From: an uncultured delta proteobacterium | GTDB lineage: Bacteria; Desulfobacterota; BSN033; UBA1163 | DNA: 64,000 nucleotides | Assembly: GCA_963827685.1 (NCBI GenBank) | Contig: CAWHBU010000006.1 | Coordinates: 32,001 to 96,000, forward strand | Direction of reading: 5' to 3' | Part shown: one piece after another, positions 1 through 64,000 of the stretch | How the letters are laid out: each line of letters starts with the position of its first letter | How positions within the stretch are numbered: the first letter of the stretch is position 1 | Program-made: the position numbers and the translations under genes | The notes under the pieces: model-generated | Databases searched by the model: none | What the model was told of the DNA's origin: nothing | The model's input: only the letters and a program-made list of their open reading frames with translations

Positions 1-1
1 A

Positions 2-853
2 AAAAATGGAATAGAAGCTTTAGAAAAACTCAAGAAGAATTCCTTTGATTCAGCGGTAATTGACATTGTCATGCCTCTTATGGATGGGATTACTCTTACC
101 AAGGAATTGTTAAAATTATATCCTAGGTTTCCCGTCATGATCATGACTGGGCAGGATAATGAACATTCCGCTTCGTCAGCCATGGCTGCAGGAGCTCGGG
201 AATTCATAAAAAAGCCCTTTTCCATCGACGAAATTATCCTCCGTTTTGATAAAATGATGCGTGACCTTAAAGGAGAGGAGGAGTTGCTGGCTCTTTCCCT
301 CACAGATGAGCTTACGGACCTGTATAATCGGCGGAAATTCTTTATTTTGACAGAACAGTGTTTTAAGGTAGCCGTTCGGAAAAAGAAAAGGTGGATGCTC
401 CTTTATATCGATATAGATAACTTAAAATGGATCAACGACCACTGCGGACATAGCGAGGGAGACCAAGCATTAATAGGCCTGGGCAGCATCCTTAAAAAGA
501 CCTTTCGGGAGTCGGATGTCATTGCTCGGATTGGAGGAGATGAATTTGCGGTTCTATTAGAATCCACTGACGGGAGCGATGAGATTCTTATGACTCGCTT
601 GTATGAAAACATAAGGGATTATAATGCCAGAGTGTCCCAAGATTATGTGTTATCGATCAGTGTGGGAGCTGCTCAGTTTGATCCTGAATATCCTATTTCG
701 ATAGATAAGCTCCTATCTAAGGCGGATAGCTTGATGTATGCCCAGAAACGGAGAGCGAAGGAAATGCTTCAAGGGAAAAACCAGAGACCATCACCCTCAG
801 ATTTCCTATTGAAACAAGACACGAATTTGCTAATAGAGAAAAAGGAGGTATAA
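2..853 (+). CDS. Response regulator receiver-GGDEF diguanylate cyclase (5' truncated by window)
   Basis: Frame is open from base 2 (KNGIEALEKL..VIDIVMPLMDG, receiver domain with KPF). It has a GGDEF motif and an RxxD I-site (RESD). Confidence 0.92.
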   Translation, partial: KNGIEALEKLKKNSFDSAVIDIVMPLMDGITLTKELLKLYPRFPVMIMTGQDNEHSASSAMAAGAREFIKKPFSIDEIILRFDKMMRDLKGEEELLALSLTDELTDLYNRRKFFILTEQCFKVAVRKKKRWMLLYIDIDNLKWINDHCGHSEGDQALIGLGSILKKTFRESDVIARIGGDEFAVLLESTDGSDEILMTRLYENIRDYNARVSQDYVLSISVGAAQFDPEYPISIDKLLSKADSLMYAQKRRAKEMLQGKNQRPSPSDFLLKQDTNLLIEKKEV

Positions 854-857
854 GAAG

Positions 858-1295
858 ACGATAGAAGAATCAATTATCGACAGAGAGAGAAGAACCCATC
901 CCAGGTTTATTATTGATTTGCCCCTTGAATATCGGGATGCGAATGACTCCTGTTTACGTGGAGCGATTGTTGTGAATGCAAGTGAGGGAGGTTTTCTCAT
1001 CGAATCCACCAGAGACATCCCTGTTGGTACGGATTTAAGTATCACTGTCCTGTTTCCAAAGGGGTTTGAATTGACTAACTTCAAAGCGGTGGCGGAGATT
1101 GTGTGGAAGAAACCTTATTCGAAAGAAGATTTGAAAGGAAACCAGCACTGGAAAGGATACCAGTATGGATTAGAGTTTATTCAGATATTTGGTGAGGATC
1201 GTTGGAAACTGAACCTTCTTCTCAGTGGCCGATACAATTTGGAAGAGATGCCCACAATTAATGAAGTCCACACTGATAAGGAGGCGGAGTTTTAA
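858..1295 (+). CDS. PilZ domain c-di-GMP receptor
   Basis: RRTHPR (RxxxR) and NASEGG (D/NxSxxG) motifs. The RxxxR lies upstream of the track's TTG start. The RBS AGGAGG at 843-848 points to ACG858 or ATA861. Confidence 0.8.
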   Translation, partial: TIEESIIDRERRTHPRFIIDLPLEYRDANDSCLRGAIVVNASEGGFLIESTRDIPVGTDLSITVLFPKGFELTNFKAVAEIVWKKPYSKEDLKGNQHWKGYQYGLEFIQIFGEDRWKLNLLLSGRYNLEEMPTINEVHTDKEAEF

Positions 1296-1319
1296 TCAAA
1301 GTAAAGGAGGTAAGACTCC

Positions 1320-1499
1320 ATGGCATTTGTGGAAGGAGATAGATTCAAGCATAAGTTAACCGGGCAATTATATGAGGTGAAAGTAATTAAAGATGATACA
1401 ATTGTTTTAGGGTCGGAAGATACATCTTATAGGATGTGGTTTGGTGAAGCAGATTTGGAATTATTTTTCGAGATGGTAGAGAAAAGAACAAGGGGCTAA
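1320..1499 (+). CDS. Small hypothetical protein (59 aa)
   Basis: AAGGAGG RBS, ATG1320, MAFVEGDRFKHKLTGQLYEVKVIKDD..., TAA1499, followed by a terminator. Confidence 0.65.
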   Translation: MAFVEGDRFKHKLTGQLYEVKVIKDDTIVLGSEDTSYRMWFGEADLELFFEMVEKRTRG

Positions 1500-1532
1500 A
1501 AAAGTAAGTCAATATTCAGTTCTCAAAGAGCG

Positions 1533-1563
1533 AGGCAGGGTCAGTAAGGGTCCTGCCTTTTTT
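1533..1563 (+). terminator. Rho-independent terminator
   Basis: AGGCAGG/CCTGCCT stem followed by a T run. Confidence 0.65.
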
Positions 1564-2018
1564 ATGCACATTTCTAATCGTAATCGTCGACATTGGGGAC
1601 TGTATTGGATTGAAGACTTGTAGGTGAATTCCTCAATTTAGGCTCTCCAATATCCTCAGAGGGCGAAGGGGACATCCTATATTCTTTTTGTCGAGAGAAA
1701 AAGTGAGAGTTCGAAAAATATTTTTCAAGACAACTCCTTAGAAAGAGATCTCTTCATTCGCCGACACTTCTGCATCAAATCCTCATAGCCTGTTTCGGAT
1801 TTTAGCCTTACTCAACGATTCTCTTGCCGCAAACAATACCTGCATCTCACCGGTACCGTTATTCGGTGTGCCACAGCCTGTCGACACCTGGCCCCTTATG
1901 TCTTTTCCAGACTCAAACGCAGGGCGGGAATTCGACTTCGCAGATAAAAATATCGATTCCCTTTAGCGGCAGTTGTGTTAACATTGATCATCGCGAGATT
2001 AAATTCTGAGGAGAATTT

Positions 2019-3908
2019 ATGGCTGGAGAGTACAAGCGGGCATATGAGGAATCAATTCATCACCCTGAAGCATTCTGGGAAAAAGCAGCAAAAGAGATCC
2101 ACTGGTACAAGCCCTTTGAGAGAATTCTCGATGGGTCGAGCAAACCTTTTTACCGATGGTTTCAAGGAGGCGAATTGGGTACTTGCTACAATGCAGTTGA
2201 CTACCATGTTGATCGAGGAAGAGGGGATCAATGGGCCATCATTTATGATAGCCCCGTAACAGGAGAGATAAGAAGAATCACGTATCGGGAGCTGCTCAAT
2301 TCGGTAGCAAGATTTGCAGGAGTTTTGTCTGAGTATGGAGCGAAGAAGGGTGACAGGGTGATCATTTATATGCCGACAATTCCGGAGACTGCCATTGCCA
2401 TGCTTGGGTGCGCACGAATTGGTGCGATTCACTCCGTCGTTTTTGGAGGATTTGCGCCGAAGGAACTTGCTGTAAGAATTGACGACGCAAAGCCGAAACT
2501 TTTGATATCCGCCTCCTGCGGCTTTGAAGGTGAAAAGCTTATCGAGTATAAGCCTCTGTTGGACAAAGCTTTGGAAATAGCCAATCATAAATTGGAGAGG
2601 TGCATTATTTATCAACGAAAACAATCACAGGCCACATTGATCAAGGGCAGGGACGTTGATTGGAAGGAAGCGGTGTCAAAGGCATCGATGAAGGATTGTG
2701 TGCCTGTTGCCTCCACTGATCCCCTCTACATTTTATATACTTCAGGCACCACGGGCGCTCCAAAGGGCATCGTTCGTGATCACGGAGGTCACGCTGTCGC
2801 CCTCAAGTGGAGTATGAAATATGTCTACGGAGTTGAACCCGGAGATGTCTATTGGGCGGCTTCCGATGTGGGCTGGGTCGTTGGCCATTCCTATATGATC
2901 TATGGCCCTCTGCTCCACGGATGCACGACTGTGATGTATGAAGGAAGACCCGTGGGAACACCCGATCCAGGAGCCTTCTGGAGAGTTGTTTCGGAGCATC
3001 AAGTGAAGGTACTTTTTACAGCACCCACCGCAATTCGAGCGATTAAAAGGGAAGACCCGAAGGGAGAATTTATCAAAAAGTACGATCTCTCTCCCTTGAA
3101 ATATCTTTTCATTGTGGGCGAGAGACTGGATCCGGATACCTACTATTGGGTGAGCGAGTTGTTGAAAAAACCTGTGATTGATCATTGGTGGCAAACCGAA
3201 ACAGGATGGCCCGCCGCTTCGAACTGTATGGGATTAGAACCCTTTCCGATAAAACCAGGATCAGCCACAAAGCCCGTACCAGGATATCAGGTGGAAATCT
3301 TGGACAACAAAGGTGAGGTCCTTCCACCCGAGACAGAAGGGATTGTTGCGATCAAGTTGCCCCTTCCCCCAGGATCTCTTGTTACACTATGGAAAGATGA
3401 TTCAAGGTTCAAGGAGTCTTATCTCGATACATACCCCGGATACTATTATACAGGAGATGGAGGCTATTTTGACGGAGATGGATATCTCTATATTATGGGC
3501 CGGGTGGATGATGTGATCACTGTCGCCGGCTATCGGCTCTCAACGGGAAGAATGGAAGAGGTGATTGCTAACCATTCGGATGTGGCGGAGTGTGCCGTCG
3601 TCGGCTCTGCGATAGGGTTCCCCGTTGGATTTGTAGTATTAAAGTCAGATGTTACAAGAAATCCGAACCAGATCGTGAAGGAGCTTTTAAAAATGGTCAG
3701 GGATAAGCTTGGAACGTTTGCTTCTTTGAAGCAGGCAGTTGTTGTGAAACGGCTGCCCAAAACGAAATCAGGAAAAATTCTGAGAGGAACAATGAGAAGA
3801 ATTGTGGATGGGAAAAAATACACCATTCCCTCGACCATCGATGATCCAACCATTCTAAAGGAGATTGAGAAAGCCGTTAAGATGATTCAGCAGGATAAAA
3901 ACACGTAA
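2019..3908 (+). CDS. prpE: Propionyl-/acetyl-CoA synthetase (PrpE-like)
   Basis: YTSGTTGAPKG, DHWWQTETG, YYTGDGG and PKTKSGKILR motifs. Acs/PrpE-type N-terminus. Confidence 0.85.
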   Translation: MAGEYKRAYEESIHHPEAFWEKAAKEIHWYKPFERILDGSSKPFYRWFQGGELGTCYNAVDYHVDRGRGDQWAIIYDSPVTGEIRRITYRELLNSVARFAGVLSEYGAKKGDRVIIYMPTIPETAIAMLGCARIGAIHSVVFGGFAPKELAVRIDDAKPKLLISASCGFEGEKLIEYKPLLDKALEIANHKLERCIIYQRKQSQATLIKGRDVDWKEAVSKASMKDCVPVASTDPLYILYTSGTTGAPKGIVRDHGGHAVALKWSMKYVYGVEPGDVYWAASDVGWVVGHSYMIYGPLLHGCTTVMYEGRPVGTPDPGAFWRVVSEHQVKVLFTAPTAIRAIKREDPKGEFIKKYDLSPLKYLFIVGERLDPDTYYWVSELLKKPVIDHWWQTETGWPAASNCMGLEPFPIKPGSATKPVPGYQVEILDNKGEVLPPETEGIVAIKLPLPPGSLVTLWKDDSRFKESYLDTYPGYYYTGDGGYFDGDGYLYIMGRVDDVITVAGYRLSTGRMEEVIANHSDVAECAVVGSAIGFPVGFVVLKSDVTRNPNQIVKELLKMVRDKLGTFASLKQAVVVKRLPKTKSGKILRGTMRRIVDGKKYTIPSTIDDPTILKEIEKAVKMIQQDKNT

Positions 3909-4003
3909 GAATTTAATTACCACGGAAAGGGGGCGTTGACACATAGGGGACATTGGTTCTAAAACAACATGACGGGCGGAGCAGAAGGATGTAATGTGCC
4001 AAT

Positions 4004-4245
4004 ATGCCAAGACAGCCAAGACTGGATGCTCCTGGAGCCTTGCATCATATAATAGGACGGGGCATCGAACGGACAAGCATATTCCGCACTGGTCGAGACT
4101 GGGAGGTTTCCTTAAAAGGATAGCAGGTTCGTCTATGGCCTGGGAGCTAATGTTCCTTATGCCCAACCACTTCCATTTATTGCTTCGGACGGATCGGCAA
4201 TTTATTCTGAAGAGTATGGGGCCCCTCCAAAAAAAACTTTTTTAG
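4004..4245 (+). pseudogene. REP-associated tyrosine transposase (RAYT/Y1) fragment
   Basis: MPRQPRLDAPGALHHIIGRGIER, then a frameshift to FLKRIAG..MPNHFHLLLRT (HUH motif). Truncated after that. Confidence 0.8.
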
Positions 4246-4337
4246 CTTGACAATCCTGGGCGATCTATGTCATTAATTTATAAATTTTTTCTCTTTCAAT
4301 TTTCCTGATCTTTACCCAAACTCGGGAGGAATAGTGA

Positions 4338-5675
4338 ATGACGCGTAAGATCTTGGCGGTGGGGATGATATGGCTCTTGTCTTCCGGATGCCTGCCCCAC
4401 CCAGGCTCTCTCTCTGAAAAAAAAGATACTATCTCTCCCTCTACAAAAAATGAGGCTCCTCTCTCTGCTCAAAAAGAATTGGAAAAGTCCCCTTCTCAGG
4501 AACTGCCTCCCTCTCCCAAAGAATCTGCTCCAGCCTATTCTTCACCTTCGACGGAAAACCAGGTTGTATGGAGCCTGGATCTTCCGATCAGTGACGAATC
4601 CAATGACGATTTCACTCTCGAGGTCTTCCCGAAAGATCGCCAAAAACAAGGGCAGGAATTCGATATCCCTATTGTGATCAATGCGAAGGTGGAACAATTC
4701 ATTCAACACTTTCAGACGAAGGCCAGGAAGGTGTTCACCCTTTGGCTGGCGCGGTCAGAAAAATATATCCCCTCCATGAAGAAACTCCTGAAGGAGAATG
4801 GTCTTCCAGAAGACCTCGTCTATTTGGCGCTTATCGAGAGTGGCTTCAATCCTTATGCCTATTCCAGGAGCAAGGCATCCGGTCCCTGGCAATTCATTTA
4901 CCTCACAGGGAGAAGATATGGGTTGAGGTCAAACTGGTGGATTGATGAGAGGAGAGATCCCGAGAAATCGACCATCGCTGCGGCCAAATATCTCAAAGAC
5001 CTTTATGATATGTTTGAATGTTGGTATCTCGCCGCCGCCGGTTACAATGCCGGCGAAAAAAAGATTGCCACCGCGATGAAACGTTATGGGACAGAGGACT
5101 TCTGGGAATTAACAAAATATCGATACCTGAAACGGGAGACAAAAGACTATGTCCCCCAGATGATTGCCGCTGCGCTCATTGCGAAAGATCCGGAGAAATA
5201 TGGATTCGTCGGCATCGAATACCAAGAGCCCCTCCGTTATGAGAAGGTGAAGGTGCCCGAGGTCACCGATCTTCGTCTGATCGCCCAGGCCTGCGAAGTG
5301 ACCGTTGATGAGATAAAGAACCTTAATCCCGAGCTGTCGAGATGGTGCACCCCTCCAAACTTTCCCGACTATGAGATTAAAATTCCCTTTGGAAAGAAGG
5401 AGCCTTTCTTAAGAAATTTTGAAGCCCTTTATCCCGGTGAAAGATTCCAATTCAAAACCCATATCGTCAAAAAAGGGGACACCCTTTCAAAAATTGCCAA
5501 ACTTTACCGGGTCGGCCTGGAACCGATCCTTGAGATCAACCGATTGAATAAGAAGAGCCGCCTCTCCACAGGGATGAATCTTCTCATCCCCCTGCCGAAA
5601 GATCCGGATCCAAAACCGCGTAGCATAGCTAAGAAAAAATCTGATGGAATAGACCAACATCCAACCGCCTTTTGA
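4338..5675 (+). CDS. mltD: Membrane-bound lytic murein transglycosylase D-like (SLT + LysM lipoprotein)
   Basis: Lipobox LSSGC, IESGF, ASGPWQF, AGYNAG, ETKDYVP and LysM HIVKKGDTLSKIA. Confidence 0.9.
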   Translation: MTRKILAVGMIWLLSSGCLPHPGSLSEKKDTISPSTKNEAPLSAQKELEKSPSQELPPSPKESAPAYSSPSTENQVVWSLDLPISDESNDDFTLEVFPKDRQKQGQEFDIPIVINAKVEQFIQHFQTKARKVFTLWLARSEKYIPSMKKLLKENGLPEDLVYLALIESGFNPYAYSRSKASGPWQFIYLTGRRYGLRSNWWIDERRDPEKSTIAAAKYLKDLYDMFECWYLAAAGYNAGEKKIATAMKRYGTEDFWELTKYRYLKRETKDYVPQMIAAALIAKDPEKYGFVGIEYQEPLRYEKVKVPEVTDLRLIAQACEVTVDEIKNLNPELSRWCTPPNFPDYEIKIPFGKKEPFLRNFEALYPGERFQFKTHIVKKGDTLSKIAKLYRVGLEPILEINRLNKKSRLSTGMNLLIPLPKDPDPKPRSIAKKKSDGIDQHPTAF

Positions 5676-5737
5676 GAACTTTTTTATGAAACGGTAAGGT
5701 AAACTTAAGGGACAATTGGGGACAGTTCCAACATCAT

Positions 5738-5766
5738 TTGACAATCCAAGTAAAAAAAGATAGATT
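5738..5766 (+). promoter_or_regulatory. Sigma70-type promoter for degP
   Basis: TTGACA-N17-TAGATT. Confidence 0.55.
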
Positions 5767-5805
5767 ATGAAAACAATTAATTTTAATAATCTTAAGGAGC
5801 AAACG

Positions 5806-7275
5806 ATGTACAAGAAAATGGCTAAAAGTTTGGGGTTGGGTCTCATCTTTGTTGTCCTTCTCTTTGGCCTCTTTTTCTGTATGAATAACGACCGGGCCAA
5901 CTCCCTCAGCAACACGAAAGATGACAAGGAAAAGATGACAACGACGAAGTCCCTCGGCAGGGCCTTTGTGGAAGTGGCCAAGAAAGTTCAACCTGCTGTG
6001 GTCAACATTACCACAGAAAAAACCATTACGATGAGACCCTGGGATAGATACGGAGAAGACTTCTTCAGGGGAAGTCCATTTGAGGACTTCTTCAAGGGTT
6101 TCGGTTTTTCACCCCGAGAAAAAGGAAAGGAATACAGACATAAACAGAGAAGCGGAGGGTCGGGGGTCATTGTTGATAAAGAAGGCTATATTTTGACGAA
6201 CAATCACGTGGTGGAGGATGCAGAGAAGATCAAAATACGTCTTAATGACGGAAGAGAGTTTACGGCAACGCTCAAAGGCCAAGATTCAAGGACAGATCTT
6301 GCCGTCCTCCATATCAAAGCCAAAGATCTTCCCGTCGCCACGTTGGGCGATTCAGATAATTTAGAGGTTGGAGAATGGGCCATTGCCATTGGAAGCCCCT
6401 TTGGCCTGGAGCACACGGTCACGGTGGGAGTGATCAGTGCGAAAGGCCGGTCGGGATTGGGAACGGGAAATTATGAAGATTTCATTCAAACCGACGCTTC
6501 CATCAATCCAGGCAACTCCGGAGGTCCCCTGATCAATATCGACGGAGAGGTGGTCGGCATTAATGCCATGATCATCCAGCCTGGCACAGGGATCGGATTT
6601 GCCATTCCCATTAATATGGCCAAACAGATCTTGAGCGATCTCATCAAGCAGGGCAAAGTGGTCCGGCCGTGGCTGGGCATCGGCGTACAAGACCTCACGC
6701 CTGAGATGGCGGAACAATTCCAAGTGAAAGAGAAGGAGGGAGTTCTGGTCGCACAAATCCATCAAGGAACCGGTGCCGAAAAAGCGGGGCTCGTTTCGGG
6801 GGACATCATCAAATCGGTGGATGAGAAAGCCATTAAGAACACCAATGAACTCATTAAAGAAATCCAAAAGAAAAAGGTGGGCCAAAAAGTAAAGCTTAAC
6901 GTGGTCAGGGATGGAAAGCCCATGAACGTTGAGGTCACCACCACTGCGATGCCAGACAAACCAGAGGCCTTGAAGGAAAAAGAGAGTGAAGAAAAATTGG
7001 GAGCAAGGATTCAAGAACTTACCCCTTCACTGGCTGCACGATATCGAATCTCGGGCGAGATAAAGCGTGGTGTTGTCATCGTCGGTATTGAAGAGGGCAG
7101 CCCTGCCGATGATATGGGCCTTCAGGAAGGGGATGTCATCCTGGAGATCAACCGAAAAAAGATCGAGACGACCAAGGATTTTGAAAAAGCGATCAAGGAT
7201 CTCAGCTTGGAGAAAGGGATTGTTTTCCGCCTTCATCGGAGGGGAAACACTTTTTATCATTCTTTCAAAAAATAA
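5806..7275 (+). CDS. degP: DegP/DegQ (HtrA) serine protease with two PDZ domains
   Basis: TNNHV, TDLAV, QTDASINPGNSGG. AAGGAG RBS precedes ATG5806. Confidence 0.92.
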   Translation: MYKKMAKSLGLGLIFVVLLFGLFFCMNNDRANSLSNTKDDKEKMTTTKSLGRAFVEVAKKVQPAVVNITTEKTITMRPWDRYGEDFFRGSPFEDFFKGFGFSPREKGKEYRHKQRSGGSGVIVDKEGYILTNNHVVEDAEKIKIRLNDGREFTATLKGQDSRTDLAVLHIKAKDLPVATLGDSDNLEVGEWAIAIGSPFGLEHTVTVGVISAKGRSGLGTGNYEDFIQTDASINPGNSGGPLINIDGEVVGINAMIIQPGTGIGFAIPINMAKQILSDLIKQGKVVRPWLGIGVQDLTPEMAEQFQVKEKEGVLVAQIHQGTGAEKAGLVSGDIIKSVDEKAIKNTNELIKEIQKKKVGQKVKLNVVRDGKPMNVEVTTTAMPDKPEALKEKESEEKLGARIQELTPSLAARYRISGEIKRGVVIVGIEEGSPADDMGLQEGDVILEINRKKIETTKDFEKAIKDLSLEKGIVFRLHRRGNTFYHSFKK

Positions 7276-7289
7276 CCTTAAGCGAATTT

Positions 7290-7407
7290 ACCCCGTTAGA
7301 AAGATTGCCCCGCTGCTCTGCAACAGGATTAGATTTTAGAATAATTCCGGTGGGGTTTAATGCTCCGCTCGGTTTCGAGTCGCAACGACTGGAATTTCTA
7401 ACGGGGT
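7290..7407. repeat. 118-bp element bounded by 13-bp perfect inverted repeats (REP/MITE-like)
   Basis: ACCCCGTTAGAAA (7290-7302) and TTTCTAACGGGGT (7395-7407), between convergent genes. Confidence 0.75.
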
Positions 7408-7812
7408 TTACCCCGCTGCTTTGACATACCTGATCCTCAAATCATAGAGGACATAGTCGATTACTTTTTCCTCCTCGGGGGTAAGATTTCCCTTTGTCTT
7501 TTCCTTCAACATCCCGATGAGGTCTATCGTCTGTTTGGCTGAGGGAAGGTTCTTAGCTGATTTTTGAGTGAATGGATCTTGAATCTCTCCTAACTGGATG
7601 AGAGCTGACGAACTTAAAGATAAGATGAAATGAGTAAAATCAATCTCAGGGAGGAGTGCTTCCTGAGCAGAAATATCCTCTCTGGAAGTTTCTTCAAACT
7701 TTCCCTCTTCATTGATTTTGGATTCCTCCTTCTCTTCCTTCTTGGCACTAAACCTCTTATCCTTTACAACAAAACCCTTTTCTTGTTCATCGTCCTTTTT
7801 ATCATTTCCCAT
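7408..7812 (-). CDS. DUF1844 domain protein
   Basis: PEIDFTHFILSL..LGEIQDP..AKQTIDLIGMLKEKTKGNLT..E..LYDLR signature. Confidence 0.85.
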   Translation of the reverse strand: MGNDKKDDEQEKGFVVKDKRFSAKKEEKEESKINEEGKFEETSREDISAQEALLPEIDFTHFILSLSSSALIQLGEIQDPFTQKSAKNLPSAKQTIDLIGMLKEKTKGNLTPEEEKVIDYVLYDLRIRYVKAAG

Positions 7813-7896
7813 GGCATCCTCCTAAGAAATCAAGTCTATTCCTGTAAGTTTTTAATATAAAATTATTTAATAAAATCAATAAAATATAAAAAGTAC

Positions 7897-7926
7897 TTGA
7901 CTTTTTAACCATCCTTATTATATTCT
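7897..7926 (+). promoter_or_regulatory. Sigma70-type promoter for rpoH
   Basis: TTGACT (7897-7902) with TATATT at 16 nt or TATTCT at 18 nt, directly upstream of CIRCE. Confidence 0.6.
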
Positions 7927-7930
7927 ATTG

Positions 7931-7957
7931 TTAGCACTCTAATAAAAAGAGTGCTAA
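7931..7957. promoter_or_regulatory. CIRCE element (HrcA operator)
   Basis: Perfect TTAGCACTC-N9-GAGTGCTAA. Confidence 0.97.
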
Positions 7958-7978
7958 TCAATCTAAGGGGTGGTTTAA

Positions 7979-8848
7979 ATGCCAATTCCACATCTTCCGG
8001 TTGTAAAGAATTCAATAGAAACCTATCTCGTTCAGATCAATCAATTTCCGCTCTTAAGTCAGGAAGAAGAATTTAAACTTGCCGTAAGATATCGTAAATA
8101 CTACGATAAGGAAGAGGGGATTGAGGCTGCGCATAAGTTAATTACATCAAACTTAAGATTTGTTGTCAAGGTTGCTTTTGAATATAAGTCCTACGGGGCT
8201 AAACTCCAAGACCTCATCCAGGAGGGAAATATTGGTCTGATGATGGCGGTCAAAAAGTTTGATCCTCACAAAGGGTATCGGTTTATATCCTATGCTATCT
8301 GGTGGATCAGGGCCTATATTCAAAATTTTATCATAAAAACCTGGAGCCTCGTTAAGATCGGGACGACCCAAGCCCAAAAGAAGCTTTTCTATAAGATTGG
8401 AAAGGTAAGAAAGGCATTGGAATCCAATGGAGAGAACGAAAAGAAATACGAACTTCTGGCTCGCGATTTAGATGTGGCCAAAGAGGATATCGTTGAGATG
8501 GAACAGAGGATGTCTTCAAGAGACCTCTCCCTCGATGCTCCTTTTGACGAAGGCCAGGAACTCACCCACCTCGACCTTCTTAAAGAAGAATCTCCAAACC
8601 AAGAAGAGGCCTTCGCACAGGAAGAGGAAAAAAGGATTCGGGAACACGACGTTCAGAATGCAATGAAACGTTTAAACGAGAAAGAAGTCTATGTGATCAA
8701 AAATAGAATCATGGCTGAAGAACCCCTCACCCTTCAGCAAATTGGGGACCACCTCAAACTTTCAAGGGAACGGGTGAGACAGATTGAAGGTGAAGCATTA
8801 AAGAAGTTAAAAAGAGAATTCAGCACGAGATCAGAACTGCAAGTCTAA
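7979..8848 (+). CDS. rpoH: Heat-shock sigma factor sigma-32
   Basis: Sigma70 regions 2-4, RpoH box QAQKKLFYKI, upstream CIRCE. Confidence 0.92.
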   Translation: MPIPHLPVVKNSIETYLVQINQFPLLSQEEEFKLAVRYRKYYDKEEGIEAAHKLITSNLRFVVKVAFEYKSYGAKLQDLIQEGNIGLMMAVKKFDPHKGYRFISYAIWWIRAYIQNFIIKTWSLVKIGTTQAQKKLFYKIGKVRKALESNGENEKKYELLARDLDVAKEDIVEMEQRMSSRDLSLDAPFDEGQELTHLDLLKEESPNQEEAFAQEEEKRIREHDVQNAMKRLNEKEVYVIKNRIMAEEPLTLQQIGDHLKLSRERVRQIEGEALKKLKREFSTRSELQV

Positions 8849-8864
8849 CGGGGAGGGTTTCAGA

Positions 8865-9146
8865 ATGCCTATTTATGAGTATCAATGTCACCAGTGTAAT
8901 GAGGTCTTTGAGATCTTTCATAAAATAGATGAAGATTGTAAAGTAACCTGTCCTAAATGCCTTGGGCCAGCGAAAAAAATGATTTCAGCCACTAACTTTG
9001 TCCTGAAAGGGTCCGGTTTCTATGTGAACGATTACCCCTCAAAAAGTCGAAAGGAAGGGAAGAAGGCGGAGAAAGACGGGACGGAAAAAGGACAAAGTGG
9101 AAAAGCTGAAGAAAAAAGGGCAGAAAAAAAAGCGGATCCGAAATAA
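8865..9146 (+). CDS. FmdB family zinc-ribbon protein
   Basis: MPIYEYQCxxC..CPKC..FVLKGSGFYVNDY. Confidence 0.9.
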   Translation: MPIYEYQCHQCNEVFEIFHKIDEDCKVTCPKCLGPAKKMISATNFVLKGSGFYVNDYPSKSRKEGKKAEKDGTEKGQSGKAEEKRAEKKADPK

Positions 9147-9149
9147 ATT

Positions 9150-9300
9150 AAATCCCAATAATCAAACCCCAAATTACAAACAAATTCCAATTTCCCCAAT
9201 TTCTAATAATCAAAATACCCCACGCCCTTACCCAGGGGAAGTTGGACTATTGGTCATTATTTGGTCCCGCAATGACGGGATTGGTGCTTGGGATTTGGTT
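9150..9300. repeat. Degenerate short-period (about 7 bp) inverted repeat array
   Basis: C/A-rich left arm (aatcaaa, ttacaaa, tccaat) and complementary G/T-rich right arm (ttggtgc ttgggat ttggtt). Internal TCCCG/CGGGA mini hairpin. Confidence 0.6.
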
Positions 9301-10513
9301 AAATTTTGTTAATTTTCTTCTGTTTCAATAATTCCACCACATCATCGAGAATCAATTGCGACACTTCTTCCTTCCCTATTAAAGGAAGATCTTTTACTTG
9401 ACCGGATGGATATAAGATCCTGACCTGATTGGTATCGGAACCAAAACCAGCTCCTGGTTTGGTCACATCATTCACCACAATCAGATCAAGATTCTTCTCC
9501 TGCAGTTTCTTCTTAGCATTGGCGATCAAATCCTCTGTTTCGGCAGCAAATCCAACAAGAATTCGACTCCCTTTCTTTTTTCCAAGTTCTTCAAGGATGT
9601 CTTTCGTCCTCTCCAGCGCTAAGGTACATTCGGAATCTCCCTTTTTTATTTTTTTCTGACTGACTACCTTAGGACGATAATCTGAGACAGCCGCTGCCTT
9701 GATCACAACGGAAGATCCCTCCAGGTGGGCGAAAACAGCCTTTCTCATCTCCTCTGCTGATTGGACAGGAACCCATTTTATATCAGTCCGCGGGGGAGGA
9801 AGAGAGACCGGGCCAGTGATCAAAATAACCTCTGCGCCTCTACGCTTGGCCATCTTTGCCAGGGCATATCCCATCTTCCCAGAGGAACGATTGGTGATGA
9901 ACCGAACAGGATCAAGTGGCTCTTGAGTCGGCCCCCCTGTGATCAGGATCTGCTCCCCTTTCAAATCTTTTGGGGACAGAAGATCTTCCATTTTCTCCAC
10001 CACCTCATTCAATTCGGGCAGCCTTCCCTTCCCATACCAATGACAAGCCAACTCCCCTTCTCCGGGCTCCATGAGATGGTAGCCCATCTCAAGCAGGGTC
10101 CGAATATTTTTCTGGAGGGCTTTATTTTCCCACATATTGACATTCATTGAGGGAACGAAAAGAACGCGTGCTTTGGTGGCCATCACCATGGTGGAGAGAA
10201 AATCATCAGCAATCCCATTGGCGATCTTTCCAATGATATTCGCCGTCGCGGGAAGGATGACAACCAATTCTGCCAGATCAGCCAATACAATATGACCGAT
10301 TTCTGCACCTTCAAGCAAAGCAAAGGGGTCGGTCACCACCGGATTTCCGGAAAGGGTTTGAAAGGTCAGCGGAGTGATAAATTTCTGGGCGTTTTGTGTC
10401 ATGACTACATGGACATCCACCTCTCCCTTGACTAAAAGCCTGACAAACTCCGCTGCTTTGTAAGCAGCAATCCCCCCCGTAATCCCCAAAACAATCTTTT
10501 TCCCTTTTAGCAT
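9299..10513 (-). CDS. coaBC: Phosphopantothenoylcysteine decarboxylase/ligase
   Basis: GITGGIAAYK, PSMNVNMW, DPVRFITNRSSGKMG, AAVSDY, GFAAET. Start set at MLKGKKIVLG. Confidence 0.96.
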   Translation of the reverse strand: MLKGKKIVLGITGGIAAYKAAEFVRLLVKGEVDVHVVMTQNAQKFITPLTFQTLSGNPVVTDPFALLEGAEIGHIVLADLAELVVILPATANIIGKIANGIADDFLSTMVMATKARVLFVPSMNVNMWENKALQKNIRTLLEMGYHLMEPGEGELACHWYGKGRLPELNEVVEKMEDLLSPKDLKGEQILITGGPTQEPLDPVRFITNRSSGKMGYALAKMAKRRGAEVILITGPVSLPPPRTDIKWVPVQSAEEMRKAVFAHLEGSSVVIKAAAVSDYRPKVVSQKKIKKGDSECTLALERTKDILEELGKKKGSRILVGFAAETEDLIANAKKKLQEKNLDLIVVNDVTKPGAGFGSDTNQVRILYPSGQVKDLPLIGKEEVSQLILDDVVELLKQKKINKI

Positions 10514-10686
10514 GGTTATTCTATACCACAAAAAGAACCGCTTCTCAATAGAGGATTGAAGCTCAAATCCCCTTTTAGAGATCTGGAGAGAATCTTTTCG
10601 TTTAACTTCTACGGGTGGCACATATACAAAAAATATGTTGGTCATTCTACTAATTCGCCTCAAAGGTGCGGTCGTGTAAGCTCATC

Positions 10687-10723
10687 AAGGATTATTGACA
10701 ATATCCTTCTTACCCGTTATGGT
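10687..10723 (+). promoter_or_regulatory. Sigma70 promoter overlapped by a palindromic operator candidate
   Basis: TTGACA-N17-TATGGT. The -35 sits inside AAGGA-T-TATTG-A-CAATA-TCCTT. Confidence 0.55.
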
Positions 10724-10820
10724 TTTTACGCGACAGCAGGATCAAAATCGGCGGAGGGTCGTAGATTCTTCCGGCCATCAGCAGGAATGCTGCAAAATAT
10801 CTAACAGGAAAGGATAAGCC

Positions 10821-12755
10821 ATGAATCTCTTGCCATCTCTTTTTTCCCCTATCAAGATAAAATCGTTGGAGCTTGTCAACCGGGTGGTCATGCCCCCCAT
10901 GGGGACCAATCTCGGGAATCCCGATGGAATGGTGAGCGAAGCTAATCTTGCTTACATAAAGCGCCGGGCCAGGGGAGGGGCCGGCCTGATCATCACCGAG
11001 ATTTCCTCCGTCCACCCCAGCGGGTCAGGCATAGCGAATGAACTGGGAGCCTATGATGACCGGTTTATCCCTGGCCTGAAAAAAATTGCCGACGCGGTGC
11101 ATGCTGCTGGCAGCAAGGTGGCCTTGCAGCTCCATCATGCCGGACGGGAAAGCCTTTATCTTTTGCAGCAAGGGAAAGCGATTGCTCCTTCTGCAATCCC
11201 CTCTTTAATTTTCCGCCTGCCCCCGCGGGAGATCACCCACGACGAGATCCAGGAGATCATCGCCGCTTTCGGCGCTGCCGCCCGCCGCGGAATAGAGGCG
11301 GGCTTTGATGCCGTCGAGGTGCACGGCGCACACGGGTATTTGTTGACCCAGTTCTTATCCTCTTTCTCCAACAAACGTGAGGATGAATACGGGGGCAGTC
11401 TGATCAACCGCAGCCGTTTCATGACAGAAGTGTTGCGAGAGGTCCGCAAAACGGTGGGACCGGATTTTCCCGTCTCACTGCGTCTTTCTGTGGAAGAGTG
11501 CATTAAAGATGGTTACACATTCGAGGATATCCGGCCCATCCTCCCGAATCTGGTTAAAGCCGGAGCCGACATGTTACATGCCTCTCTCGGCACGCACGGA
11601 AGTCCGGGCGGCATTACCAGCGCGCCCCCTGAGTATCCAGCCGGGTTCAATGTCTGGAGGGCCACAAAGTTGAAAGAGGCAGTTGGTCTCCCGGTGATTG
11701 CCGTCGGGCGATTCTCGGATCCTTCCTTGGCAAATGACGTGATTGCCCGTGGGGAAGCAGACCTGGTGGCATTTGGCCGCCAGTTTTTGGCTGATCCCGA
11801 TTTCTTGATCAAAGCAAGAGAGGGGCGTCCCGAAGATATCCGTAAGTGTATCGCATGCAATCAAGGCTGCATCGAACGCCTGATTTTGGGAGAGGGGAAG
11901 ATCCGCTGTGCCCTCAATCCCGAGACCGGACAGGAAATGGTTTATCCACAGGGGCCAGCAACAGTCCGTCGCAAGGTATGGATCGTGGGGGGCGGTCCCG
12001 GCGGCCTCACCGCAGCGTATGAGGCAGCCCGCCTCGGGCATAAGGTCACCCTTTTCGAGAAGGAGGCGGAAACGGGAGGGCAGTTGCGGTTCGCCAGTAA
12101 GTCACCCTTCAAAGACCACTATGGAACGTGGGCCTCCTGGCTTACTTCTCAGGTTAAGAAGATGGGGGTCATCCTGCGCACGGGTACTGAGGTGACGGAA
12201 AGTATGCTTTCCGAGGGGAATCCAGATGCGGTCATTTTGGCCAGCGGAGGGAAACAGATCAAACCCGACATTCCCGGAATCGACCTTCCCCTGGTCTGTA
12301 ATGCCTGGCAGGTTCTGGGCGGAGCGGTCCCTACCGGGAAGCATGCAGTAGTGATTGGCGGCGGGTTGATTGGCATGGAAACAGCCGATTATTTGTGCCA
12401 AAAAGGAACGCAGGTCACTCTGGTCGAGGTTCTGAAACGTTCGCCGGTTCTCAAAATCACTTCCCACGGTTACATGTTACACACCCGACTCAAAGAAGCC
12501 GGATGCCGGCTGCTTTTCAACACCACCTTGACGAAAATCGAAGAATCCTCTGTGACCGCCCTGATTGAGGGGAGAGAACAAATCCTCTCCCCGGTCGATC
12601 AAGTCGTTATAGCGGTTGGACTCAAGCCCCACGATGGACTGAAGGAGTTTTTACAGGCCAGAAAGATCCGTCACTTTATCATCGGTGACGCCCTTGAGCC
12701 CCGCAGAATTCTCGAGGCCAACGAAGAGGGAGCCCGGGCCGCCTGGAATCTCTAA
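10821..12755 (+). CDS. Old yellow enzyme family NADH:flavin oxidoreductase (FMN/FAD/4Fe-4S; FadH/BaiCD-like)
   Basis: NRVVMPPM, HGAHGYLL, CIACNQGC-x11-C and two GxGxxG motifs. Confidence 0.92.
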   Translation: MNLLPSLFSPIKIKSLELVNRVVMPPMGTNLGNPDGMVSEANLAYIKRRARGGAGLIITEISSVHPSGSGIANELGAYDDRFIPGLKKIADAVHAAGSKVALQLHHAGRESLYLLQQGKAIAPSAIPSLIFRLPPREITHDEIQEIIAAFGAAARRGIEAGFDAVEVHGAHGYLLTQFLSSFSNKREDEYGGSLINRSRFMTEVLREVRKTVGPDFPVSLRLSVEECIKDGYTFEDIRPILPNLVKAGADMLHASLGTHGSPGGITSAPPEYPAGFNVWRATKLKEAVGLPVIAVGRFSDPSLANDVIARGEADLVAFGRQFLADPDFLIKAREGRPEDIRKCIACNQGCIERLILGEGKIRCALNPETGQEMVYPQGPATVRRKVWIVGGGPGGLTAAYEAARLGHKVTLFEKEAETGGQLRFASKSPFKDHYGTWASWLTSQVKKMGVILRTGTEVTESMLSEGNPDAVILASGGKQIKPDIPGIDLPLVCNAWQVLGGAVPTGKHAVVIGGGLIGMETADYLCQKGTQVTLVEVLKRSPVLKITSHGYMLHTRLKEAGCRLLFNTTLTKIEESSVTALIEGREQILSPVDQVVIAVGLKPHDGLKEFLQARKIRHFIIGDALEPRRILEANEEGARAAWNL

Positions 12756-12948
12756 CACGATAGGGATGCGAAAACTAAGAGAGTGCCTGAATAATACAGC
12801 GAAGAGGGTGAATTCGACTAAGATGCCCAAGATAGATGAGTCGTATCAAAGCATACCGCGTACCGCAAAGAAAACCACGCAATGTTTTCCGGGAGATTAC
12901 CTCGAGCAATTTCTGAAATAAAATCGATTTCTCACAACAGGAGATTTT

Positions 12949-13725
12949 ATGAAGATTCAGGATAAGGTTGTCGTAGTCACTGGCGGCGCCTCCGGCATCG
13001 GGCGCGGATTGTGCCGCCGGTTCGCCGCCGAGGGGCCAAAGGGTATTGTGGTGTCCGACACCGATGGAGAAGGGGCGGCGAAGGTGGCCAAGGAGATCGG
13101 TGGCCTTGCCGTGACGGCGGATGTCGGCAAAGAGGCAGACGTCCAAAAACTGGTGGAGATTACTACCAGTCACTATGGTCCAATCGATTTATTCTGCTCG
13201 AATGCGGGGATCTCTGCACGAGGCGGTGCCGAGGCTCCGGATTCGGTTTGGCAGCGTTGCTGGGATGTCCATGTCATGGCCCATGTGTATGCCGCCCGCG
13301 CCGTTCTGCCGTCCATGATTGAGCGCGGCGGCGGGTACCTGCTCCAGACGGGTTCAGCCGGGGGGTTGCTTACGACCCTTGGTGCAGCGCCTTATGCGGT
13401 CAGCAAGCACGCCTCTGTGGCCTTTGCGGAATGGCTTTCGATCACCCATGCCCGCCATGGCATCAAAGTCAGTTGTCTCTGCCCTTTTGGAGTAAGGACC
13501 GGAATGCTTTCTGAGGAAACGGAGGGCATCGGGAAGCTGATCATCCAAACCGCCCTCTCTCCGGAGGAAGTTGCGGAACATGTTGTCGCCGCCCTGGAAA
13601 GGGAGGAGTTTCTTATTCTTCCGCATCCACAAATTTTAGATTATTTCAAGAATAAGGCCAACAATTACGAACGCTGGCTGCGTCACATGCGCCGGGAACA
13701 GGAACAGTATGTCACACCTCGATGA
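12949..13725 (+). CDS. Short-chain dehydrogenase/reductase
   Basis: TGGASGIG, NAG, YAVSK. Confidence 0.92.
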   Translation: MKIQDKVVVVTGGASGIGRGLCRRFAAEGPKGIVVSDTDGEGAAKVAKEIGGLAVTADVGKEADVQKLVEITTSHYGPIDLFCSNAGISARGGAEAPDSVWQRCWDVHVMAHVYAARAVLPSMIERGGGYLLQTGSAGGLLTTLGAAPYAVSKHASVAFAEWLSITHARHGIKVSCLCPFGVRTGMLSEETEGIGKLIIQTALSPEEVAEHVVAALEREEFLILPHPQILDYFKNKANNYERWLRHMRREQEQYVTPR

Positions 13726-13750
13726 AAGGCGTGCGCGGGAGGTTAACGAA

Positions 13751-14548
13751 ATGACTTTTGAAACGATTTTGTATGACGTCACGAATGAGGTTGCCACGGT
13801 TACCCTCAACCGTCCGTCCAAGCTCAACGCTTATACGCCCAAGATGGGTAACGAGTTGATGGATGCCCTCAGCCTGGCAGATGAAGACCCGGGCGTGCGG
13901 GTGGTCATATTGACGGGCGCCGGTCGAGCTTTCTGTGCAGGGGCCGATATCGGAAGCTTTGCTGAGGACATCGATACCCGTGCGGCCGGAGGAACCGGAC
14001 AGCACAGCAACCAACGAATAAGACACTATCCCAGCCTGATGCAGAGATATTCCAAACCCACCATTGCTGCGATCAACGGATACTCCCTCGGGATCGGATG
14101 TACCATCACGTTTTCCTGGGACATACGCATCATTGCTGAAGGAGCGAAAATGGGGGTGACTTTTCCACGTGTCGGGCTGATGATGGAGCTTGGATCGACC
14201 TATCTACTGCCCCGGTTGATCGGGGCATCAAACGCCGCAGAGATGATGTTAACGGGACGGCAATTTACTGCCGAAGAATGCTATCGTAAAGGACTGGTGA
14301 GTTACGTCGTCCCGGGGGATAAACTGATGGACAAAGCACGAGAGATTGCTGGGGAAATACTCCTGTGCTCGCCTACCTCGCTGGCCCACATTCGGCAGGC
14401 GCTGTATGACGGTATGAGAGGATCACTCGAGAATGCCTGCAGCTTCGAGATCCTGGCGATGGAGCGTTGTTACTTGAGCCCCGAGCACAAGGAATACGTC
14501 TCGGCGTTCATGGAAAAGCGAAAGCCCGATTTTCGCCGGGTGAAATAA
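13751..14548 (+). CDS. Crotonase-family enoyl-CoA hydratase/isomerase (PaaG-like active site)
   Basis: LNRPSKLNA, AFCAGAD. GGAGG RBS precedes ATG13751. Confidence 0.88.
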   Translation: MTFETILYDVTNEVATVTLNRPSKLNAYTPKMGNELMDALSLADEDPGVRVVILTGAGRAFCAGADIGSFAEDIDTRAAGGTGQHSNQRIRHYPSLMQRYSKPTIAAINGYSLGIGCTITFSWDIRIIAEGAKMGVTFPRVGLMMELGSTYLLPRLIGASNAAEMMLTGRQFTAEECYRKGLVSYVVPGDKLMDKAREIAGEILLCSPTSLAHIRQALYDGMRGSLENACSFEILAMERCYLSPEHKEYVSAFMEKRKPDFRRVK

Positions 14549-14697
14549 AGTCCGCAGCCCCAACGTAGACTTACCGAAACCCACGGAAAGGCTGCCTCAT
14601 GCGGCGCTTGTTTTCCTTCATCTGCTGAAAGGTTCTTTTCCTTACTCTGCATTTGCTGAGTCGCTCATAAAGAGCATGCGGGCAAAGGGGTACTTCA

Positions 14698-16197
14698 ATG
14701 AATATTGCCGAATTAGCGTTGAAAAGTCTTGAACTCGGCGAGCATGTCAGCATCATTTTTGAAGGGTGGGAAATCACCAATTATCAGATGAACCGTGCCG
14801 CCAACAAGCTGGGTAATGCCCTCAAGAATCTGGGCGTTCAGCGGGGAGACCGGATTATTCTGCAGATACCGAACTGCCCGGAAGTCCTGCAGAGTTTTCA
14901 GGCCATCTGGAGGATCGGCGCCATCGTCGTTCCCATCAATTACCAGGTCGGTCAGGAAGAAATCAATTTCATCTATCAGGACTCCGGAGCGACCACGGTC
15001 ATTACATCCCCTGAATTTTACGAGAAGGTCAAGATAGCGCGATCCAAAGTAGAGGGGTTCAAAAATATCATTATCGTCGGTTCCGAAGCGCCCGCCGGCG
15101 CCTGTCTGTTTCAGAAGCTTGTGAATGACGGTTCGGATGAATTGGAGATGGTGAAGACTGCCGACGATGACGTCGCTGTCCTCATCTATACCTCTGGAAC
15201 GACGGGAACACCGAAAGGCGTCATGCTGACCCATGCCGGGCTCCGCTTCAGCGCCATAACACAGCAGGAAACGACCAACCTTCCCCAAGATCTGGTAACC
15301 ATCGCCGTTCTTCCGCTTTGCCATTCTTTCGGCATCGCCATGATGAACGGGGCTTTTCTCCGGCTTCGGGGGAAGGTGGTGCTCATGCGGCAGTTCAAGC
15401 TGGAACAGTTCTTTGAAAATATTCAAAAGTATAAAGTCCAGAGCGTGCCCGCCGTTCCGACCATGTATGTCTATATGGTGACGTACCCGGATGCCAAAAA
15501 ATATGATGTGAGTTCCGTGAAAATGTGGCTGAGCGGTTCCGCCCCTCTGTCGCTGGACACAAGGCGACAGTTCAAGGAAAAATTCGGGGGTGAAATCGCC
15601 GAAGGTTGGGGGCTGACCGAAACGGGAGCCAACAATACCGGCAATGTTCACGTCCCCAACAGGCCGGGGTCCATCGGTAAGCCCATGAAGGGGATGGAGA
15701 TGAAGATCTTTGACGACAACGATCAGGAAGTCCCGCAGGGCCGGGAAGGGGAAATCGTTATCCGGGGGCCGATGGTGATGAGAGGCTATTGGAACCTTCC
15801 CGAGGCGACGGCCGAAGTCATCCGAAACGGCTGGCTGCATACGGGCGATATCGGCTACGTCGATCAGGATGGCTATTACTTCATCACGGACCGGAAAAAG
15901 GACATCATTATCAAGAGTGGAGAGAATATATCGCCTCGAGCCATCGAGGAAGTCCTCTACAGCCATCCCAGTGTCGCTGAGGCGGCCGTTATCGGGATGA
16001 AAGATCCGGTCTATGGCGAAGATATCAAGGCCTTTGTGACGTTGAAACCCGGAACTGTTGCGACACCCGAAGAACTCGAGGAGTTCTGCCAGGGCAAGCT
16101 CAAGAGATTTTTTGTTCCCAAGGAAATTGTCATTCTTCAAGCCATGCCTAAAACACTGGTCGGTAAGATTCTGAAGAAGGAATTGCGAAAGGTTTAA
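14698..16197 (+). CDS. Acyl-CoA synthetase (long-chain fatty acid-CoA ligase family)
   Basis: YTSGTTGTPKG, GWGLTE, WLHTGDIG, PKTLVGKILK. Confidence 0.92.
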   Translation: MNIAELALKSLELGEHVSIIFEGWEITNYQMNRAANKLGNALKNLGVQRGDRIILQIPNCPEVLQSFQAIWRIGAIVVPINYQVGQEEINFIYQDSGATTVITSPEFYEKVKIARSKVEGFKNIIIVGSEAPAGACLFQKLVNDGSDELEMVKTADDDVAVLIYTSGTTGTPKGVMLTHAGLRFSAITQQETTNLPQDLVTIAVLPLCHSFGIAMMNGAFLRLRGKVVLMRQFKLEQFFENIQKYKVQSVPAVPTMYVYMVTYPDAKKYDVSSVKMWLSGSAPLSLDTRRQFKEKFGGEIAEGWGLTETGANNTGNVHVPNRPGSIGKPMKGMEMKIFDDNDQEVPQGREGEIVIRGPMVMRGYWNLPEATAEVIRNGWLHTGDIGYVDQDGYYFITDRKKDIIIKSGENISPRAIEEVLYSHPSVAEAAVIGMKDPVYGEDIKAFVTLKPGTVATPEELEEFCQGKLKRFFVPKEIVILQAMPKTLVGKILKKELRKV

Positions 16198-16252
16198 TCG
16201 AAGGACGACAACACGGGAATCTTTCTACAACGGTTTGGTTCTTGTATAGTCT

Positions 16253-16366
16253 CGTATCTTCACAATGAAAGAGCTTATCCGCAGAGGAGGAAAATACGGC
16301 TTCTTCAGTTCCTGCTGCGGCGGCGGACTCGGCGTGGCCACGGTTATCGAGAATCTTCAGTGTTAA
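16253..16366 (+). pseudogene. C-terminal remnant of a thiolase
   Basis: RIFTMKELIRRGGKYGFFSSCCGGGLGVATVIENLQC* matches the thiolase C-terminal CxGGGxG motif. No upstream body. Confidence 0.75.
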
Positions 16367-16556
16367 AGCTGAAGCCGGTCGGGAAAAACTGCCGGATAAA
16401 CCGCGTCGAAGAATTGTTTATTATGATCATCTTTTTCGCTTGCGCCTTCGCATGGATCGCGGGCGCAAGAGGTCTTTATATTCTCAAGGAAGATGCACCC
16501 CGTGAACGCTCAGGTATTGTTCATGGGGTGTTCGTATGATATAAAAGGAGCTTATC

Positions 16557-16637
16557 ATGAAAACTCTGCAGCACCTGTTGGAGCCGATAAAAATCGGCCC
16601 CCTCCAACTTGTCCTAACCTATTTGAAGACAGCATAA
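16557..16637 (+). pseudogene. N-terminal remnant of an OYE-family oxidoreductase
   Basis: AAGGAG RBS plus MKTLQHLLEPIKIGPLQL, similar to the start of 10821 (LFSPIKIKSLEL). Stops after 26 codons. Confidence 0.6.
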
Positions 16638-16657
16638 GAATATCAAAGGGGTAGATT

Positions 16658-17449
16658 ATGAACTATGAATTTATAAAGGTAGAAAAAAAGGGTCACGTGA
16701 CTACGGTGACGATCAATCGTCCTAATGTCATGAATTCCATCAGTCCATTGGTCAGTGTGGAAATGGACCATGTTTTCAATGATTTCGATGCCGACCCGCA
16801 ACAGTGGATATGCATCATTACGGGCGCGGGAGAGAAGGCTTTTTCGGCGGGCAACGACTTGAAATTTCAAGCGCAGAATGGCGCGGACAAGATACGGGAA
16901 ATCATGAAAGGCGTGAAAGGCGGCTTTGCCGGATTGACATCACGCTTTGATTGTTATAAACCTTTCATCGCGGCCGTCAATGGACTGGCTCTGGGGGGCG
17001 GGTTTGAAATTGCCCTTGCTTGCGATATCATTGTCGCTTCCGAAAACGCCAGTTTTGGATTGCCCGAACCGCGCGTCGGATTGATCCCCGGTTCGGGTGG
17101 TGTGCATCGCCTCCCCAGGCAGATTCCTTATCATATGGCCCAGTATATGATCATGACCTCCAAACGCATCACACCGCAGCAGGCCGTGCAGTATGGGCTT
17201 GTCGCGGAAGTTGTTCCTCTCTCGGAGCTGATTCCAACTGCGGAGAAGATCGCGGCGGAAATTCTCCTCGCGGCCCCTTTGTGTATTCGGGCGGCCAAGG
17301 AAGCAACTGTGAAAGGGTTGAACGTTACCCTGCAGGAGGCGGTAAACACTCAGTACCCGGGGCAGCTTGTCATGCGTCAATCCGAAGATTTTATTGAAGG
17401 GCCCAAGGCGTTCGCTGAAAAAAGGCCGCCCAATTGGAAGGGCAAATGA
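16658..17449 (+). CDS. Enoyl-CoA hydratase (CaiD-like)
   Basis: AFSAGNDLK, GGGFEIALACD, LPEPRVGL. Both catalytic Glu present. Confidence 0.92.
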   Translation: MNYEFIKVEKKGHVTTVTINRPNVMNSISPLVSVEMDHVFNDFDADPQQWICIITGAGEKAFSAGNDLKFQAQNGADKIREIMKGVKGGFAGLTSRFDCYKPFIAAVNGLALGGGFEIALACDIIVASENASFGLPEPRVGLIPGSGGVHRLPRQIPYHMAQYMIMTSKRITPQQAVQYGLVAEVVPLSELIPTAEKIAAEILLAAPLCIRAAKEATVKGLNVTLQEAVNTQYPGQLVMRQSEDFIEGPKAFAEKRPPNWKGK

Positions 17450-17553
17450 ATTGCCTATTGATTTTTATCTTAATCAACTGAAAAGGAGAAATTCCGCAGG
17501 ACCACTTGATTCTCGGCAATATCTACTTCTCCGAACCGGATTTCCCCAATAAG

Positions 17554-17568
17554 TGGTATGGCAAGTGC
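17554..17568 (+). promoter_or_regulatory. Possible sigma54 -24/-12 promoter
   Basis: TGGTATGGCAAGTGC has the correct GG-N10-GC spacing but is an imperfect consensus match. Confidence 0.3.
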
Positions 17569-17733
17569 GCCGGTTGGGGCCAGGTTGTTGCCATTCCCAG
17601 GGCCTTGTGCACCCCGTCGGTCATTAACGGGAGAAAGTAACGGGGAGAAAGTGATGATGGGGCTTCCCCGGTCGCGTTGGAAGAAGGGCGGCCTCGAATT
17701 TGAAATTACTTGGGTGAGGAAGGACTTTGTGAG

Positions 17734-18741
17734 ATGAAAGCAGCTGTGATGCATGGAGCGAGGGACATCAGAACAGAAATTGTGCCCGATCCGGTTCTCG
17801 AACCGCATGGGGTGATTATCAAGGTGAAGGCGTGCGGCGTGTGCGGTTCGGATCTGCACGTTTATAAACGCGACGAACAAGGGACCATCTTTGGACATGA
17901 ATTCAGCGGCGATGTGGTGGAAGTCGGATCTCAGGTTACGGGTATCGCGCCGGGCATGCGCGTGACCGCCGTAGGCTTCAAACCTTGCGGTAAATGCTTC
18001 TGGTGTGCACAGGGGAAGGGGCATCGCTGCTCGGATATGGCACTTCTCGGGTATAAATTTCCCGGTGCGATGGCAGAATATGTCCATATCCCCTACGCCG
18101 TCCCGGGGCGGACCGTTTTCCCGCTCCCCGCTGAATTAACCTACGAGGATGCGGCTTCGGTGGAGCCACTTTCCATTTCCTATTTCTCCGTCAACCGGGC
18201 TCAGCCCAAGGAAAATGAAACCATCGCCGTCCTGGGCCTGGGTGTGATCGGCCTGTATGCCGTTCAGGTTCTGAAGACCATGGGTGTTTCGAAGATTGTG
18301 GCCAGCGGCCACAGGCCTGCCCGCCTGGGAGCGGCCAAGATATGCGGCGCCGATATCGTGATTGATGCGGCGAAAGAGGACGCCATCGTGGCGGCCATGG
18401 CAGCGACAGACAAGATGGGTGTCAATACGGTCATTGAGTGCGCCGGTATGCAGGCGACCTTCGATCAATCCATCGCCATGGCCCGCGGGGGCGGGAAGAT
18501 CATACTGGTTGGAGTGTACGAGCAACCCCTTACCTGGAATCCCCTGCCTGTGATCTCCAAGAACCTCTCTCTGATCGGTTGTCTGGGCGGCAATTTCCCT
18601 GCGTGCATTGAACTCCTTAGGAGCGGGAAGGTCGACGCCAAGCCCATGATCACACACAGGTTCCCTCTGGACCAGGCCGCCGAGGCGTTCAGGACGCAAC
18701 TTCAGGATCCAGGCGCCATCAAAGTGTTGATCGTGCCTTGA
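17734..18741 (+). CDS. Zinc-dependent alcohol dehydrogenase (MDR)
   Basis: CGSDLH, GHEFSG, CGKCFWC..C, GLGVIG. Confidence 0.92.
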   Translation: MKAAVMHGARDIRTEIVPDPVLEPHGVIIKVKACGVCGSDLHVYKRDEQGTIFGHEFSGDVVEVGSQVTGIAPGMRVTAVGFKPCGKCFWCAQGKGHRCSDMALLGYKFPGAMAEYVHIPYAVPGRTVFPLPAELTYEDAASVEPLSISYFSVNRAQPKENETIAVLGLGVIGLYAVQVLKTMGVSKIVASGHRPARLGAAKICGADIVIDAAKEDAIVAAMAATDKMGVNTVIECAGMQATFDQSIAMARGGGKIILVGVYEQPLTWNPLPVISKNLSLIGCLGGNFPACIELLRSGKVDAKPMITHRFPLDQAAEAFRTQLQDPGAIKVLIVP

Positions 18742-18814
18742 GAGGGAAATTGGGTTTAGAGTTGATAGCCGGAAAACAGGCTTACATCCAAGAGATCGTT
18801 CTTAAAGAGAAGAA

Positions 18815-20554
18815 ATGAAGAAAAACTTGCTGTTGAACCCGCAAAAGATGGAACAGGTGATGGGCGACAAAAAAACGCAGGATCTGTTCAATCTTACGGT
18901 GGCTTTTTTCGAACAAAAGGGCAACTTTTCAATGCGTATTGACGCAAACTCGAAGCGCCTGCCTACAGACTGGTACCAGTTTATCAAGGAATCCGGCCTC
19001 TTCGCCATGTTGCTGACGCCTGCCGGCTATGGCGATGCCGACGCCCGATGGGATCACTACCGGATCACCTTCGCCAGCGAATTGTTGGGATTTTACGGAC
19101 TTTATCAGTATACCTTCCAGGTTTCCGTCCTTGGCGTGGGGCCTATCTGGATCGGCAGGAACGAGCGCCAAAAACGGGAACTGGCACAACTCCTCAAAGA
19201 AGGTCATGTCTTTGCATTCGGGATGTCAGAACGGAATCACGGCGCCGACCTCTACAGCAATGAAGCCAACATCACGCCGCTCGGAGACGGAAAATACATC
19301 GCCAACGGCGAAAAATACTACATCGGCAACTCTTCCCGTGCGCCCAAGATCAGCGTACTGGGGAAAAATGCGAAGACCGGCGACTTTGTTTTCTGGGTGG
19401 TCGACTCCCGGGATCGGCATTGCAAGTACTGCGGCGATATCGAGGTGGTCGGCATGTTCTCCGGGCAACTGGGAAAGTTTGAGATGATCGAATATCCCAT
19501 TACGGATGCCGACATTCTTGAAACCGGCAAAGCGGCCTTTGAAATGGGTCTTTCCACCGTGAACATCGGTAAGACCCAGACCAGCACGAAGAGCGTCGGC
19601 ATGGCGACACATATGCTGTACGAAGCGGTCACTCATGCTCACAACCGTTATTTGTACGGCAAGCGGGTCACCGATATGCCCCACATCAGAAGGGCGCTAT
19701 TGGAGGCGTGGGCTCGCATCACCATGTCCAGGCTATACTGCTACCGGGCGGTTGACTATTTCCGCCAGGCCGATGCGGAGACGGACCGCCGCTACCTGCT
19801 GTTCCATCCCGTTCAGAAAGCGCGCGCCGCCTCCGAGTGCGACAGGGCGGTCACCATGCTGCACAATGTCATGGCCGCCAAGGCTTATGAAACCGATACC
19901 TTTGCCGAAACAGCCGTACGGCAGATCGGCAACCCGGTTCGCCTCGAAGGTACCGCTCATGTGAATATGTCTCAGGCCGTTAAATTTATCGGCAACTATT
20001 TTAACGGCCATATCGATCTGCCGGAAATTCCCGACGGCAAGATGGTCAAAGACGACAGCCGCAATGTTTTTGTCCAGGGATTTGGCAAAGTAAAGACCAT
20101 CAGATTTGCTGATTACCGCAAGGCCTTTAGAGGGTGTGGATTGTCGAACGTCAAAATTTTCCTGGAACAGGCGGAAGCTTTCAGAGCCTTTAGCGACAAG
20201 AGTCCCATGACCAAAGATCAGGAAGCTAACGCGGACTTCATGCTCAACATCGCCGAAATTTTTGCAACGATCGTTTATGGCCAGCTCGTGTTTGAGAAAG
20301 CCAAGATCGAAGATATCGAGGATATGGTCATTGACCAATTGTTCAGTTATCTTGTGCGTGATATCAATGCTTATGTGATGCGTCAATTGAATGAGTACGC
20401 CGGTCACTTTGAGATGGGTCAGAGAGAGGGACTCTTGGCCGTCATCAGGGACCCTCACATCGATTTTAAGCGCGAAGAAGCCATCCTTCAGGATTATATT
20501 CTTGCCCTTAACGGCGTGTACAGGAGCAAGGGCGGCGTCGTTGTGAACGAATAA
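18815..20554 (+). CDS. Acyl-CoA dehydrogenase (long, 579 aa)
   Basis: FGMSERNHGADL, NGEKYYIGN, RLEGTAHVN. Confidence 0.88.
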   Translation: MKKNLLLNPQKMEQVMGDKKTQDLFNLTVAFFEQKGNFSMRIDANSKRLPTDWYQFIKESGLFAMLLTPAGYGDADARWDHYRITFASELLGFYGLYQYTFQVSVLGVGPIWIGRNERQKRELAQLLKEGHVFAFGMSERNHGADLYSNEANITPLGDGKYIANGEKYYIGNSSRAPKISVLGKNAKTGDFVFWVVDSRDRHCKYCGDIEVVGMFSGQLGKFEMIEYPITDADILETGKAAFEMGLSTVNIGKTQTSTKSVGMATHMLYEAVTHAHNRYLYGKRVTDMPHIRRALLEAWARITMSRLYCYRAVDYFRQADAETDRRYLLFHPVQKARAASECDRAVTMLHNVMAAKAYETDTFAETAVRQIGNPVRLEGTAHVNMSQAVKFIGNYFNGHIDLPEIPDGKMVKDDSRNVFVQGFGKVKTIRFADYRKAFRGCGLSNVKIFLEQAEAFRAFSDKSPMTKDQEANADFMLNIAEIFATIVYGQLVFEKAKIEDIEDMVIDQLFSYLVRDINAYVMRQLNEYAGHFEMGQREGLLAVIRDPHIDFKREEAILQDYILALNGVYRSKGGVVVNE

Positions 20555-20754
20555 CTGTCGCAAAGCGGAAACCGTACACCTTTAAGATCTCGTCCTAGTT
20601 TTCGGTATGTCTGAGGGTGACAACATCTGGATCCTCTCTCCACGCCACACTCCCTCCTTCGCTGGCTAAAGGGGGGACCAGATGCAATATAAAAGTGTGG
20701 GAATGATTCCTCATCGGCTCCGCCGAGAGTGCAGAGCAGCAAGGCGGCAGATAA

Positions 20755-21894
20755 ATGACAGCGATCGGGCAGTTGCAAGAATTCTACACCGAGAGGGGCA
20801 AGCGCGCCAGACAGTTGCACGAGTCGGGCAAGAAAGTGATCGGCTACTTTTGCTGCTTTGTGCCGGATGAGATCATCACCGCCTTCGATATGGTGCCCTA
20901 TCGTATCCAGGGCAGCCAATGCGACCCGATAGACCAAGCGGACGCTTACGTCGAGCCGATGGCCTGCCCTTACGCCAGGAGCTGCTTTAATCTGGCCCTC
21001 AATGGGAAATACGATTTCCTGGACGGTTTCGTGGCCCCCCACAGTTGCGATACGATAGAGCGCATGTATCACATCTGGCGTCATTCTATGCCTGCTCCTT
21101 TTTCCCATTTCATCAATGTCCCCCACATGATGGGACCAAGCTCAGACGAGTTCTACCGCAAGGAATTGGAGTTTTTCATCAAGGGACTTGAGACATGGTC
21201 CGGCAAGAAACTGAATACCGACAAGCTCAGAGGAGCAGTCAGGCTTTACAACGAGCGGCGAGCCGTCCTCAGAGAACTTTACGAATTGAGAAAACCGGAC
21301 CCGCCCCTTGTCTCCGGCACCGAGATCACCGTGGTGCTGGTGGCTGGCATGGGCATTCCCGCGGTGGAGCACATGGAACTTGTAAAAAAATTGATCGCTG
21401 AAATCAAGGCGTGTCCCCGGCCAAAGGCACAGAAGCTTCCCCGCATCTTTCTCTGGGGCAATGAGATAGATGACATTGCCTTCATCAAGCTCATCGAAGA
21501 GAGCGGTGCCTACGTGGTAATGGACGACCTTTGCACCGGCACCCGCTTCTTCTGGGACGACGTTCCGGAAACCAACGATCCCCTGGACGGTATTGTCAGC
21601 CGCTACATCCATACGCATTGCCCGCGGAGCTACATTCCCAAAGCGGAAACTCGACAGAAAGACTTGGAGAACCGTTACGGGTACATCCACCATTTTATCA
21701 AAGAATGGAATGGCAACGGGGTTATCTTCTACATCGTCCGCTACTGCGATACCTGCGAGCTGGAGGGGCCGGACCTGCGCGAATACCTGAACGAAATGAA
21801 ACTGCCGGTGCTGATGATAGAGGATGATTACTCCACGTCCACGATCGGCCAACTCCGCACCCGGGTCCAAGCGTTCCTGGAGATGATTGCTTAA
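20755..21894 (+). CDS. 2-hydroxyacyl-CoA dehydratase / class I benzoyl-CoA reductase subunit (BzdN/BcrC/HgdB-like)
   Basis: GYFCCFVPDEII, CPYARS, HSCD, DDLCTG, YCD, QLRTRVQAFLEM. Confidence 0.88.
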   Translation: MTAIGQLQEFYTERGKRARQLHESGKKVIGYFCCFVPDEIITAFDMVPYRIQGSQCDPIDQADAYVEPMACPYARSCFNLALNGKYDFLDGFVAPHSCDTIERMYHIWRHSMPAPFSHFINVPHMMGPSSDEFYRKELEFFIKGLETWSGKKLNTDKLRGAVRLYNERRAVLRELYELRKPDPPLVSGTEITVVLVAGMGIPAVEHMELVKKLIAEIKACPRPKAQKLPRIFLWGNEIDDIAFIKLIEESGAYVVMDDLCTGTRFFWDDVPETNDPLDGIVSRYIHTHCPRSYIPKAETRQKDLENRYGYIHHFIKEWNGNGVIFYIVRYCDTCELEGPDLREYLNEMKLPVLMIEDDYSTSTIGQLRTRVQAFLEMIA

Positions 21895-21905
21895 GGAGAG
21901 TAACC

Positions 21906-23195
21906 ATGGACGAAAAAGAACGGGCGAAAACAACAGCCGAAAAAGGGACTGAATCTGCCCGCAAGGTCAGGGCCATGGTGAAAAATATTTATCGGAGCGC
22001 CAATGAGGCCAAACCGCAGGGGAAAAAAGTGGCCTATTTCATGGTCGCCTCTCAGTACGATGAAATCGTGCGCGCCATGGACATAGTGCCGCTGCCTACC
22101 GAGAACTACGCCGGCCTGTGCGCAGCCAAACGCGAGATGGACCGCTTTCTTCTTAAGGCAGAGGCGGACGGCTACTCCCAGGTACTCTGCAGCTACGCTC
22201 GTATCGGCCTTGGCTTTGACAGCTTGAGAAAAGACCTGGGTGGTGTGCCGGAAGATTCCCCCGACGGCGGGATGCCTCAGCCAGACATGATGCTCGGTAG
22301 CAGCGGCGTCTGCGACCCGCGTTTTAAGTGGTACCAGGCAGCGGGGCGCTTCATGGAGGTGCCTACCTATAGTATTGATGTGGTATGGCCACCGGTTTTC
22401 AGTGACCTGAACGAGGTGCGCAGTCACTATATCAGATACCAGAAAGAGCAGTTCCATGGTTTGATTGCATTTCTCGAACAGCAGACCGGCAGAAAAATGG
22501 ACGAGGAACGCCTCTGGGAGACCATCCGTCTGGGTGACGAGGCCTGGCGGCTCTGGTACGAGATAGACCGGATGCGCGTGGCCGTGCCCGGCCCCATGCC
22601 AACCCAGGATCACTTCAACGCCATGGTGCCGGCTTACTACTACTGTGGCACCCAGGAGGCCGTGGACTTCTACAACGAGCTCTACGCCGAAGTGAAATCC
22701 AAAGTAGAAAACAAGATAGGGGTGGTCCCAAAAGAAAAGCACCGCATCCTCTATGGCGGCGGGCTTCCCCCATGGCACACCCTTTGGATCTTCAATTACT
22801 TTGAGGGCTTCGGCGCGGTTTTCGTAATTGAAAACGTATACCGCGGTTCTGACCCGGTGGAAGTCCCAAGTCACGTCAAGGACCCTGTTGAATACCTAGC
22901 CTGGCGCTCCTTCCTCCGCCTCACACAACGCCACGAGAAAGCCAAGGCCAATAGCGGTAATCCTATTGTTGAACGTTTACTGGAGATGATCAAGGATTAT
23001 CAGATTGACGGTGTGGTCTTCCACGCCTGCCGCTCCTGTCGGGCCACCACCATCGGGCAGGTGCATATCAAGAACCTGTTAAGCCAGTTTACCGATATCC
23101 CCATGATGCAGCTTGTCTCCGACATGGTAGATCTCAGGGATTACTCGGAAGCGCAGTGGAAGACACAGATCGGCGCCTTCATCGAGGCGCTCTAA
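21906..23195 (+). CDS. 2-hydroxyacyl-CoA dehydratase / class I benzoyl-CoA reductase subunit (BzdO/BcrB/HgdA-like)
   Basis: ENYAGLCAA, LCSYAR, CDPRFKW, HACRSCR, SDMVD. Confidence 0.88.
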   Translation: MDEKERAKTTAEKGTESARKVRAMVKNIYRSANEAKPQGKKVAYFMVASQYDEIVRAMDIVPLPTENYAGLCAAKREMDRFLLKAEADGYSQVLCSYARIGLGFDSLRKDLGGVPEDSPDGGMPQPDMMLGSSGVCDPRFKWYQAAGRFMEVPTYSIDVVWPPVFSDLNEVRSHYIRYQKEQFHGLIAFLEQQTGRKMDEERLWETIRLGDEAWRLWYEIDRMRVAVPGPMPTQDHFNAMVPAYYYCGTQEAVDFYNELYAEVKSKVENKIGVVPKEKHRILYGGGLPPWHTLWIFNYFEGFGAVFVIENVYRGSDPVEVPSHVKDPVEYLAWRSFLRLTQRHEKAKANSGNPIVERLLEMIKDYQIDGVVFHACRSCRATTIGQVHIKNLLSQFTDIPMMQLVSDMVDLRDYSEAQWKTQIGAFIEAL

Positions 23196-23229
23196 ACCGG
23201 CACCGCTTATGCTAAACGCTGCATTAAAA

Positions 23230-23426
23230 AGGTAGTTGGGTATGCCCCCAACCTTTACCAAGCGGTTCCTTACTATGTTTTATGGGTAACATGCGATGTC
23301 ACCTCAGGTGACCTTTGAAATATGTTTGGAAACGGAGTAGCAAAACGTTTAAAGGTCCCGCCCTGCCTTCGCCGGAGCGGCTTCGCGCAGGCAGGTGTAA
23401 AGGTTTCCCAGCACACCCAACTACCT
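23230..23426. repeat. About 200-bp element with imperfect terminal inverted repeats and a nested REP-like hairpin
   Basis: AGGTAGTTGGGTATGC / GCACACCCAACTACCT (15/16) plus AACCTTTAC / GTAAAGGTT. Internal CCTGCCT..AGGCAGG (23362-23395) and GTCACCT-C-AGGTGAC. Confidence 0.7.
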
Positions 23427-23494
23427 CTTAAAATGTTTTTTATTCAACGGTTGGGTTAAGCTCGGCAACCTGACGGAAAGGAACGAAAGACAGA

Positions 23495-24325
23495 ATGCCT
23501 TTTGCCGGCATTGACATCGGCTCCACCATGACCAAGGTGGTCATCATTGACAGGGACGGTATCATTCTATCTTCGGTGATCGGTCCCACCGGCGCCGAAC
23601 ATCGCCATTTGGCCCTCGAGGTCATGGGCGAAGCCATCACGAAAGCAGGCCTTGCCTTTGAGCAGCTTGATTTTATTGTGTCTACAGGCTACGGGCGCAT
23701 CAATGTCCCTTTTAACGATAAACAAATTACAGAGATCACCTGCCACAGCCGGAGCATCCGGGCACTTTTCCCCACCGCGCGCATCATCATCGATATCGGT
23801 GGGCAGGATTCTAAAGGAATCAAGCTGGACAGCGACGGCAAGGTAATGAACTTTATTATGAACGATAAGTGCGCTGCCGGTACCGGCCGTTTCCTCGAAG
23901 TGATTGCCGAAGCCCTGGGTATAGAGCTGACTGAGATGGGAGAGCTTTCTTTAAAGGCCAAGGAATACGTCAAAATTTCCAATACCTGCACCGTCTTTGC
24001 CGAGCATGAAGTGACGACCAGGCTCACAGAGGGAGCAACGATCCCGGAAATTGTAGCCGGCCTGCACGAGGCATTTGCCGCCCGGGTAGTCAATATGGTA
24101 CGGTCTCTTGGCATAGAAAAGGATGTGGTGGTCACGGGCGGGGGAGCCAAGAATATCGGATTGGTCAAAGCCATCGAGGACAAGGTAGGCTTTCCAGTGT
24201 TGGTGCCACCGGAGCCGCTCCTCACAGGTGCCCTGGGAGCAGCCCTGCTGGGCAGGGATTTCGTTGCCCGTGGCGTTACCCCTGATCGCCAGCGAAGATT
24301 AGAAGGAGTTACCTTCTTCAAATGA
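23495..24325 (+). CDS. ASKHA ATPase activase subunit (BcrA/BcrD/BzdPQ/HgdC family)
   Basis: GIDIGST, STGYGR, DIGGQDSK, MNDKCAAGTGRFL, SNTCTVFAE. Confidence 0.92.
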   Translation: MPFAGIDIGSTMTKVVIIDRDGIILSSVIGPTGAEHRHLALEVMGEAITKAGLAFEQLDFIVSTGYGRINVPFNDKQITEITCHSRSIRALFPTARIIIDIGGQDSKGIKLDSDGKVMNFIMNDKCAAGTGRFLEVIAEALGIELTEMGELSLKAKEYVKISNTCTVFAEHEVTTRLTEGATIPEIVAGLHEAFAARVVNMVRSLGIEKDVVVTGGGAKNIGLVKAIEDKVGFPVLVPPEPLLTGALGAALLGRDFVARGVTPDRQRRLEGVTFFK

Positions 24326-25110
24326 GCGATAACCAAAAATATTACGCTGGAGTTGATATCGGCTCTGCATTTATCAAAGCAGTGCTGGCATGCCACAAAC
24401 AAATCATGGCTTCTAAAATTGTGGGCTCTGGGGGCAACTATAAAGAAACGGCGCGGAGAGTTCTTGATGAAGTGCTATCCAAGGCCGGAGTTAGCCGTGA
24501 AAAGCTTTCCGGCATTGTGGTCACAGGTATTGGGGCAGAAAGCGCTCCCTTTCGGGCACGTCAGGTCTCCGATATTTCATGCCAGGCTGTGGGTTGCCGT
24601 TCTCTCTTCTCTTCCGCCCGCATTGTGATAGACATAGGCGGGCAGTTCACCAAGGCCGCCAAGCTGACGCCCAAGGGGAGAATTGCCAACTTTTTGATGA
24701 GCGAGAAGTGTGCCACCGGGTCCGGGCGTTTCTTACAGGTGATTGCCCGCATACTTCGCATCAACATAGAGGACATCGGTCCCCTTTCTCTAAAATCCCA
24801 AACGCCGGTTGAGTTTTCCACCAACTGTGCTGTCTTTGCCGAATCCGAGACTGTCTCCAGGATAGCTGAAGGTGCCCGGATGGAAGACATCCTGGCCGGG
24901 GTGCACCGTGCCATGGCAGCCAAGGTGGCCATGCTGGTGAAAGGGCTGAAAATGGAGCCGGACGTAGTGCTTACCGGCGGCGGGGGTGAGGATGCGGGGC
25001 TTGTCTTAGCCGTCAGCGAAGCGCTTGGAGTGAAAGTACTGGTGCCGGAGCAACCACGACTCACCGCCGCCATGGGCGCGGCCCGCCTTGCGGAAGAAGA
25101 CAAACCTTGA
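24322..25110 (+). CDS. Second ASKHA ATPase activase subunit
   Basis: GVDIGSA, DIGGQFTK, MSEKCATGSGRFL, STNCAVFAESE. ATGA overlap with the previous gene. Confidence 0.92.
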   Translation: MSDNQKYYAGVDIGSAFIKAVLACHKQIMASKIVGSGGNYKETARRVLDEVLSKAGVSREKLSGIVVTGIGAESAPFRARQVSDISCQAVGCRSLFSSARIVIDIGGQFTKAAKLTPKGRIANFLMSEKCATGSGRFLQVIARILRINIEDIGPLSLKSQTPVEFSTNCAVFAESETVSRIAEGARMEDILAGVHRAMAAKVAMLVKGLKMEPDVVLTGGGGEDAGLVLAVSEALGVKVLVPEQPRLTAAMGAARLAEEDKP

Positions 25111-25144
25111 ACCAACGAATACGGCGGAGAAAGGAGAAAAAAAG

Positions 25145-25912
25145 ATGGCGATCTGGGCGGAGATGACCGAAGACTTCAAAACTTTATTGCGACTGAGGAC
25201 TGAGCCGGTCGTTTTCCGCCGGCTGGAGAAAGCCGAAGACCTGGACAAAATCGCGAACGTAGTTCGCGTTAAAAGGGGATTCACTTACTGCCAGGTTCCC
25301 TTCCTGGTGAGAGTGATGGGACAGACCGTGGGAATTACCAAGGAGGACCCGATCGGCAACCGCTGCACCCGGCTTCATGGGCTGCGGCCAGCGACCGAAA
25401 ACAGTATGCAAAACGAGGCGGCGATGCTGTCTGCCACCTGGTTCGCCTCTCCTGAAGAAGCCTTGAAACAGCAACGCGAGACACCGCGCCTTCCCGTTGG
25501 GGAGGCCATCGTTGTCGCTCCCCTGGGAAAGGAGAAGTTTGAACCCGAAGTGGTCTCGATCTACGGCAACCCTGCCCAGGTCATGATGATCCTGTGCGGA
25601 CTGCAGAAAGAGAAATATGAGCGCTTCCAGTTCTTTTTCATCGGCGAAGGTGCCTGTGCCGACTCGCTGGCCCAGTGCTATGTCAGCGGCAAGCCTGCCG
25701 TGGCAATTCCCTGTTATGGTGAGAGGACAATGGGACAGGTGGCGGATGACGAAATCGTCGTCGCTCTGTCGCCGGGGGAGCTCGGGCGCGCTGTTTCGGG
25801 AATGAAGAAACTAGCGAAAATAGGGTTCAAGTACCCGATCCCTTTCATCGGAGGATTGGCCGATCCGACTCCTATCCTCGCCCAGTTTTATCCCGACCGG
25901 GCCAAGAAATAA
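25145..25912 (+). CDS. DUF169 family protein
   Basis: L.L.TEPV, TYCQ, PEVVSIYGNPAQ, GACAD, PCYGER. AAGGAG RBS. Confidence 0.8.
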   Translation: MAIWAEMTEDFKTLLRLRTEPVVFRRLEKAEDLDKIANVVRVKRGFTYCQVPFLVRVMGQTVGITKEDPIGNRCTRLHGLRPATENSMQNEAAMLSATWFASPEEALKQQRETPRLPVGEAIVVAPLGKEKFEPEVVSIYGNPAQVMMILCGLQKEKYERFQFFFIGEGACADSLAQCYVSGKPAVAIPCYGERTMGQVADDEIVVALSPGELGRAVSGMKKLAKIGFKYPIPFIGGLADPTPILAQFYPDRAKK

Positions 25913-26003
25913 TCTGACGGAGAAAAGTGGTTTTTTGCTCTTGACCTTTTTCTTTCCCCTCTGTTAGATGTATTAAGAAAGCGAGATGTCTAAAATACCC
26001 TAA

Positions 26004-26735
26004 ATGGAGTCTGTATCCTTATTCATCCCTTGCACGGTTGACCTTTTCCTTCCCCATATCGGAGAAGCAACAGTCTCCCTCCTCCGCCGGGTGGGGGTCA
26101 ATCCGATCTACCATCAGGAACAAACCTGCTGTGGCCAACCGGCCATCAACGCCGGATATCGTGAACAGGCGAAAAAAACGGCCAAACATTTTATCCAAGT
26201 CTTCGAGGATGACGAAAAGGTAATCAGTCCCTCCGGCTCCTGTGTAGGCATGGTCAAGGTTCACTATCCGGAACTTCTTGCTGAGGAGCCGCAGTGGCGG
26301 AAGCGGGCGGAAGAGCTGAGTCTCCGGGTCTATGAGTTCTCCCAGTACCTGGTCGATATCCTGAAAGTAGAAAATGTCGGCACCTCCTTTGAAGGAAAAG
26401 TGGCCTACCATGAATCCTGTCATATCCTACGCGGCTTGGGAGTTTCCGAACAGCCCAAAAAATTGATCAGTGCGGTTCAAGGGACCCAACTGGTTCCCTT
26501 GAATGCGGCGGATGCTTGCTGTGGGTTCGGAGGGGAGTTTGCCATTGATTATCCCGATATCTCCGAGTCGATGCTCAGGGATAAAGTGGAGAATTACTTA
26601 GCGAGCGGGGCCGACATTCTGCTCCTTTGCGAACCGGGTTGCCTTCTCAATATTGGCGGGTTTCTTAGCAGAAACTTTCCTGGGAAAAAAGTGATGCATC
26701 TGGCCAGTTTTTTAGCCCAACGCCAGGAGATTTGA
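26004..26735 (+). CDS. lutA: LutA/LldE-like CCG-domain Fe-S protein
   Basis: QTCCGQP, SPSGSC, YHESCH, CCGFGG. Confidence 0.88.
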   Translation: MESVSLFIPCTVDLFLPHIGEATVSLLRRVGVNPIYHQEQTCCGQPAINAGYREQAKKTAKHFIQVFEDDEKVISPSGSCVGMVKVHYPELLAEEPQWRKRAEELSLRVYEFSQYLVDILKVENVGTSFEGKVAYHESCHILRGLGVSEQPKKLISAVQGTQLVPLNAADACCGFGGEFAIDYPDISESMLRDKVENYLASGADILLLCEPGCLLNIGGFLSRNFPGKKVMHLASFLAQRQEI

Positions 26736-26926
26736 AAACACAGATGTCACAGAGAAGGTGCGATTCAGCTCTTTGAAACCGAATGGGATTGGCCCAACAG
26801 TTCCCGCCAAGGGCTGGACTTTCAAAGGTTTAGAATGCGGTCTTTTATACTTTTATGGTATTGAAATGGAAGAAGTGAAGGAACGCCGCACTTGGGCTTC
26901 TATGGTTAGATGATTAGAGGAGATGG

Positions 26927-28390
26927 ATGGAAGTTAAGACAGAACAATTTTCGGAGGTAGCCAGGGAGGGGCTGAAGAATGCCCACGCTCATGCCTTCCT
27001 GAAGTTGCGGGCCCCCATGATCCGGATGAGGCGGGAGACTGCGCTTTCAACATTCCCCGACGCTGCCGCAGCCCAGGCCTACGGGGCAGTCATCCGGGGA
27101 GAAGCGATTGCACGGCTTCCTGAACTCTTGGAGGAGTTTGAAAAAAATGCGCTGGCCAACGGAGCTAAAGTTTTTTGGGCCCGGGATGCCAACGAGGCGA
27201 ACCAATACATCGTAAATCTAACCAAGGAGAGGGGAATCAAATATGTGACCAAAGGGAAATCCATGGTGACAGAGGAAATAGGTCTCAATGAAGCTCTGGA
27301 GAAAAATGGCGTGAAGGCCTGGGAGACAGACCTCGGCGAGTTCATCATCCAGCTCTTGCATCTCCCCCCATTCCATATTGTGGGCCCTGCCATTAATGTA
27401 CCCGTCGAAAAGGTGCGGGATCTGTTCATGGAAAAAATCAACCTGAAGGAGCCGACATTGGATCCTATCCAGCTGGGCCATGCAGCTCGGATTTTCCTGC
27501 GGGACAAATTTCACCGGGTCGACATGGGCATTACGGGCGTGAACATAGCGGTAGCTGAAACCGGCACTATTATTAATGTAGAAAACGAAGGAAACATCCG
27601 CTTCACCAAATCATCCCCCCGCACGCAGATATCGGTGATGAGCCTGGAAAAAGTGGTCCCCACTTTGGAGGATGCTCTGCATTTGGTACGGCTCTTGTGT
27701 CGGAACTGTACCGGGCAAAAACTTTCGTGTTATGTTTCGATGGACAGCAGTCCTAAAAAAGGCGGCGAAATGGACGGACCGGAAGAACTCTTCATTGTCA
27801 TTGTCGATAATGGACGGTCCAAAATTTACTATGATGAAATCGCTCGTGAGGCGATGCGTTGCATCCGCTGCGGCGCCTGTTTGAATAGCTGCCCGGTTTA
27901 CCAGCAAATCGGGGGGTATGCCTATGGCTGGGCTTATTCAGGACCTATGGGCCAAGTTCTGAATCCGCTCCTTCTTGGGTTAGAGAGAACGCAGGATCTT
28001 TATCGGGCCACGACCCTTTGTGGGTCTTGCAAAAGCATCTGTCCGGTTGGTATTGATCATCCCAGTCTATTCCTTTATTACCGGGCGAAAGATGTATTGG
28101 GAGATGCAGCCTTGCGGTCCAAAAAACGCCCCGTGATGGAAAGAATTTTTTTCCGGTTATGGACCTGGGCCGTCAGCCGGTCCTGGTTGTGGAATGGGGG
28201 AGTTCGAATGGTCCGGCCTTTCATCAACAAGGAGGCGCATCAAGGAGTGCTCAGCAAAATAAAAGGCCTTTTCGGGGGATGGTTTAGAAGCAGGGATTTG
28301 CCCGCCATGGCTGAAAAGACTTTTCATGATCGTTGGAAAGAAAAACAGAAGGCAGAAGGCAGAAACCAGAAAGCGGAAGGCACGAGATAA
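26927..28390 (+). CDS. lutB: LutB/LldF-like LUD + 4Fe-4S protein
   Basis: KGKSMVTEE, ETDLGEFI, ENEGN, CIRCGACLNSCPVY. Confidence 0.92.
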   Translation: MEVKTEQFSEVAREGLKNAHAHAFLKLRAPMIRMRRETALSTFPDAAAAQAYGAVIRGEAIARLPELLEEFEKNALANGAKVFWARDANEANQYIVNLTKERGIKYVTKGKSMVTEEIGLNEALEKNGVKAWETDLGEFIIQLLHLPPFHIVGPAINVPVEKVRDLFMEKINLKEPTLDPIQLGHAARIFLRDKFHRVDMGITGVNIAVAETGTIINVENEGNIRFTKSSPRTQISVMSLEKVVPTLEDALHLVRLLCRNCTGQKLSCYVSMDSSPKKGGEMDGPEELFIVIVDNGRSKIYYDEIAREAMRCIRCGACLNSCPVYQQIGGYAYGWAYSGPMGQVLNPLLLGLERTQDLYRATTLCGSCKSICPVGIDHPSLFLYYRAKDVLGDAALRSKKRPVMERIFFRLWTWAVSRSWLWNGGVRMVRPFINKEAHQGVLSKIKGLFGGWFRSRDLPAMAEKTFHDRWKEKQKAEGRNQKAEGTR

Positions 28391-28399
28391 GAGGTTTAA
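28344..28399 (+). repeat. Degenerate heptamer tandem array at the lutB-lutC junction
   Basis: aacagaa ggcagaa ggcagaa accagaa agcggaa ggcacga gataaga ggtttaa. Confidence 0.65.
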
Positions 28400-28400
28400 A

Positions 28401-29072
28401 GTGGAACAAAGTGCGCGAGATGAAATTCTGGGTAAACTTAAGTCTACCCCGAAAAAATCAATACCTCCCCGACCGGATAGGCTCGTCCTGAGGGAGCTCT
28501 CTCTGGCCAGGGAGGAATTGATAGAGACTTTTTCGAAAAACCTTGTACAAGAAACAGGGATCGTCCATCGAGTCAAGGATCGCCGAGAAGCCCTGGAGAA
28601 ACTTTCTCAAATCGCCAAGGAAGAAGGATTGAGGAAGGTGATGGTCACTACGGATGACGTCGTGGCTTCGCTGAATTTAGCGGCCTGGGGGAAAGAAAAC
28701 GATGTTCGGGTCATGACTCCAAAGGATTTTGGCAACCGGGATTCTTTCAGGGATGCAGTCTTTGTGGAAGCCGATGCAGGGGTGACCGGGGCTGATTTCG
28801 CCGTCGCCGAGTCAGGAACGCTGGGCCTCATTCATAACGAGGACCAGGCGAGGTTAGTCTCTCTGGCTCCCATTCTGCACGTTGCTATTGTGCCGGTGAA
28901 AAGGATGGTGGCGGTCTATGAACAGGTGATGAAGGAAGTCTTTGGGAAAAAGGAGAACCTCCCCAGCCAATTCTGTTTCATCACTGGGCCGAGCATGACC
29001 GCGGATATCCGGGGAATACCGTTCAAAGGGATGCACGGACCAAGGAAAGTCATCGTAATTCTGCTTGGATAA
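28401..29072 (+). CDS. lutC: LutC/LldG-like LUD domain protein
   Basis: ARDEILGKL, AVAESGT, FITGPSMTADI..GMHGP. GTG start after GAGG. Confidence 0.88.
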   Translation: MEQSARDEILGKLKSTPKKSIPPRPDRLVLRELSLAREELIETFSKNLVQETGIVHRVKDRREALEKLSQIAKEEGLRKVMVTTDDVVASLNLAAWGKENDVRVMTPKDFGNRDSFRDAVFVEADAGVTGADFAVAESGTLGLIHNEDQARLVSLAPILHVAIVPVKRMVAVYEQVMKEVFGKKENLPSQFCFITGPSMTADIRGIPFKGMHGPRKVIVILLG

Positions 29073-29089
29073 AAATGGCGGAGAATGAT

Positions 29090-30331
29090 ATGAAGAAAAT
29101 CTCGATTCCCTCAAGGCTCTGGTATGAAAACAAAGAATGGGAGCTGACCTTCCCGGACCGGTGGGAAGTAGACAACCTAAATCCCCCTGGCTTTGATAAG
29201 CCTAAGCTCACTCCCGAAAAAATTAAGGAAAAGATTGGTCACCCTATCGAAGGACCTCCTTTGCAAGAAATAGCCAAGGGGAAGAAGCAGGCGGTCATCG
29301 TCTTTGATGATATGACCCGGCCGACGCCAGTCAAGGAAATGGCTCCTTATATTCTGGAATCCTTGCACAGGACCGGGATGAAGAAGGATCAGATCCGCTT
29401 TATTTGGGCGCTGGGGTCGCACGGAGTTTACAACATGATCGATGCCCGCAAGAAATTGGGGGATGAGATCGTGGAGAGTTATGCCGTTTACAACCACGAC
29501 CCCTTTCAAAACACAGTGCGGGTGGGACGGACTCCTACGGGAGTGGAGCTCTGGTTCAATCGGGAGTTCATGAGCTGTGATTTGAAGATTGGGATCGGAT
29601 GCATTACTCCTCACGTCCACGTGGGGTTTGGGGGCGGAGCCAAGATCATTCTTCCAGGAGTGGCTGGAATCGAAACGATCAACCAATTTCACAATCAACT
29701 CTACCGGGACCAAGCTCGAACCGGCCTGGGGAATTTTTTCAACAATATCATGCGGGCGGAATGTGATGCTGGCGGGGACGCTGTGGGTTTAAACTTCAAG
29801 GTCGATTGCCTGGTCAATCGTCGGGGAGAGATTACCAGCCTCTACGCCGGATCTTTCCGAGCCACCCATGCCGCCGGTGCAGAAGAAGGAAAAGGGCATT
29901 ACGGAATCCCTCATTCCAACGGATACGACCTGGCAATTTGCAACGCTTATGCTAAGGCCAATGAGTCGGCCATCGCCATCATTTTTGCGCTGACCTTGTT
30001 AAAACCCCAGGAAGGGGTGGCGGTGCTGATCTCCGACGCACCAGAGGGCCAGGTTTCTCACTATGTGATGCGGACTTGGGGAAGCGATTATGGCGGCCGC
30101 CATTTTTCTTCGAGGCCCAGAGGTCTTGCGCAAAAGCTGATCAAGAAACTGATTGTCATGGCCCCCTACCCCGATCGGACCAGTCTGGACATGATTTGCC
30201 ATGTCGATGATGCCCTCATCGTCAAGACCTGGCCCGAAGTCCTGGCCTTGATCGAAAGAGAATTTCCCGGAAGAGCAAAGGTGGCCGTGGTTCAGGACGG
30301 CACAATGATGCACATGCAAGGACCCGTTTAG
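29090..30331 (+). CDS. LarA-family nickel-pincer 2-hydroxyacid racemase/epimerase
   Basis: DDMTRPTP, ALGSH, PHVHVGFGGGAKIILPG, FHN. The His/His/Lys/His positions of LarA are retained. Confidence 0.85.
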   Translation: MKKISIPSRLWYENKEWELTFPDRWEVDNLNPPGFDKPKLTPEKIKEKIGHPIEGPPLQEIAKGKKQAVIVFDDMTRPTPVKEMAPYILESLHRTGMKKDQIRFIWALGSHGVYNMIDARKKLGDEIVESYAVYNHDPFQNTVRVGRTPTGVELWFNREFMSCDLKIGIGCITPHVHVGFGGGAKIILPGVAGIETINQFHNQLYRDQARTGLGNFFNNIMRAECDAGGDAVGLNFKVDCLVNRRGEITSLYAGSFRATHAAGAEEGKGHYGIPHSNGYDLAICNAYAKANESAIAIIFALTLLKPQEGVAVLISDAPEGQVSHYVMRTWGSDYGGRHFSSRPRGLAQKLIKKLIVMAPYPDRTSLDMICHVDDALIVKTWPEVLALIEREFPGRAKVAVVQDGTMMHMQGPV

Positions 30332-30339
30332 GAGTGATC

Positions 30340-30612
30340 ATGAAAGATAACATCCTCATCATTCATTCAACGGATAATGTCGCCGTCTCCCTGAAGACGC
30401 TAGGTGTTGGAGAGATAGCCGTTGCAAAAGGAATAGAAGGATTCCCGGCTTTGGAAGAAATACCCGCCAGCCACAAAATCGCTCTCCAAAATATTTCAAA
30501 AGGAGAGGAAATCATAAAATATGGAGAGATCGTGGCAGTCAGTACCCGGGATATCAAAAAGGGAGAATGGGTCCATACTCACAACCTTGAAAGCAAACGG
30601 TGGAAGAAATGA
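30340..30612 (+). CDS. SAF-domain small subunit of a UxaA/SuyA-type dehydratase
   Basis: DNVAV, HKIAL..I.KGE.IIKYG, GEWVHTHNL. Confidence 0.9.
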   Translation: MKDNILIIHSTDNVAVSLKTLGVGEIAVAKGIEGFPALEEIPASHKIALQNISKGEEIIKYGEIVAVSTRDIKKGEWVHTHNLESKRWKK

Positions 30613-31769
30613 ATGGGATCACTGGATACGAAAGAAAAAACGGGACATTCGGCATCCGCAACCACGTCCTGGTTCTACCTACGGTCTCCTGTGTTAACGG
30701 GGTGATCAACCGCATTTCACGGGAGGTGCCAGAGGCGGTCTGTCTCCCCCATGCCTATGGATGCGGTAGAGGAGGTCTCAGGGACATGGAAATTCTGTCC
30801 CGGATCCTCTCGGGCCTGGTGCATCATCCCAACGTCGGCGGAGCGGTCATCATTGGATTGGGCTGTGAGATTTCAAATACGAAAAGTCTGCTTCCCCTGA
30901 TCAAGGAGGCAGGCAAACCCATCGAGGTCTTTAATGCACAGGAGGATGGAGGTTCCCTGAAAACAGCGAAGAAAGCGGCCGCCGCTGCCCGCCGGATCCT
31001 ATCGGAAGTCAGCAGCCAGCCGAGGACTACGCTTCCTTGGGATAAGCTTCTGATCGCCATGGAATGCGGCGGTTCGGATGCCATGTCCGGCGTGACGGCC
31101 AACGTAGCCATGGGCGCTGTCTCGGACTGGCTGGTAGAAAAGGGAGCCACTGTGATTTTTGGTGAAAATACAGAGATGATCGGGACAGCCCATGTGCTCG
31201 CACGACGGGCGAAGAATGCTGAGGTGGCCAAACAGATTGAACAAATGATCGAGCGCGCTGAGAAATTAACCCAGGCGGTGATGGGAAATCTGGCGAGCAT
31301 GGTCATCTCCCCCGGCAATATGGATGGAGGCATGAGCACCATTGCAGAGAAATCGATGGGCTGCATCTTTAAAGGAGGCACCACCACGATCAACCAGGTG
31401 GTCGATTATGGCGAGGCTCCTTCGGAACGGGGGCTCATCTTGCAGGACGGGCCGGGTTACGATGGAGACTCCATGGCGGGGCTTGCGGCCAGCGGCTCTC
31501 AGCTTATGTTTTTTTCAACCGGCCGAGGCACCCCGGCCGGGTTTCCGGCTTTGCCCGTGATCAAGGTGGCCAGCAATACCAGAATATACGAGGCCATGAG
31601 AGATGATATGGACGTCAATGCGGGAACCTTGGTGGAAGGCCAGGATTTGAATGGATTGCGGGGAGAGATGATCGATTTGATGATCCGCGTGATCAACGGG
31701 GAAAAGACGAAGGCGGAAATCAACGGCATGGACGTGATCACGTTTATGACCGTCCATCCGCCGTTCTGA
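30609..31769 (+). CDS. UxaA/GarD/SuyB-family dehydratase/lyase catalytic subunit
   Basis: GIRNH, HAYGC, GLGCE, ECGGSD..SG.TAN, SPGN..GG, EKSMG, STGRG. Confidence 0.9.
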   Translation: MNGITGYERKNGTFGIRNHVLVLPTVSCVNGVINRISREVPEAVCLPHAYGCGRGGLRDMEILSRILSGLVHHPNVGGAVIIGLGCEISNTKSLLPLIKEAGKPIEVFNAQEDGGSLKTAKKAAAAARRILSEVSSQPRTTLPWDKLLIAMECGGSDAMSGVTANVAMGAVSDWLVEKGATVIFGENTEMIGTAHVLARRAKNAEVAKQIEQMIERAEKLTQAVMGNLASMVISPGNMDGGMSTIAEKSMGCIFKGGTTTINQVVDYGEAPSERGLILQDGPGYDGDSMAGLAASGSQLMFFSTGRGTPAGFPALPVIKVASNTRIYEAMRDDMDVNAGTLVEGQDLNGLRGEMIDLMIRVINGEKTKAEINGMDVITFMTVHPPF

Positions 31770-31825
31770 GGGTAAGGATAGTTCAGAGTAAAGACTTTTC
31801 TCCGAACTTTGACAAGAGGGAAAGT

Positions 31826-33502
31826 ATGGATCTAAAAAAGCACAGCAGAGTCTTTTCCGACGATGACCCGCTCTCCATGGTGCGGCGCTCCATGCTCTAT
31901 GCCTGCGGGTTCACCCACGAGGAAATCAAGCGCCCCATGGTTGCCGTAGTGAATACTTATAACGAGATGCACCCCGGTCACATGCATCTGAAAACCTTGG
32001 CTGAGCGGGTGAAAGCTGGCGTGCGAACGGCCGGCGGCCTGCCCACGGAATTTTGCACCCTTTCTCTTTGCGATGGGTTGGCCAACGGACATGAAGGAAT
32101 GAAATTCATCCTGCCCAGCCGCCAGGTCATTGCGGATTCTGTGGAACTCGGCTTGCGCGCCCATTGTTATGATGCCGCCGTGATGATCGGCTCCTGCGAC
32201 AAGATTCTTCCTGCGCTTCTCATCGCAGCCGCCAGGGTCGACATCCCGACGATCATCGTTACGGGTGGACCCATGCCCCGTGGTTACTGGGCAAGGGAGA
32301 AAATACAGGCTTCTGTATCGAATTTAGGGGAGATGGTCAGGAAGGTGTTTGCCGGGCACACATCAGCAGAAATACGCGAAGAGGCCTTGTCTTCGTTCTA
32401 CCCTTGCGCCGGGGCCTGCTGGGGGATGGGAACAGCCAATACCATGGCCTGCCTGTGTGAAGCCCTGGGAATGAGCCTGCCGGGAGACAGTACCGTCCCG
32501 GGAGTGATGGCCCAGAAAAGCCGGCTGGCTGAACGAGCCGGGGAACAAGTTATGGAGCTTCTAAATCAGGGGATTACGCCATTGAAAATCCTGACTCCCG
32601 CAAGTTTGGTAAACGCCTTAAAAGTAAATTTGGCCATCGGCGGGTCATTAAATACGGTTTTGCATTTGCCCGCGCTGGCGCACGAATTGGGGGTAAAGCT
32701 CGACTATTATGATTTTGACCGGCTCTCCCGGGTCGTTCCTCATTTAACGAACGTGGAGCCGTCGGGTCCTTTCTCGGTTGCAGATCTTGATAGAGCCGGC
32801 GGAATCCCTGGCGTGATGAAAACAATGGAACGTCTGCTGGACGATTCGGCGTTAACCGTGACGGGCCAAACGTTGGCCCAAAATCTACAATGGGCGGCTG
32901 TGTTCTCGCCGGAAATTATCCGGCCAATGACGGATCCTGTCCACCCTTACGGAGGGATTGCCATTCTTAAAGGTAACTTGGCCGAACGGGGGGCAGTCAT
33001 CAAACAGGTGGCGGTTAAAGAGGACCTGTGGCGCTTTACCGGGGAGGCCAGAGTGTTTAATTCGGAAGAAGATGCCCTGGCCGGCCTGGGCAGTGGCCAA
33101 ATCAAGAAAGGGCAGGTAGTGGTAATTCGCTACGAAGGTCCAAAGGGAGGACCGGGGATGCGTGAGATGGCTCTGTTCCGCAAGGCTTTAAAAATTGCCG
33201 GCATGGGCGATACGAACTACATCGTAACCGATGGCCGCTTTTCCGGTTACAGCGAAGGCCCCTCCATTGGCTACCTCTGTCCCGAAGCAGCCGAGGGGGG
33301 AACGATTGCGCTGGTAGAGAATGGGGACCCAATCGAGATCGATGTGGAGAATCGGTTTCTAAGATTGAAAATCCCAGAGAACGAATTGAAACGTAGGAGA
33401 GAAAACCTTGTCCATCCTCCGAAGAAATACCCAAAGGGTTATCTCGATATTTACGCCAGGATGGTGTCCTCAGCGGATCAGGGGGGCGTGATGGGGGGCT
33501 AA
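31826..33502 (+). CDS. ilvD: IlvD/Edd-family dihydroxy-acid (sugar acid) dehydratase
   Basis: HPGH, CDG, CDK, GACWGMGTANTM, YEGPKGGPGMREM, TDGRFSG. Confidence 0.88.
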   Translation: MDLKKHSRVFSDDDPLSMVRRSMLYACGFTHEEIKRPMVAVVNTYNEMHPGHMHLKTLAERVKAGVRTAGGLPTEFCTLSLCDGLANGHEGMKFILPSRQVIADSVELGLRAHCYDAAVMIGSCDKILPALLIAAARVDIPTIIVTGGPMPRGYWAREKIQASVSNLGEMVRKVFAGHTSAEIREEALSSFYPCAGACWGMGTANTMACLCEALGMSLPGDSTVPGVMAQKSRLAERAGEQVMELLNQGITPLKILTPASLVNALKVNLAIGGSLNTVLHLPALAHELGVKLDYYDFDRLSRVVPHLTNVEPSGPFSVADLDRAGGIPGVMKTMERLLDDSALTVTGQTLAQNLQWAAVFSPEIIRPMTDPVHPYGGIAILKGNLAERGAVIKQVAVKEDLWRFTGEARVFNSEEDALAGLGSGQIKKGQVVVIRYEGPKGGPGMREMALFRKALKIAGMGDTNYIVTDGRFSGYSEGPSIGYLCPEAAEGGTIALVENGDPIEIDVENRFLRLKIPENELKRRRENLVHPPKKYPKGYLDIYARMVSSADQGGVMGG

Positions 33503-33693
33503 GAAAAAGTGACAATCTTCCTTACGATAAACCGTGGTGCTCCACATTCGAAAGGTTCTGCTACAAGGCTTTGGGGAACTACCAATCACAATGCTGTGTC
33601 TTCCCGAATATCCGCCCAGTGTCCCCGCCGAGTTTGTTCTGAGGTTTATGGTGACGTTAAGGTCGAATCACGCACTCAATACGGTTTTTTTGC

Positions 33694-33722
33694 TTGACAT
33701 AGAATTCCGTATTTCGTATATT
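33694..33722 (+). promoter_or_regulatory. Sigma70 promoter of the first Liv operon
   Basis: TTGACA-N17-TATATT, with an AATACGG (33678-84) / CCGTATT (33707-13) inverted repeat around the -35. Confidence 0.7.
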
Positions 33723-34008
33723 CAACCCACCCTAAAGCAAGTTCTTAAATAACTCGCCAAACGAGATTTTCAAGAAGAGAATTTTTTGCCCGGCAGTAGA
33801 AGGGCGTGGTCTTTGGCTGGCTCGTTCTGACGTCAGACGGGGAATGCCGTACCACAGGGGCGTAAAGCGGGGTGTCACTAACTTTGACCGAGGGGTGCCA
33901 CGTGACAACAGGCGGATTCCACACCGTAATCCGAGCCTACGAGAAAGGGGATTAGAAGAAGTTTTCTACAACCCAAAAATTTTTTTGGCAAGAGAAAGGA
34001 GGATTCAC

Positions 34009-35376
34009 ATGAAATCGATCGGCAAGGGTATTTTCATTCTCGTATGTATTCTTTCTTTTTTCTCTGTGACAACCTTTAGCCCATCCACGGCGATGGCCTT
34101 CGAGCCACTCAAGGGGGATCTTTCAAAATATGATCCCAATAATCAAACCTTTCCTACTTCGGGGGATACAATTAAGTTCGCGATCTGGGATGCTTGTACC
34201 GGGGCGAACGCCTATCTCTGCCAGGCCTACTCTGCCTTGCTTGGGTTTGTTGCCCAGGATATCAACTCCCAGGGCGGAATCAAGGTAGACGGCAAGATGA
34301 AGAAGATCCAGATCGTCAAGGTCGATACCCAGTCGGCGCCTGACCCGGCCAAACGAGCACTTGAAAAGGCCATCCTGCAAGACAAGATTATCGCCTTTTC
34401 TGGAGTAGCCGGCACCCACATTGCCAAGATAGGCCAGAACCTGGCCAAAGAATATAAAGTCATTTTCGTCAACCTGTCCGCTTATTCAGATGAACTGAGT
34501 ATGCTTCCGGATTTTAATGAATATTACTTTCGCACCTGCGGGACCGCTTCCACTTCCGCCAAGAGTCTGGCTGTTTTTTACAAAAACCGACCGGAAACGA
34601 AATTTTACATTTTAGCCCAGGATTATGTTTGGGGACACGAATCTGCGGGCGTCTTCAAAAAGACGATAAAAGAAGCCAAACGCAATGCCCAGATCGTCGG
34701 TGAAGAGTACTTTCCTCTGTTCACCAAGGACTTTGCCCCCTATCTGGAAAAGGTCAGGGCTTCCGGGGCGGAGATGGTTGTCACTATGGCCTGGGGGGCG
34801 GATAACGAGAACCTGATCAAGCAATCGAGACAACTTGGCTTGAAAAGTCCCTTGAAACCCGATCTTTTTATTCCCATGGCCAGTCCTTTTCTGGACGATA
34901 CCCGCCCCCTGGAGGTTATCGGCGGTCCGGCAGGCCGAGGCTTGGTCCTGTGCACGGATTTCTACCTGGACCGTAGGGTGGCCAATGTCAAGAAATTGAC
35001 TGATACATGGAACAAATTGTGGAAGACATGGAAAGACCCCTATGATTCAGTGCTTTACCAATGGCCCGGCGGCGGCTGGTATAGAAACCTTACGGGGTAC
35101 TACTGGTTTTTCCAGGTATTGCAAAAGGCCGGCAGCACCGATCCGCAGAAGATCATCGCCGCCTGGGAAGGAGACACCCTCGACTTTTTCGGCTGGAAAC
35201 ATTATATGCGGCCCGATGATCATCAGGTTATAGCAGACCGTCCCATCGCTGAAATGGCGTTCCCCAATACCTGGGACCGCCCCACATGCGCAATGGTTGG
35301 CGATGCTGCCTGGATACCGGCCAAGAACTGCATGCCCGCCTTCGATGAAAAACTCAAAGGACGTGTAAAAAAATAG
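34009..35376 (+). CDS. ABC transporter substrate-binding protein (LivJ/K-like)
   Basis: AAGGAGG RBS, signal peptide, DINSQGGI, QDYVWG, KDFAPYL, MRPDDHQ. Confidence 0.88.
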   Translation: MKSIGKGIFILVCILSFFSVTTFSPSTAMAFEPLKGDLSKYDPNNQTFPTSGDTIKFAIWDACTGANAYLCQAYSALLGFVAQDINSQGGIKVDGKMKKIQIVKVDTQSAPDPAKRALEKAILQDKIIAFSGVAGTHIAKIGQNLAKEYKVIFVNLSAYSDELSMLPDFNEYYFRTCGTASTSAKSLAVFYKNRPETKFYILAQDYVWGHESAGVFKKTIKEAKRNAQIVGEEYFPLFTKDFAPYLEKVRASGAEMVVTMAWGADNENLIKQSRQLGLKSPLKPDLFIPMASPFLDDTRPLEVIGGPAGRGLVLCTDFYLDRRVANVKKLTDTWNKLWKTWKDPYDSVLYQWPGGGWYRNLTGYYWFFQVLQKAGSTDPQKIIAAWEGDTLDFFGWKHYMRPDDHQVIADRPIAEMAFPNTWDRPTCAMVGDAAWIPAKNCMPAFDEKLKGRVKK

Positions 35377-35395
35377 GCCATCTTTAAACCCTGGT

Positions 35396-35434
35396 AAAAG
35401 CTCGCCTCCACTTAAAGTCGGAGGCGGGTTTTTT
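35396..35434 (+). terminator. Stem-loop/terminator after the SBP gene
   Basis: CTCGCCTCC..GGAGGCGGG followed by a T run. Confidence 0.7.
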
Positions 35435-35477
35435 AGCAGGGTTCTCTTTGGACTCTTTTTAGCAGGAGGATATCGAG

Positions 35478-36350
35478 ATGAGCCCGACCGCCGTGTTGTA
35501 TGTTGCTCAAGCCATTCACGGCCTGGCCTACGGAATGTTGCTTTTTCTGGTAGCATCCGGTCTTACCCTAATCTTCGGCATGATGGGGATTCTAAACATG
35601 GCCCATGCCTCTTTTGCCATGCTGGCCGCCTATTTCTGTTTCCAGGTTTTACAAATGACCGGAAATTTTTGGGCGGCGCTATTGATTGCACCGGTTTTTG
35701 CCGGGATCTGTGGGGTTCTGACGGAGCGCTTTCTCTTGAGGACCGTGCATAAACACGGCCATCTGGCCGAACTTCTCATAACCGTGGGAATCATGGCGCT
35801 CATCTTGGAACTCGTCAAACTCTTCTGGGGCACCGAGAGCCTGGTTATCAAGATACCTCCGAGTTTGAGCGGACTGTTGAAAATTGCCGGTCTGACCTAC
35901 CCCGTCTATCGCCTTTTCGTTATCGGGGTATCCATCGTGATTTTGGGTTTGATGGCTTTGATTCTATATAAGACCCGTTTGGGCAAAATCGTTCGGGCGG
36001 CCGTTTCCGACGCGGATATGGTCAGTGCCCTGGGGATTAATACACCCCTTGTCTTTATGCTGGTTTTTGGAATCGGGATATGGCTGGCCGGCGTGGCCGG
36101 GGCCGTGGCCGGCCCACTCCTGACCGTGTTTCCCGGAATGGCCGACCAATTGGGCATGGATGCCTTTGTGGTGGTGGTTGTGGGAGGGTTCGGAAGTCTT
36201 TTAGGGGCTTTTATTGTCGCCTTGTTTCTTGGAGAACTAAATGCCTACGGCATCCAGTTTATTCCCCGTCTTGCACCCGTACTGATGTTTGCCTTCATGG
36301 CCCTTGTATTAGCCTTTAAACCGATGGGCCTATTTGGAGAAAGAGAATGA
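35478..36350 (+). CDS. livH: Branched-chain amino acid-type ABC permease
   Basis: GLTLIFGMMGILNMAH, T..G..VRA, VVVGGFGS. Confidence 0.9.
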   Translation: MSPTAVLYVAQAIHGLAYGMLLFLVASGLTLIFGMMGILNMAHASFAMLAAYFCFQVLQMTGNFWAALLIAPVFAGICGVLTERFLLRTVHKHGHLAELLITVGIMALILELVKLFWGTESLVIKIPPSLSGLLKIAGLTYPVYRLFVIGVSIVILGLMALILYKTRLGKIVRAAVSDADMVSALGINTPLVFMLVFGIGIWLAGVAGAVAGPLLTVFPGMADQLGMDAFVVVVVGGFGSLLGAFIVALFLGELNAYGIQFIPRLAPVLMFAFMALVLAFKPMGLFGERE

Positions 36351-37324
36351 GGAATAAACTGTATAAGTGGATTCTATGGGGAGTGCTCGTTATCCTTGTA
36401 GCCATCCTTCCGCGTCTGGTCAGCTTCTACTATCTCAACTTCTTTATAGCCTTTGCCATTTTTTCCTTGTATGCCGTCACTCTCAACTTGCTCCTGGGCT
36501 ATATGGGGGTCCTCAGCTTTGGCCACGCTATGTTTTTCGGCACAGGGGCCTATGTGGCGGCGCTGGCCTTGAGGCATATACAGGGATTTCCCCTGTTACC
36601 GACAATCCTAATGGGCGGATTGGCCGGCGGCCTGTTGGCCTTGATGTTAAGTCCTTTGCTGGTGAGAGTAAGCGGGACCGCCTTTGCCATGTTGACCCTG
36701 GCCTTTGGCCAGCTCATCTTTGTCGTCGCCCTGAAATATAGAGAGGTAACCGGCGGGGAGGACGGCATTGGGGGATATCCCATTCCGCCACTTAACATCC
36801 CCGGTGTGCTGTCTATTGATATGACCGATAAGATAAACTTTTATTATTTTGCCGTTGCCGTTGTAGCTATATGCCTTTACATCTTGTGGTTTTATACCAA
36901 GACTCCCTTCGGCAGCCTCGTCGTGGGCATCCGGGATAATGCCCTGCGAATGGACTACCTGGGTTTTAATCTCCCGCAGACCAAGGCGATCAATTTGATC
37001 GTTTGTGGGGCCTTTGCCGGGATTGCCGGTGCGGTTCATGCCCTGCTGATGAAACTGGTTTCCACTGTGGGCGTATTGGACATACATACCTCCTTCAGAC
37101 CCATCGTGATGGCCTATGTCGGGGGTGTAGGGAGCTTTTTCGGCCCGATTATCGGCTCTGGTGTCCTTCACATTTTAGAAGATGTGGTTATTAGATTTAC
37201 TGAGCGGATCGGCCTGGTAAACGGCACGATCTTCATTCTGGTGGTCTTATTCGCGCCAATGGGGCTTGTCGGTCTTTTCAGAGCAGCCAAGGAAAAATGG
37301 TTTCATAAACGGAAGGCTTCATGA
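36347..37324 (+). CDS. livM: Branched-chain amino acid-type ABC permease
   Basis: LLGYMGVLSFGHAMFFG, TLAFGQ, TGGEDG. Confidence 0.9.
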   Translation: MRNKLYKWILWGVLVILVAILPRLVSFYYLNFFIAFAIFSLYAVTLNLLLGYMGVLSFGHAMFFGTGAYVAALALRHIQGFPLLPTILMGGLAGGLLALMLSPLLVRVSGTAFAMLTLAFGQLIFVVALKYREVTGGEDGIGGYPIPPLNIPGVLSIDMTDKINFYYFAVAVVAICLYILWFYTKTPFGSLVVGIRDNALRMDYLGFNLPQTKAINLIVCGAFAGIAGAVHALLMKLVSTVGVLDIHTSFRPIVMAYVGGVGSFFGPIIGSGVLHILEDVVIRFTERIGLVNGTIFILVVLFAPMGLVGLFRAAKEKWFHKRKAS

Positions 37325-38076
37325 ACATTCTGGAAACCAAAAGACTCTATCACGATTTCAGCGGATTGGAAGTGCTTTTCAATGTCAACCTTCAGGTTGA
37401 AGAAGGAGAGCGACACGCCGTCATTGGGCCCAACGGCGCAGGAAAAACAACGCTCTTCAACGTCATCACCGGGACTTACTCGCCGAGCCGGGGACAGGTG
37501 TTCTTCAAAGGAAGGGAGATCACCGGGGCCAGGCCACACGAGCTGACGCGCCTCGGAGTGGGACGCTCCTTTCAGATCACCAGCACCTTTAATCGGCTGA
37601 CCACTTTCCAGAACATTCGACTGGCCATCCTTTCTAAAAAGGAAATCCGTTTCCATTTGTTCCGCAAGGTCGACAAGATGGAGGACATCACCAAACAGAC
37701 CGACGAGGTATTAAGGCGGATCAACCTGGACCGGGAGCGGGACATGCCCGCTGGTATGCTGTCATACGGGAAACATCGTTCTCTGGAAATCAGCCTGGCC
37801 CTGGCGACAGACCCGGACCTGATCATGTTGGACGAGCCCACGGCTGGCATGTCCCGGGATGAAACGCATTATGCCGTGGAGCTGATCAGGCGGCTTACCG
37901 AGGGCAAAACCGTGGTCATCATTGAGCATGATATGGATGTCGTCTTCTCCCTGGCAGACCGCATCACGGTCCTCCACCATGGGGAGATTTTAGCGACAGG
38001 CCCTCCGCTTCAGATCCGGCAGAATCAGGCGGTGAAGGATGCCTACCTGGGAGAAACGGAAGTTGAATCCGCATAG
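37321..38076 (+). CDS. livG: ABC ATPase
   Basis: GPNGAGKT, LDEPTAG, IEHDM, AYLG. Confidence 0.92.
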   Translation: MNILETKRLYHDFSGLEVLFNVNLQVEEGERHAVIGPNGAGKTTLFNVITGTYSPSRGQVFFKGREITGARPHELTRLGVGRSFQITSTFNRLTTFQNIRLAILSKKEIRFHLFRKVDKMEDITKQTDEVLRRINLDRERDMPAGMLSYGKHRSLEISLALATDPDLIMLDEPTAGMSRDETHYAVELIRRLTEGKTVVIIEHDMDVVFSLADRITVLHHGEILATGPPLQIRQNQAVKDAYLGETEVESA

Positions 38077-38172
38077 CGCATGGCGCAGAGCACATTGCGT
38101 AAGAAGAAGTTTAGAATCTTTTTCAAGTTTTTAACCTCATGCGCAGTGCTCTATGCGCTCTGCGCTTTCTGC
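38070..38172. repeat. CGCATAG-type heptamer inverted-repeat element
   Basis: CGCATAG CGCATGG CGCAGAG CACATTG, AT-rich loop, then CTATGCG CTCTGCG. Confidence 0.8.
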
Positions 38173-38183
38173 AAGGAGCAGAG

Positions 38184-38900
38184 ATGTTATTAGAAATCCG
38201 TGATCTGAATACCTACTACGGCACGAGCCATGTCTTACAAGGGATCTCCCTGAGCGTTGCTCAAGGGGAATTGATCGCCCTTCTGGGTCGAAACGGCATG
38301 GGGAAAAGCACAACCCTAAAAAGTATCATCGGCCTGGTCAAACCGAAATCGGGGTCGGTGATCTTTCAGGAAAAGGATATTGCGGGTTATCCGCCTTACA
38401 AGGTGGCCAGGGCTGGTATCGGTTATGTTCCTGAGGAGAGGCGGATCTTCCCCAATCTCTCCGTGCTGGACAACCTGTTCTTGGGAGTCAAGGGAGGGAA
38501 AATCGGCAATCCCAATGATCCAAGCGTATGGACAGTGGACAGAATCTTTCGCCATTTCCCCATGCTACAAAAGAGAGCCCAGCAGCCAGGGAGGTTCCTA
38601 TCCGGAGGTGAGCAGCAGATGTTAACCATTGGTCGCTCCCTGATGGGTAATCCCGGATTGTTGCTGGTTGACGAACCCACGGAAGGCCTTTCGCCGCTCC
38701 TGGTCAACGAAGTCAGGGATATCCTGGAAGAGATCAATAAAGCCGGCGTCTCCATTCTCTTGGTGGAGCACAGCATCAAGGTCGCGATGTCTTTGGCAGA
38801 CCGCGTCTACCTGATGGGCAAAGCGCATATAGGGTTTGCGGGTACTACTGAGGAGTTAAGGGCCAAACCGCAGGTCCGAGAGAAATATTTGGAAGTCTGA
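38184..38900 (+). CDS. livF: ABC ATPase
   Basis: GRNGMGKS, LSGGEQQML, DEPTEGL. AAGGAG RBS precedes ATG38184. Confidence 0.92.
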   Translation: MLLEIRDLNTYYGTSHVLQGISLSVAQGELIALLGRNGMGKSTTLKSIIGLVKPKSGSVIFQEKDIAGYPPYKVARAGIGYVPEERRIFPNLSVLDNLFLGVKGGKIGNPNDPSVWTVDRIFRHFPMLQKRAQQPGRFLSGGEQQMLTIGRSLMGNPGLLLVDEPTEGLSPLLVNEVRDILEEINKAGVSILLVEHSIKVAMSLADRVYLMGKAHIGFAGTTEELRAKPQVREKYLEV

Positions 38901-39243
38901 AATAGTTGAGTGAGGAGAAACAGCAACCACTTTTGCTTTTCACCTAAAATCCTGAGCATTTCATTTAAAACTTTCCTTTAACACTTCCCTGGGTCAGTCG
39001 ACGCTAAATTTTTTAGGCACCTTGGCTAATTCATAAATGCCTTTACGGACAGTTAAAATTCTTAATAAAATAATCGAATAGGTTAACAAGCTTATTGACT
39101 TTTGTGCGTAGCATCATTTAGTAACACTCATTAAAAGAGACTTCCCATCGATTCCCCAAAGTGGACAGCGCCTGCAAATAGGCCCAGCAATCAGCTAAAA
39201 AGGAGAATCAATAATCTATAAATCATTCGGAGGTACAACAAGT

Positions 39244-40905
39244 ATGGATCTGAAACCCTGGCATAGACATTATGATTACAATGTGCCAACGACCGTCCGC
39301 GTGCCGCGCTTGGCGATCCATGAGCTGATCCAAATTCCTGCCAACGCCTACCCGGACAAGGCCGCCCTTAACTTTTACGGGACGGAAATAACCTTCTGGG
39401 AGCTACGCCTCCTGATCATGCGGTTCGCCAACGCTTTAGGAGCCCTGGGTGTTCAGAAAGGGGAGCGGGTGGGGATCCATCTGGAGAACTGCCCCCAATA
39501 TCCAATCGCCTACTATGCAGTGTTATCACTGGGTGCGATCGTCGTGAATCTCAACCCCATGTACACGGCTGAAGAGCTTAAGCTAATGGCTAACGTCACA
39601 GGTCTGACAACCCTGATCACCTTTGACATGGGGCTTCCCGCCATCCGAGTCCTGTGTAAAGAGGCTCCTATCCCTCGAGTGATCGTAACCAAGGTTACGG
39701 ACTATATTAAAGGCAGGGGCGTAAGCACCGCAGCCAGCTTGGATCTGGAAAAGGGATGGCATCATTTCTCGACCCTCATCGACAGCGTCCAGACCAGCAA
39801 ACGCCCCCGTGTCCAGGTAAACCCGGAAGATCCAGCCTTGATTCAGTTCACGGGCGGAACCACTGGCATCCCCAAAGGAGCCGTCCTCACGCATGCCAAT
39901 GTGATTGCAGCAACCTTTCGATGCGCACTATGGGGGAATCCTTCAATTATCCTAACTCCCTACGAAAGACGCAATGTCATCGCGGTCCTGCCCTACTTCC
40001 ATGTCTACGGAAACATTGTGGTGATGAACTGGGCGCTTTTCAGTTGCGCCACTCAAATTATCGTTTCCCGGTTCCAGATTGATGAATTCATGGACCTTCT
40101 GGCCGACTTCAAAGAGATCACCTTTTTCCCTTCCGTACCCACGATGATCAACGCGGTCATTAATCATCCTAAGGCCGCAGAACTTGACCTGGACCGAAAA
40201 CTGGGCGTGTTGAGTTCTGGAGGCGCACCGATGCCAATGGAGCTCATCGAGCAGGTTAAAGATATGGGTATCTTTTTCGGGGAGGGATACGGCTTGTCCG
40301 AGTCCACGGCCCTGGGGATTTCCAATCCTATTCTGGGTCATAAAGTGGGCAGCATCGGGGTCCCCGTACCGGACAATGATGTGCGCCTCGTCAGCATCAA
40401 GGATGGGGTAACGGATGTGAAGCAGGGCGAGCCAGGGGAGATCATCATGAAAGGCCCCATGATCATGCAGGGGTACTGGAACAACCCCGAGGAAACGGCC
40501 GGACAGCTAAGAGAGGGATGGCTCTACACCGGGGATATTGCCGTGCAGGATGAAGACGACTATTTCTTTATCGTGGACCGCAAGAAGGACATGATCATCG
40601 CCGGAGGATTCAACATCTACCCCCGGGAGATCGATGAGGTACTTTTTCAGCATCCCAAAGTGCAGGAAGGAGTTGCAGTAGGCATCGCGGACAAGTACCG
40701 CGGTGAAACAGTCAAAGCGTTCATCGTCTTGAAGCCAGGGGAGACAGCCACGGCGGAGGAAATCATCGCCTTCTGCCGGGAGAAGTTGGCTGCCTACAAA
40801 GTCCCGAAGCTGGTAGAATTTCGGTCTTCGCTTCCAAAATCGGCAATCGGAAAAGTTCTGCGTAAGATCCTGCGGGCTGAAGAAGAAGCCGAGAAGAAAG
40901 GATGA
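39244..40905 (+). CDS. Long-chain fatty acid-CoA ligase (FadD-like)
   Basis: FTGGTTGIPKG, GYGLSE, YTGDIA, PKSAIGKVLR. Confidence 0.92.
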   Translation: MDLKPWHRHYDYNVPTTVRVPRLAIHELIQIPANAYPDKAALNFYGTEITFWELRLLIMRFANALGALGVQKGERVGIHLENCPQYPIAYYAVLSLGAIVVNLNPMYTAEELKLMANVTGLTTLITFDMGLPAIRVLCKEAPIPRVIVTKVTDYIKGRGVSTAASLDLEKGWHHFSTLIDSVQTSKRPRVQVNPEDPALIQFTGGTTGIPKGAVLTHANVIAATFRCALWGNPSIILTPYERRNVIAVLPYFHVYGNIVVMNWALFSCATQIIVSRFQIDEFMDLLADFKEITFFPSVPTMINAVINHPKAAELDLDRKLGVLSSGGAPMPMELIEQVKDMGIFFGEGYGLSESTALGISNPILGHKVGSIGVPVPDNDVRLVSIKDGVTDVKQGEPGEIIMKGPMIMQGYWNNPEETAGQLREGWLYTGDIAVQDEDDYFFIVDRKKDMIIAGGFNIYPREIDEVLFQHPKVQEGVAVGIADKYRGETVKAFIVLKPGETATAEEIIAFCREKLAAYKVPKLVEFRSSLPKSAIGKVLRKILRAEEEAEKKG

Positions 40906-40999
40906 TGGGGGAAAAAAGCAAAAGATAAAAAACAACAAACAAGTGTGGGCTCATCCATTAAAAGGCACCTGTCGAACCTATAATTAGCGATACATGCCA

Positions 41000-41028
41000 T
41001 TGACTTCCCTTTGGCTTAATTTTATACT
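41000..41028 (+). promoter_or_regulatory. Sigma70 promoter for aor
   Basis: TTGACT-N17-TATACT. Confidence 0.65.
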
Positions 41029-41167
41029 TTTTCCATAAAAATCGTTGTTATCAAAAAAAGCTGCGGGGGAAGGCATTCATCTTGCCTGTTCTGTTTTCCT
41101 CTGGTTGCGTGTCTCGTCGGGCCATGAAAACTGGATGAGGAATTTCATCCAATAAAGGAGTAGAACC

Positions 41168-42886
41168 ATGAAATTCTTAAGAGTCGACATGTCGCGCAAG
41201 ACCACCCGTTTTGAGGAGGTACCCCGACCTTATCTCGGTTTGGGTGGCCGTGGCCTGACCTCGACGATGATCAACGCTGAGGTGCCTCCGACATGTGATC
41301 CCCTGGGCCCGGAAAACAAGCTCATTTTCGCCCCCGGGATTTTAAGTGGGACCAGTTTGGTGAATACCAGCCGAATCTCTGTCGGCGCTAAAAGCCCCTT
41401 AACCGGCACCATCAAGGAAAGCAATGCCGGAGGCACCATCGCGGCAGCCCTGGGGCACCTGGGGATTACGGCCATCATTATCGAGAGCCAGGCAGCAAAG
41501 GGGGAACTGTTTATTCTGCGGATTGATGAAAATGGAGAGGCCAGCCTCTTACCAGCCAAGGAGTTCAAAGGAATGCGGACCTACAGCCTGGTAGATAAAT
41601 TGCTGAAGACCTATGGAGACAAGACGTCGGTCATGTGCATTGGCCCGGCTGGAGAATATCTCGTTAGGTCCGCTTCCATTCAGGCCTCGGATATCGACGG
41701 CCGCCCCTGCCGATCAGCTGGGCGAGGAGGACTTGGCGCGGTCATGGGGGCCAAAGGCCTGAAGGCCGTGGTTGTGGATCAGCGTGGAAAAAGTCCTGAT
41801 GCGATTGCCGATCCAGAAACCTTTAGAGAATCGGCCAAAATCTTTGCCCAAAAGATCAAAGACAATCCTTTTAGCGGCCAGCTCCTGCCAAGCCTTGGGA
41901 CTGCCGGATTGGTTTCCGCGGTAAACTCCATGGGCGCCTTCCCCAGTTATAATGCCACCAAAGGGGTTCTTGACGGCTGGGAAATGATCAGCGGAGAAAC
42001 TATGGTCCAGATCATGAAGGAACGCGGCGGAGGTCCCGGCCATATGGGTTGTGCCCAATGCATCATCCACTGCTCCAACATTTACGTGGATAAGCAAGGG
42101 AAATATGTTACCTCTTCACTGGAATATGAGACCATCTGGTCCTTTGGCGGCATGACCGGAATAAAAGACATGGATACCATCGCCCGCTTAGACTTCCTCT
42201 GCGATGACATTGGGCTGGATACCATAAACACCGGTGTCGCCGTCGCCGTGGCCATGGATGCAGGATATAAAAAATTTGGAGACGCCCAGGCAGCCCTCCA
42301 GATGGTGGAAGAGATTGGCCAGGGCACCGAAATGGGCAAGGTGTTAGGAAACGGCCCGGCGGCTGTGGGACGCCATTTCAACCATCTCCGGATCCCAGCG
42401 GTAAAAGGCCAGAGCATTGCCGCCTATGACCCGAGAGCCATGCAAGGAAACGGCGTGACCTATGCCACCTCGCCCATGGGTGCTGATCATACGGCCGGAA
42501 ATGTGATCGGCGAATACATGGCCCGAAAACTCAATCCTCTAAAGCCCGAAGGCCAGGTCGCAGCCTCGCGAAACGCACAGATTGCCATGGCCGCTGTCGA
42601 TTGCATCGGTCTTTGTATCCTGGCAGCAGTTGCGCTGGCCGCGCCGGAGGCAAGGGAGGCCTTGGTCAAGGCGCTGAGTGCTAAATTGGGCACCCCGCTT
42701 GGGCCTGATGCCATTCCTCAGTTGGGGGTCCGCACCTTACAGGCTGAGAGAGAATTTAATCGCAAAGCGGGCTTTACCAATAAGGATGATCGGCTTCCCG
42801 ACTTTTTCTATAAGGAAGCTCTGCCGCCTCATAATACTGTGTTCGCAATCACCGATGCGGAGCTGGACACCACGTTTTCCTTTTAA
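41168..42886 (+). CDS. aor: Tungsten aldehyde:ferredoxin oxidoreductase family
   Basis: LGGRGL, KSPLTGTIKESNAGG, GRGGLGAVMGAK, CAQCIIHC, EYET, DDIGLDTI. Confidence 0.92.
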   Translation: MKFLRVDMSRKTTRFEEVPRPYLGLGGRGLTSTMINAEVPPTCDPLGPENKLIFAPGILSGTSLVNTSRISVGAKSPLTGTIKESNAGGTIAAALGHLGITAIIIESQAAKGELFILRIDENGEASLLPAKEFKGMRTYSLVDKLLKTYGDKTSVMCIGPAGEYLVRSASIQASDIDGRPCRSAGRGGLGAVMGAKGLKAVVVDQRGKSPDAIADPETFRESAKIFAQKIKDNPFSGQLLPSLGTAGLVSAVNSMGAFPSYNATKGVLDGWEMISGETMVQIMKERGGGPGHMGCAQCIIHCSNIYVDKQGKYVTSSLEYETIWSFGGMTGIKDMDTIARLDFLCDDIGLDTINTGVAVAVAMDAGYKKFGDAQAALQMVEEIGQGTEMGKVLGNGPAAVGRHFNHLRIPAVKGQSIAAYDPRAMQGNGVTYATSPMGADHTAGNVIGEYMARKLNPLKPEGQVAASRNAQIAMAAVDCIGLCILAAVALAAPEAREALVKALSAKLGTPLGPDAIPQLGVRTLQAEREFNRKAGFTNKDDRLPDFFYKEALPPHNTVFAITDAELDTTFSF

Positions 42887-43029
42887 TGGGCCTCTTAGCT
42901 GAAGATCACATCATTGGTCTGTTGGGTATTCCGGGAGGATTAGCGCAAAACCCAATCGATGCGGGGACTTTGAATTTGGCCATATTTTTTGTAAAATTCG
43001 ATGATCTCTCTGGGGTAAAACTTCTAAGG

Positions 43030-44016
43030 TCAAAAGATCTTACTCCCCGCGGCCAGGCATTCCGCCGCCTCCTTGGCCATGGTGTCGAGAAGTTCCTTAC
43101 AGCTTAAGACCCCTTTGATCAAACCTATGGATTGGCCCACCATCAGCGGGGCACGTTCAACATTTCCCTCCTCCCAAGCTTCTTTGATCCGCTCCCCGGA
43201 AAGGAGGGGAATAAGTTCCTGCAGCCCGCCACCCCGAGCCTCAATGGCGACGATTTCTTCGATCACTTTGTTTTTCAAAGCCCTTCCCTGGAGGCCGATC
43301 GATTTCCCGAAGATCGTGGTTTCAAATTCCTGTCTCCGGATCAGTTCCTGCTTGATGTTTTCGTGAACGGCGCATTCCTGGGTGGCGATGAATCGGCTGG
43401 CCATCATGACCCCTTGGGCCCCCAGCATAAAAGCTGCGGCCATAGTGCGTCCGTCGGCAATTCCTCCCACCGCGACCACCGGGATCTTCACGGAATCGAC
43501 AATCCGGGGCGTCAGGACCATCGTGGTCACATCATCACTGAGGGGGTGTCCTCCTTCCTCGATGCCAGCGGCATAAATACCATCATATCCGGACTTCTCG
43601 GCGTGGACGGCATGGCGTACAGACCCTACCTTATGGAAAAGTTTCACCCCTGCCTTCTTGAGCATCTCCACAGCTCCTTTTCCGGCAACCTTATCCAGGG
43701 GAGCACCGGAGACCTCGATCCCGGCTATCCTCTCCTCTGTACAAACTCTTAGGTACATCTGATGATGTTCGGCCGTCATTCGCACGGAAGGAAGCACCGT
43801 GACATTGACCATAAACGGCTTGTCCGTAAGCTTTCGGGTCTCGCGGATGGCCTGGCGGAATTCTTCCTCCGTCCCATAGTTGCCAGCCGTCAGGTTCCCC
43901 ATCCCGCCGGCGTTGGAAATAGCAGCGCATAAGGACGGTTTACATAACCACATCATCCCTCCGCAGATGATCGGATACTTTATGCCAAACATTTCAGTGA
44001 TCGCTGTCTTGAACAT
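43030..44016 (-). CDS. Nitronate monooxygenase / FabK-like flavin oxidoreductase
   Basis: PIICGGM, SNAGGMG, EEGGH, GGIADG, GQSIGLI. Confidence 0.88.
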   Translation of the reverse strand: MFKTAITEMFGIKYPIICGGMMWLCKPSLCAAISNAGGMGNLTAGNYGTEEEFRQAIRETRKLTDKPFMVNVTVLPSVRMTAEHHQMYLRVCTEERIAGIEVSGAPLDKVAGKGAVEMLKKAGVKLFHKVGSVRHAVHAEKSGYDGIYAAGIEEGGHPLSDDVTTMVLTPRIVDSVKIPVVAVGGIADGRTMAAAFMLGAQGVMMASRFIATQECAVHENIKQELIRRQEFETTIFGKSIGLQGRALKNKVIEEIVAIEARGGGLQELIPLLSGERIKEAWEEGNVERAPLMVGQSIGLIKGVLSCKELLDTMAKEAAECLAAGSKIF

Positions 44017-44376
44017 AAATTCCTCGTTTCAGCAACATATCTGCTCCAAATCCGAAAAAGAGGTACCCCGGCAAAAACGGTCCTTAAACAAATCGGTAGG
44101 TTCGAAAATGATAAACCTTGATCTCTCAATTTGACCGGGCAGTTTAAAGAAGTTACTAAAATTTAAACAAGGAGTCAAATAAGAAATCGAAAGATCAAAA
44201 TTTTTTCTTGACTTTTTTCTTAGACTCTTTAGTATAAGTTTCTATTCCTTCTTCTTTTATAGAGGGACATGCAACATTTTCCCGGTTGTTCTAAAGGAAG
44301 TCTTTTTAGGCCACGGAAAGGCAGGTCCAGCATTCTGCCGATTTCTTAACGACTCAAACAAGTGAGCGACAAATCT

Positions 44377-45252
44377 ATGTGGAATACCTTCCAAGTCGTC
44401 CTCATTTACGCGTTTGTCCTCGGGTCTCTTTATCTGTTAATCTCCCTGGGCTTCTCCATCATCTGCGGCGTGCTGAGAATCTTCCATCTGGGATATGCCT
44501 ACCTCTTTACTTTGAGCGTCTATCTCACCTGGATGTTTATGAAAGAATTTGGTTTGGGATTATTCCCTGCCATTATAGGCATGGTCATCCTCCAGTTTGT
44601 TATTTCAATCCTTATTTATAAGGGGATTATCATAAAATATGTGCAGCGGGAGGAGATTCTCCTGACAGGGCTTCTCTTGTTTTCCCTCATTGTGGAGCAA
44701 GTCGTCAATTATCGCTACCCAATCCAGGCTGGCGTCTACGTACAGACGACCCTGATCAATGGAAGTTCTAAGATCGGAACGGCTGTCATTTCCAATCAGC
44801 TCCTGGCGGGAGCGGGAATCGCCCTTCTCCTTACTTTTTTATTCGTCCTTTTCTTCCTTAAAACTAAGACGGGTTTGGCGGTGCGCGCCATCTCCCAGGA
44901 TATTCTCAGCAGCAGGATCATCGGGGTTAATGTCGAGAGCCTCTATGTTTTCACTATGATGCTTGTCCTGATTCCGGTGATTGTCGGCACACTGATCGTG
45001 GCTCCGGTCTGGTCAGTGGAGCCAGGGATGGGTTCAATTTATATGACTACCGCCATCCTGGTAGCCATTCTGGGCGGCCTGGGAAACATTAAAGGAACCA
45101 TTATTGCCAGTTTTCTTATCGGCTTTACCCACTCCTTTGTGTCTTTCGTGCTGGGGGAGCCTCGATTTATGAACCTCTCGGCTTTGGTTCTGGTCATGAT
45201 CATCCTGATGGTAAGACCGCAGGGGATCGCTAAGAGTGAGGCCTTATGGTAG
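44377..45252 (+). CDS. livH: ABC permease (LivH-like)
   Basis: SLGFSIICGVLRIFHLGY, TGLAVRA, ILGGLGN. Confidence 0.85.
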   Translation: MWNTFQVVLIYAFVLGSLYLLISLGFSIICGVLRIFHLGYAYLFTLSVYLTWMFMKEFGLGLFPAIIGMVILQFVISILIYKGIIIKYVQREEILLTGLLLFSLIVEQVVNYRYPIQAGVYVQTTLINGSSKIGTAVISNQLLAGAGIALLLTFLFVLFFLKTKTGLAVRAISQDILSSRIIGVNVESLYVFTMMLVLIPVIVGTLIVAPVWSVEPGMGSIYMTTAILVAILGGLGNIKGTIIASFLIGFTHSFVSFVLGEPRFMNLSALVLVMIILMVRPQGIAKSEALW

Positions 45253-46286
45253 ATGCTGAAATTAAAAGAGACCGGATTATCATCCGCCACAAAGGGAAAA
45301 AGTGGGACTGGATGCTGGAGCCCAGATACTGGAGGAACACCTTCTTATGGGCAGCCTGCTTGCTCATCTTTCCCATCCTATGCTACTTTGTCAGCCCCAT
45401 CCTCCTGAATACGTTGATCACAGCCAATCTTTATGCCGCTATAGCCATTCCTCTGGCCCTGATGACGGTGGGAACAGGTCGGCTTAATTTTGGCCCGAAT
45501 TTCTTCGTCGGCGTTGGGGGTTATACGGCAGCGATTCTTTCCATTGCTTATGGGTGGGGACCGCTAAAGACCCTTCCTCTCGCCATCCTGATCAGCTTGG
45601 TCTCCGCTCTTCTCTTCAGCCCTTTGGTGATTTTGGCCCGAGGTCTCTACTATGTCCTGCTCACCCTCCTCCTACCCCTTGTCTTTCTCGAAGTCACCTT
45701 CATCTATTCGGATCTCTTCAAGGGAGACGTGGGCTTGGCCGGGATCAAGCTGTTGATGGACCTCGGAAATGTAAAAATCAATTTCCTGGTGATTGCCTAC
45801 CTCTCCATATTCCTGGTGCTTCTTTATCTTCTTGTCGTAAACAAAATCGTTAAGTCCCGTTACGGTTTGATTATGGCCACGATCAATGACGACGAGGAGG
45901 TGGCTCACGGAATCGGGGTGAACATTAATAAGGTAAAGATCCTGGCCTTTGTCTTTGCCGCTGGGATGATCGGCGTCGTAGGATGGTTCTATGCCCATTA
46001 CTTCGGAACGTTTGCCGGGATCACTTATCTCCCGCTCACGTTCATGGTGAAAATTCTCCTCGTCATTTTCATCGGCGGGCGGGCCCAGGTCTTTGGGTGC
46101 GTGGCCGGGGGCTATTTCGTCGCCTTTCTGGAGATGATCCTGATCGCTACCCTGGGCAATATCCAGCCCGTGGTCTTCCCGATTATTCTTTTCATCCTCC
46201 TTTTTGCCTTGCCCGAGGGCCTTTTCGGAATCTATAGGAAACGGCGGTATCGCGAGTATTTGCCGACCTTGCACGTACGGAGATAG
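45246..46286 (+). CDS. livM: ABC permease (LivM-like)
   Basis: TGRLNFG..FFVGVGGY, GLYYVLLT, DDEEVA.GIG. Confidence 0.85.
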   Translation: MVDAEIKRDRIIIRHKGKKWDWMLEPRYWRNTFLWAACLLIFPILCYFVSPILLNTLITANLYAAIAIPLALMTVGTGRLNFGPNFFVGVGGYTAAILSIAYGWGPLKTLPLAILISLVSALLFSPLVILARGLYYVLLTLLLPLVFLEVTFIYSDLFKGDVGLAGIKLLMDLGNVKINFLVIAYLSIFLVLLYLLVVNKIVKSRYGLIMATINDDEEVAHGIGVNINKVKILAFVFAAGMIGVVGWFYAHYFGTFAGITYLPLTFMVKILLVIFIGGRAQVFGCVAGGYFVAFLEMILIATLGNIQPVVFPIILFILLFALPEGLFGIYRKRRYREYLPTLHVRR

Positions 46287-46292
46287 AGTGAA

Positions 46293-47066
46293 ATGTCCGA
46301 GATCTTGAAAGTCAGAAATATCACGAAGAGTTTTGGGGGCCTCACTGCTGTCAATAAGCTTAGCTTCGACATCAGTCCGGGAGAAACGGTGGGCCTGATC
46401 GGACCGAATGGAGCGGGCAAAACAACTCTGGTTAATCTCCTCTGCGGTTCCTACTATGCGGATTCCGGTGAGATCGAGATGGACGGCAAGCTTATCACCC
46501 GGATGAAGCCATACCAACGATGCCGGATGGGTCTCAGCCGAACTTACCAGATTCCCCGCCCCTTTCCGGAGCTGACCGCCCTCATGAGCGTGGTGACCAG
46601 TGCCCTCTGCGGAAAAAAAAGGATTAACCGGGGCTTGGACGATGCTGCTGCGGAGGCGACCCATTACCTGGAATTTGTGGGGCTCTTCAGCAAGCGCAAT
46701 ATCCTAGCTCACGATCTGACCTTCTTCGAACTCCGTATGCTGGAATTGGCCCGAGCGTTGGCGACTACGCCGAAGCTTCTCTTCGTTGATGAGGTAATGG
46801 CCGGGCTCAATCCAGGAGAGGCCAACAGGGCTGTCCATCTCATTGCCCGCGCTAAGGAAGAGTTTGGTCTGACCATCTTCTGGATCGAGCACGTGATGGC
46901 AGTCTTGATGGAGGCAGCCGAGCGAATCATTGCCATTCATTTTGGCGAGAAGCTTGCTGAGGGGACTCCAGAAGAGATCGCCAATAACGACAAGGTGATT
47001 GAAGCTTATCTCGGCTCTGGATGGCGCAAAACAAATAGAGCAGAGCAAACCACGCGAAGCGCATAG
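46293..47066 (+). CDS. livG: ABC ATPase
   Basis: GPNGAGKT, DEVMAGL, IEHVM, EAYLG. Confidence 0.92.
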   Translation: MSEILKVRNITKSFGGLTAVNKLSFDISPGETVGLIGPNGAGKTTLVNLLCGSYYADSGEIEMDGKLITRMKPYQRCRMGLSRTYQIPRPFPELTALMSVVTSALCGKKRINRGLDDAAAEATHYLEFVGLFSKRNILAHDLTFFELRMLELARALATTPKLLFVDEVMAGLNPGEANRAVHLIARAKEEFGLTIFWIEHVMAVLMEAAERIIAIHFGEKLAEGTPEEIANNDKVIEAYLGSGWRKTNRAEQTTRSA

Positions 47067-47160
47067 GGCAGAGCCAAAAGACCACGCTTAATGGGATTTT
47101 TTGCTTTAGGCACTTCAGGGTAGTCGAGTTTTTTTACGCTATGCGCACTGCGCTATGCGT
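47037..47160. repeat. CGCATAG-type heptamer inverted-repeat element
   Basis: Left CGCATAG GGCAGAG; right CG CTATGCG CACTGCG CTATGCG. Confidence 0.75.
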
Positions 47161-47196
47161 TTTCAACTTTTAGGCGTTTAGGGTTCGAGGCAGACC

Positions 47197-47901
47197 ATGC
47201 TTGAGGTAAAAAACCTTCATGTATCCTATGGAGTCATTCCCGTCCTGCACGACGTCAGTTTATCAATCCAGGAGAATGAAGTTGTGGCTTTGTTAGGTTC
47301 AAATGGGGCCGGCAAGAGTACTCTCCTAAATACAATCCAGGGGATTATAAAACCTACTTCCGGAAGCATCTGGTTTTTGGGTAAGTCCATTGAAAACCTT
47401 CCTGCGCACAAGGTCATCGCCGCGGGAATTGCCCAGGTTCCCGAGGGCAGACGGCTCTTCCCTTACATGACTGTGAAGGAAAATCTCCTCCTGGGAGCAT
47501 ATCCCGGGAAGGCTTGGAAGGCTAAACAGAAAAGAATGGAATGGATCATGGAGCTTTTCCCGATTCTCAAAGAGAGAGCAAATATGCCCTCCCGTTCCCT
47601 TTCGGGAGGAGAGCAGCAGATGCTTACCATCGGCAGAGGGCTGATGGCCCAGCCCCAGCTCCTTATGGTGGATGAGCCCTCTTTAGGATTAGCTCCCGTC
47701 GTCCAGGACAATCTTTACGAGACCCTGGGAAAGCTCCGGCAGTCCAGGATCACCATTTTGCTCCCCGAGCAGAACGCGTTACGGGCCCTGGGAATTGCTG
47801 ATCGTGGCTACGTGATGCAAGATGGGAGGATCGTGCTCGAGGGAAATGCCGCCAGTTTAATGCAGAGCGATTTGGTGAAGAAGGCCTACCTGGGGAGGTA
47901 A
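47197..47901 (+). CDS. livF: ABC ATPase
   Basis: GSNGAGKS, VPEGRR, LSGGEQQML, DEPSLGLAP. Confidence 0.92.
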   Translation: MLEVKNLHVSYGVIPVLHDVSLSIQENEVVALLGSNGAGKSTLLNTIQGIIKPTSGSIWFLGKSIENLPAHKVIAAGIAQVPEGRRLFPYMTVKENLLLGAYPGKAWKAKQKRMEWIMELFPILKERANMPSRSLSGGEQQMLTIGRGLMAQPQLLMVDEPSLGLAPVVQDNLYETLGKLRQSRITILLPEQNALRALGIADRGYVMQDGRIVLEGNAASLMQSDLVKKAYLGR

Positions 47902-47904
47902 CGA

Positions 47905-49260
47905 ATGGAAGATTATTTTTCCTATACGGCCAAACTTTTTGACCCTGCCGCCATCAACAAGAAAGCGGAGATCCTCAAAGGGATCCGTGTTCTGGATTTC
48001 TCCCACGTCATCTTTGGCCCCACGGCCACCCGGCTTCTGGCCCAGTACGGGGCAGAAGTCATTAAGCTCGAACTCCCTTTTCATGGAGACCTCTGGAGGC
48101 CGGCCACCTATTGGGGAAAATACTGGAAGCATTCCAATCCTCTTTGGCATTTTGTCACCCAGAACAAATATTTTCTCGGTCTGGACTTGAAGAAGCCCGA
48201 GGCCAAAGAGATCATCTACCGGCTGGCCGAGACGGCAGATGTGGTCGCCGAGAACTTCGCCGCCGGAACGGCTGAAGCGTGGGGGGTAGGATACACCCGA
48301 ATCAGCGAAATCAACCCCAAGATCATCTACCTAAGTTGTTCGACCTACGGCCAGTATGGACCTTTACGTTTCTATCCCGGGTGGGACCTCCTTGCCCAGG
48401 CTGCCAGCGGTGTATTGAGCCTGACCGGTTACCCCGATACAGACAAGTATTACAAACTGCCTGATTACCTGGGAGACTACATCCCAGGCAATGTGGGAGC
48501 CATGGCCATTCTGATGGCCCTCTACTTTCGCAACAAGACGGGGAGGGGACAGTACATTGACCTTGCCCAGTCTGAGGCTTTGATGCGGCTGCTTTGGCAC
48601 TTCACGTTCTTCAACCTTACGGGGAAGGAGATTGGCCGCACTGGAAACAGTGATCCCACGATGGTCCCGGCTTCTATCTTTAAAACCCGGGATGGAAAGT
48701 TTATGGCTCTGGCGTGCGCGACCGAGAAACAATTTGCCGGTCTTTGCAGCGCGATGAACCAAGAAGATCTTCTCAAGGACAAAATTTACATGGATCCTTT
48801 CGAGAGACTGAAGCCGGCTAACGCCGCTGCGCTCACCAAGATTGCCGGCGACTGGTTAAAGTCTTTAAATGCAGAGGAGATTACCAAACTGGCCAATGAC
48901 AAAGGTTTTCCAGCCGCGGAAGTACTGGATGACTACCAGATTTGTCATGATCCCTGGAGGCGCCAGAGAGGAAGCGTCATCCTATTCAATGATGAGATGT
49001 ATAAAGAGTTGGTCCTGGCAGGACCCTCCGCCCAGCTCAGCAAGACGCCGGCCAGAACGAAATGGCTGGCCCGTCCGATAGGTTACCATAACCGGCTGGT
49101 GCTCAAAAAATTTATGGGCCTGTCGGAGGAAGAAATATCCTTGTTGGAGAAAAAAAGAATCATTGGCACCTTCGACGACCGGCCGGGGCTGAAGCCGCCC
49201 GTTTATTACAACCTGGATGAGGATCCGATCTTTAATTACGGGAGAGAGGAAAAAAAGTGA
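47905..49260 (+). CDS. Family III (CaiB/BaiF) CoA-transferase, catalytic subunit
   Basis: RVLDFSHVIFGP, GAEVIKLE, ENF, YGQYGP and LGDYIPG (catalytic Asp). Confidence 0.9.
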   Translation: MEDYFSYTAKLFDPAAINKKAEILKGIRVLDFSHVIFGPTATRLLAQYGAEVIKLELPFHGDLWRPATYWGKYWKHSNPLWHFVTQNKYFLGLDLKKPEAKEIIYRLAETADVVAENFAAGTAEAWGVGYTRISEINPKIIYLSCSTYGQYGPLRFYPGWDLLAQAASGVLSLTGYPDTDKYYKLPDYLGDYIPGNVGAMAILMALYFRNKTGRGQYIDLAQSEALMRLLWHFTFFNLTGKEIGRTGNSDPTMVPASIFKTRDGKFMALACATEKQFAGLCSAMNQEDLLKDKIYMDPFERLKPANAAALTKIAGDWLKSLNAEEITKLANDKGFPAAEVLDDYQICHDPWRRQRGSVILFNDEMYKELVLAGPSAQLSKTPARTKWLARPIGYHNRLVLKKFMGLSEEEISLLEKKRIIGTFDDRPGLKPPVYYNLDEDPIFNYGREEKK

Positions 49261-50609
49261 GCAACAAGCGGGAAAAGGAACAAGTTTACGCCCGATACGT
49301 AGCCTCGGGAAAGACGGTTCAACACCTGGCCTCCTGGGGAAAGAGGTTGGCCGAGGTGATGAACCCGGAAGGGAAACCCGAAGTCCTGGATGATATCTTA
49401 GTGTTGGATGCCAGTTACGCGAATTTCTCAGGGATCATCGCAGCCAGTTTTTTTGCCGAGTTCGGGGCCGAGGTCATTAAGATTGAGCCGCCCGATGGGG
49501 ATCCGGCCCGCAGGATAACCCCTCTGGGCGAAAATGTGAACGGCGTGGGGATCCCTTTTTTGATTGAGGGACGGAACAAGAGATACATGACGCTGGATCT
49601 CAGAAATTCCGAAAAGGACAGAAATGATTTTGCAAGATTGGCGGAAAAGGCTTCGGTGGTTATCGAAACCTTTGGAGCCGGGGAAATGGATTCCTGGGGC
49701 ATTGGATACCGGCAGCTCAGTCAGAAAAATCCCGGTATCATTTATATTGCCATCACTCCTTATGGCCAGTACACGGAAAAGGCCCGGCAATTTGCCCATT
49801 TTCCGGATTCAGACATTACTTCGCAGGCAGGCTCCGGTCTTCCGGCTCAGGTAGGCGATCCGGCGAACAGTCCCGAGCCTTATAACTGGCCCCTCAGAGC
49901 CGGGATGTGGGCTGGGTGGTACATCTCCGGACTCCATGCGGCTTTGGGAGGCTCTTTCGCTCTCATTCACCGTCAAAACACTGGGGAAGGCCAGATGGTG
50001 GACGTGGCCACCATGGATGCTTATTCCTGCATGGTTGGATTCCCGCCAACGATTGGCTATACGTGGGAGGCCCCCCGGCCGCGGATCGGAGTTCTCGATT
50101 TTATTCTCTATCCGTATGGTTGCTGGAAATGTAAGGATGGTTTTGTAGTAATTGCGGCTCCCCGTGACCATGACTTTCGAGCCCTTTTAAAAGTCCTTGG
50201 TTTGTGGAAATTAGAAGACGATTGGAGATTTACGCCGGACCGGATTCCCGATGTAGTCGATACGGCCATGGTTTTGTATAAGGCCATTGAGGAGAAAACC
50301 ATCTTATACACGGCTGATGAACTGGTGAATAAAGCGTTGAGATACAGCGCCAAGGCGGCACGGTCCAAATGGCGCGGCGGTGGCGTACCGATCGTTATGA
50401 AGGTGAATACGCCGCCCATGACCCTGGAAAGCAAACAGTTTGCCATTCGCAAAATCTTTCAGGAGGTCGAAGATGGGACCTTAGGAAAGTTCGTTATCAA
50501 CACTAGCTTCGTCAAGATGTCGGAATCTCCGCCGCGGGTCAAATGGGTTTCCTGTGATATCGGTAAGGACAATGACTATATCCGGAAAAAATATCTCCAG
50601 GACCGATGA
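49257..50609 (+). CDS. Family III CoA-transferase, probable non-catalytic subunit
   Basis: GAEVIKIEPP.GD, NKR, TPYGQ. Trp occupies the Asp position (AGWYISG). GTGA overlap with the previous gene. Confidence 0.85.
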   Translation: MSNKREKEQVYARYVASGKTVQHLASWGKRLAEVMNPEGKPEVLDDILVLDASYANFSGIIAASFFAEFGAEVIKIEPPDGDPARRITPLGENVNGVGIPFLIEGRNKRYMTLDLRNSEKDRNDFARLAEKASVVIETFGAGEMDSWGIGYRQLSQKNPGIIYIAITPYGQYTEKARQFAHFPDSDITSQAGSGLPAQVGDPANSPEPYNWPLRAGMWAGWYISGLHAALGGSFALIHRQNTGEGQMVDVATMDAYSCMVGFPPTIGYTWEAPRPRIGVLDFILYPYGCWKCKDGFVVIAAPRDHDFRALLKVLGLWKLEDDWRFTPDRIPDVVDTAMVLYKAIEEKTILYTADELVNKALRYSAKAARSKWRGGGVPIVMKVNTPPMTLESKQFAIRKIFQEVEDGTLGKFVINTSFVKMSESPPRVKWVSCDIGKDNDYIRKKYLQDR

Positions 50610-50688
50610 ACGGCCCGCAGGGGATATTCTTCAAGGTAGGGGAATTCTCACAATGACCCTACAAAAAAATAAGAAAGGAGGGCGTCCA

Positions 50689-52017
50689 ATGAAAAAATGG
50701 TTAAGGTTGGGAATGATGGTGGTCGCAGTCTTCTCTCTGCTCTGGTTGGGAGCAAGCCCGGTGCTTGCAGCCCCTGCCGGAAAGCCGATCGTCATCGGTT
50801 ACGTCGGAAATGTTGCCTCCCCCGGCACCAAACCCTGTATGGACATACAGAAGTATGCCGTCGAGGAGATCAACAAGGCCGGAGGAATCCTGGGACGGCC
50901 GGTGGAGTATGTCGTGCTTGACGGCAAGGGAGACACTTCGCTTTCAGTGGAGGCCGCCCGGCGACTCATCATGGAGAATAAAGCCTCCTTCGTCTCCATT
51001 GAAGGCCGTTCGGAGATTTGTTTGGCCGCTCAGGAGAACTCCGCTACTCTGTTTAAGGAATATCCCCACATTCTGGTTTTCAACGGTCCCATGGCCTCGG
51101 AGTTGACGGCCAAGATTGTAGACAGCCCTGGAAAGTACGAATTCTGCTTCCGGGATTGGGATCCGGAGCCTGCCCATTATGGCTGGCTGGACAATTATCT
51201 GGGAAAGCTTTTCCAGGGTGCTCTGAAGGGCAAGAAGCTTGCTTTTCTCTGGGAAGATCTGGCCTGGACTGTCCTCTGGCGCAGAGGGATCGATTATCTT
51301 AAACTGCCTACCTGGGAAGAGGTGGCCAAGCAGAAATACGGGATAGACGTGGTTTACAGCAAACCGGTCAAACCCCGGGGAACCATGTACCTGCCCATTT
51401 TACAAGAGATCGCAACAAAAAAGGCCGACATGATCTGGTTTGTGAGCTCATGGTTCACCGATACCGAGTCATATGCCAAGCAATGGGCTGATTCGGCGGC
51501 CCAGGATATTCCCTCCGTAATGTATGGTGGGGTGGCCCAGACTCATGATTATTGGAGGATGACCGGAGGAAAAGGATTGGGGATCATGTCTTCCTTTTAT
51601 GAAGGGGATATCCCTTTTACCCCGAAAACCCTTCCCTTCATCGAGTTGGGGAAAAAGCTCGGGATTCCGCTTCAGATTCACGTCCATATCTCCTATGCGG
51701 ATATCTACCATTTCAAGGAGGCCATTGAGAAAGCCGGAGGAACGGACAACATTAATAAGTTGATCAAAGCCATGGAAGATGTGGAGACAATTTACTCCCT
51801 GGGAAAGATGAAATATCAAACCAGAAGAATCAAGCCTTACTTCCACTCTCGCGTTCTAGTGGATCCCATGAATCCTTACCATATGTATCCTGGAATGTTC
51901 CTGATGAACATCGCCCAGTTCCAGAATGATGGAAAAATTTCCTGGGTCATCAATGAAAAGAGCCAGGTTGTTCCAGGAGGCTACATTCCTCCCGCTCAAT
52001 TGCGCACCAAGAAATAA
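50689..52017 (+). CDS. ABC transporter substrate-binding protein (Liv-type)
   Basis: AAGGAGG RBS, signal peptide, AVEEINKAGGILGRPVE, AIEKAG. Confidence 0.88.
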   Translation: MKKWLRLGMMVVAVFSLLWLGASPVLAAPAGKPIVIGYVGNVASPGTKPCMDIQKYAVEEINKAGGILGRPVEYVVLDGKGDTSLSVEAARRLIMENKASFVSIEGRSEICLAAQENSATLFKEYPHILVFNGPMASELTAKIVDSPGKYEFCFRDWDPEPAHYGWLDNYLGKLFQGALKGKKLAFLWEDLAWTVLWRRGIDYLKLPTWEEVAKQKYGIDVVYSKPVKPRGTMYLPILQEIATKKADMIWFVSSWFTDTESYAKQWADSAAQDIPSVMYGGVAQTHDYWRMTGGKGLGIMSSFYEGDIPFTPKTLPFIELGKKLGIPLQIHVHISYADIYHFKEAIEKAGGTDNINKLIKAMEDVETIYSLGKMKYQTRRIKPYFHSRVLVDPMNPYHMYPGMFLMNIAQFQNDGKISWVINEKSQVVPGGYIPPAQLRTKK

Positions 52018-52031
52018 CCTTTGACCTTCTT

Positions 52032-52072
52032 CAGGCGGACTTCTTTTTGGTAAAGAAGTCCGCCTGTTTTTT
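52032..52072 (+). terminator. Rho-independent terminator
   Basis: Perfect 15-bp stem CAGGCGGACTTCTTT / AAAGAAGTCCGCCTG followed by a T run. Confidence 0.88.
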
Positions 52073-52142
52073 AGAAATTTATTTCTAATTTGCAAGAAAA
52101 AAATATGACAGGGCGGCGGTTTTTAGTCATTTAACCGGTCAA

Positions 52143-52291
52143 GTTTTGGCCTTGAACTTTGAGCTCTTTCGCCTCTTCCTTACTTCGCCGAATGTCCTTT
52201 CTATAAACTTCTTTGGCCTTTCAGACCTTGGTTCTCTCGCCGAACGCCGAACCCTGAACGAATTTATTGCCGCCTCATGCCTCTCGCCTGA
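52143..52291. repeat. Cluster of short heptamer arrays
   Basis: tttggcc/cttgaac/tttgagc; cgccgaa cgccgaa ccctgaa (52238-58); cgcctca tgcctct cgcctga (52271-91). Confidence 0.6.
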
Positions 52292-52310
52292 TTTTATTCT
52301 TGACATCCCC

Positions 52311-52799
52311 AATCTGGCGGAGCTTTATGGGGTGGAGACAAAATTTCTGGTTAGAGCAGTTAAGAGAAACCTTTCGCGGTTTCCTGCTGATTTTATGTTC
52401 CAACTCAATCAAAAGGAGTTTGAAAACTTGAGGTTCCATTTTGGTACCTCAAGTCAATGGGGAGGGCGGCGATATTTTCCTTATGCCTTTACTGAGCAAG
52501 GAGTAGCCATGCTTTCCAGTGTCTTAAACAGCGAGCGGGCGGTAGAAGTGAATATTCAGAGTGGAAGAGTTTTCGTCAAACTCAGGAAAATGATTGCCTC
52601 TCATAAAGATCTGTCCCGACGGCTGTATGATCTGGAGAAAAAATACGATGCCCGGTTTAAAGTCGTCTTTGAGGCCATCCGGGAACTGATGAGGCCTCCC
52701 AAGCTTCCCGTTGTTCCGAAAAAGAAAATCGGCTTTGAGCTAAAAGAGAGACAGGCAAGATATACTAAAAAGGGGGGTTCAAAAGTTGTAAGCGGCTAA
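52311..52799 (+). pseudogene. ORF6N-domain DNA-binding protein, N-terminally truncated
   Basis: [47 protein letters not shown]. No start codon, RBS or N-terminal segment. Confidence 0.78.
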
Positions 52800-52980
52800 C
52801 TTGAGCCGAATGGAAAATGGGGGATAAACAGAGTTTAATTGAAGGAAATTTGAGGTTGGGTTTTTACCGGGGAACACGACTATCAGTAAAAATCAGAATA
52901 CAAAGAAAATAGACCTGACCCCAATTCTTCCAACTCTATCAAATAAGTTGGAGAATGACTAAAACTAATTTCTTTTAAAA

Positions 52981-54150
52981 CTACCTCTCAATAATCCAAG
53001 GGTCAAATGGTATCTTAGAAAGAAGTTCATTCCCTTCTTCAGTAATCAGTAGTGGTGTTTCAAGCCTCATACCCCCGAGGCCGGGTTGGTTGGCGGCAAT
53101 GGCAAGAATTTGGATATAGTTAGGTTCAAGCACATAATCCGGCTCTGAAACTTGTTTCACCTTCGTGTTTGATAAGAGAGGATACCATTCATGTCCCAAA
53201 TGGCCGATCCCGTGCCCGAAAAACCCCCTGATGATTTTGTCCCAACCGCTTTTACGCACAAACTCACGGCAGTCTATTGCTACATCTCCCAGCGTTTTCC
53301 CTGGTTTCATCACCTCTACGATATGCTCACACGTTTGGACATAGACATGGATAAGCTTCTTTTGTTCATTATCCGGTCGGCCCATTATTGCATTGTGAGA
53401 GACATCTCCCAGCATGAGCCCGTACATTGCATGAAGATCCATGACCACGAACTCTTTTAATTGTACGATTTTGTCTGTTGCCGGGGTGCAACCCCCAGTC
53501 CATGTCCGATATCCCGAGGCAATTTCCTGGCCCCCGGTAAAAGTCCAACCGAATTCGCTTCCCGCATCTCTCATCACTTTTTCGGCAACCCCGGCAATTT
53601 GTTTTTCGCTCATACCGGGTTTTAATACGTGACGCAGTTCTTCATGGGCAGAGTCCACAATAGCCGTTGCTTGCCGCATGAGCCGGACCTCTTCCTCTTC
53701 TTTAACCATGGTCAAATCATCTATAATATTACTAACATTGACAAATGCTGCATCGGGCAAGGCCTTAATCAGCTCTTGATATTCCGATAGCGCAATATAC
53801 CCATCGGGTAGATAGGGGGAAGAACCACATTCATAGCCGATTCTGGCCTTTTCCAAACCCAATTTTTTTATTCTGTTCACAACGGTTTCCATTAAACTAA
53901 TTCTTCCATATCCTTCCACATTTTTTAGCCAGCCTTCTTGGCGAAGCCGATTTACATCGAAAGCAAGGCTAACCAGGTAGAGTTCCCCCTTCGTTGGGAT
54001 TATCACTGCACTTCGCCAGGGACAAAATACTCCAGAGGCGTGGGTCACGGTTTTTAACCGGGTACCAATCAAAACATCGACATTTTCTTTTTTAATCCTT
54101 GCCTGCATTTTTTGGAGTCTTTTTGTGAAGTCAATATGGACAGTATACAT
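52981..54150 (-). CDS. M24 family (Xaa-Pro peptidase/creatinase fold) hydrolase
   Basis: VKEEEE..MRQA, PGMSE, D..D, GHGIG..HE, GMRLE. Confidence 0.85.
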   Translation of the reverse strand: MYTVHIDFTKRLQKMQARIKKENVDVLIGTRLKTVTHASGVFCPWRSAVIIPTKGELYLVSLAFDVNRLRQEGWLKNVEGYGRISLMETVVNRIKKLGLEKARIGYECGSSPYLPDGYIALSEYQELIKALPDAAFVNVSNIIDDLTMVKEEEEVRLMRQATAIVDSAHEELRHVLKPGMSEKQIAGVAEKVMRDAGSEFGWTFTGGQEIASGYRTWTGGCTPATDKIVQLKEFVVMDLHAMYGLMLGDVSHNAIMGRPDNEQKKLIHVYVQTCEHIVEVMKPGKTLGDVAIDCREFVRKSGWDKIIRGFFGHGIGHLGHEWYPLLSNTKVKQVSEPDYVLEPNYIQILAIAANQPGLGGMRLETPLLITEEGNELLSKIPFDPWIIER

Positions 54151-54182
54151 TTTTTACCCCTTTCCTTAATTGAAGACTATTT

Positions 54183-55718
54183 TTAAAAAATATCTTTCTT
54201 ATCAACCCAGGAGGGTATATGTTTGTAATAGCTAGCTGGATTGGCATGCTTGATTCCCTTTAAAGTTGCTTTAACTAATTCCACCTGTCCCTTGTCATTT
54301 TTCCACATTGATACTAGACCTTCTTTGCCAAGAACCGTTAGTTTTTGTAATATCTCCTCATCGCCAAGATCGATGAACTGTTGGATATCCTGAATAGTCA
54401 TATGCAAGCCCGGATTTACTCGATAATTTTCAGCCAAAACTTTTAAAATATCCGCCTCCGTCTTTACCGCGATGGGTTTTGGCTTATCCCCCAAGGGAAG
54501 GGGTTGGTTTATTTCTTCGTCAATGGCACGAATTGGAACTTTTAGATCATCAGCAAAGTATTTATTTCCCATCCGATAGATCAAGAGTCTGAGCACTTCG
54601 CTAGTCCCCGCTGCAATTTGTCCGATTTTGGCATCTCGCATAATGCGTTCAACCGGATAAATTTCCATGACTCCGTTACCGCCCATACATTGGATCGCCT
54701 CCGAGGCCATTTTAAACCCCACCTCAGTGCAAAGAAGTTTGCTTAAGGCAGCTTCGATAGGGGTATCCCGCCCCAAGTCAATAAGGTAAGCGACATAATA
54801 GACCAGCAGACGTGCTAATTGATAGTTGGAGTAAAGGTCCGCCAATTTAAATTGATTCGTCACAATAGAACCCGTTTTTTGTCCGAATTGAACGCGTCTT
54901 TCCAAATGCTGCCTGGCATAACGCAAGGACTCACGCATCCCTCCGAGGTAGGTGGTTGCCGTCAACACCCTCTCCGCATTCAACCCGCTCATCATGACCC
55001 GCCAACCATTCCCCTCGCCCCCGATTACATTTTTTACCGGTACCTTAACGTCGTCCAACCTTAAATAGCAGTTCAACATTCCAGGATATCCCGGCCAATC
55101 ATTCACTCTTTCCACAGAAAAGCCCGGCATACCTTTTTCAATAATCAACCCCGTCAGATGCCTCCGAGTCCCTATTTTTTTGGGATCATCAGACGTCTTC
55201 ACATAAGTCATATAAAAATCGGCCGCCCCGGCATTAGTCTGAAACCTTTTTATTCCGTTAACAATATAGTCGTCCCCTTCGCGGATTCCCACTGTCTCGA
55301 TTGCTGAAATATCCGACCCGGCATACGGCTCGGTCATAACGACGCTACCGAGAATTTCGCCCTTGGCCATCTTCCCCAACCATCGTTCCTTTTGTTCTTC
55401 GGTCCCATCATGAATGATTTGATGCATTCCTCCGAATAACGTATTACTATAAGATGCTGAAACGGCACCGGCCCGACTAATTTCATCAATAACAATACAG
55501 GCGCCGGTGATGCCATAAATTTCTAATTTTCCCCCGTATTTTTGGGGAATGAGTGCCCCAAACCACCCCCTTTTTTTAATTTCCTCGACTACTTTCCAGG
55601 GATATTCCTTTTTAAAGCTGCATTTTTCGGCGATCGGTATTAATATTTCGTCCGTGACTTTTCGAACATTGGCTGCCAGTTCTTTTTGTGCCTCGTTCCA
55701 CCATGGGAAATCTTCCAT
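54183..55718 (-). CDS. Acyl-CoA dehydrogenase with about 125-aa C-terminal extension
   Basis: MTEPYAGSD, NGIKRFQTN, LNAER, RVQFG, IQCMGGNG, RDAK..QI.AGTSE. GGAGG RBS. Confidence 0.9.
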   Translation of the reverse strand: MEDFPWWNEAQKELAANVRKVTDEILIPIAEKCSFKKEYPWKVVEEIKKRGWFGALIPQKYGGKLEIYGITGACIVIDEISRAGAVSASYSNTLFGGMHQIIHDGTEEQKERWLGKMAKGEILGSVVMTEPYAGSDISAIETVGIREGDDYIVNGIKRFQTNAGAADFYMTYVKTSDDPKKIGTRRHLTGLIIEKGMPGFSVERVNDWPGYPGMLNCYLRLDDVKVPVKNVIGGEGNGWRVMMSGLNAERVLTATTYLGGMRESLRYARQHLERRVQFGQKTGSIVTNQFKLADLYSNYQLARLLVYYVAYLIDLGRDTPIEAALSKLLCTEVGFKMASEAIQCMGGNGVMEIYPVERIMRDAKIGQIAAGTSEVLRLLIYRMGNKYFADDLKVPIRAIDEEINQPLPLGDKPKPIAVKTEADILKVLAENYRVNPGLHMTIQDIQQFIDLGDEEILQKLTVLGKEGLVSMWKNDKGQVELVKATLKGIKHANPASYYKHIPSWVDKKDIF

Positions 55719-55834
55719 TCTTCCTCCTAGCATTTTTCAAAATCGTTTATAAGGTTTTAGGATATATTATCAAAATTTATCAATTCCAGGGATCATACGT
55801 CTGGAATACCCCTTGGAAAGGGTTATTGCGAGAG

Positions 55835-55890
55835 GCAACAAAGCAATATTGGTTTTGAAACTGTACAAAAAATCAACATTGTTTTGTTGC
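55835..55890. repeat. 22-bp-stem inverted repeat
   Basis: GCAACAAAGCAATATTGGTTTT / AAAATCAACATTGTTTTGTTGC (19/22), 12-nt loop. Confidence 0.75.
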
Positions 55891-56046
55891 TCCTTTTTAA
55901 AGAGGCAATGAAACAATGACAAAAACAAACATTTTTTCGAGCCCGTCAAAATATATTTCCCGCGATTATACTTTTTATACTTCCAACGGCAATCCAAGCT
56001 CATTCGGCAAAACATCCATGATCTCGTCTGTTCAATATTTCTTGAT

Positions 56047-56850
56047 CTATCTACCCTTCCAACAAGGCTCTCTCTTTTCAAGAAAGGCCTTAACCCCCTC
56101 TTTAAAATCTTCCGTCTTCGTACTTAATTGAAAACAATATCGCGCTGCTTCTTCGTGAAACTCCCCACTACGCCCCAACCCCATATAAATCAACTGCTTG
56201 GTCATGCGCACGGCAAATGGCGCCCCCCTCATTAACTTCTTTGCCAATTCTTTTGCCGTCGGCATCAATTGATCATTCGGTACGACTTTGCTTACCAGGC
56301 CGATGCGCAACATCTCCTGGGCATCAATTATTTCCCCGGAAAATACTAATTCGCACGCTCTCGATAATCCCACTATCCGCGGAAGGAGATAAGTTCCAGC
56401 GCCGAGATCCGGAGACATTCCTCTCATCACAAAAACCTCTCCCCATCTTGCAGTTTCCGAAGCAATCCTGACATCACATTGCAACGTGAGTTCGGCCCCA
56501 AGACCTACAACCGGTCCATTAATGGCACAAACAACCGGCTTCGGAATGGAATTTACCACCCACATGGATTGGCGATATTCCGTTGAAATCCTTTCTTTCA
56601 TAGTATCTATTTCTTCCTCGGCCGTAAACGGAACCTCTCCGGTTAAATCCGTACCTGCACAAAAGGCTCGCCCATTGCCTGTTAAAATAACAGACCGTAC
56701 TTCATCATCTTTTTTAATATTTTCAACAATTAAAGACAGGTTTTTAAGCATTTCATGCGTAATTGCGTTCAACTTATCTGGACGATTAAACATTATTATC
56801 CCGATAGCATCTTCTTTTTTAAAAAGGATATCCTCATTTTGCATTTTCAT
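56047..56850 (-). CDS. Crotonase-family hydratase/isomerase
   Basis: NRPDKLNA, AFCAGTD, GLGAEL, FVMRGMSPD. Confidence 0.9.
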   Translation of the reverse strand: MKMQNEDILFKKEDAIGIIMFNRPDKLNAITHEMLKNLSLIVENIKKDDEVRSVILTGNGRAFCAGTDLTGEVPFTAEEEIDTMKERISTEYRQSMWVVNSIPKPVVCAINGPVVGLGAELTLQCDVRIASETARWGEVFVMRGMSPDLGAGTYLLPRIVGLSRACELVFSGEIIDAQEMLRIGLVSKVVPNDQLMPTAKELAKKLMRGAPFAVRMTKQLIYMGLGRSGEFHEEAARYCFQLSTKTEDFKEGVKAFLEKREPCWKGR

Positions 56851-57014
56851 ACCTCCAAGACACGATTATTTATTGTTTATTGAGAACTCTATTTGTCATA
56901 TTATTGATAACCTTGAATATACGTTTTTCGTTAAAGCGCCATAAAATACCTCTCTTGTTTTTATTTCGGCGTAGAACCAGCCGCAAATGCTACTTCGAGA
57001 ATGATCCATGGGTC

Positions 57015-58550
57015 TTATACCTTCCGCTCCTTTCCTTTCCAATGCTCGTCACGCAAAATCTTCTTCTTTATTTTCCCACCAACGGTCCTCGGAAAGTCAT
57101 TCACGAATTCAACTTCCTTAGGTCGTTTAAATCCGCCCAAATAACTGTTGCAATGGTTGATTATTTCTTCCTTTGTAACCGTCCGGCCGGTTTTGACCAC
57201 AATCATGGCCTTGACCCTTTCTCCCCATTTCTCATCTGGAATTCCAATAACGACGCATTCCATGACCGCTGGGTGAAGCTTTAAGATATCCTCGATTTCT
57301 CGTGGATAAATATTCTCCCCCCCGCTAATAATCATGTCTGTCTTTCGATCTACGATGTAGAAATAATTTTCCTCATCTCTGATTCCCAAATCACCGGCGG
57401 AAAACCATTCTCCCTTTAAGGCTTCACCAGTTTTTCCCGGATTTTTATAATATTCATCAAAACGGCCGACACATTTTGAAAAAATTTCACCAACCTCTCC
57501 TGGAGGGAGCACACATCCGTTCTCATCCCGAATTTCCACCTCCGCCCCAAAACATGGCTGACCACAGCAACGAATCTTTCTCAGTTGATCTTCGGGTTTA
57601 AGAATCGTTAAAAACCCTGATTCACTTGCTGCATACCACTCATACAAGACTGGCCCCATTTTTCTCATGACGGCTTCTTTGACCTGGGTTGGTAACGGAG
57701 CGGCGACTGACAATAGCATCCTTAAGGAGTTAAAACAGGTTTTCTCTAATCGAGGGCTGTGGAGAACCATATCGATCATTGTCGGAACCATAAGGGTTGC
57801 AGTGATATTTTCTTTTTCAATCACTTCTAACGCTTTATCGGGATTAAACTCCTTTCCAACAAAAATGGAGCCCCCTACCTGTAGAACCATGAGAGGAATC
57901 CATGTTACTCCGTGGAAAAAGGGACTGTTTGCTAAAAAATAATCATTTCCGTTAAGTCCGAAGGCAATCAATCCATGACAGAAAGCCAAAGTCATACGTT
58001 TAAAAGAACGAATAACCCCCTTCGGGTCTCCGGTTGTTCCTGAGGTATACATCAGTTGGCAAGGATTTTCCCAATCGACGATTACCTGAGGTTCTCCGTC
58101 CGAACTGGGAGACAAAACGTTTTCATACGCCTTCCATTCGGATGTTAAGGGGCTCCCGATCACAATCACCCCATTTGAATGAATATTTTTCAACTGACTT
58201 CGGATCGATAAGAAATTCTGTTGATATTCCTCACTCAATATCATCATAACGGCATCGGAATGATTGAATAAGACAACGATCTCATTAGGGTTAAGCCAAT
58301 AATTTAGAGTAACGATACATACTCCTATTTTTGCACAGGCATGAAATACTTCCATATATTCAATACAATTTTTCGCATAAATTGCGATTTTGTCTCCTTG
58401 TTTCAATCCCAGACCCATTAAACCATTGGCCAGTTGATTAACCCTTTGGTTAAATTGTCTATAGGTTAATTTTTTATTTTCATCTGCTATGCAATTCTTA
58501 TTGGGATGATTTGCAACATTCATCCTTAAGGTATCACCTATCGTTATCAT
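57015..58550 (-). CDS. Acyl-CoA synthetase
   Basis: YTSGTTGDPKG, YAASE, AGDLG, PRTVGGKI. Confidence 0.92.
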   Translation of the reverse strand: MITIGDTLRMNVANHPNKNCIADENKKLTYRQFNQRVNQLANGLMGLGLKQGDKIAIYAKNCIEYMEVFHACAKIGVCIVTLNYWLNPNEIVVLFNHSDAVMMILSEEYQQNFLSIRSQLKNIHSNGVIVIGSPLTSEWKAYENVLSPSSDGEPQVIVDWENPCQLMYTSGTTGDPKGVIRSFKRMTLAFCHGLIAFGLNGNDYFLANSPFFHGVTWIPLMVLQVGGSIFVGKEFNPDKALEVIEKENITATLMVPTMIDMVLHSPRLEKTCFNSLRMLLSVAAPLPTQVKEAVMRKMGPVLYEWYAASESGFLTILKPEDQLRKIRCCGQPCFGAEVEIRDENGCVLPPGEVGEIFSKCVGRFDEYYKNPGKTGEALKGEWFSAGDLGIRDEENYFYIVDRKTDMIISGGENIYPREIEDILKLHPAVMECVVIGIPDEKWGERVKAMIVVKTGRTVTKEEIINHCNSYLGGFKRPKEVEFVNDFPRTVGGKIKKKILRDEHWKGKERKV

Positions 58551-58583
58551 GTCTTCCCTCCGACATATCTTTTTAAATAAATA

Positions 58584-59288
58584 TTAGATCCCCAAATAGG
58601 CCTTTTTTAAACTCTCGTCTTCCAGTAAGTTTTTTCCTGTATTTTCCATGATGATGCGACCGTTTTCTAAAACATACCCTCGATCAGCTATTTGCAGCGC
58701 ATTAACTACATTTTGCTCAACCAACAGAATAGTTGCCCCTTGGGTTTGAATATTCTTAATGATTTTGAAATTATTTTTAACCATCATCGGCGCCAATCCT
58801 AAAGAGGGCTCATCCAACATCAATAATTTCGGCTGGGCCATCAGCCCACGCCCCATGGCCAACATCTGCTGTTCTCCTCCGCTGAGCGAACCAGCCAGCT
58901 GTTTCATCCTTCCGGAAAGTGGTGGGAAAAGGGCTAAAACCGTATTCAATGATTGATGCCCCCCCGATCTTGCTCTCTGATTATAGGCGCCAATCTCCAG
59001 ATTCTCCAAAACCGTCATTTGGGGAAAGACTTTCCTTCCTTCAGGGACTTGGATGACGCCTCTTCCTACAATCCGATTGGGGGGCTCCCGATCTATACGG
59101 ATTCCTTCGAATAATATTTCCCCGGTTCGGGGAGTCAAGATACCCGAAATCGTATTCAATGTGGTGGTCTTACCGGCGGCATTCGATCCCACAATACTCA
59201 CAATTTCCGCCCGCGACACTTTTAGCGATATTCCCCATAGAGATCGCACTTCGCCGTAAAAAACATCAATCTTTTTTATTTCCAGCAA
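58584..59288 (-). CDS. livF: ABC ATPase
   Basis: GSNAAGKT, LSGGEQQML, DEPSLGLAP. Confidence 0.92.
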   Translation of the reverse strand: MLEIKKIDVFYGEVRSLWGISLKVSRAEIVSIVGSNAAGKTTTLNTISGILTPRTGEILFEGIRIDREPPNRIVGRGVIQVPEGRKVFPQMTVLENLEIGAYNQRARSGGHQSLNTVLALFPPLSGRMKQLAGSLSGGEQQMLAMGRGLMAQPKLLMLDEPSLGLAPMMVKNNFKIIKNIQTQGATILLVEQNVVNALQIADRGYVLENGRIIMENTGKNLLEDESLKKAYLGI

Positions 59289-61074
59289 TAAAGTATTCCT
59301 CCCCTAAATAGGCTTCAATAACTTTCCGGTCTTTCGCGATCTCTTCCGGAACTCCCTCGGAAATCTTCTCTCCATGATTTAAAACGATGATTCTTTGACA
59401 AAGAGACATAATGACGGGCATCACATGTTCAATAATCATGACGGTAATACCTCTTTCGCTAATCTTCCGAATAAGACCCACAGTCTCAGAGACCTCTCGT
59501 TGGTTTAACCCCGCCATTACTTCATCTAAAAGAATTAAATCCGGTTGGGTGGCTAGTGCCTTGGCCAATTCTAAACGCTTTTTATCCGGAAGCGTGAGGC
59601 TGTGCGCCAGCGTATCTTGTTTTTCCCCCAATCCAACATATCCTAATATTTCTTTTGCAAGATCGGCCGCTAAAGCGATGTTCGACAGATGGCAAAAGCC
59701 GCCTGTAGTAACGTTGTCAAGCACACTCATATTGCCAAAGGGTTTTACAATTTGGAAAGTGCGGCCCATGCCTTGTTGGCAAAGGATATAGGGTTTAACA
59801 CCATTTACTTCCAATCCCTTAAAAATGACACGCCCGTTATCAGGAGCATAAAACCCCGAAATGACGTTAAATAATGTTGTCTTCCCCGCACCATTGGGAC
59901 CGATTAACCCAAATATTTCCCCCGGTCTTATTTTCAGGTTGACTTTGGAAATGGCTTTTAGCCCCCCAAAATATTTGGAAAGATCTTGCACCTCCAACAA
60001 AAAGGGGCTTGAATAATTTTTTATAAGAGGGGAGGGCGCATACGGATGAGATGATTGGGCAGGCGGATTCTTCGGGAAATTTTCTTTTTCCCCGGAATTT
60101 GGCAACCGGGTTAAAAGTCTATGATATTTTTTCCTTACCCCCGCCATGATCCCATGAGGCATATAATGCACGACTAGAATTAGGATCACGCCATAAATGA
60201 TTAAATGGGCCCCTCTGGATATCCCACCCATTTCTGCCCTTAAAAACTCTCCTAAGGGGACCATTAAAAAAGATCCGATTACGGGGCCCAGGACCGTCCC
60301 AGTTCCACCGATAATAGTAACCAAAACCATTTTTATGGAAAGCTCTAGTGAAAATACGGCATCAGGGTCTATAAATAAAATGTACTGAGAATAAAAAGTT
60401 CCTGCGATAGAACAAAAAAAAGCGCTAATCGTCATGGCAATGAGTTTATACCTGGGAGTGTCGATTCCCAAAGCCCGAGCGCCATCCTCATCCTCCCGTA
60501 GGGCCGAGAGATAAAAACCACACTTGGATTTTCTTACGAGAAAGGAGACGACCGAAACAACAAATATCAGTAAAAGTGCCAAATAAGCGTAGGTCATTTT
60601 GCTCGTAAACACAAAATTTTTTAAAGCGGGGTTGAACGGAATTCCCACGCCGACCGAACCTTCGGTGACTTGTCTCCAATGGATGGCTACAATATGCATC
60701 ACCTCTGCAAACGCAATCGTGGACAGAGCAAAAAATGGACCGTGCAGCCTGAAACTGGGATATCCCACCAGGGCGGAAACGATCACGGACAGAAAGGCCC
60801 CCATAAACATCCCCCACCAAGGAGAAATACCAAAGTTGAAATAAAGAAGCGTCGAAGTGTACGCTCCGATTCCAAAGAAAGCGGTATGTCCTAATGAAAT
60901 TTGTCCCGCATACCCCCCCACGAAATTCCAGGCTGATCCCAAAACCGCATATAACATTGTTAAGATAAATATGTGTAAAAGAAATGGATCAAAAAAAGTT
61001 GGAGAAATTATCAATAAAATGAGAGCAATGAATGGAACATAATATTTTGGACGAAATATTTCTCTAAGATACAT
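59266..61074 (-). CDS. Fused LivM permease-LivG ATPase
   Basis: N-half GYAGQISLGH..TIAFAE; C-half GPNGAGKT, DEVMAGL, EAYLG. Confidence 0.9.
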   Translation of the reverse strand: MYLREIFRPKYYVPFIALILLIISPTFFDPFLLHIFILTMLYAVLGSAWNFVGGYAGQISLGHTAFFGIGAYTSTLLYFNFGISPWWGMFMGAFLSVIVSALVGYPSFRLHGPFFALSTIAFAEVMHIVAIHWRQVTEGSVGVGIPFNPALKNFVFTSKMTYAYLALLLIFVVSVVSFLVRKSKCGFYLSALREDEDGARALGIDTPRYKLIAMTISAFFCSIAGTFYSQYILFIDPDAVFSLELSIKMVLVTIIGGTGTVLGPVIGSFLMVPLGEFLRAEMGGISRGAHLIIYGVILILVVHYMPHGIMAGVRKKYHRLLTRLPNSGEKENFPKNPPAQSSHPYAPSPLIKNYSSPFLLEVQDLSKYFGGLKAISKVNLKIRPGEIFGLIGPNGAGKTTLFNVISGFYAPDNGRVIFKGLEVNGVKPYILCQQGMGRTFQIVKPFGNMSVLDNVTTGGFCHLSNIALAADLAKEILGYVGLGEKQDTLAHSLTLPDKKRLELAKALATQPDLILLDEVMAGLNQREVSETVGLIRKISERGITVMIIEHVMPVIMSLCQRIIVLNHGEKISEGVPEEIAKDRKVIEAYLGEEYFIAGNKKD

Positions 61075-61087
61075 GGGAAAGCTCTTT

Positions 61088-61957
61088 TTAATTATTTTTC
61101 AAGCTTATCAAACCTGTAGGTTTAAAAATTAATAAAAACCAAAAAATTATGAAGTAAATTGCTTCTTTGAAAGATGGGCTGACAAAATAGCCGCTTAACG
61201 ATTCAATTAAGCCGATGATTAAGCCGCCGATGAAAGCTCCACCCATGCTCCCCAGCCCGCCCATGACCACAACCACAAAAGCAATTAAAACGAAATAGGC
61301 CCCCACCGAAGGAAATACATAGTAAATAGGGATGAGTAAGGCGCTCGCGATCCCCACGCAAGCGGACCCTATGCCAAAGGCTAAAATAAAAATACGCTTG
61401 ATGTCTATCCCCATTAATAATGCAGCGTCTTGATTCTGACCCGTTGCCCGGATTGCTTTTCCGACATAGGTCTTTTTAAGGAAAAAATAAAGCGCGGCCA
61501 TCACTCCCACGGCGGCTAAAAAAGCAATCAAGCGGGGCAAACTGACCGTAAAGGGACCTACCCTGAGAAGAATGCTGGAATACCCGCTTTTAACGGTTCG
61601 ATAGTCTGCTTTCCATAAAAAAAGTGCCAGATTTTGTAATACGATGGAAAGTCCGATCGCAACGAAGATATGACTCCCTTCGGGGGCGTTCAAGATCGGT
61701 TGAAAAATTATACGCTGAACGAACATGCCAAAGAAAAAAAACAATGGCGTTATGATTAAAATTGAAAAATATGGATCGAAACCGAGGAGAATATATAGCC
61801 AATAACAAACATACATCCCGACCATTAAAAATTCACCATGGGCAAAATTAACGATCCGGATCACACCGAAGATGAGGGTGAGTCCTAAGCTGATCAAGCC
61901 ATAAATCCCTCCCATCATTAAGCCGTTGATGATTACCGTCACAGTCGTTTCAAGCAT
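61088..61957 (-). CDS. livH: ABC permease
   Basis: GLTLIFGVIRIVNFAHGE, GKAIRA, MGGLGS. Confidence 0.92.
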   Translation of the reverse strand: MLETTVTVIINGLMMGGIYGLISLGLTLIFGVIRIVNFAHGEFLMVGMYVCYWLYILLGFDPYFSILIITPLFFFFGMFVQRIIFQPILNAPEGSHIFVAIGLSIVLQNLALFLWKADYRTVKSGYSSILLRVGPFTVSLPRLIAFLAAVGVMAALYFFLKKTYVGKAIRATGQNQDAALLMGIDIKRIFILAFGIGSACVGIASALLIPIYYVFPSVGAYFVLIAFVVVVMGGLGSMGGAFIGGLIIGLIESLSGYFVSPSFKEAIYFIIFWFLLIFKPTGLISLKNN

Positions 61958-62005
61958 TGTCCGCCCAGTTTAGATATTTAATATTTGCGACGCATTCGGA
62001 CATTT

Positions 62006-62051
62006 CCGGAAGAAAAAGGAAGGAGGATATCCGGCCCCCTTCCTTCTCCGG
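62006..62051 (-). terminator. Stem-loop after the SBP gene
   Basis: AAGGAAGG / CCTTCCTT stem inside CCGG..CCGG, with a T-rich stretch on the minus strand. Confidence 0.5.
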
Positions 62052-62070
62052 TTCAACAATTGCTTTCTTG

Positions 62071-63333
62071 CTATTTTTTATCCCTCTCTTGCCACGTCGG
62101 CAGGGGAATTACCGGATTCGAATATTGTGCACTCTTGGGCCACAAGACATGTTGGGATCCGTCTTTCCATTGAGTCAGGTACATGAATGATCTTGAATTC
62201 TGCCCTGGATGCGGTTTCCCCGGACCAAAAAATTTTACACCCCACCCAGACGAAGTTGTCCAGAGAGGAATATCTGTTTCCCAAGCTGCCTTCGCAATGG
62301 CTTCATGTTCCAGAGATCCTGCCCGTTTGATGATGTCAAAAAGCGCCAAGGCGCCCATGTAAGCTGTTTGCGGAACAGGATATAGCAGCGGCTCTTTATA
62401 TTTCTGTTGATATCTTTTTTGGAATTCCTCAGCACCCGGTACGGCATTTTTATTTATATGGACGGGGGCATATTCTGTGTTTAAAATATAGTTTAAATCT
62501 TTCCCTAAAGCCTTATAAGTATCCGGCGTCCCCCATCCCCCGCCTAATCCTTGCCACACCTTCACGTTAAAATTCAACTCTTTGGCCTGCCGGAGCAACA
62601 GGATGGCATCGGGTGTATAGGAAGCCGCCATAAAGACATCCGGTTGGGCGGCTTTCATTCTGAGGATTGTAGAAGATAGGTCAACACTCTTAGCGCTATA
62701 AGCCTCATTAGCCACAATATTTGTAAATCCGAATTTCGGCAAGGTTTCCATCGCATATTTGGCGGTCGTCGTGCCAAAAAGAGTATCTTCATAGGCGATG
62801 GCGATTTTAAGTTTATCCGGCGCTATGCCCAGCTTTGGACACAAGACTTCTTTATAAAAATCAGCGGCCACATCAATAAAATTACTCCCGCGAGGCGTCA
62901 GCCTCCAAACGTATTGTAATCCACGTGCAGTGATAGCGTCGGAAACAGCAGCGACCACTTCAAAATAGGGTACTTCATATCTGTTGGACACTTCGCTGGC
63001 CGCAGAACAAACGGAACTCGAATAAGTCCCCATGATTAATTTTACTTTTTCTTTGGTGATGAGTCTTTCCGCCTCTCCCGCCCCCTCTGTTGCGCCTGGG
63101 GCATCACTGATAACCAGTTCAATTTTCTTCCCTAATAATCCCCCTTTCTCGTTTTGGAAATCTACCGCGATTTTTATGCCCTTCAATGACTCATTTCCCT
63201 CATGTGCAACTACCCCGCTTAAAGGTAAAATGACCCCCAGTCTTAAGGGACCGGCATTGCATTCTCGAGAATAGGCAGCTAAACAAACAAAAATTGACAA
63301 TACAACAAGCAACATCCTCATAAATAATTTCAT
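62071..63333 (-). CDS. ABC transporter substrate-binding protein (Liv-type)
   Basis: Signal peptide, GVILPLSG, NEKGGLLGKKIE, GTYSSSV. Confidence 0.9.
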   Translation of the reverse strand: MKLFMRMLLVVLSIFVCLAAYSRECNAGPLRLGVILPLSGVVAHEGNESLKGIKIAVDFQNEKGGLLGKKIELVISDAPGATEGAGEAERLITKEKVKLIMGTYSSSVCSAASEVSNRYEVPYFEVVAAVSDAITARGLQYVWRLTPRGSNFIDVAADFYKEVLCPKLGIAPDKLKIAIAYEDTLFGTTTAKYAMETLPKFGFTNIVANEAYSAKSVDLSSTILRMKAAQPDVFMAASYTPDAILLLRQAKELNFNVKVWQGLGGGWGTPDTYKALGKDLNYILNTEYAPVHINKNAVPGAEEFQKRYQQKYKEPLLYPVPQTAYMGALALFDIIKRAGSLEHEAIAKAAWETDIPLWTTSSGWGVKFFGPGKPHPGQNSRSFMYLTQWKDGSQHVLWPKSAQYSNPVIPLPTWQERDKK

Positions 63334-63478
63334 CGCTCCACCTCCTAAATAATAGTTGTTTATCTGGATAACTTGGCCTTTAATTTTTCAAGATGCCCAG
63401 TCTCTTATTCCTATTTTTAATCAGTAGGCCTTCATCCCTCCTTTCATCGAATCTAAGCGATTCATCAATGAACCCACT

Positions 63479-64000
63479 TCAACTCAGGTCAAAGCAGTTC
63501 CTAACTCTGGGTTCAGATCCCATGTCTTTTAAGACAAAATCTTTTTCCTTCAAAAGACCGTTTAATGACAAGTCAACGATTGCTTTCCGCATTTCTGATT
63601 GGTCGGCATACCCCTTGAGGTCCCACTGGCAGAGAATCCATGCATCTACAATAAATTTAATTAAATTGACAACCAGCCTTACGTTAACTTCCCGAAAAGC
63701 CCCTTTTTTGATGCAATCTCTAATAACGACTTCGTATTTTTCGACATGCTCCCTTTCTCTTTTAAACAATTTTTTCAAGTTATTCTTCTTTAACCGGTGG
63801 GCCTCTCGGTAAATTGTTAGAATCGCACCCGCCCATTGACACTGAAGATTAAATTCAGCTCCAATCATTTGAATTAATTTTTGAACCGGGTCGTCAATGG
63901 TTTCCATAATTTTATTTAATTCCTGATCCACAAGATCAGCCATAAACATATGGATCAGAAGCAGAACATCTTCTTTGGAACCGATATAGTCATAGATATT
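63479..64000 (-). CDS. TetR/AcrR family regulator (5' truncated by window)
   Basis: Frame is open to the window edge: NIYDYIGSKEDVL (end of TetR HTH), plus I..GAFR.V in the C-domain. Confidence 0.82.
   Translation of the reverse strand, partial: NIYDYIGSKEDVLLLIHMFMADLVDQELNKIMETIDDPVQKLIQMIGAEFNLQCQWAGAILTIYREAHRLKKNNLKKLFKREREHVEKYEVVIRDCIKKGAFREVNVRLVVNLIKFIVDAWILCQWDLKGYADQSEMRKAIVDLSLNGLLKEKDFVLKDMGSEPRVRNCFDLS

What the first reader, a model, noticed from the sequence alone, without database searches (positions are those of the whole stretch)
20755..25110. Four-subunit class I benzoyl-CoA-reductase-like complex in a probable strict anaerobe
Seen: two HgdAB/BcrBC-family genes plus two distinct, translationally coupled ASKHA activases, each with both cluster cysteines. 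Established: 2-hydroxyacyl-CoA dehydratase activators (HgdC, HadI) are homodimers, heterodimeric ATPase modules typify class I BCRs (BcrAD, BzdPQ), and strict anaerobes usually use tungsten class II BCR. No Oah-like gene or ferredoxin is adjacent. Inference: an ATP-driven Birch-type reductase or radical dehydratase of new specificity.
Basis: partly seen in the sequence, partly recalled or inferred. Interest (0 to 1): 0.75.

Follow-up and report, generated by a model that had tools for sequence, protein, structure and literature searches.

The report
Uncharacterised four-gene ATP-driven iron-sulfur acyl-CoA enzyme
Four adjacent genes encode an ATP-powered iron-sulfur radical enzyme built like a benzoyl-CoA reductase, but its catalytic site differs from that of every characterised relative, so its substrate and reaction are still unknown.

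Summary
The four genes are real: N379 at 20755-21894, O429 at 21906-23195, and two distinct activase ATPases at 23495-24325 and 24322-25110 with a 4-nt overlap. None of the four reaches an NCBIfam equivalog cut-off for Bzd, Bcr, Had or double-cubane proteins.

In a tree, O429 sits in a large, well-supported clade with no characterised member. That clade lies outside both the BzdO clade and the HadB/HgdA-like clade.

The enzyme is a hybrid:
- N379 keeps all six cysteines of the BzdN/DCCP double-cubane cluster.
- All four genes lie together in 20 of 25 related loci.
- The second ATPase has a degenerate phosphate-2 motif, as BzdP-like proteins do.
- O429 lacks BzdO's ring-pocket and proton-donor residues (W46, H131, Q274, E381/L383). 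It carries a clade-specific CDPR motif and a HadB-like RSC(R/K) motif.

The genome already has class II BamB, Had and Oah. The cluster lies on a GC-rich island not found in same-family genomes. Neighbours are mosaic: an OYE reductase, LutABC, a LarA-type racemase, hydratases and CoA ligases, but no small ferredoxin.

My odds are 0.45 for a dehydratase-type elimination, 0.35 for an ATP-stoichiometric reductase of a non-benzoyl substrate, and 0.03 for a true benzoyl-CoA reductase. The scan noted distant look-alikes on other DNA before (e1-4603843, e1-2811515).

The parts
20755..21894 (+). N379: small HGD-D subunit (BzdN/BcrC/HadC-like). It is the predicted carrier of a six-Cys double-cubane [8Fe-9S] cluster, with ligands C33, C71, C98, C260, C289 and C331.
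   Evidence: Pfam HGD-D 321.5 bits. The best PDB match is BzdN 8s02_B at 195 bits, ahead of HadC at 156 bits. The six Cys columns are shared with 8/8 BzdN equivalogs, E. coli YjiM and 10/10 orthologues. The ligand list for BzdN comes from PMC11971306.
21906..23195 (+). O429: catalytic HGD-D subunit (BzdO/HadB-like). It has three Cys (C95, C136, C378) for a [4Fe-4S] cluster with an open iron site, E66, Y97, and the clade-specific CDPR (R139) and RSCR (R379) motifs.
   Evidence: Pfam HGD-D 215.4 bits. PDB matches are BzdO at 130 bits and HadB at 106 bits. C95 and C378 are invariant, and E66, Y97 and C136 are at least 90% conserved, in 128 sequences.
23224..23432 (.). A 209-nt repeat element with 22-nt terminal inverted repeats, lying inside the 299-nt O-Q spacer.
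   Evidence: Inverted repeat at 23224-23245 / 23411-23432, 86% complementary. The element gives 85 blastn hits across the genome. It is present in L007 and absent in the 94% relative L075. There was no Rfam match.
23495..24325 (+). Q276: ASKHA activase/ATPase with the canonical phosphate-2 motif DIGGQD and both cluster cysteines.
   Evidence: BcrAD_BadFG 214.4 bits. TIGR00241 262.4 bits, above its cut-off of 125.4. The best PDB match is HadI 4eht at 241 bits, followed by MbdQ.
24322..25110 (+). P262: second, divergent ASKHA ATPase. It is 45% identical to Q276, has a degenerate phosphate-2 motif (DIGGQF), and keeps both cluster cysteines.
   Evidence: It overlaps Q276 by 4 nt.
25088..25912 (+). 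DUF169 protein whose ORF overlaps the end of P262. It is found after P only in the window and its two closest relatives. Its function is unknown.
   Evidence: PF02596 147.6 bits. No NCBIfam match and no PDB match. Present in L074 and L075 at 93-95% identity.
10821..12755 (+). OYE-type Fe-S flavoenzyme (FMN domain plus FAD/NAD domain; FadH/NCR/BaiCD-like). It lies directly upstream of N in 9 related loci, and here it is separated from N by an 8-kb block.
   Evidence: Pfam. PDB matches are FadH 1ps9 at 367 bits and NCR 6qkg at 353 bits. BaiCD scores 555 bits against a cut-off of 825.
12949..20554 (+). Accessory block: SDR (12949-13725), crotonase (13709-14548), AMP-forming CoA ligase (14698-16197), crotonase (16658-17449), Zn-ADH (17710-18741) and a divergent 579-aa acyl-CoA dehydrogenase (18815-20554).
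   Evidence: Pfam and NCBIfam. The block was not found (tblastn) in L007-L010 or in 12 of the 13 metagenome loci. The crotonase-ADH pair lies directly upstream of N in L086. ACAD579 is only a weak ACAD match of at most 50 bits.
26004..31769 (+). LutA/LutB/LutC-like 2-hydroxyacid oxidation genes, a LarA-family racemase and a split SAF + GD_AH (UxaA/GarD-type) dehydratase. This set is linked to the four genes in 8 of 25 loci.
   Evidence: Pfam and NCBIfam. Linkage holds in the window, L007, L009, L010, L075, L078, L080 (where the set lies upstream of N) and L084.

Best explanation
What is shown. The four genes encode a heterotetramer-type member of the BCR/HAD ('archerase'-driven) iron-sulfur radical enzyme superfamily. 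It belongs to a third, uncharacterised lineage. An asymmetric ATPase pair, with Q canonical and P degenerate in the phosphate-2 motif, shares a bridging [4Fe-4S] cluster.

What is inferred. The ATPase pair uses MgATP to push a low-potential electron into N379, which should hold a double-cubane cluster. From there the electron passes to the three-Cys [4Fe-4S] cluster of O429, where an acyl-CoA thioester binds.

The reaction I think most likely. This is a redox-neutral, ketyl-radical elimination of the 2-hydroxyacyl-CoA dehydratase type, acting on a hydroxy-acid-derived CoA ester that is not benzoyl-CoA. It would give an enoyl-CoA. The neighbouring hydratases, dehydrogenases and the OYE-type reductase would then process that product. 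The electron would be recycled, so ATP would be used only catalytically.
For: Lineage:
- O429 lies in a 48-row clade (SH-aLRT 99) that is separate from BzdO equivalogs (100) and from HadB-like/HgdA sequences (99).
- None of the 115 nearest cluster representatives scanned reaches any equivalog cut-off. The only strong family hits are HadB, in 7 of 115 at 275-311 bits. None hits BzdO or BcrB at E<=1e-80.

Active site:
- E66, C95, Y97, C136 and C378 are kept. These residues are common to BzdO and HadB.
- The BzdO-specific residues are replaced: W46->S, S44->V, H131->R, Q274->L, E381->R, G382->A, L383->T.
- The roughly 30-residue BzdO insertion is missing.
- The RSCR motif resembles the RSCK motif of HadB-like proteins.

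Context:
- A LarA-family 2-hydroxyacid racemase and LutABC are linked in 8 of 25 loci, once in a different gene order (L080).
- MaoC-type or crotonase hydratases and CoA ligases or family III CoA-transferases recur.
- No small ferredoxin ORF is found in any of 25 loci, against 4 of 8 Bzd-like loci of the same phylum.

Genome and clade:
- The genome already has BamB (1175 bits), Had (480 bits against a cut-off of 339) and Oah (547 bits against 464).
- Two orthologue-bearing genomes rated 100% complete (G286, G296), and G070 (93% complete), have no Oah at E<=1e-120.
- Inside the sister clade B, 9 of 21 loci have a three-Cys (HAD-like) small subunit with the same CDPR catalytic motif. The six-Cys motif is therefore not tied to the chemistry.
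Against: - N379 keeps the full six-Cys double-cubane motif of BzdN. In the one solved dehydratase the equivalent subunit binds only a [4Fe-5S] cluster (PMC11971306 Discussion).
- Two different ATPase genes are kept beside N and O in 20 of 25 loci. No characterised dehydratase has this, but all class I BCRs do.
- The gene order N-O-ATPase-ATPase is that of bzdNOPQ, not hadI-hadB-hadC.
- The top PDB matches are BzdN and BzdO, not HadC and HadB.
- An OYE-type dienoyl-CoA/naphthoyl-CoA-reductase-like gene sits directly upstream of N in 9 loci. This mirrors the OYE genes near class-I-like reductases in naphthalene degraders (PMC12016498, passages).
- LutABC/LarA linkage is absent from the 7 loci of the 78-82% identity group. 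The loci that do show it are close kin, so they are not independent.
- No activity was measured.
Confidence: 0.45

Rival explanations
1. An ATP-stoichiometric reductase of the class I BCR type with a different substrate. Two electrons per turnover would be stored on the double-cubane cluster of N379 and delivered at O429 to an aryl-, dienoyl- or alicyclic acyl-CoA. Examples are a substituted benzoyl-CoA or a partly reduced ring such as tetrahydronaphthoyl-CoA. Hydration and beta-oxidation-like steps would follow.
For: - N379 has the six-Cys motif of BzdN and DCCP.
- A heterodimeric ATPase is conserved in 20 of 25 loci, and its P subunit is degenerate in the same motif as BzdP-like proteins.
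- The gene order is that of bzdNOPQ.
- The best PDB matches are BzdN and BzdO.
- An OYE gene lies directly upstream in 9 loci, and MaoC pairs lie next to the genes in L045 and L048. The thn operon has thnBCDE with the thnH/I MaoC pair and nearby OYE genes (PMC12016498 passages).
- Earlier notes of this scan, which I did not check, read cresol- and phenol-degradation operons on other contigs of this genome.
- Bzd equivalogs exist in 8 of 401 genomes of the phylum.
Against: - The residues that hold and protonate the ring in BzdO are not conserved.
- The clade lies outside BzdO. Its O subunit is only 22-30% identical to Bzd equivalogs and Bzd-like proteins of the phylum.
- No small ferredoxin or ferredoxin-reducing enzyme lies beside it, unlike 4-5 of 8 Bzd-like loci.
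- The three-Cys variants in sister clade B keep the same active-site motif and both ATPases.
- Stoichiometric ATP use is costly for syntroph-type hosts. This last point is an inference.
Confidence: 0.35
2. A genuine class I benzoyl-CoA reductase (Bzd or Bcr type) that makes cyclohexa-1,5-diene-1-carbonyl-CoA.
For: It has a four-subunit architecture and family-level Pfam matches.
Against: - All subunits score far below the equivalog cut-offs: BzdN 196 against 454, BzdO 150 against 449, BzdQ 182 and 137 against 380, BcrC 186 against 421, BcrB 86 against 487.
- It lies outside the BzdO clade.
- W46, H131, Q274 and L383 are replaced.
- The genome has BamB.
- The cluster is absent from same-family genomes, most of which do have Oah (8 of 11).
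Confidence: 0.03
3. A DCCP/YjiLM-like reductase that acts on a small molecule or another substrate that is not a CoA ester, using the double-cubane cluster as its active site.
For: The best NCBIfam hit of N379 is the double-cubane model at 230 bits, and N379 has the six-Cys motif.
Against: - The score is below the cut-off of 350.
- DCCPs are encoded by a single catalytic gene with one reductase gene (PMC7317905 passages). Here a HadB/BzdO-type catalytic partner with an open-site [4Fe-4S] cluster is always present.
- The neighbours are CoA ligases, CoA-transferases, hydratases and acyl-CoA dehydrogenases.
Confidence: 0.07

Closest known systems
BzdNOPQ, the Azoarcus/Aromatoleum-type class I benzoyl-CoA reductase (BzdNO structure PDB 8S02; PMC11971306)
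   Same: - The gene order is the same: small subunit, catalytic subunit, two ATPases.
- The small subunit has six Cys for an [8Fe-9S] cluster.
- The catalytic subunit has three Cys plus Glu65 and Tyr97.
- One ATPase is canonical and one is degenerate in the phosphate-2 motif.
- It is the best PDB match for N379 and O429.
   Different: - Identity to BzdO and BzdN equivalogs is only 24-33%.
- All equivalog cut-offs are missed.
- It lies outside the BzdO clade.
- W46, S44, H131, Q274, E381, G382 and L383 are replaced, and the BzdO insertion is missing.
- No ferredoxin gene lies alongside.
- The best tree has the two ATPases arising by a duplication of their own, with support 96/92. An AU test does not reject common origin with BzdP (p = 0.21).
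(R)-2-hydroxyisocaproyl-CoA dehydratase HadBC with its activator HadI (C. difficile; PDB 3O3M, 4EHT), together with the HgdAB/HgdC type
   Same: - The catalytic subunit has a three-Cys open-site [4Fe-4S] cluster, the conserved Glu, and an RSC(K/R) motif.
- Both ATPases match HadI best in the PDB, at 241 and 209 bits.
- The locus is linked to 2-hydroxyacid enzymes and CoA activation.
   Different: - There are two different ATPase genes, where HadI is a single gene.
- The small subunit has six Cys where HadC has three.
- The small subunit is encoded first.
- HadB and HadC score 169 and 180 bits against cut-offs of 750 and 700.
- It lies outside the HadB-like/HgdA clade.
- Arg139 (the CDPR motif) stands where HadB-like proteins have a hydrophobic residue.
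[quoted passage not shown]
   Same: - It is a four-subunit class-I-like enzyme in sulfate-reducing Deltaproteobacteria-type hosts.
- The operon logic includes crotonases, a MaoC pair and 3-hydroxyacyl-CoA dehydrogenase.
- OYE genes lie nearby (one search compared).
   Different: - I could not fetch Thn sequences, so similarity is untested.
- The thn operon carries a ferredoxin (thnF), and these loci do not.
- The Bzd-like loci of the phylum that sit in aromatic-type contexts are only 22-28% identical to O429.
DCCP/DCCP-R (Carboxydothermus, PDB 6ENO/7YYL) and E. coli YjiM/YjiL
   Same: The six Cys ligand columns are shared, and the electron donor is an ASKHA reductase.
   Different: - DCCP has one catalytic gene and one ATPase gene.
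- The seventh Cys of the DCCP motif is Gln52 here (motif from PMC7317905).
- The score of 230 bits is below the cut-off of 350.
MbdONQP, the 3-methylbenzoyl-CoA reductase (PDB 9G87, 9GAI)
   Same: It has a four-subunit architecture, and MbdQ is the second-best PDB match for both ATPases.
   Different: MbdO and MbdN match more weakly than Bzd or Had, at 80 and 111 bits. I found no paper on these structures (one search gave 0 hits).

Membership tests
Class I benzoyl-CoA reductase, Bzd type (BzdNOPQ) | Four genes: small subunit, catalytic subunit and two different ASKHA ATPases. | tested here: met
   All four genes lie together in 20 of 25 related loci.
Class I benzoyl-CoA reductase, Bzd type (BzdNOPQ) | Small subunit with six Cys ligands of the [8Fe-9S] double cubane (BzdN C36/73/100/263/293/327). 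| tested here: met
   C33/71/98/260/289/331 align with the all-Cys columns of 8/8 BzdN equivalogs. The ligand list is from PMC11971306. The cluster itself was not shown.
Class I benzoyl-CoA reductase, Bzd type (BzdNOPQ) | Catalytic-site residues of BzdO: Glu65, His131, Trp46, Gln274, Tyr298, Leu302, Leu383. | tested here: not met
   Only Glu65 (E66), plus the cluster Cys and Tyr97, are kept. H131->R, W46->S, Q274->L and L383->T. The Y298/L302 region is not alignable.
Class I benzoyl-CoA reductase, Bzd type (BzdNOPQ) | NCBIfam equivalog scores (TIGR03190, TIGR03191, TIGR03192). | tested here: not met
   196.1 against 453.8; 149.5 against 448.6; 181.6 and 136.7 against 380.2.
Class I benzoyl-CoA reductase, Bzd type (BzdNOPQ) | Placement inside the BzdO clade. 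| tested here: not met
   BzdO equivalogs plus P0266 form a clade with support 100 that excludes the window. The window lies in a separate clade with support 99 (quick IQ-TREE, 66 of the 124 full-length representatives used).
Class I benzoyl-CoA reductase, Bzd type (BzdNOPQ) | ATP-dependent reduction of benzoyl-CoA to the 1,5-dienoyl-CoA. | not testable with these tools
   This needs an anaerobic enzyme assay.
Class I benzoyl-CoA reductase, Thauera type (BcrCBAD) | NCBIfam equivalog scores (TIGR02263, TIGR02260, TIGR02259, TIGR02261). | tested here: not met
   185.6 against 421.2; 85.5 against 486.6; 174.5 and 120.2 against 578; 136.8 and 114.2 against 312.9.
2-Hydroxyacyl-CoA dehydratase (HadBC/HgdAB/FldBC/LcdAB with one activator) | Catalytic subunit with a three-Cys [4Fe-4S] cluster with an open iron site, and the conserved Glu. 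| tested here: met
   C95, C136, C378 and E66. This feature is shared with BzdO, so it does not discriminate.
2-Hydroxyacyl-CoA dehydratase (HadBC/HgdAB/FldBC/LcdAB with one activator) | A single, homodimeric activator gene. | tested here: not met
   Two ATPase genes 45% identical to each other are conserved as Q-type and P-type lineages.
2-Hydroxyacyl-CoA dehydratase (HadBC/HgdAB/FldBC/LcdAB with one activator) | Small subunit with a three-Cys [4Fe-5S] cluster. | tested here: not met
   N379 has the six-Cys motif. However, the genome's own HadC-like protein (L002) also has six Cys, so this feature may not define the whole family.
2-Hydroxyacyl-CoA dehydratase (HadBC/HgdAB/FldBC/LcdAB with one activator) | NCBIfam equivalog scores (HadB NF052455, HadC NF052456) and clade placement. 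| tested here: not met
   169.1 against 750 and 179.9 against 700. It lies outside the HadB-like/HgdA clade, which has support 99. No Fld or Lcd references could be fetched.
Double-cubane cluster protein (DCCP/YjiM) | One catalytic gene (homodimer) with one reductase gene; NF040772 cut-off. | tested here: not met
   There are two different HGD-D genes and two ATPase genes. The scores are 230.4 and 95.6 against 350.

The most novel reading that the evidence does not exclude
The clade is a third functional class of the BCR/HAD superfamily. It would be a stable heterotetramer whose asymmetric ATPase pair arose by its own duplication, converging on the BCR design. It would carry out a reaction that is neither benzoyl-CoA dearomatisation nor classical 2-hydroxyacyl-CoA dehydration. 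One example would be an ATP-coupled reductive removal of a hydroxyl or amino group from, or reduction of, a carboxylated or hydroxylated ring or enoyl CoA ester. The clade-specific Arg139 and Arg379 beside the open iron site would bind an anionic group of that substrate. Such an enzyme would show how energy-limited syntrophs and Chloroflexota pay ATP for a hard reduction.
Probability: 0.25. Interest if true: 0.8.

Novelty: new variant of a known kind. Interest (0 to 1): 0.55.

Why it matters
Genes of this family are routinely annotated as 'benzoyl-CoA reductase/2-hydroxyglutaryl-CoA dehydratase' and counted as markers of anaerobic aromatic degradation (names). This clade is abundant in metagenomes. 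The search found 880 homologues, and the 120 listed are 56-93% identical. They carry labels of Syntrophobacteraceae, Syntrophus, Smithellaceae and Chloroflexota. The clade fails the tests for both named functions.

It also separates features that were thought to travel together:
- The six-Cys double cubane appears and disappears within one clade.
- A heterodimeric ATPase is kept whichever form of the small subunit is present.

Characterising one member would show whether the BCR hardware implies reductase chemistry. It would also correct many annotations.

Tried and rejected
1. I first took the 646-aa AOR next to Oah and Had (L006) for BamB. It matches AOR (302 bits) better than BamB (198 bits). 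The real BamB is L059:1444-3411. A second 655-aa candidate, in L060, is also not BamB.
2. I searched plasmid records for named reference enzymes. No characterised BCR turned up. The Azoarcus sp. KH32C plasmid system is a different, fused type. I used only the Fusobacterium hgdCAB-like locus (unannotated) and E. coli yjiLM as references.
3. I tested the idea that the six-Cys motif goes with two ATPases and the three-Cys motif with one. It does not hold. Eight of 9 three-Cys clade-B loci still have both ATPases.
4. I tested whether the 579-aa ACAD and the 586-aa protein that follows P in relatives are homologues. There is no similarity. The 586-aa protein is a weak alpha/beta-hydrolase match.
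5. The context of the genome's native paralogue set (L001) gave no metabolic clue.
6. Rfam on 20000-26500 gave no match at E<=0.1. There are no tRNAs in the window. The consensus scan found no terminator-like site on the + strand in the O-Q spacer.
7. Co-occurrence with Oah: 5 of 8 orthologue-bearing genomes (G000 included) have it, against 110 of 401 overall. Most of those genomes are in one family, and three orthologue-bearing genomes lack Oah, so this is no evidence of an obligate link.
8. The ESM Atlas look-up gave only generic HGD-D clusters.
9. Literature searches found no description of this clade. A search for the Mbd structures found no paper. The Geobacter paper concerns an unrelated orphan activase.
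10. The AU test could not reject a common origin of the P-type ATPase with BzdP-like proteins (p = 0.209). I therefore do not claim convergence as shown.

Full report
OBSERVATION

The window holds four same-strand ORFs at the stated coordinates. N379 (20755-21894) and O429 (21906-23195) are HGD-D family proteins, with E-values of 1.1e-95 and 2.1e-63. Q276 (23495-24325) and P262 (24322-25110) are BcrAD_BadFG ATPases, with E-values of 2.8e-63 and 1.3e-46.

Q and P are 45% identical and overlap by 4 nt. Both carry the two cysteines that bridge the [4Fe-4S] cluster in solved activators (translations; alignments to HadI; conservation).

N and O are 11 nt apart. O and Q are 299 nt apart. That spacer holds a 209-nt element with 22-nt terminal inverted repeats, and the element gives 85 blastn hits over the genome. 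No + strand terminator-like site and no Rfam family lie in the spacer.

WHAT IT IS NOT

None of the four proteins reaches an NCBIfam equivalog cut-off.
- N379: double_cubane 230 against 350, BzdN 196 against 454, BcrC 186 against 421, HadC 180 against 700.
- O429: HadB 169 against 750, BzdO 150 against 449, BcrB 86 against 487.
- Q276 and P262: BzdQ 182 and 137 against 380, BcrA 175 and 120 against 578, BcrD 137 and 114 against 313.
- Only the domain-level activase model TIGR00241 is passed.

The genome (5.2 Mb, 14 contigs) already has the strict-anaerobe route for benzoyl-CoA. Its relatives are labelled Thermodesulfobacteriota.
- A 655-aa protein matches Geobacter BamB over its full length at 1175 bits.
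- Had scores 480 bits against a cut-off of 339, and Oah scores 547 bits against 464.

The genome also has three further HGD-D pairs and ten activase domains in all.

WHERE IT SITS IN THE FAMILY

The closest solved structures are BzdN and BzdO (8S02; 195 and 130 bits), followed by HadC and HadB (156 and 106 bits), MbdN and MbdO, and DCCP.

A search of 1.84 billion cluster representatives found 1576 homologues at E<=1e-3, and the nearest is only 50% identical. Of the 124 full-length representatives I scanned 115. None reaches an equivalog cut-off. Seven have HadB scores of 275-311 bits. None has a BzdO or BcrB hit at E<=1e-80.

To obtain labelled references I searched 401 genomes of the phylum with the BzdO model. 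Eight genomes have matches over the cut-off. Bzd-type class I enzymes therefore do occur in this strictly anaerobic phylum.

I then built a tree of 95 catalytic-type sequences. It used IQ-TREE in quick mode with SH-aLRT support only, 66 of the 124 representatives, and N-type subunits plus YjiM as outgroup.
- The window groups with its orthologues (support 100).
- Next comes a sister group that holds the genome's own paralogue set (support 98).
- All of these lie inside a 48-row clade (support 99).
- BzdO equivalogs (100) and a HadB-like/HgdA clade (99) lie in a different, 33-row group (support 94).

Thauera-type Bcr, Mbr, Thn, Fld and Lcd sequences could not be fetched and are not in the tree.

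COFACTOR SITES

Fuchs et al. 2025 (PMC11971306; sections 7-9 and 12 and passages read) give the BzdN double-cubane ligands as Cys36/73/100/263/293/327. They give the BzdO [4Fe-4S] ligands as Cys95/128/380. They name Glu65 and His131 as acid/base groups, and Trp46, Tyr97, Leu302, Leu383, Tyr298 and Gln274 as residues around the substrate.

In an alignment of 44 N-type sequences, the window and 10 of 10 orthologues have Cys in all six columns where 8 of 8 BzdN equivalogs and E. coli YjiM have Cys. These are window residues C33, C71, C98, C260, C289 and C331.

In O429 the three Cys, Glu66 and Tyr97 are kept. They are invariant or at least 90% conserved in 128 sequences. The BzdO-specific residues are replaced: W46->S, S44->V, H131->R (motif CDPR, shared with the paralogue clade), Q274->L, E381->R, G382->A and L383->T. 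The BzdO insertion after Tyr298 is absent. The RSCR motif resembles the RSCK of HadB-like proteins.

The enzyme is therefore a hybrid. It has Bzd-like hardware and a catalytic pocket that is neither Bzd-like nor fully Had-like.

THE ATPASE PAIR

In a careful IQ-TREE analysis of 42 activases, the Q-type (18 rows, support 100/97) and the P-type (10 rows, 100/99) join each other (96/92). This grouping excludes BzdP-like proteins (100/100), a BzdQ equivalog, HgdC and YjiL. The topology suggests a duplication within this lineage. However, an AU test does not reject P-type plus BzdP-like as one clade (p = 0.209).

The Q-type keeps the canonical phosphate-2 motif DIGGQD, as do HgdC, YjiL and BzdQ. 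The P-type is degenerate (DIGGQF in clade A, DvGdly in clade B), and so are BzdP-like proteins (DVGAEE). The pair is thus asymmetric in the same way as in Bzd enzymes.

THE SISTER CLADE TESTS ONE INFERENCE

The genome's native paralogue set (contig C1, 41-55% identical to the window set) represents a clade that is present in 11 of 11 same-family genomes. I examined 21 loci of this clade.
- 19 loci have all four genes.
- 12 loci have six-Cys N subunits, with the gene order P-N-O-Q.
- 9 loci have three-Cys N subunits (SCCS[LI]C), with the order N-O-Q-P. Eight of these 9 still have both ATPases.

Both subclades carry the CDPR motif. The double cubane is therefore probably ancestral and dispensable. 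It does not by itself indicate reductase chemistry.

DISTRIBUTION AND CONTEXT

True orthologues (78-82% identity) occur in 7 of the 400 other sampled genomes. All are in two other families (f33 and f60), and none is in the window's own family.

Several lines point to a resident island rather than a native locus or contamination.
- Window positions of roughly 10-52 kb have 50-55% GC, against 46.8% for the genome.
- The left flank HtrA-sigma-CoaBC is syntenic in 4 of 4 same-family genomes, but none of them has the island genes beyond it.
- The spacer repeat is shared with other contigs of the genome.

I compared 25 loci: the window, 4 genome-contig loci, 7 loci from genome handles and 13 metagenome contigs.
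- All four genes lie together in 20 loci.
- Four loci are cut by a contig end.
- One locus (L077) lacks Q and P.

The neighbours are mosaic.
- An OYE-type Fe-S flavoenzyme (FadH 367 bits, NCR 353 bits in the PDB) occurs in 11 loci. It lies directly upstream of N in 9 of them.
- LutABC, a LarA-family racemase and a split UxaA-type dehydratase occur in 8 loci. In one of these (L080) the set lies upstream of N.
- DUF169 follows P in 3 loci.
- A crotonase-ADH pair lies directly upstream of N in L086.
- MaoC-type hydratases lie next to the genes in L043, L045 and L048.
- AMP-ligases or family III CoA-transferases, alpha/beta-hydrolases, nitroreductase-ferredoxin fusions and ABC transporters recur.

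The 7.6-kb SDR-crotonase-ligase-crotonase-ADH-ACAD block between the OYE gene and N (window 12949-20554) is specific to this genome.

No locus has a small ferredoxin ORF (0 of 25). By contrast, 4 of 8 Bzd-like loci of the phylum have one. Those loci also carry crotonases, Zn-ADH, an Oah-like protein and ferredoxin-reducing enzymes.

MECHANISM AND ODDS

Shown: a conserved four-gene unit with all the cluster-binding motifs of an ATP-driven electron-injection enzyme that acts at an open-site [4Fe-4S] cluster.

Inferred: the substrate is an acyl-CoA. This rests on the family and on the CoA-activating, hydratase and dehydrogenase neighbours.

Evidence for a dehydratase-type elimination (0.45):
- the replaced Bzd pocket,
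- HadB-like nearest neighbours in sequence space,
- the LarA and LutABC linkage,
- no ferredoxin supply beside the genes,
- three-Cys variants with the same catalytic motif,
- a complete class II benzoyl-CoA pathway elsewhere in the genome,
- three orthologue-bearing genomes without Oah.

Evidence for a stoichiometric reductase of another substrate (0.35):
- the six-Cys subunit,
- the conserved asymmetric ATPase pair,
- the bzd-like gene order,
- BzdN and BzdO as best structural relatives,
- the adjacent OYE gene and MaoC pairs, which recall the thn operon of naphthalene degraders (PMC12016498, passages only).

A true benzoyl-CoA reductase (0.03) and a DCCP-like enzyme that does not act on a CoA ester (0.07) are unlikely.

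EARLIER NOTES OF THIS SCAN

Three earlier notes concern distant look-alikes on other genomes, sharing 4-17 of 180 short words with O429. They reached a similar reading: an uncharacterised sister lineage of BzdNOPQ that is probably linked to 2-hydroxy acids. They also pointed to 8S02 and PMC11971306. My own tree, motif and context analyses agree on the lineage, but they leave the chemistry more open than those notes do.

NOVELTY

The superfamily and the four-subunit design are known. This clade, its CDPR catalytic motif, its own Q/P ATPase lineages and the switching between six-Cys and three-Cys small subunits were not described in any paper found. I rate it a new variant of a known kind, of moderate interest. 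It becomes testable with one heterologous expression.

Noticed in passing
window about 10700-52100: A GC-rich (50-55%) island of about 41 kb sits in a 46.8% GC genome. It begins right after coaBC and ends at an ORF6N/KilA-N-type gene (52146-52799). The HtrA-sigma-CoaBC flank is syntenic in 4 of 4 same-family genomes, and none of them carries the island genes. No tRNA lies in the window.
   Followed up: partly
window 23224-23432: A 209-nt REP/MITE-like element with 22-nt terminal inverted repeats lies in the O-Q spacer. It gives 85 blastn hits across the genome's contigs. A core of about 35 nt accounts for most of the listed matches. It is present at the same site in L007 and absent in L075.
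   Followed up: partly
window 26004-33502: This stretch holds a LutA/LutB/LutC-like set, a LarA-family racemase with no equivalog assignment (best hit a malate-racemase model, 198 bits against a cut-off of 500), a split SAF + GD_AH dehydratase (a small and a large subunit), and an IlvD that passes its cut-off (657 bits against 618). The substrate of this module is unknown.
   Followed up: no
G000:C1:128093-132559 (L001:6010-10635): A native paralogous four-gene set in the order P-N-O-Q, 41-55% identical to the window set. It has six-Cys N subunits and no metabolic neighbours. The clade is present in 11 of 11 same-family genomes.
   Followed up: partly
loci L096-L102, L104, L109 (clade B2): A subclade of the paralogue family has lost three of the six double-cubane cysteines (pattern SCCS[LI]C). 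It keeps both ATPase genes in 8 of 9 loci.
   Followed up: yes
G000:C2:1032968-1034698 (L003:6957-8747): An orphan ATPase pair: a BzdP-like gene plus a protein that passes the BzdQ equivalog cut-off (393 bits against 380). No HGD-D catalytic genes are nearby. The pair lies next to MoeA/MobB and an ABC transporter.
   Followed up: no
G000:C1:96355-98088: One 1417-aa open frame holds two activase domains, so it is a fused form. It was not examined further.
   Followed up: no
L118 (G026:C11), 4289-13317: A Bzd-like N/O pair without Q/P-type ATPases lies beside a RACo-type ASKHA activator and two nitrogenase-component-1-type (Oxidored_nitro) genes. This is an unusual pairing.
   Followed up: no
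L119 (G242:C19), 1173-7614: A Bzd-like N/O pair without ATPases lies next to a molybdopterin oxidoreductase, a 4Fe-4S protein and an NrfD-type membrane subunit.
   Followed up: no
L077 (metagenome contig), 8833-12712: This is the only related locus in which N and O (85-88% identical) are not followed by Q and P. About 930 nt after O there is a GNAT acetyltransferase gene.
   Followed up: no
G000:C6:232127-233197 and G000:C3:398519-399577: Two of the genome's 13 AOR-family matches contain an in-frame stop, one TGA and one TAA. They could be a selenocysteine codon, a pseudogene or a sequencing error.
   Followed up: no
window 18815-20554: A 579-aa protein with only weak acyl-CoA dehydrogenase similarity (at most 50 bits in Pfam, NCBIfam and the PDB). 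It lies directly upstream of N and is not found in any related locus.
   Followed up: partly

Follow-up and report, generated by a model that had tools for sequence, protein, structure and literature searches.

The three-gene LutABC (LldEFG) L-lactate dehydrogenase combines a CCG subunit, a LUD/Fe-S subunit and a LUD subunit, and its L-specificity is established for lactate. In D. multivorans these genes form a lutABC-lldP set and LutABC is lactate-induced (PMC5109826). Homologues of LarA (LarAHs) have been grouped by Desguin 2020 (PMC7583248), who listed K298 as catalytic, proposed that LarAHs lacking it are possibly unable to invert stereocentres and may catalyse another hydride reaction, and warned that genomic context often failed to predict LarAH activity; their group 23 was listed without assigned function or context genes (Dataset S2), and its sole member assayed in that study, LarAH23 of I. 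pallida, which keeps K298, was inactive in seven assays. The UxaA/GarD superfamily includes UxaA, GarD, D-arabinonate, D-idonate and heteromeric L-fuconate dehydratases, with SAF and GD_AH domains and four conserved cysteines, SuyB being the stated exception to the latter (PMC6336799).

The locus described here lies in a 64,000-nucleotide stretch of DNA, hereafter the window, and contains seven ORFs (26004..33502), all on the + strand and with zero N bases, which together with their Pfam domains confirm the co-oriented run of lutABC, larA, a split uxaA and ilvD reported in the first-pass annotation. The lut genes stand in the LutABC order: lutA (26004..26735) encodes the CCG-domain subunit of a LUD-type 2-hydroxy-acid dehydrogenase (PF02754 twice, 104.8 bits; two CCG motifs), lutB (26927..28390) the Fe-S LUD subunit (PF02589, PF13183 and PF11870, that is LUD, Fer4 and LutB_C) and lutC (28326..29072; GTG at 28401 possibly the true start) the LUD subunit (PF02589, 114.5 bits). 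LutB scores 411.5 with TIGR00273, a narrow miss of the 444.8 cut-off of this L-lactate-specific equivalog. A gap of 191 bp separates lutA from lutB; from lutB to uxaL the packing is as tight as had been described, with overlaps (lutB/lutC, uxaS/uxaL) or 2-bp gaps (lutC-larA, larA-uxaS), and 56 bp lie between uxaL and ilvD. A promoter-like site (33694..33722, + strand) precedes LivK-family transporter genes, which suggests that the transcription unit ends after ilvD; the site, with 11/12 consensus positions, is the top match of a scan that returned 17 sites in total vs 12.6 +/- 3.5 in shuffled sequence, and is therefore weak. Overall the window represents an acyl-CoA catabolic island; it has genes for a LivKHMGF-type ABC transporter, an acyl-CoA ligase and an aldehyde:ferredoxin oxidoreductase downstream of the core (34009..42886, + strand; Pfam/HMM) and an HgdB/HgdA-type pair with two ATPase activator genes upstream (20755..25110, + strand). 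The upstream genes belong to the class I benzoyl-CoA reductase/2-hydroxyacyl-CoA dehydratase family.

The larA product (29075..30331, alternative start 29090; Lar_N, PF09861, 182.7 bits) gave an AF2 model of pLDDT 88.3 that superposes on LarA 8ezf with Z 43.1 and rmsd 2.7 over 391 aligned residues. The NPN-binding residues R75, K184 and H200 and the catalytic D72, H108 and H174 are invariant in 79/79 clade proteins, their equivalents in the window protein being R82, K190, H206, D79, H116 and H180. The motifs had been called intact; these six residues are indeed kept, but K298, a Lys in 9/9 canonical LarAs, is missing from 79/79 clade proteins, and its column holds I300, A301 or I303 of the window LarA depending on the alignment register, never Lys. 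New invariant residues appear in the clade (E297, G325-Q326, H329), Arg342 is found in 70/79 proteins, and K294, in 78/79, may stand in for K298. The region of W358/T359, the positions relevant to racemases of malate and of hydrophobic acids, is shortened and placed differently in three alignments, with low pLDDT at about 321-350. The same D, R, H, H, K, H set with K298 replaced is seen in the group 23 proteins AF0049 (Archaeoglobus fulgidus) and Deba_0774 (Desulfarculus baarsii), the K-x-x-E and G-Q-x-x-H-Y motifs of their branch were recognised by eye in the window LarA, and a by-eye comparison of printed rows shows that Deba_0774 shares the motifs around K294/E297 and G325-Q326-H329. In residue pattern the window LarA thus matches the AF0049/Deba_0774 branch of LarAH group 23, whereas 11/14 group 23 rows of Dataset S2 keep K298. 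With the LarAH10 model it scores 153, below the cut-off of 540. As had been reported, larBCE are absent from the window: no match there came from tblastn with LarC and LarE of Rhizobium, LarC of Rhodovastum or LarB/C/E of L. plantarum, the last set with a passed positive control, and larBCE were found in 0/80 loci carrying this LarA clade, within the limits of the loci themselves.

The next two genes encode a split dehydratase of the UxaA/GarD family, UxaSL, with a SAF small subunit (uxaS, 30334..30612, alternative start ATG 30340; PF08666) and a four-cysteine large subunit (uxaL, 30600..31769; PF04295 and PF20629, that is GD_AH_second and GD_AH_C). C31, C55, C89 and C156 of UxaL are invariant in 134/134 relatives, and UxaL forms its own clade (support 100/99), with 31-41% identity to the non-SuyB references. 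Polar residues common in the 13 references (R232, N/Q235, E249) are A, V and A in the UxaL clade, which also replaces their P236 and Q57; Arg57, beside Cys55, was gained relative to the references, is invariant in the clade and could bind a second carboxylate. As structure prediction was poor (pLDDT 39.3), these changed positions are known from the alignment and are not placed at an active site. The score with the GarD model TIGR03248 is 230.7, below the cut-off of 730.85, and the window gene is split while GarD is a single chain.

The last gene of the run, ilvD (31826..33502), encodes an IlvD-family dihydroxy-acid dehydratase (ILVD_EDD_N/C) that passes the TIGR00110 cut-off (657.2 > 618.15) with conserved Cys/Asp/Lys/Ser motifs. 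A sample of 80 GTDB loci carrying the window's LarA clade contains ilvD once, and the gene follows uxaL in 0/13 loci with at least 1.75 kb downstream of uxaL. The closest fully covered relative, L035, is 87% identical and has the same flanks, with synteny extending to the transporter genes, hgdA and both activator genes, and is without ilvD; the locus L021 carries an ilvD paralogue in the same orientation. No ilv neighbours were seen among the annotated or read ORFs of the window. On this distribution ilvD is a putative lineage-specific addition to the module, and its product is probably a non-housekeeping paralogue. The two stereo-complementary dehydratases envisaged in the first-pass annotation may thus hold for this genome but not for its relatives.

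The remaining gene set is conserved, as had been supposed. Among the 80 loci, lut and split uxaA genes occur together in 14, 12 in the window's order and two permuted, and the order lutC-larA-uxaS recurs in 12/80, with LarA identity of about 70-90%, so that the run is more than a chance arrangement. Five further loci have lut near larA without uxa; uxa genes are present in 17 of the 80, uxaS lies beside uxaL wherever both are carried, and uxaSL adjoins larA through permutations of gene order and in a second phylum, as in a Dehalococcoidia locus (L075) with the order uxaS-uxaL-larA-frhB-iorA. The lut-uxa association has a Fisher p of 5e-9 over 79 rows, which reduce to 4-5 independent pairs, a number that does not allow a sign test; the uxa-ior association is non-significant (p 0.17). 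These observations support lutABC-larA-uxaS-uxaL, on comparative grounds, as a conserved 2-hydroxy-acid module built from little-characterised subfamilies, and the recurring gene context of the K298-less branch of group 23 is new here. In the literature we found no assay of this LarA branch and no published test of the UxaL clade.

Further partners recur around the LarA clade. In the 80 loci we counted iorA (15), frhB (13), hgdA/B (12), D-2-hydroxyacid dehydrogenase (7), a decarboxylase-like ThDP enzyme (5), AFOR (4) and Ldh2 (4); at least one tallied partner marker is present in 52/80 loci and none in 28/80, and at least one of ten partner marker genes lies within 3.5 kb of larA in 45/80. The best PDB matches of the ThDP enzyme are benzoylformate decarboxylases (E about 1e-33). 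An frhB-iorAB or iorAB group directly adjoins larA in Chloroflexota and deltaproteobacterial loci, with IorA and IorB falling short of the equivalog thresholds (613 < 651 and 164 < 206). The recurrence of IorAB, Hgd, D-hydroxyacid dehydrogenase and decarboxylase-like partners suggests a funnel from hydroxy acids to 2-oxo acids.

With about even confidence, it is proposed that the module lutABC-larA-uxaS-uxaL funnels small non-sugar 2-hydroxy acids to 2-oxo acids. As a catabolic module of anaerobic Syntrophales-like Thermodesulfobacteriota, it would accept non-sugar 2-hydroxy and 2,3-dihydroxy acids in both mirror forms. The group-23 LarA, which has the fold and cofactor residues described above, would invert C2 with a nickel-pincer cofactor presumably made elsewhere in the genome; LutABC, assigned by family, would oxidise the L-2-hydroxy acid to the 2-oxo acid; and the iron/four-cysteine UxaSL would dehydrate an L-configured (2S) 2,3-dihydroxy acid directly to a usable 2-oxo acid. 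The tail of the UxaSL substrate would be short or non-polar; candidates include L-glycerate, arylglycerates, branched dihydroxy acids and (2S,3R)-2,3-dihydroxybutyrate. The 2-oxo acids would pass to IorAB-type oxidoreductases, or to the ThDP decarboxylase and AFOR, partners seen in the relatives. In this genome the IlvD paralogue, added, or retained where relatives lack it, may take the 2R isomer. In favour of the funnel are the conserved gene order, the partner genes, the likeness to the D. multivorans phenylpyruvate/phenyllactate cluster described below, the replaced polar residues of UxaL, the absence of sugar-acid and sulfonate markers from the 17 uxa loci and the window, and the acyl-CoA setting. 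Counting against it are the missing K298, the lack of larBCE matches in the window and the 80 loci, the few independent lut-uxa pairs, the non-significant uxa-ior association, the low IorA and IorB scores, the invariant Arg57 of UxaL, the 28 loci with no tallied partner marker, and the warning of Desguin 2020 about genomic context. A bolder version, to which we give fairly low credence, is that the K298-less LarA carries the nickel-pincer cofactor and performs new chemistry (racemisation of aryl or amino-acid-derived 2-hydroxy acids in a rebuilt pocket, or a hydride shuttle from hydroxy to oxo acids or back) and that UxaSL is the first non-sugar, non-sulfonate dihydroxy-acid dehydratase of the UxaA family, with L-glycerate or an arylglycerate as possible substrates.

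Other readings have to be weighed against the funnel. LarA could epimerise tartrate or racemise malate, with UxaSL dehydrating D-tartrate to oxaloacetate: its best NCBIfam match is the malate racemase model LarAH6, its best PDB profile match is Mar2 (E 6.6e-52), group 5 (Mar1, malate/tartrate-active) adjoins altronate dehydratase genes, and the conservation of UxaL Arg57 and LarA Arg342 would agree with a dicarboxylate. However, the LarAH6 and LarAH5 scores lie far under their cut-offs (197.8 vs 500 and 174.6 vs 462), the Mar alpha-14 Lys is not placeable in a poorly aligning region of LarA, the TctC marker occurs in 0/80 loci, and IorAB, Hgd and ThDP-decarboxylase partners fit poorly, which makes this route unlikely. 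Somewhat less probable is ordinary lactate use, with LarA as lactate racemase, LutABC as L-lactate dehydrogenase, and uxaSL and ilvD as unrelated neighbours. The lactate induction of the D. multivorans enzyme, the five loci with lut but no uxa, and the frequent promiscuity of LarAs for lactate and glycerate agree with it, but the lactate racemase loop F175/F176 is V181/H182 in the window LarA and K298 is absent, the lactate racemase model NF033504 gives 185.5 against a cut-off of 460, an L-lactate permease was found neither in the 80 loci nor in the window, and uxaSL stays with larA despite permuted order and across phyla. We regard as improbable that LarA, instead of being a racemase, acts as a nickel-pincer transhydrogenase that exchanges hydride between 2-hydroxy acids and 2-oxo acids; the loss of K298 beside invariant cofactor ligands, the new invariant residues, the hydride reaction suggested by Desguin 2020 (PMC7583248), the intermolecular NPN hydride transfer of NphT, of another fold (PMC13524815), and the hydroxy-acid and oxo-acid enzymes among the partners speak for it, while both catalytic histidines, required for stereo-inversion, are invariant and K294 may replace K298.

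The first-pass annotation had proposed an epimerase and two stereo-complementary dehydratases, UxaA-type and IlvD/Edd-type, for a small aldonate or glycerate-like acid. The glycerate-like substrate survives as a candidate, while in its strict form, with an aldonate epimerase and two sugar-acid dehydratases, the proposal is quite improbable. The UxaA family acts on D-arabinonate, D-altronate and L-fuconate and the IlvD/Edd family on D-xylonate and L-arabinonate, plasmid sugar-acid clusters contain split UxaA genes, JGI gives the name 'altronate dehydratase large subunit' to 36 of the 120 nearest relatives of UxaL, and the L021 paralogue would agree as well. Against this, ilvD is in 1/80 loci and missing from the syntenic L035, the hexonate-epimerase LarAH model gives 19.9 vs 500, and IlvD reaches neither of two cut-offs for sugar-acid dehydratases (443.5 vs 882; 272.7 vs 708). 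Ten marker queries for 2-keto-3-deoxy-acid enzymes and transporters gave nothing in the window or in any of the 17 uxa loci; FAH, DHDPS-type aldolase, KdgT, GucD, GarK/R, UxaC, ExuT and enolase-family markers are at 0/80, and a GarL-like aldolase occurs in four loci, all without uxa. With markers for KDG-type aldolase, FAH, KdgT and sugar-acid kinase all missing from these 17 loci, there is no support for an aldonate substrate, and an aldonate pathway is unlikely. Its second proposal, racemisation of sulfolactate by LarA for a SuyAB sulfo-lyase releasing sulfite, is very improbable indeed and is rejected on cysteine pattern, tree and gene context, for although the layout matches SuyAB (a small SAF subunit and a large one of about 390 aa) and known SuyAB routes require S-to-R inversion, SuyB is without three of the four cysteines that UxaL keeps, Paracoccus SuyB is the least identical of the 13 references (30%), an AU test set before the tree rejects one clade with it and a Haloarcula SuyB-like protein (p 0.0165), the sulfite/sulfate exporter SuyZ and TctC markers are at 0/80 and sulfonate markers absent from the 17 uxa loci and the window, sulfo-lyase names are at 0 among 42 named close relatives, and a heteromeric non-sulfonate member, L-fuconate dehydratase, has been reported (PMC6336799).

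The funnel reading, if correct, would show by what means syntrophic anaerobes and those of sediments take up fermentation-derived hydroxy acids as either enantiomer, and with new LarA chemistry and UxaSL it would amount to an anaerobic route not described before, in uncultured Syntrophales and their relatives. Should UxaSL act on a dihydroxy acid that is small or non-polar, a family so far associated with sugar acids and sulfolactate would gain a further type of substrate. K298-less LarAHs were flagged in 2020 as possibly catalysing a different reaction, and the recurring partners give a short substrate panel for them; two likely mis-annotations, as sulfolactate lyase and altronate dehydratase, are corrected.

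The module has analogues among known systems. In the portion of the D. multivorans description available (PMC5109826), a phenylpyruvate/phenyllactate cluster holds CoA ligases, a predicted R-phenyllactate dehydratase with activator, a putative phenylpyruvate reductase and IorA3, and thus shares with the LarA clade the partner types of CoA ligase, Hgd/Fld-type dehydratase with activator, 2-oxoacid reductase and IorAB; that portion mentions no LarA or UxaA, and the likeness is one of gene type, an analogy rather than orthology. The lut genes of the same organism adjoin lldP, while those of the window have no adjoining lactate permease. From the UxaA/GarD superfamily at large (PMC6336799) the window UxaL is set apart as a separate clade, with no sugar-acid pathway genes nearby. 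On a Sporomusa plasmid a group-22-like LarA is followed by a split UxaA, but that LarA belongs to another subfamily, and tblastn with the Sporomusa protein gave no match in the window or the 80 loci. LarAH group 5 (Mar1) beside altronate dehydratase (COG2721) and group 22 beside IlvD (COG0129) were tabulated in 2020, and the window LarA likewise stands in a run with UxaA-family and IlvD-family dehydratases; the window differs from these systems in LarA subfamily and UxaL clade, and in having LutABC instead of a Tct transporter.

The interval 26004-33502 on the plus strand is occupied by seven ORFs, all in one orientation, which Pfam and NCBIfam assign to lutA, lutB, lutC, a LarA-domain protein, a SAF subunit (uxaS), a GD_AH large subunit (uxaL) and an IlvD/Edd dehydratase. 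As described in the first-pass annotation, the run is tightly packed from lutB to uxaL, where genes overlap or are spaced by 2 bp, with gaps of 191 bp between lutA and lutB and of 56 bp between uxaL and ilvD; its statement that the window holds no larBCE agrees with our window search, which found no larB, larC or larE. Outside this interval the window forms an island of acyl-CoA catabolism, whose genes encode ligases, enoyl-CoA hydratases, acyl-CoA dehydrogenases, LivK-type transporters, an AFOR and, together with two activators, an HgdAB pair; close relatives are Thermodesulfobacteriota/Syntrophales-type MAGs. At 20755-25110 two different genes for activator ATPases come after the HgdB/HgdA-type pair, giving four genes laid out like those of class I benzoyl-CoA reductase; the top PDB match of this HgdB is BzdN (E 1.5e-56), and its scores fall under the bzdN, bcrC and hadC cut-offs. 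Synteny of hgdA and both activators is kept in L035, a close relative, where genes for an alpha/beta hydrolase, a Fer4-nitroreductase and an SDR separate the activators from lutA in place of the window's DUF169 gene (25088-25912). On the minus strand, two adjoining ORFs of ~450 aa (47905-50609) resemble, on visual inspection of their translations, subunits of class III CoA-transferases and sit within a second LivK-type transporter cluster. An Rfam search of the 64-kb window and a PDB search with LutB each gave zero matches, and a promoter/terminator scan returned a number of sites close to the shuffled-sequence level.

The AlphaFold model of the window LarA, built from a 32-sequence alignment (pLDDT 88.3), is close to known structures of LarA, with 8ezf at Z 43.1 and an rmsd of 2.7 across 391 residues. 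Six residues of L. plantarum LarA (D72, R75, H108, H174, K184 and H200) are retained and are invariant in all 79 clade proteins, namely the window protein and those of 78 of the best 80 of 551 loci, L038 and L043 being excluded as short. In the available part of Desguin 2020 (PMC7583248) K298 is also counted as catalytic; the corresponding column in the window protein is I300, A301 or I303, depending on the alignment method. Since lysine is absent at every one of these columns throughout the clade, and present in nine of nine canonical LarAs, the motifs are not fully intact, contrary to the earlier claim, K298 being replaced in every member. The clade has invariant residues of its own (E297, G325, Q326 and H329, with K294 in 78/79), and the window protein lies far under all LarAH model cut-offs (top score 197.8 vs 500). 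Compared with the part of Dataset S2 of PMC7583248 that was available, AF0049 and Deba_0774 of LarAH group 23, labelled 'unknown function' in that supplement, show the same residue pattern; in that part K298 is retained in 11 of 14 group-23 rows, and the one member assayed keeps K298 and was inactive in seven assays. The substrate positions W358/T359, as used in the available part of Urdiain-Arraiza 2024 (PMC11770544), fall in a register that several alignment methods do not place in the window LarA, because the loop is rebuilt there.

Loci were collected by a GTDB scan with the LarA alignment; the locus set consists of 80 loci, the best of 551 matches that were confirmed. In tblastn, 19 of these 80 loci carry lutB/C and 17 carry uxaS/L, with 14 carrying both; the cluster, whose non-conservation had been named among the refuting conditions, is conserved in part of the set. 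Twelve of the 14 have the window order and two are permuted (L008, L019). A Dehalococcoidia locus has the order uxaS-uxaL-larA. The co-occurrence of lut and uxa is highly non-random (Fisher p 5e-9, 79 tree rows from the best 80 of 551 loci), though it rests on only 4-5 independent pairs; when lut-uxa, uxa-ior and uxa-hgd were each tested over phylogenetically independent pairs from the same loci, the pairs were too few and gave support neither way. The module is also present in L038 (6995-12822), with many frameshifts in lutA, lutB, lutC, larA and uxaL that are probably long-read assembly errors.

The window IlvD scores above the TIGR00110 cut-off. Its gene was considered as a core member of the module and rejected: ilvD occurs in one of the best 80 of 551 loci (L021, 43% identical, 6.7 kb upstream on the same strand), does not follow uxaL in any of the 13 loci whose sequence extends 1.75 kb or more beyond it, and is missing from L035 (LarA identity 87%), which is syntenic with the window from hgdA to livF. 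One ilvD per 1.26 Mb of these loci is about the chance level if genomes of ~4 Mb are assumed to carry 1-3 paralogues, and no signal of horizontal transfer was found, GC3 (0.62) being similar to that of the neighbours. Because the identity of its relatives drops from 85% to 57% within the 120 clusters listed, which span several phyla and have common motifs of their own, the sequence suggests a patchily distributed paralogue.

The genes around larA were examined by a Pfam scan of the cluster representatives and 143 further ORFs, from 1,204 locus ORFs. Among the best 80 of 551 loci, partners include iorA (15), frhB-like genes (13), hgdA/B (12), CoA-transferase (8), D-2-hydroxyacid dehydrogenase (7), a ThDP enzyme most similar to benzoylformate decarboxylase (5), DAP dehydrogenase (5), AFOR (4) and Ldh2 (4); at least one of ten partner markers lies within 3.5 kb of larA in 45. 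The frhB-like/iorAB genes are the most widely spread partner in this set, their link to LarA being seen in two phyla; with frhB-like, or as iorAB alone, they directly adjoin larA in L011, L019, L043, L059, L066-L069 and L075. The Ior proteins fall short of their model cut-offs, and the co-occurrence of uxa and ior is not significant (p 0.17). In L006, L017, L040, L047, L050 and L063 (also L042, L044 and L046) larA is divergent from hgdB-hgdA, mostly with SDR/activator genes next and FadD ligases near, and often with a CoA-transferase/GNAT fusion downstream of larA. A meso-diaminopimelate dehydrogenase gene directly follows uxaL in L020 (where the TIGR01921 cut-off is passed), L021, L022, L026 and L049, and may encode a further 2-oxo-acid-forming enzyme or merely be a lysine gene. 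A GarL-like aldolase occurs in four of the 80 loci, all without uxa; in Dehalococcoidia (L061, L064, L065, L068) larA adjoins an HpcH/GarL-like aldolase and an Ldh2-family dehydrogenase, the top model of which is L-sulfolactate dehydrogenase (243.5 vs cut-off 500). In L073 (11104-12399) a gene for aconitase X, another hydroxy-acid dehydratase family, lies directly 3' of larA.

The families, residues and synteny of the module are observed directly, and from them we infer its cofactor loading, activities and substrates. The likeliest reading, at even odds, is that the module converts non-sugar hydroxy acids into 2-oxo acids as a funnel. LarA would invert C2 of a hydroxy acid, LutABC would oxidise the L-acid, and UxaSL would dehydrate a 2S 2,3-dihydroxy acid to a product that needs no aldolase (pyruvate, 2-oxobutyrate, or a 2-oxo acid with a branched or aryl side chain). 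The 2-oxo acids would be taken further elsewhere, by Ior-type enzymes or by a decarboxylase and AFOR. A dicarboxylate route for tartrate or malate is rather unlikely, and plain lactate use is improbable, since no lactate permease was found in the best 80 of 551 loci or the window; larBCE was not found there either. LarA acting as a hydride shuttle, for which the available part of PMC13524815 offers a precedent in another fold, is a slim prospect. On our reading of the known substrates, enzymes of the UxaA type would act on 2S,3R acids and those of the IlvD/Edd type on 2R acids, and it had been proposed that an epimerase and two such stereo-complementary dehydratases serve an aldonate or glycerate-like acid; with ilvD in one of the 80 loci, this pair does not hold as a conserved trait. 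An aldonate pathway is very improbable, as tblastn detected no FAH, DHDPS-type, KdgT, GucD, GarK, GarR, UxaC or ExuT marker in the best 80 of 551 loci or the window; enolase-family markers were also not detected.

The other earlier proposal, racemisation of sulfolactate feeding SuyAB, was not sustained. Four cysteines are common to UxaA/GarD enzymes, SuyB excepted, according to the available part of Watanabe 2019 (PMC6336799), which also mentions a heteromeric L-fuconate dehydratase as unpublished data. In UxaL these cysteines (C31, C55, C89 and C156) are invariant in 134/134 relatives, comprising 120 protein matches listed and 14 locus proteins, with the fragments L019 and L038 excluded. Identity reaches 41% with other split UxaAs and is lowest among 13 references (30%) with the Paracoccus ferrooxidans SuyB of L090, a suyA-suyB-exporter locus assigned by gene order and agreement with published SuyB motifs. 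The suggested placement of UxaA against SuyB was carried out as a tree, in which the module UxaLs, the window protein included, form a single clade (support 100/99), and the AU test rejects their grouping with SuyB (p 0.0165). Names among the 120 closest matches listed include altronate dehydratase large subunit (36) and UxaA family hydrolase (6), with no sulfo-lyase. The clade has A, V, I and A in place of R232, N/Q235, P236 and E249 of most references, and R in place of Q57; these positions may line the pocket, the single-sequence fold of UxaL (pLDDT 39.3) being too low for placing them. With all four cysteines kept, the separation from SuyB, and neither SuyZ nor TctC found by tblastn in the best 80 of 551 loci or the window, a SuyAB identity was rejected and a sulfolactate pathway is barely credible; the available parts of 10.1101/2023.08.01.551581 and PMC11193023 describe inversion of sulfolactate by dehydrogenase pairs, not by LarA.

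A table published in 2020 (PMC7583248 supplement) already lists LarA next to UxaA in group 5 and next to IlvD in group 22, and the Sporomusa termitida plasmid pSPTER (L088, 971-8149) carries an enolase-family gene, TctCBA, a LarA and a split UxaA; like the module it pairs LarA with a split UxaA, independently and with a group-22-like LarA, so that this type of arrangement is known. Literature searches, from whose coverage most subscription papers were absent, found no published description of the module; available parts of PMC12611868, PMC11796402 and PMC12994016 provide general background. The partner types around the LarA clade are the same as those of the D. multivorans phenylpyruvate/phenyllactate cluster, as far as the available part of PMC5109826 describes it, a likeness that is an analogy only. 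Compared with these systems, what is new is the combination of a LarA branch devoid of K298, a distinct UxaA clade and LutABC.
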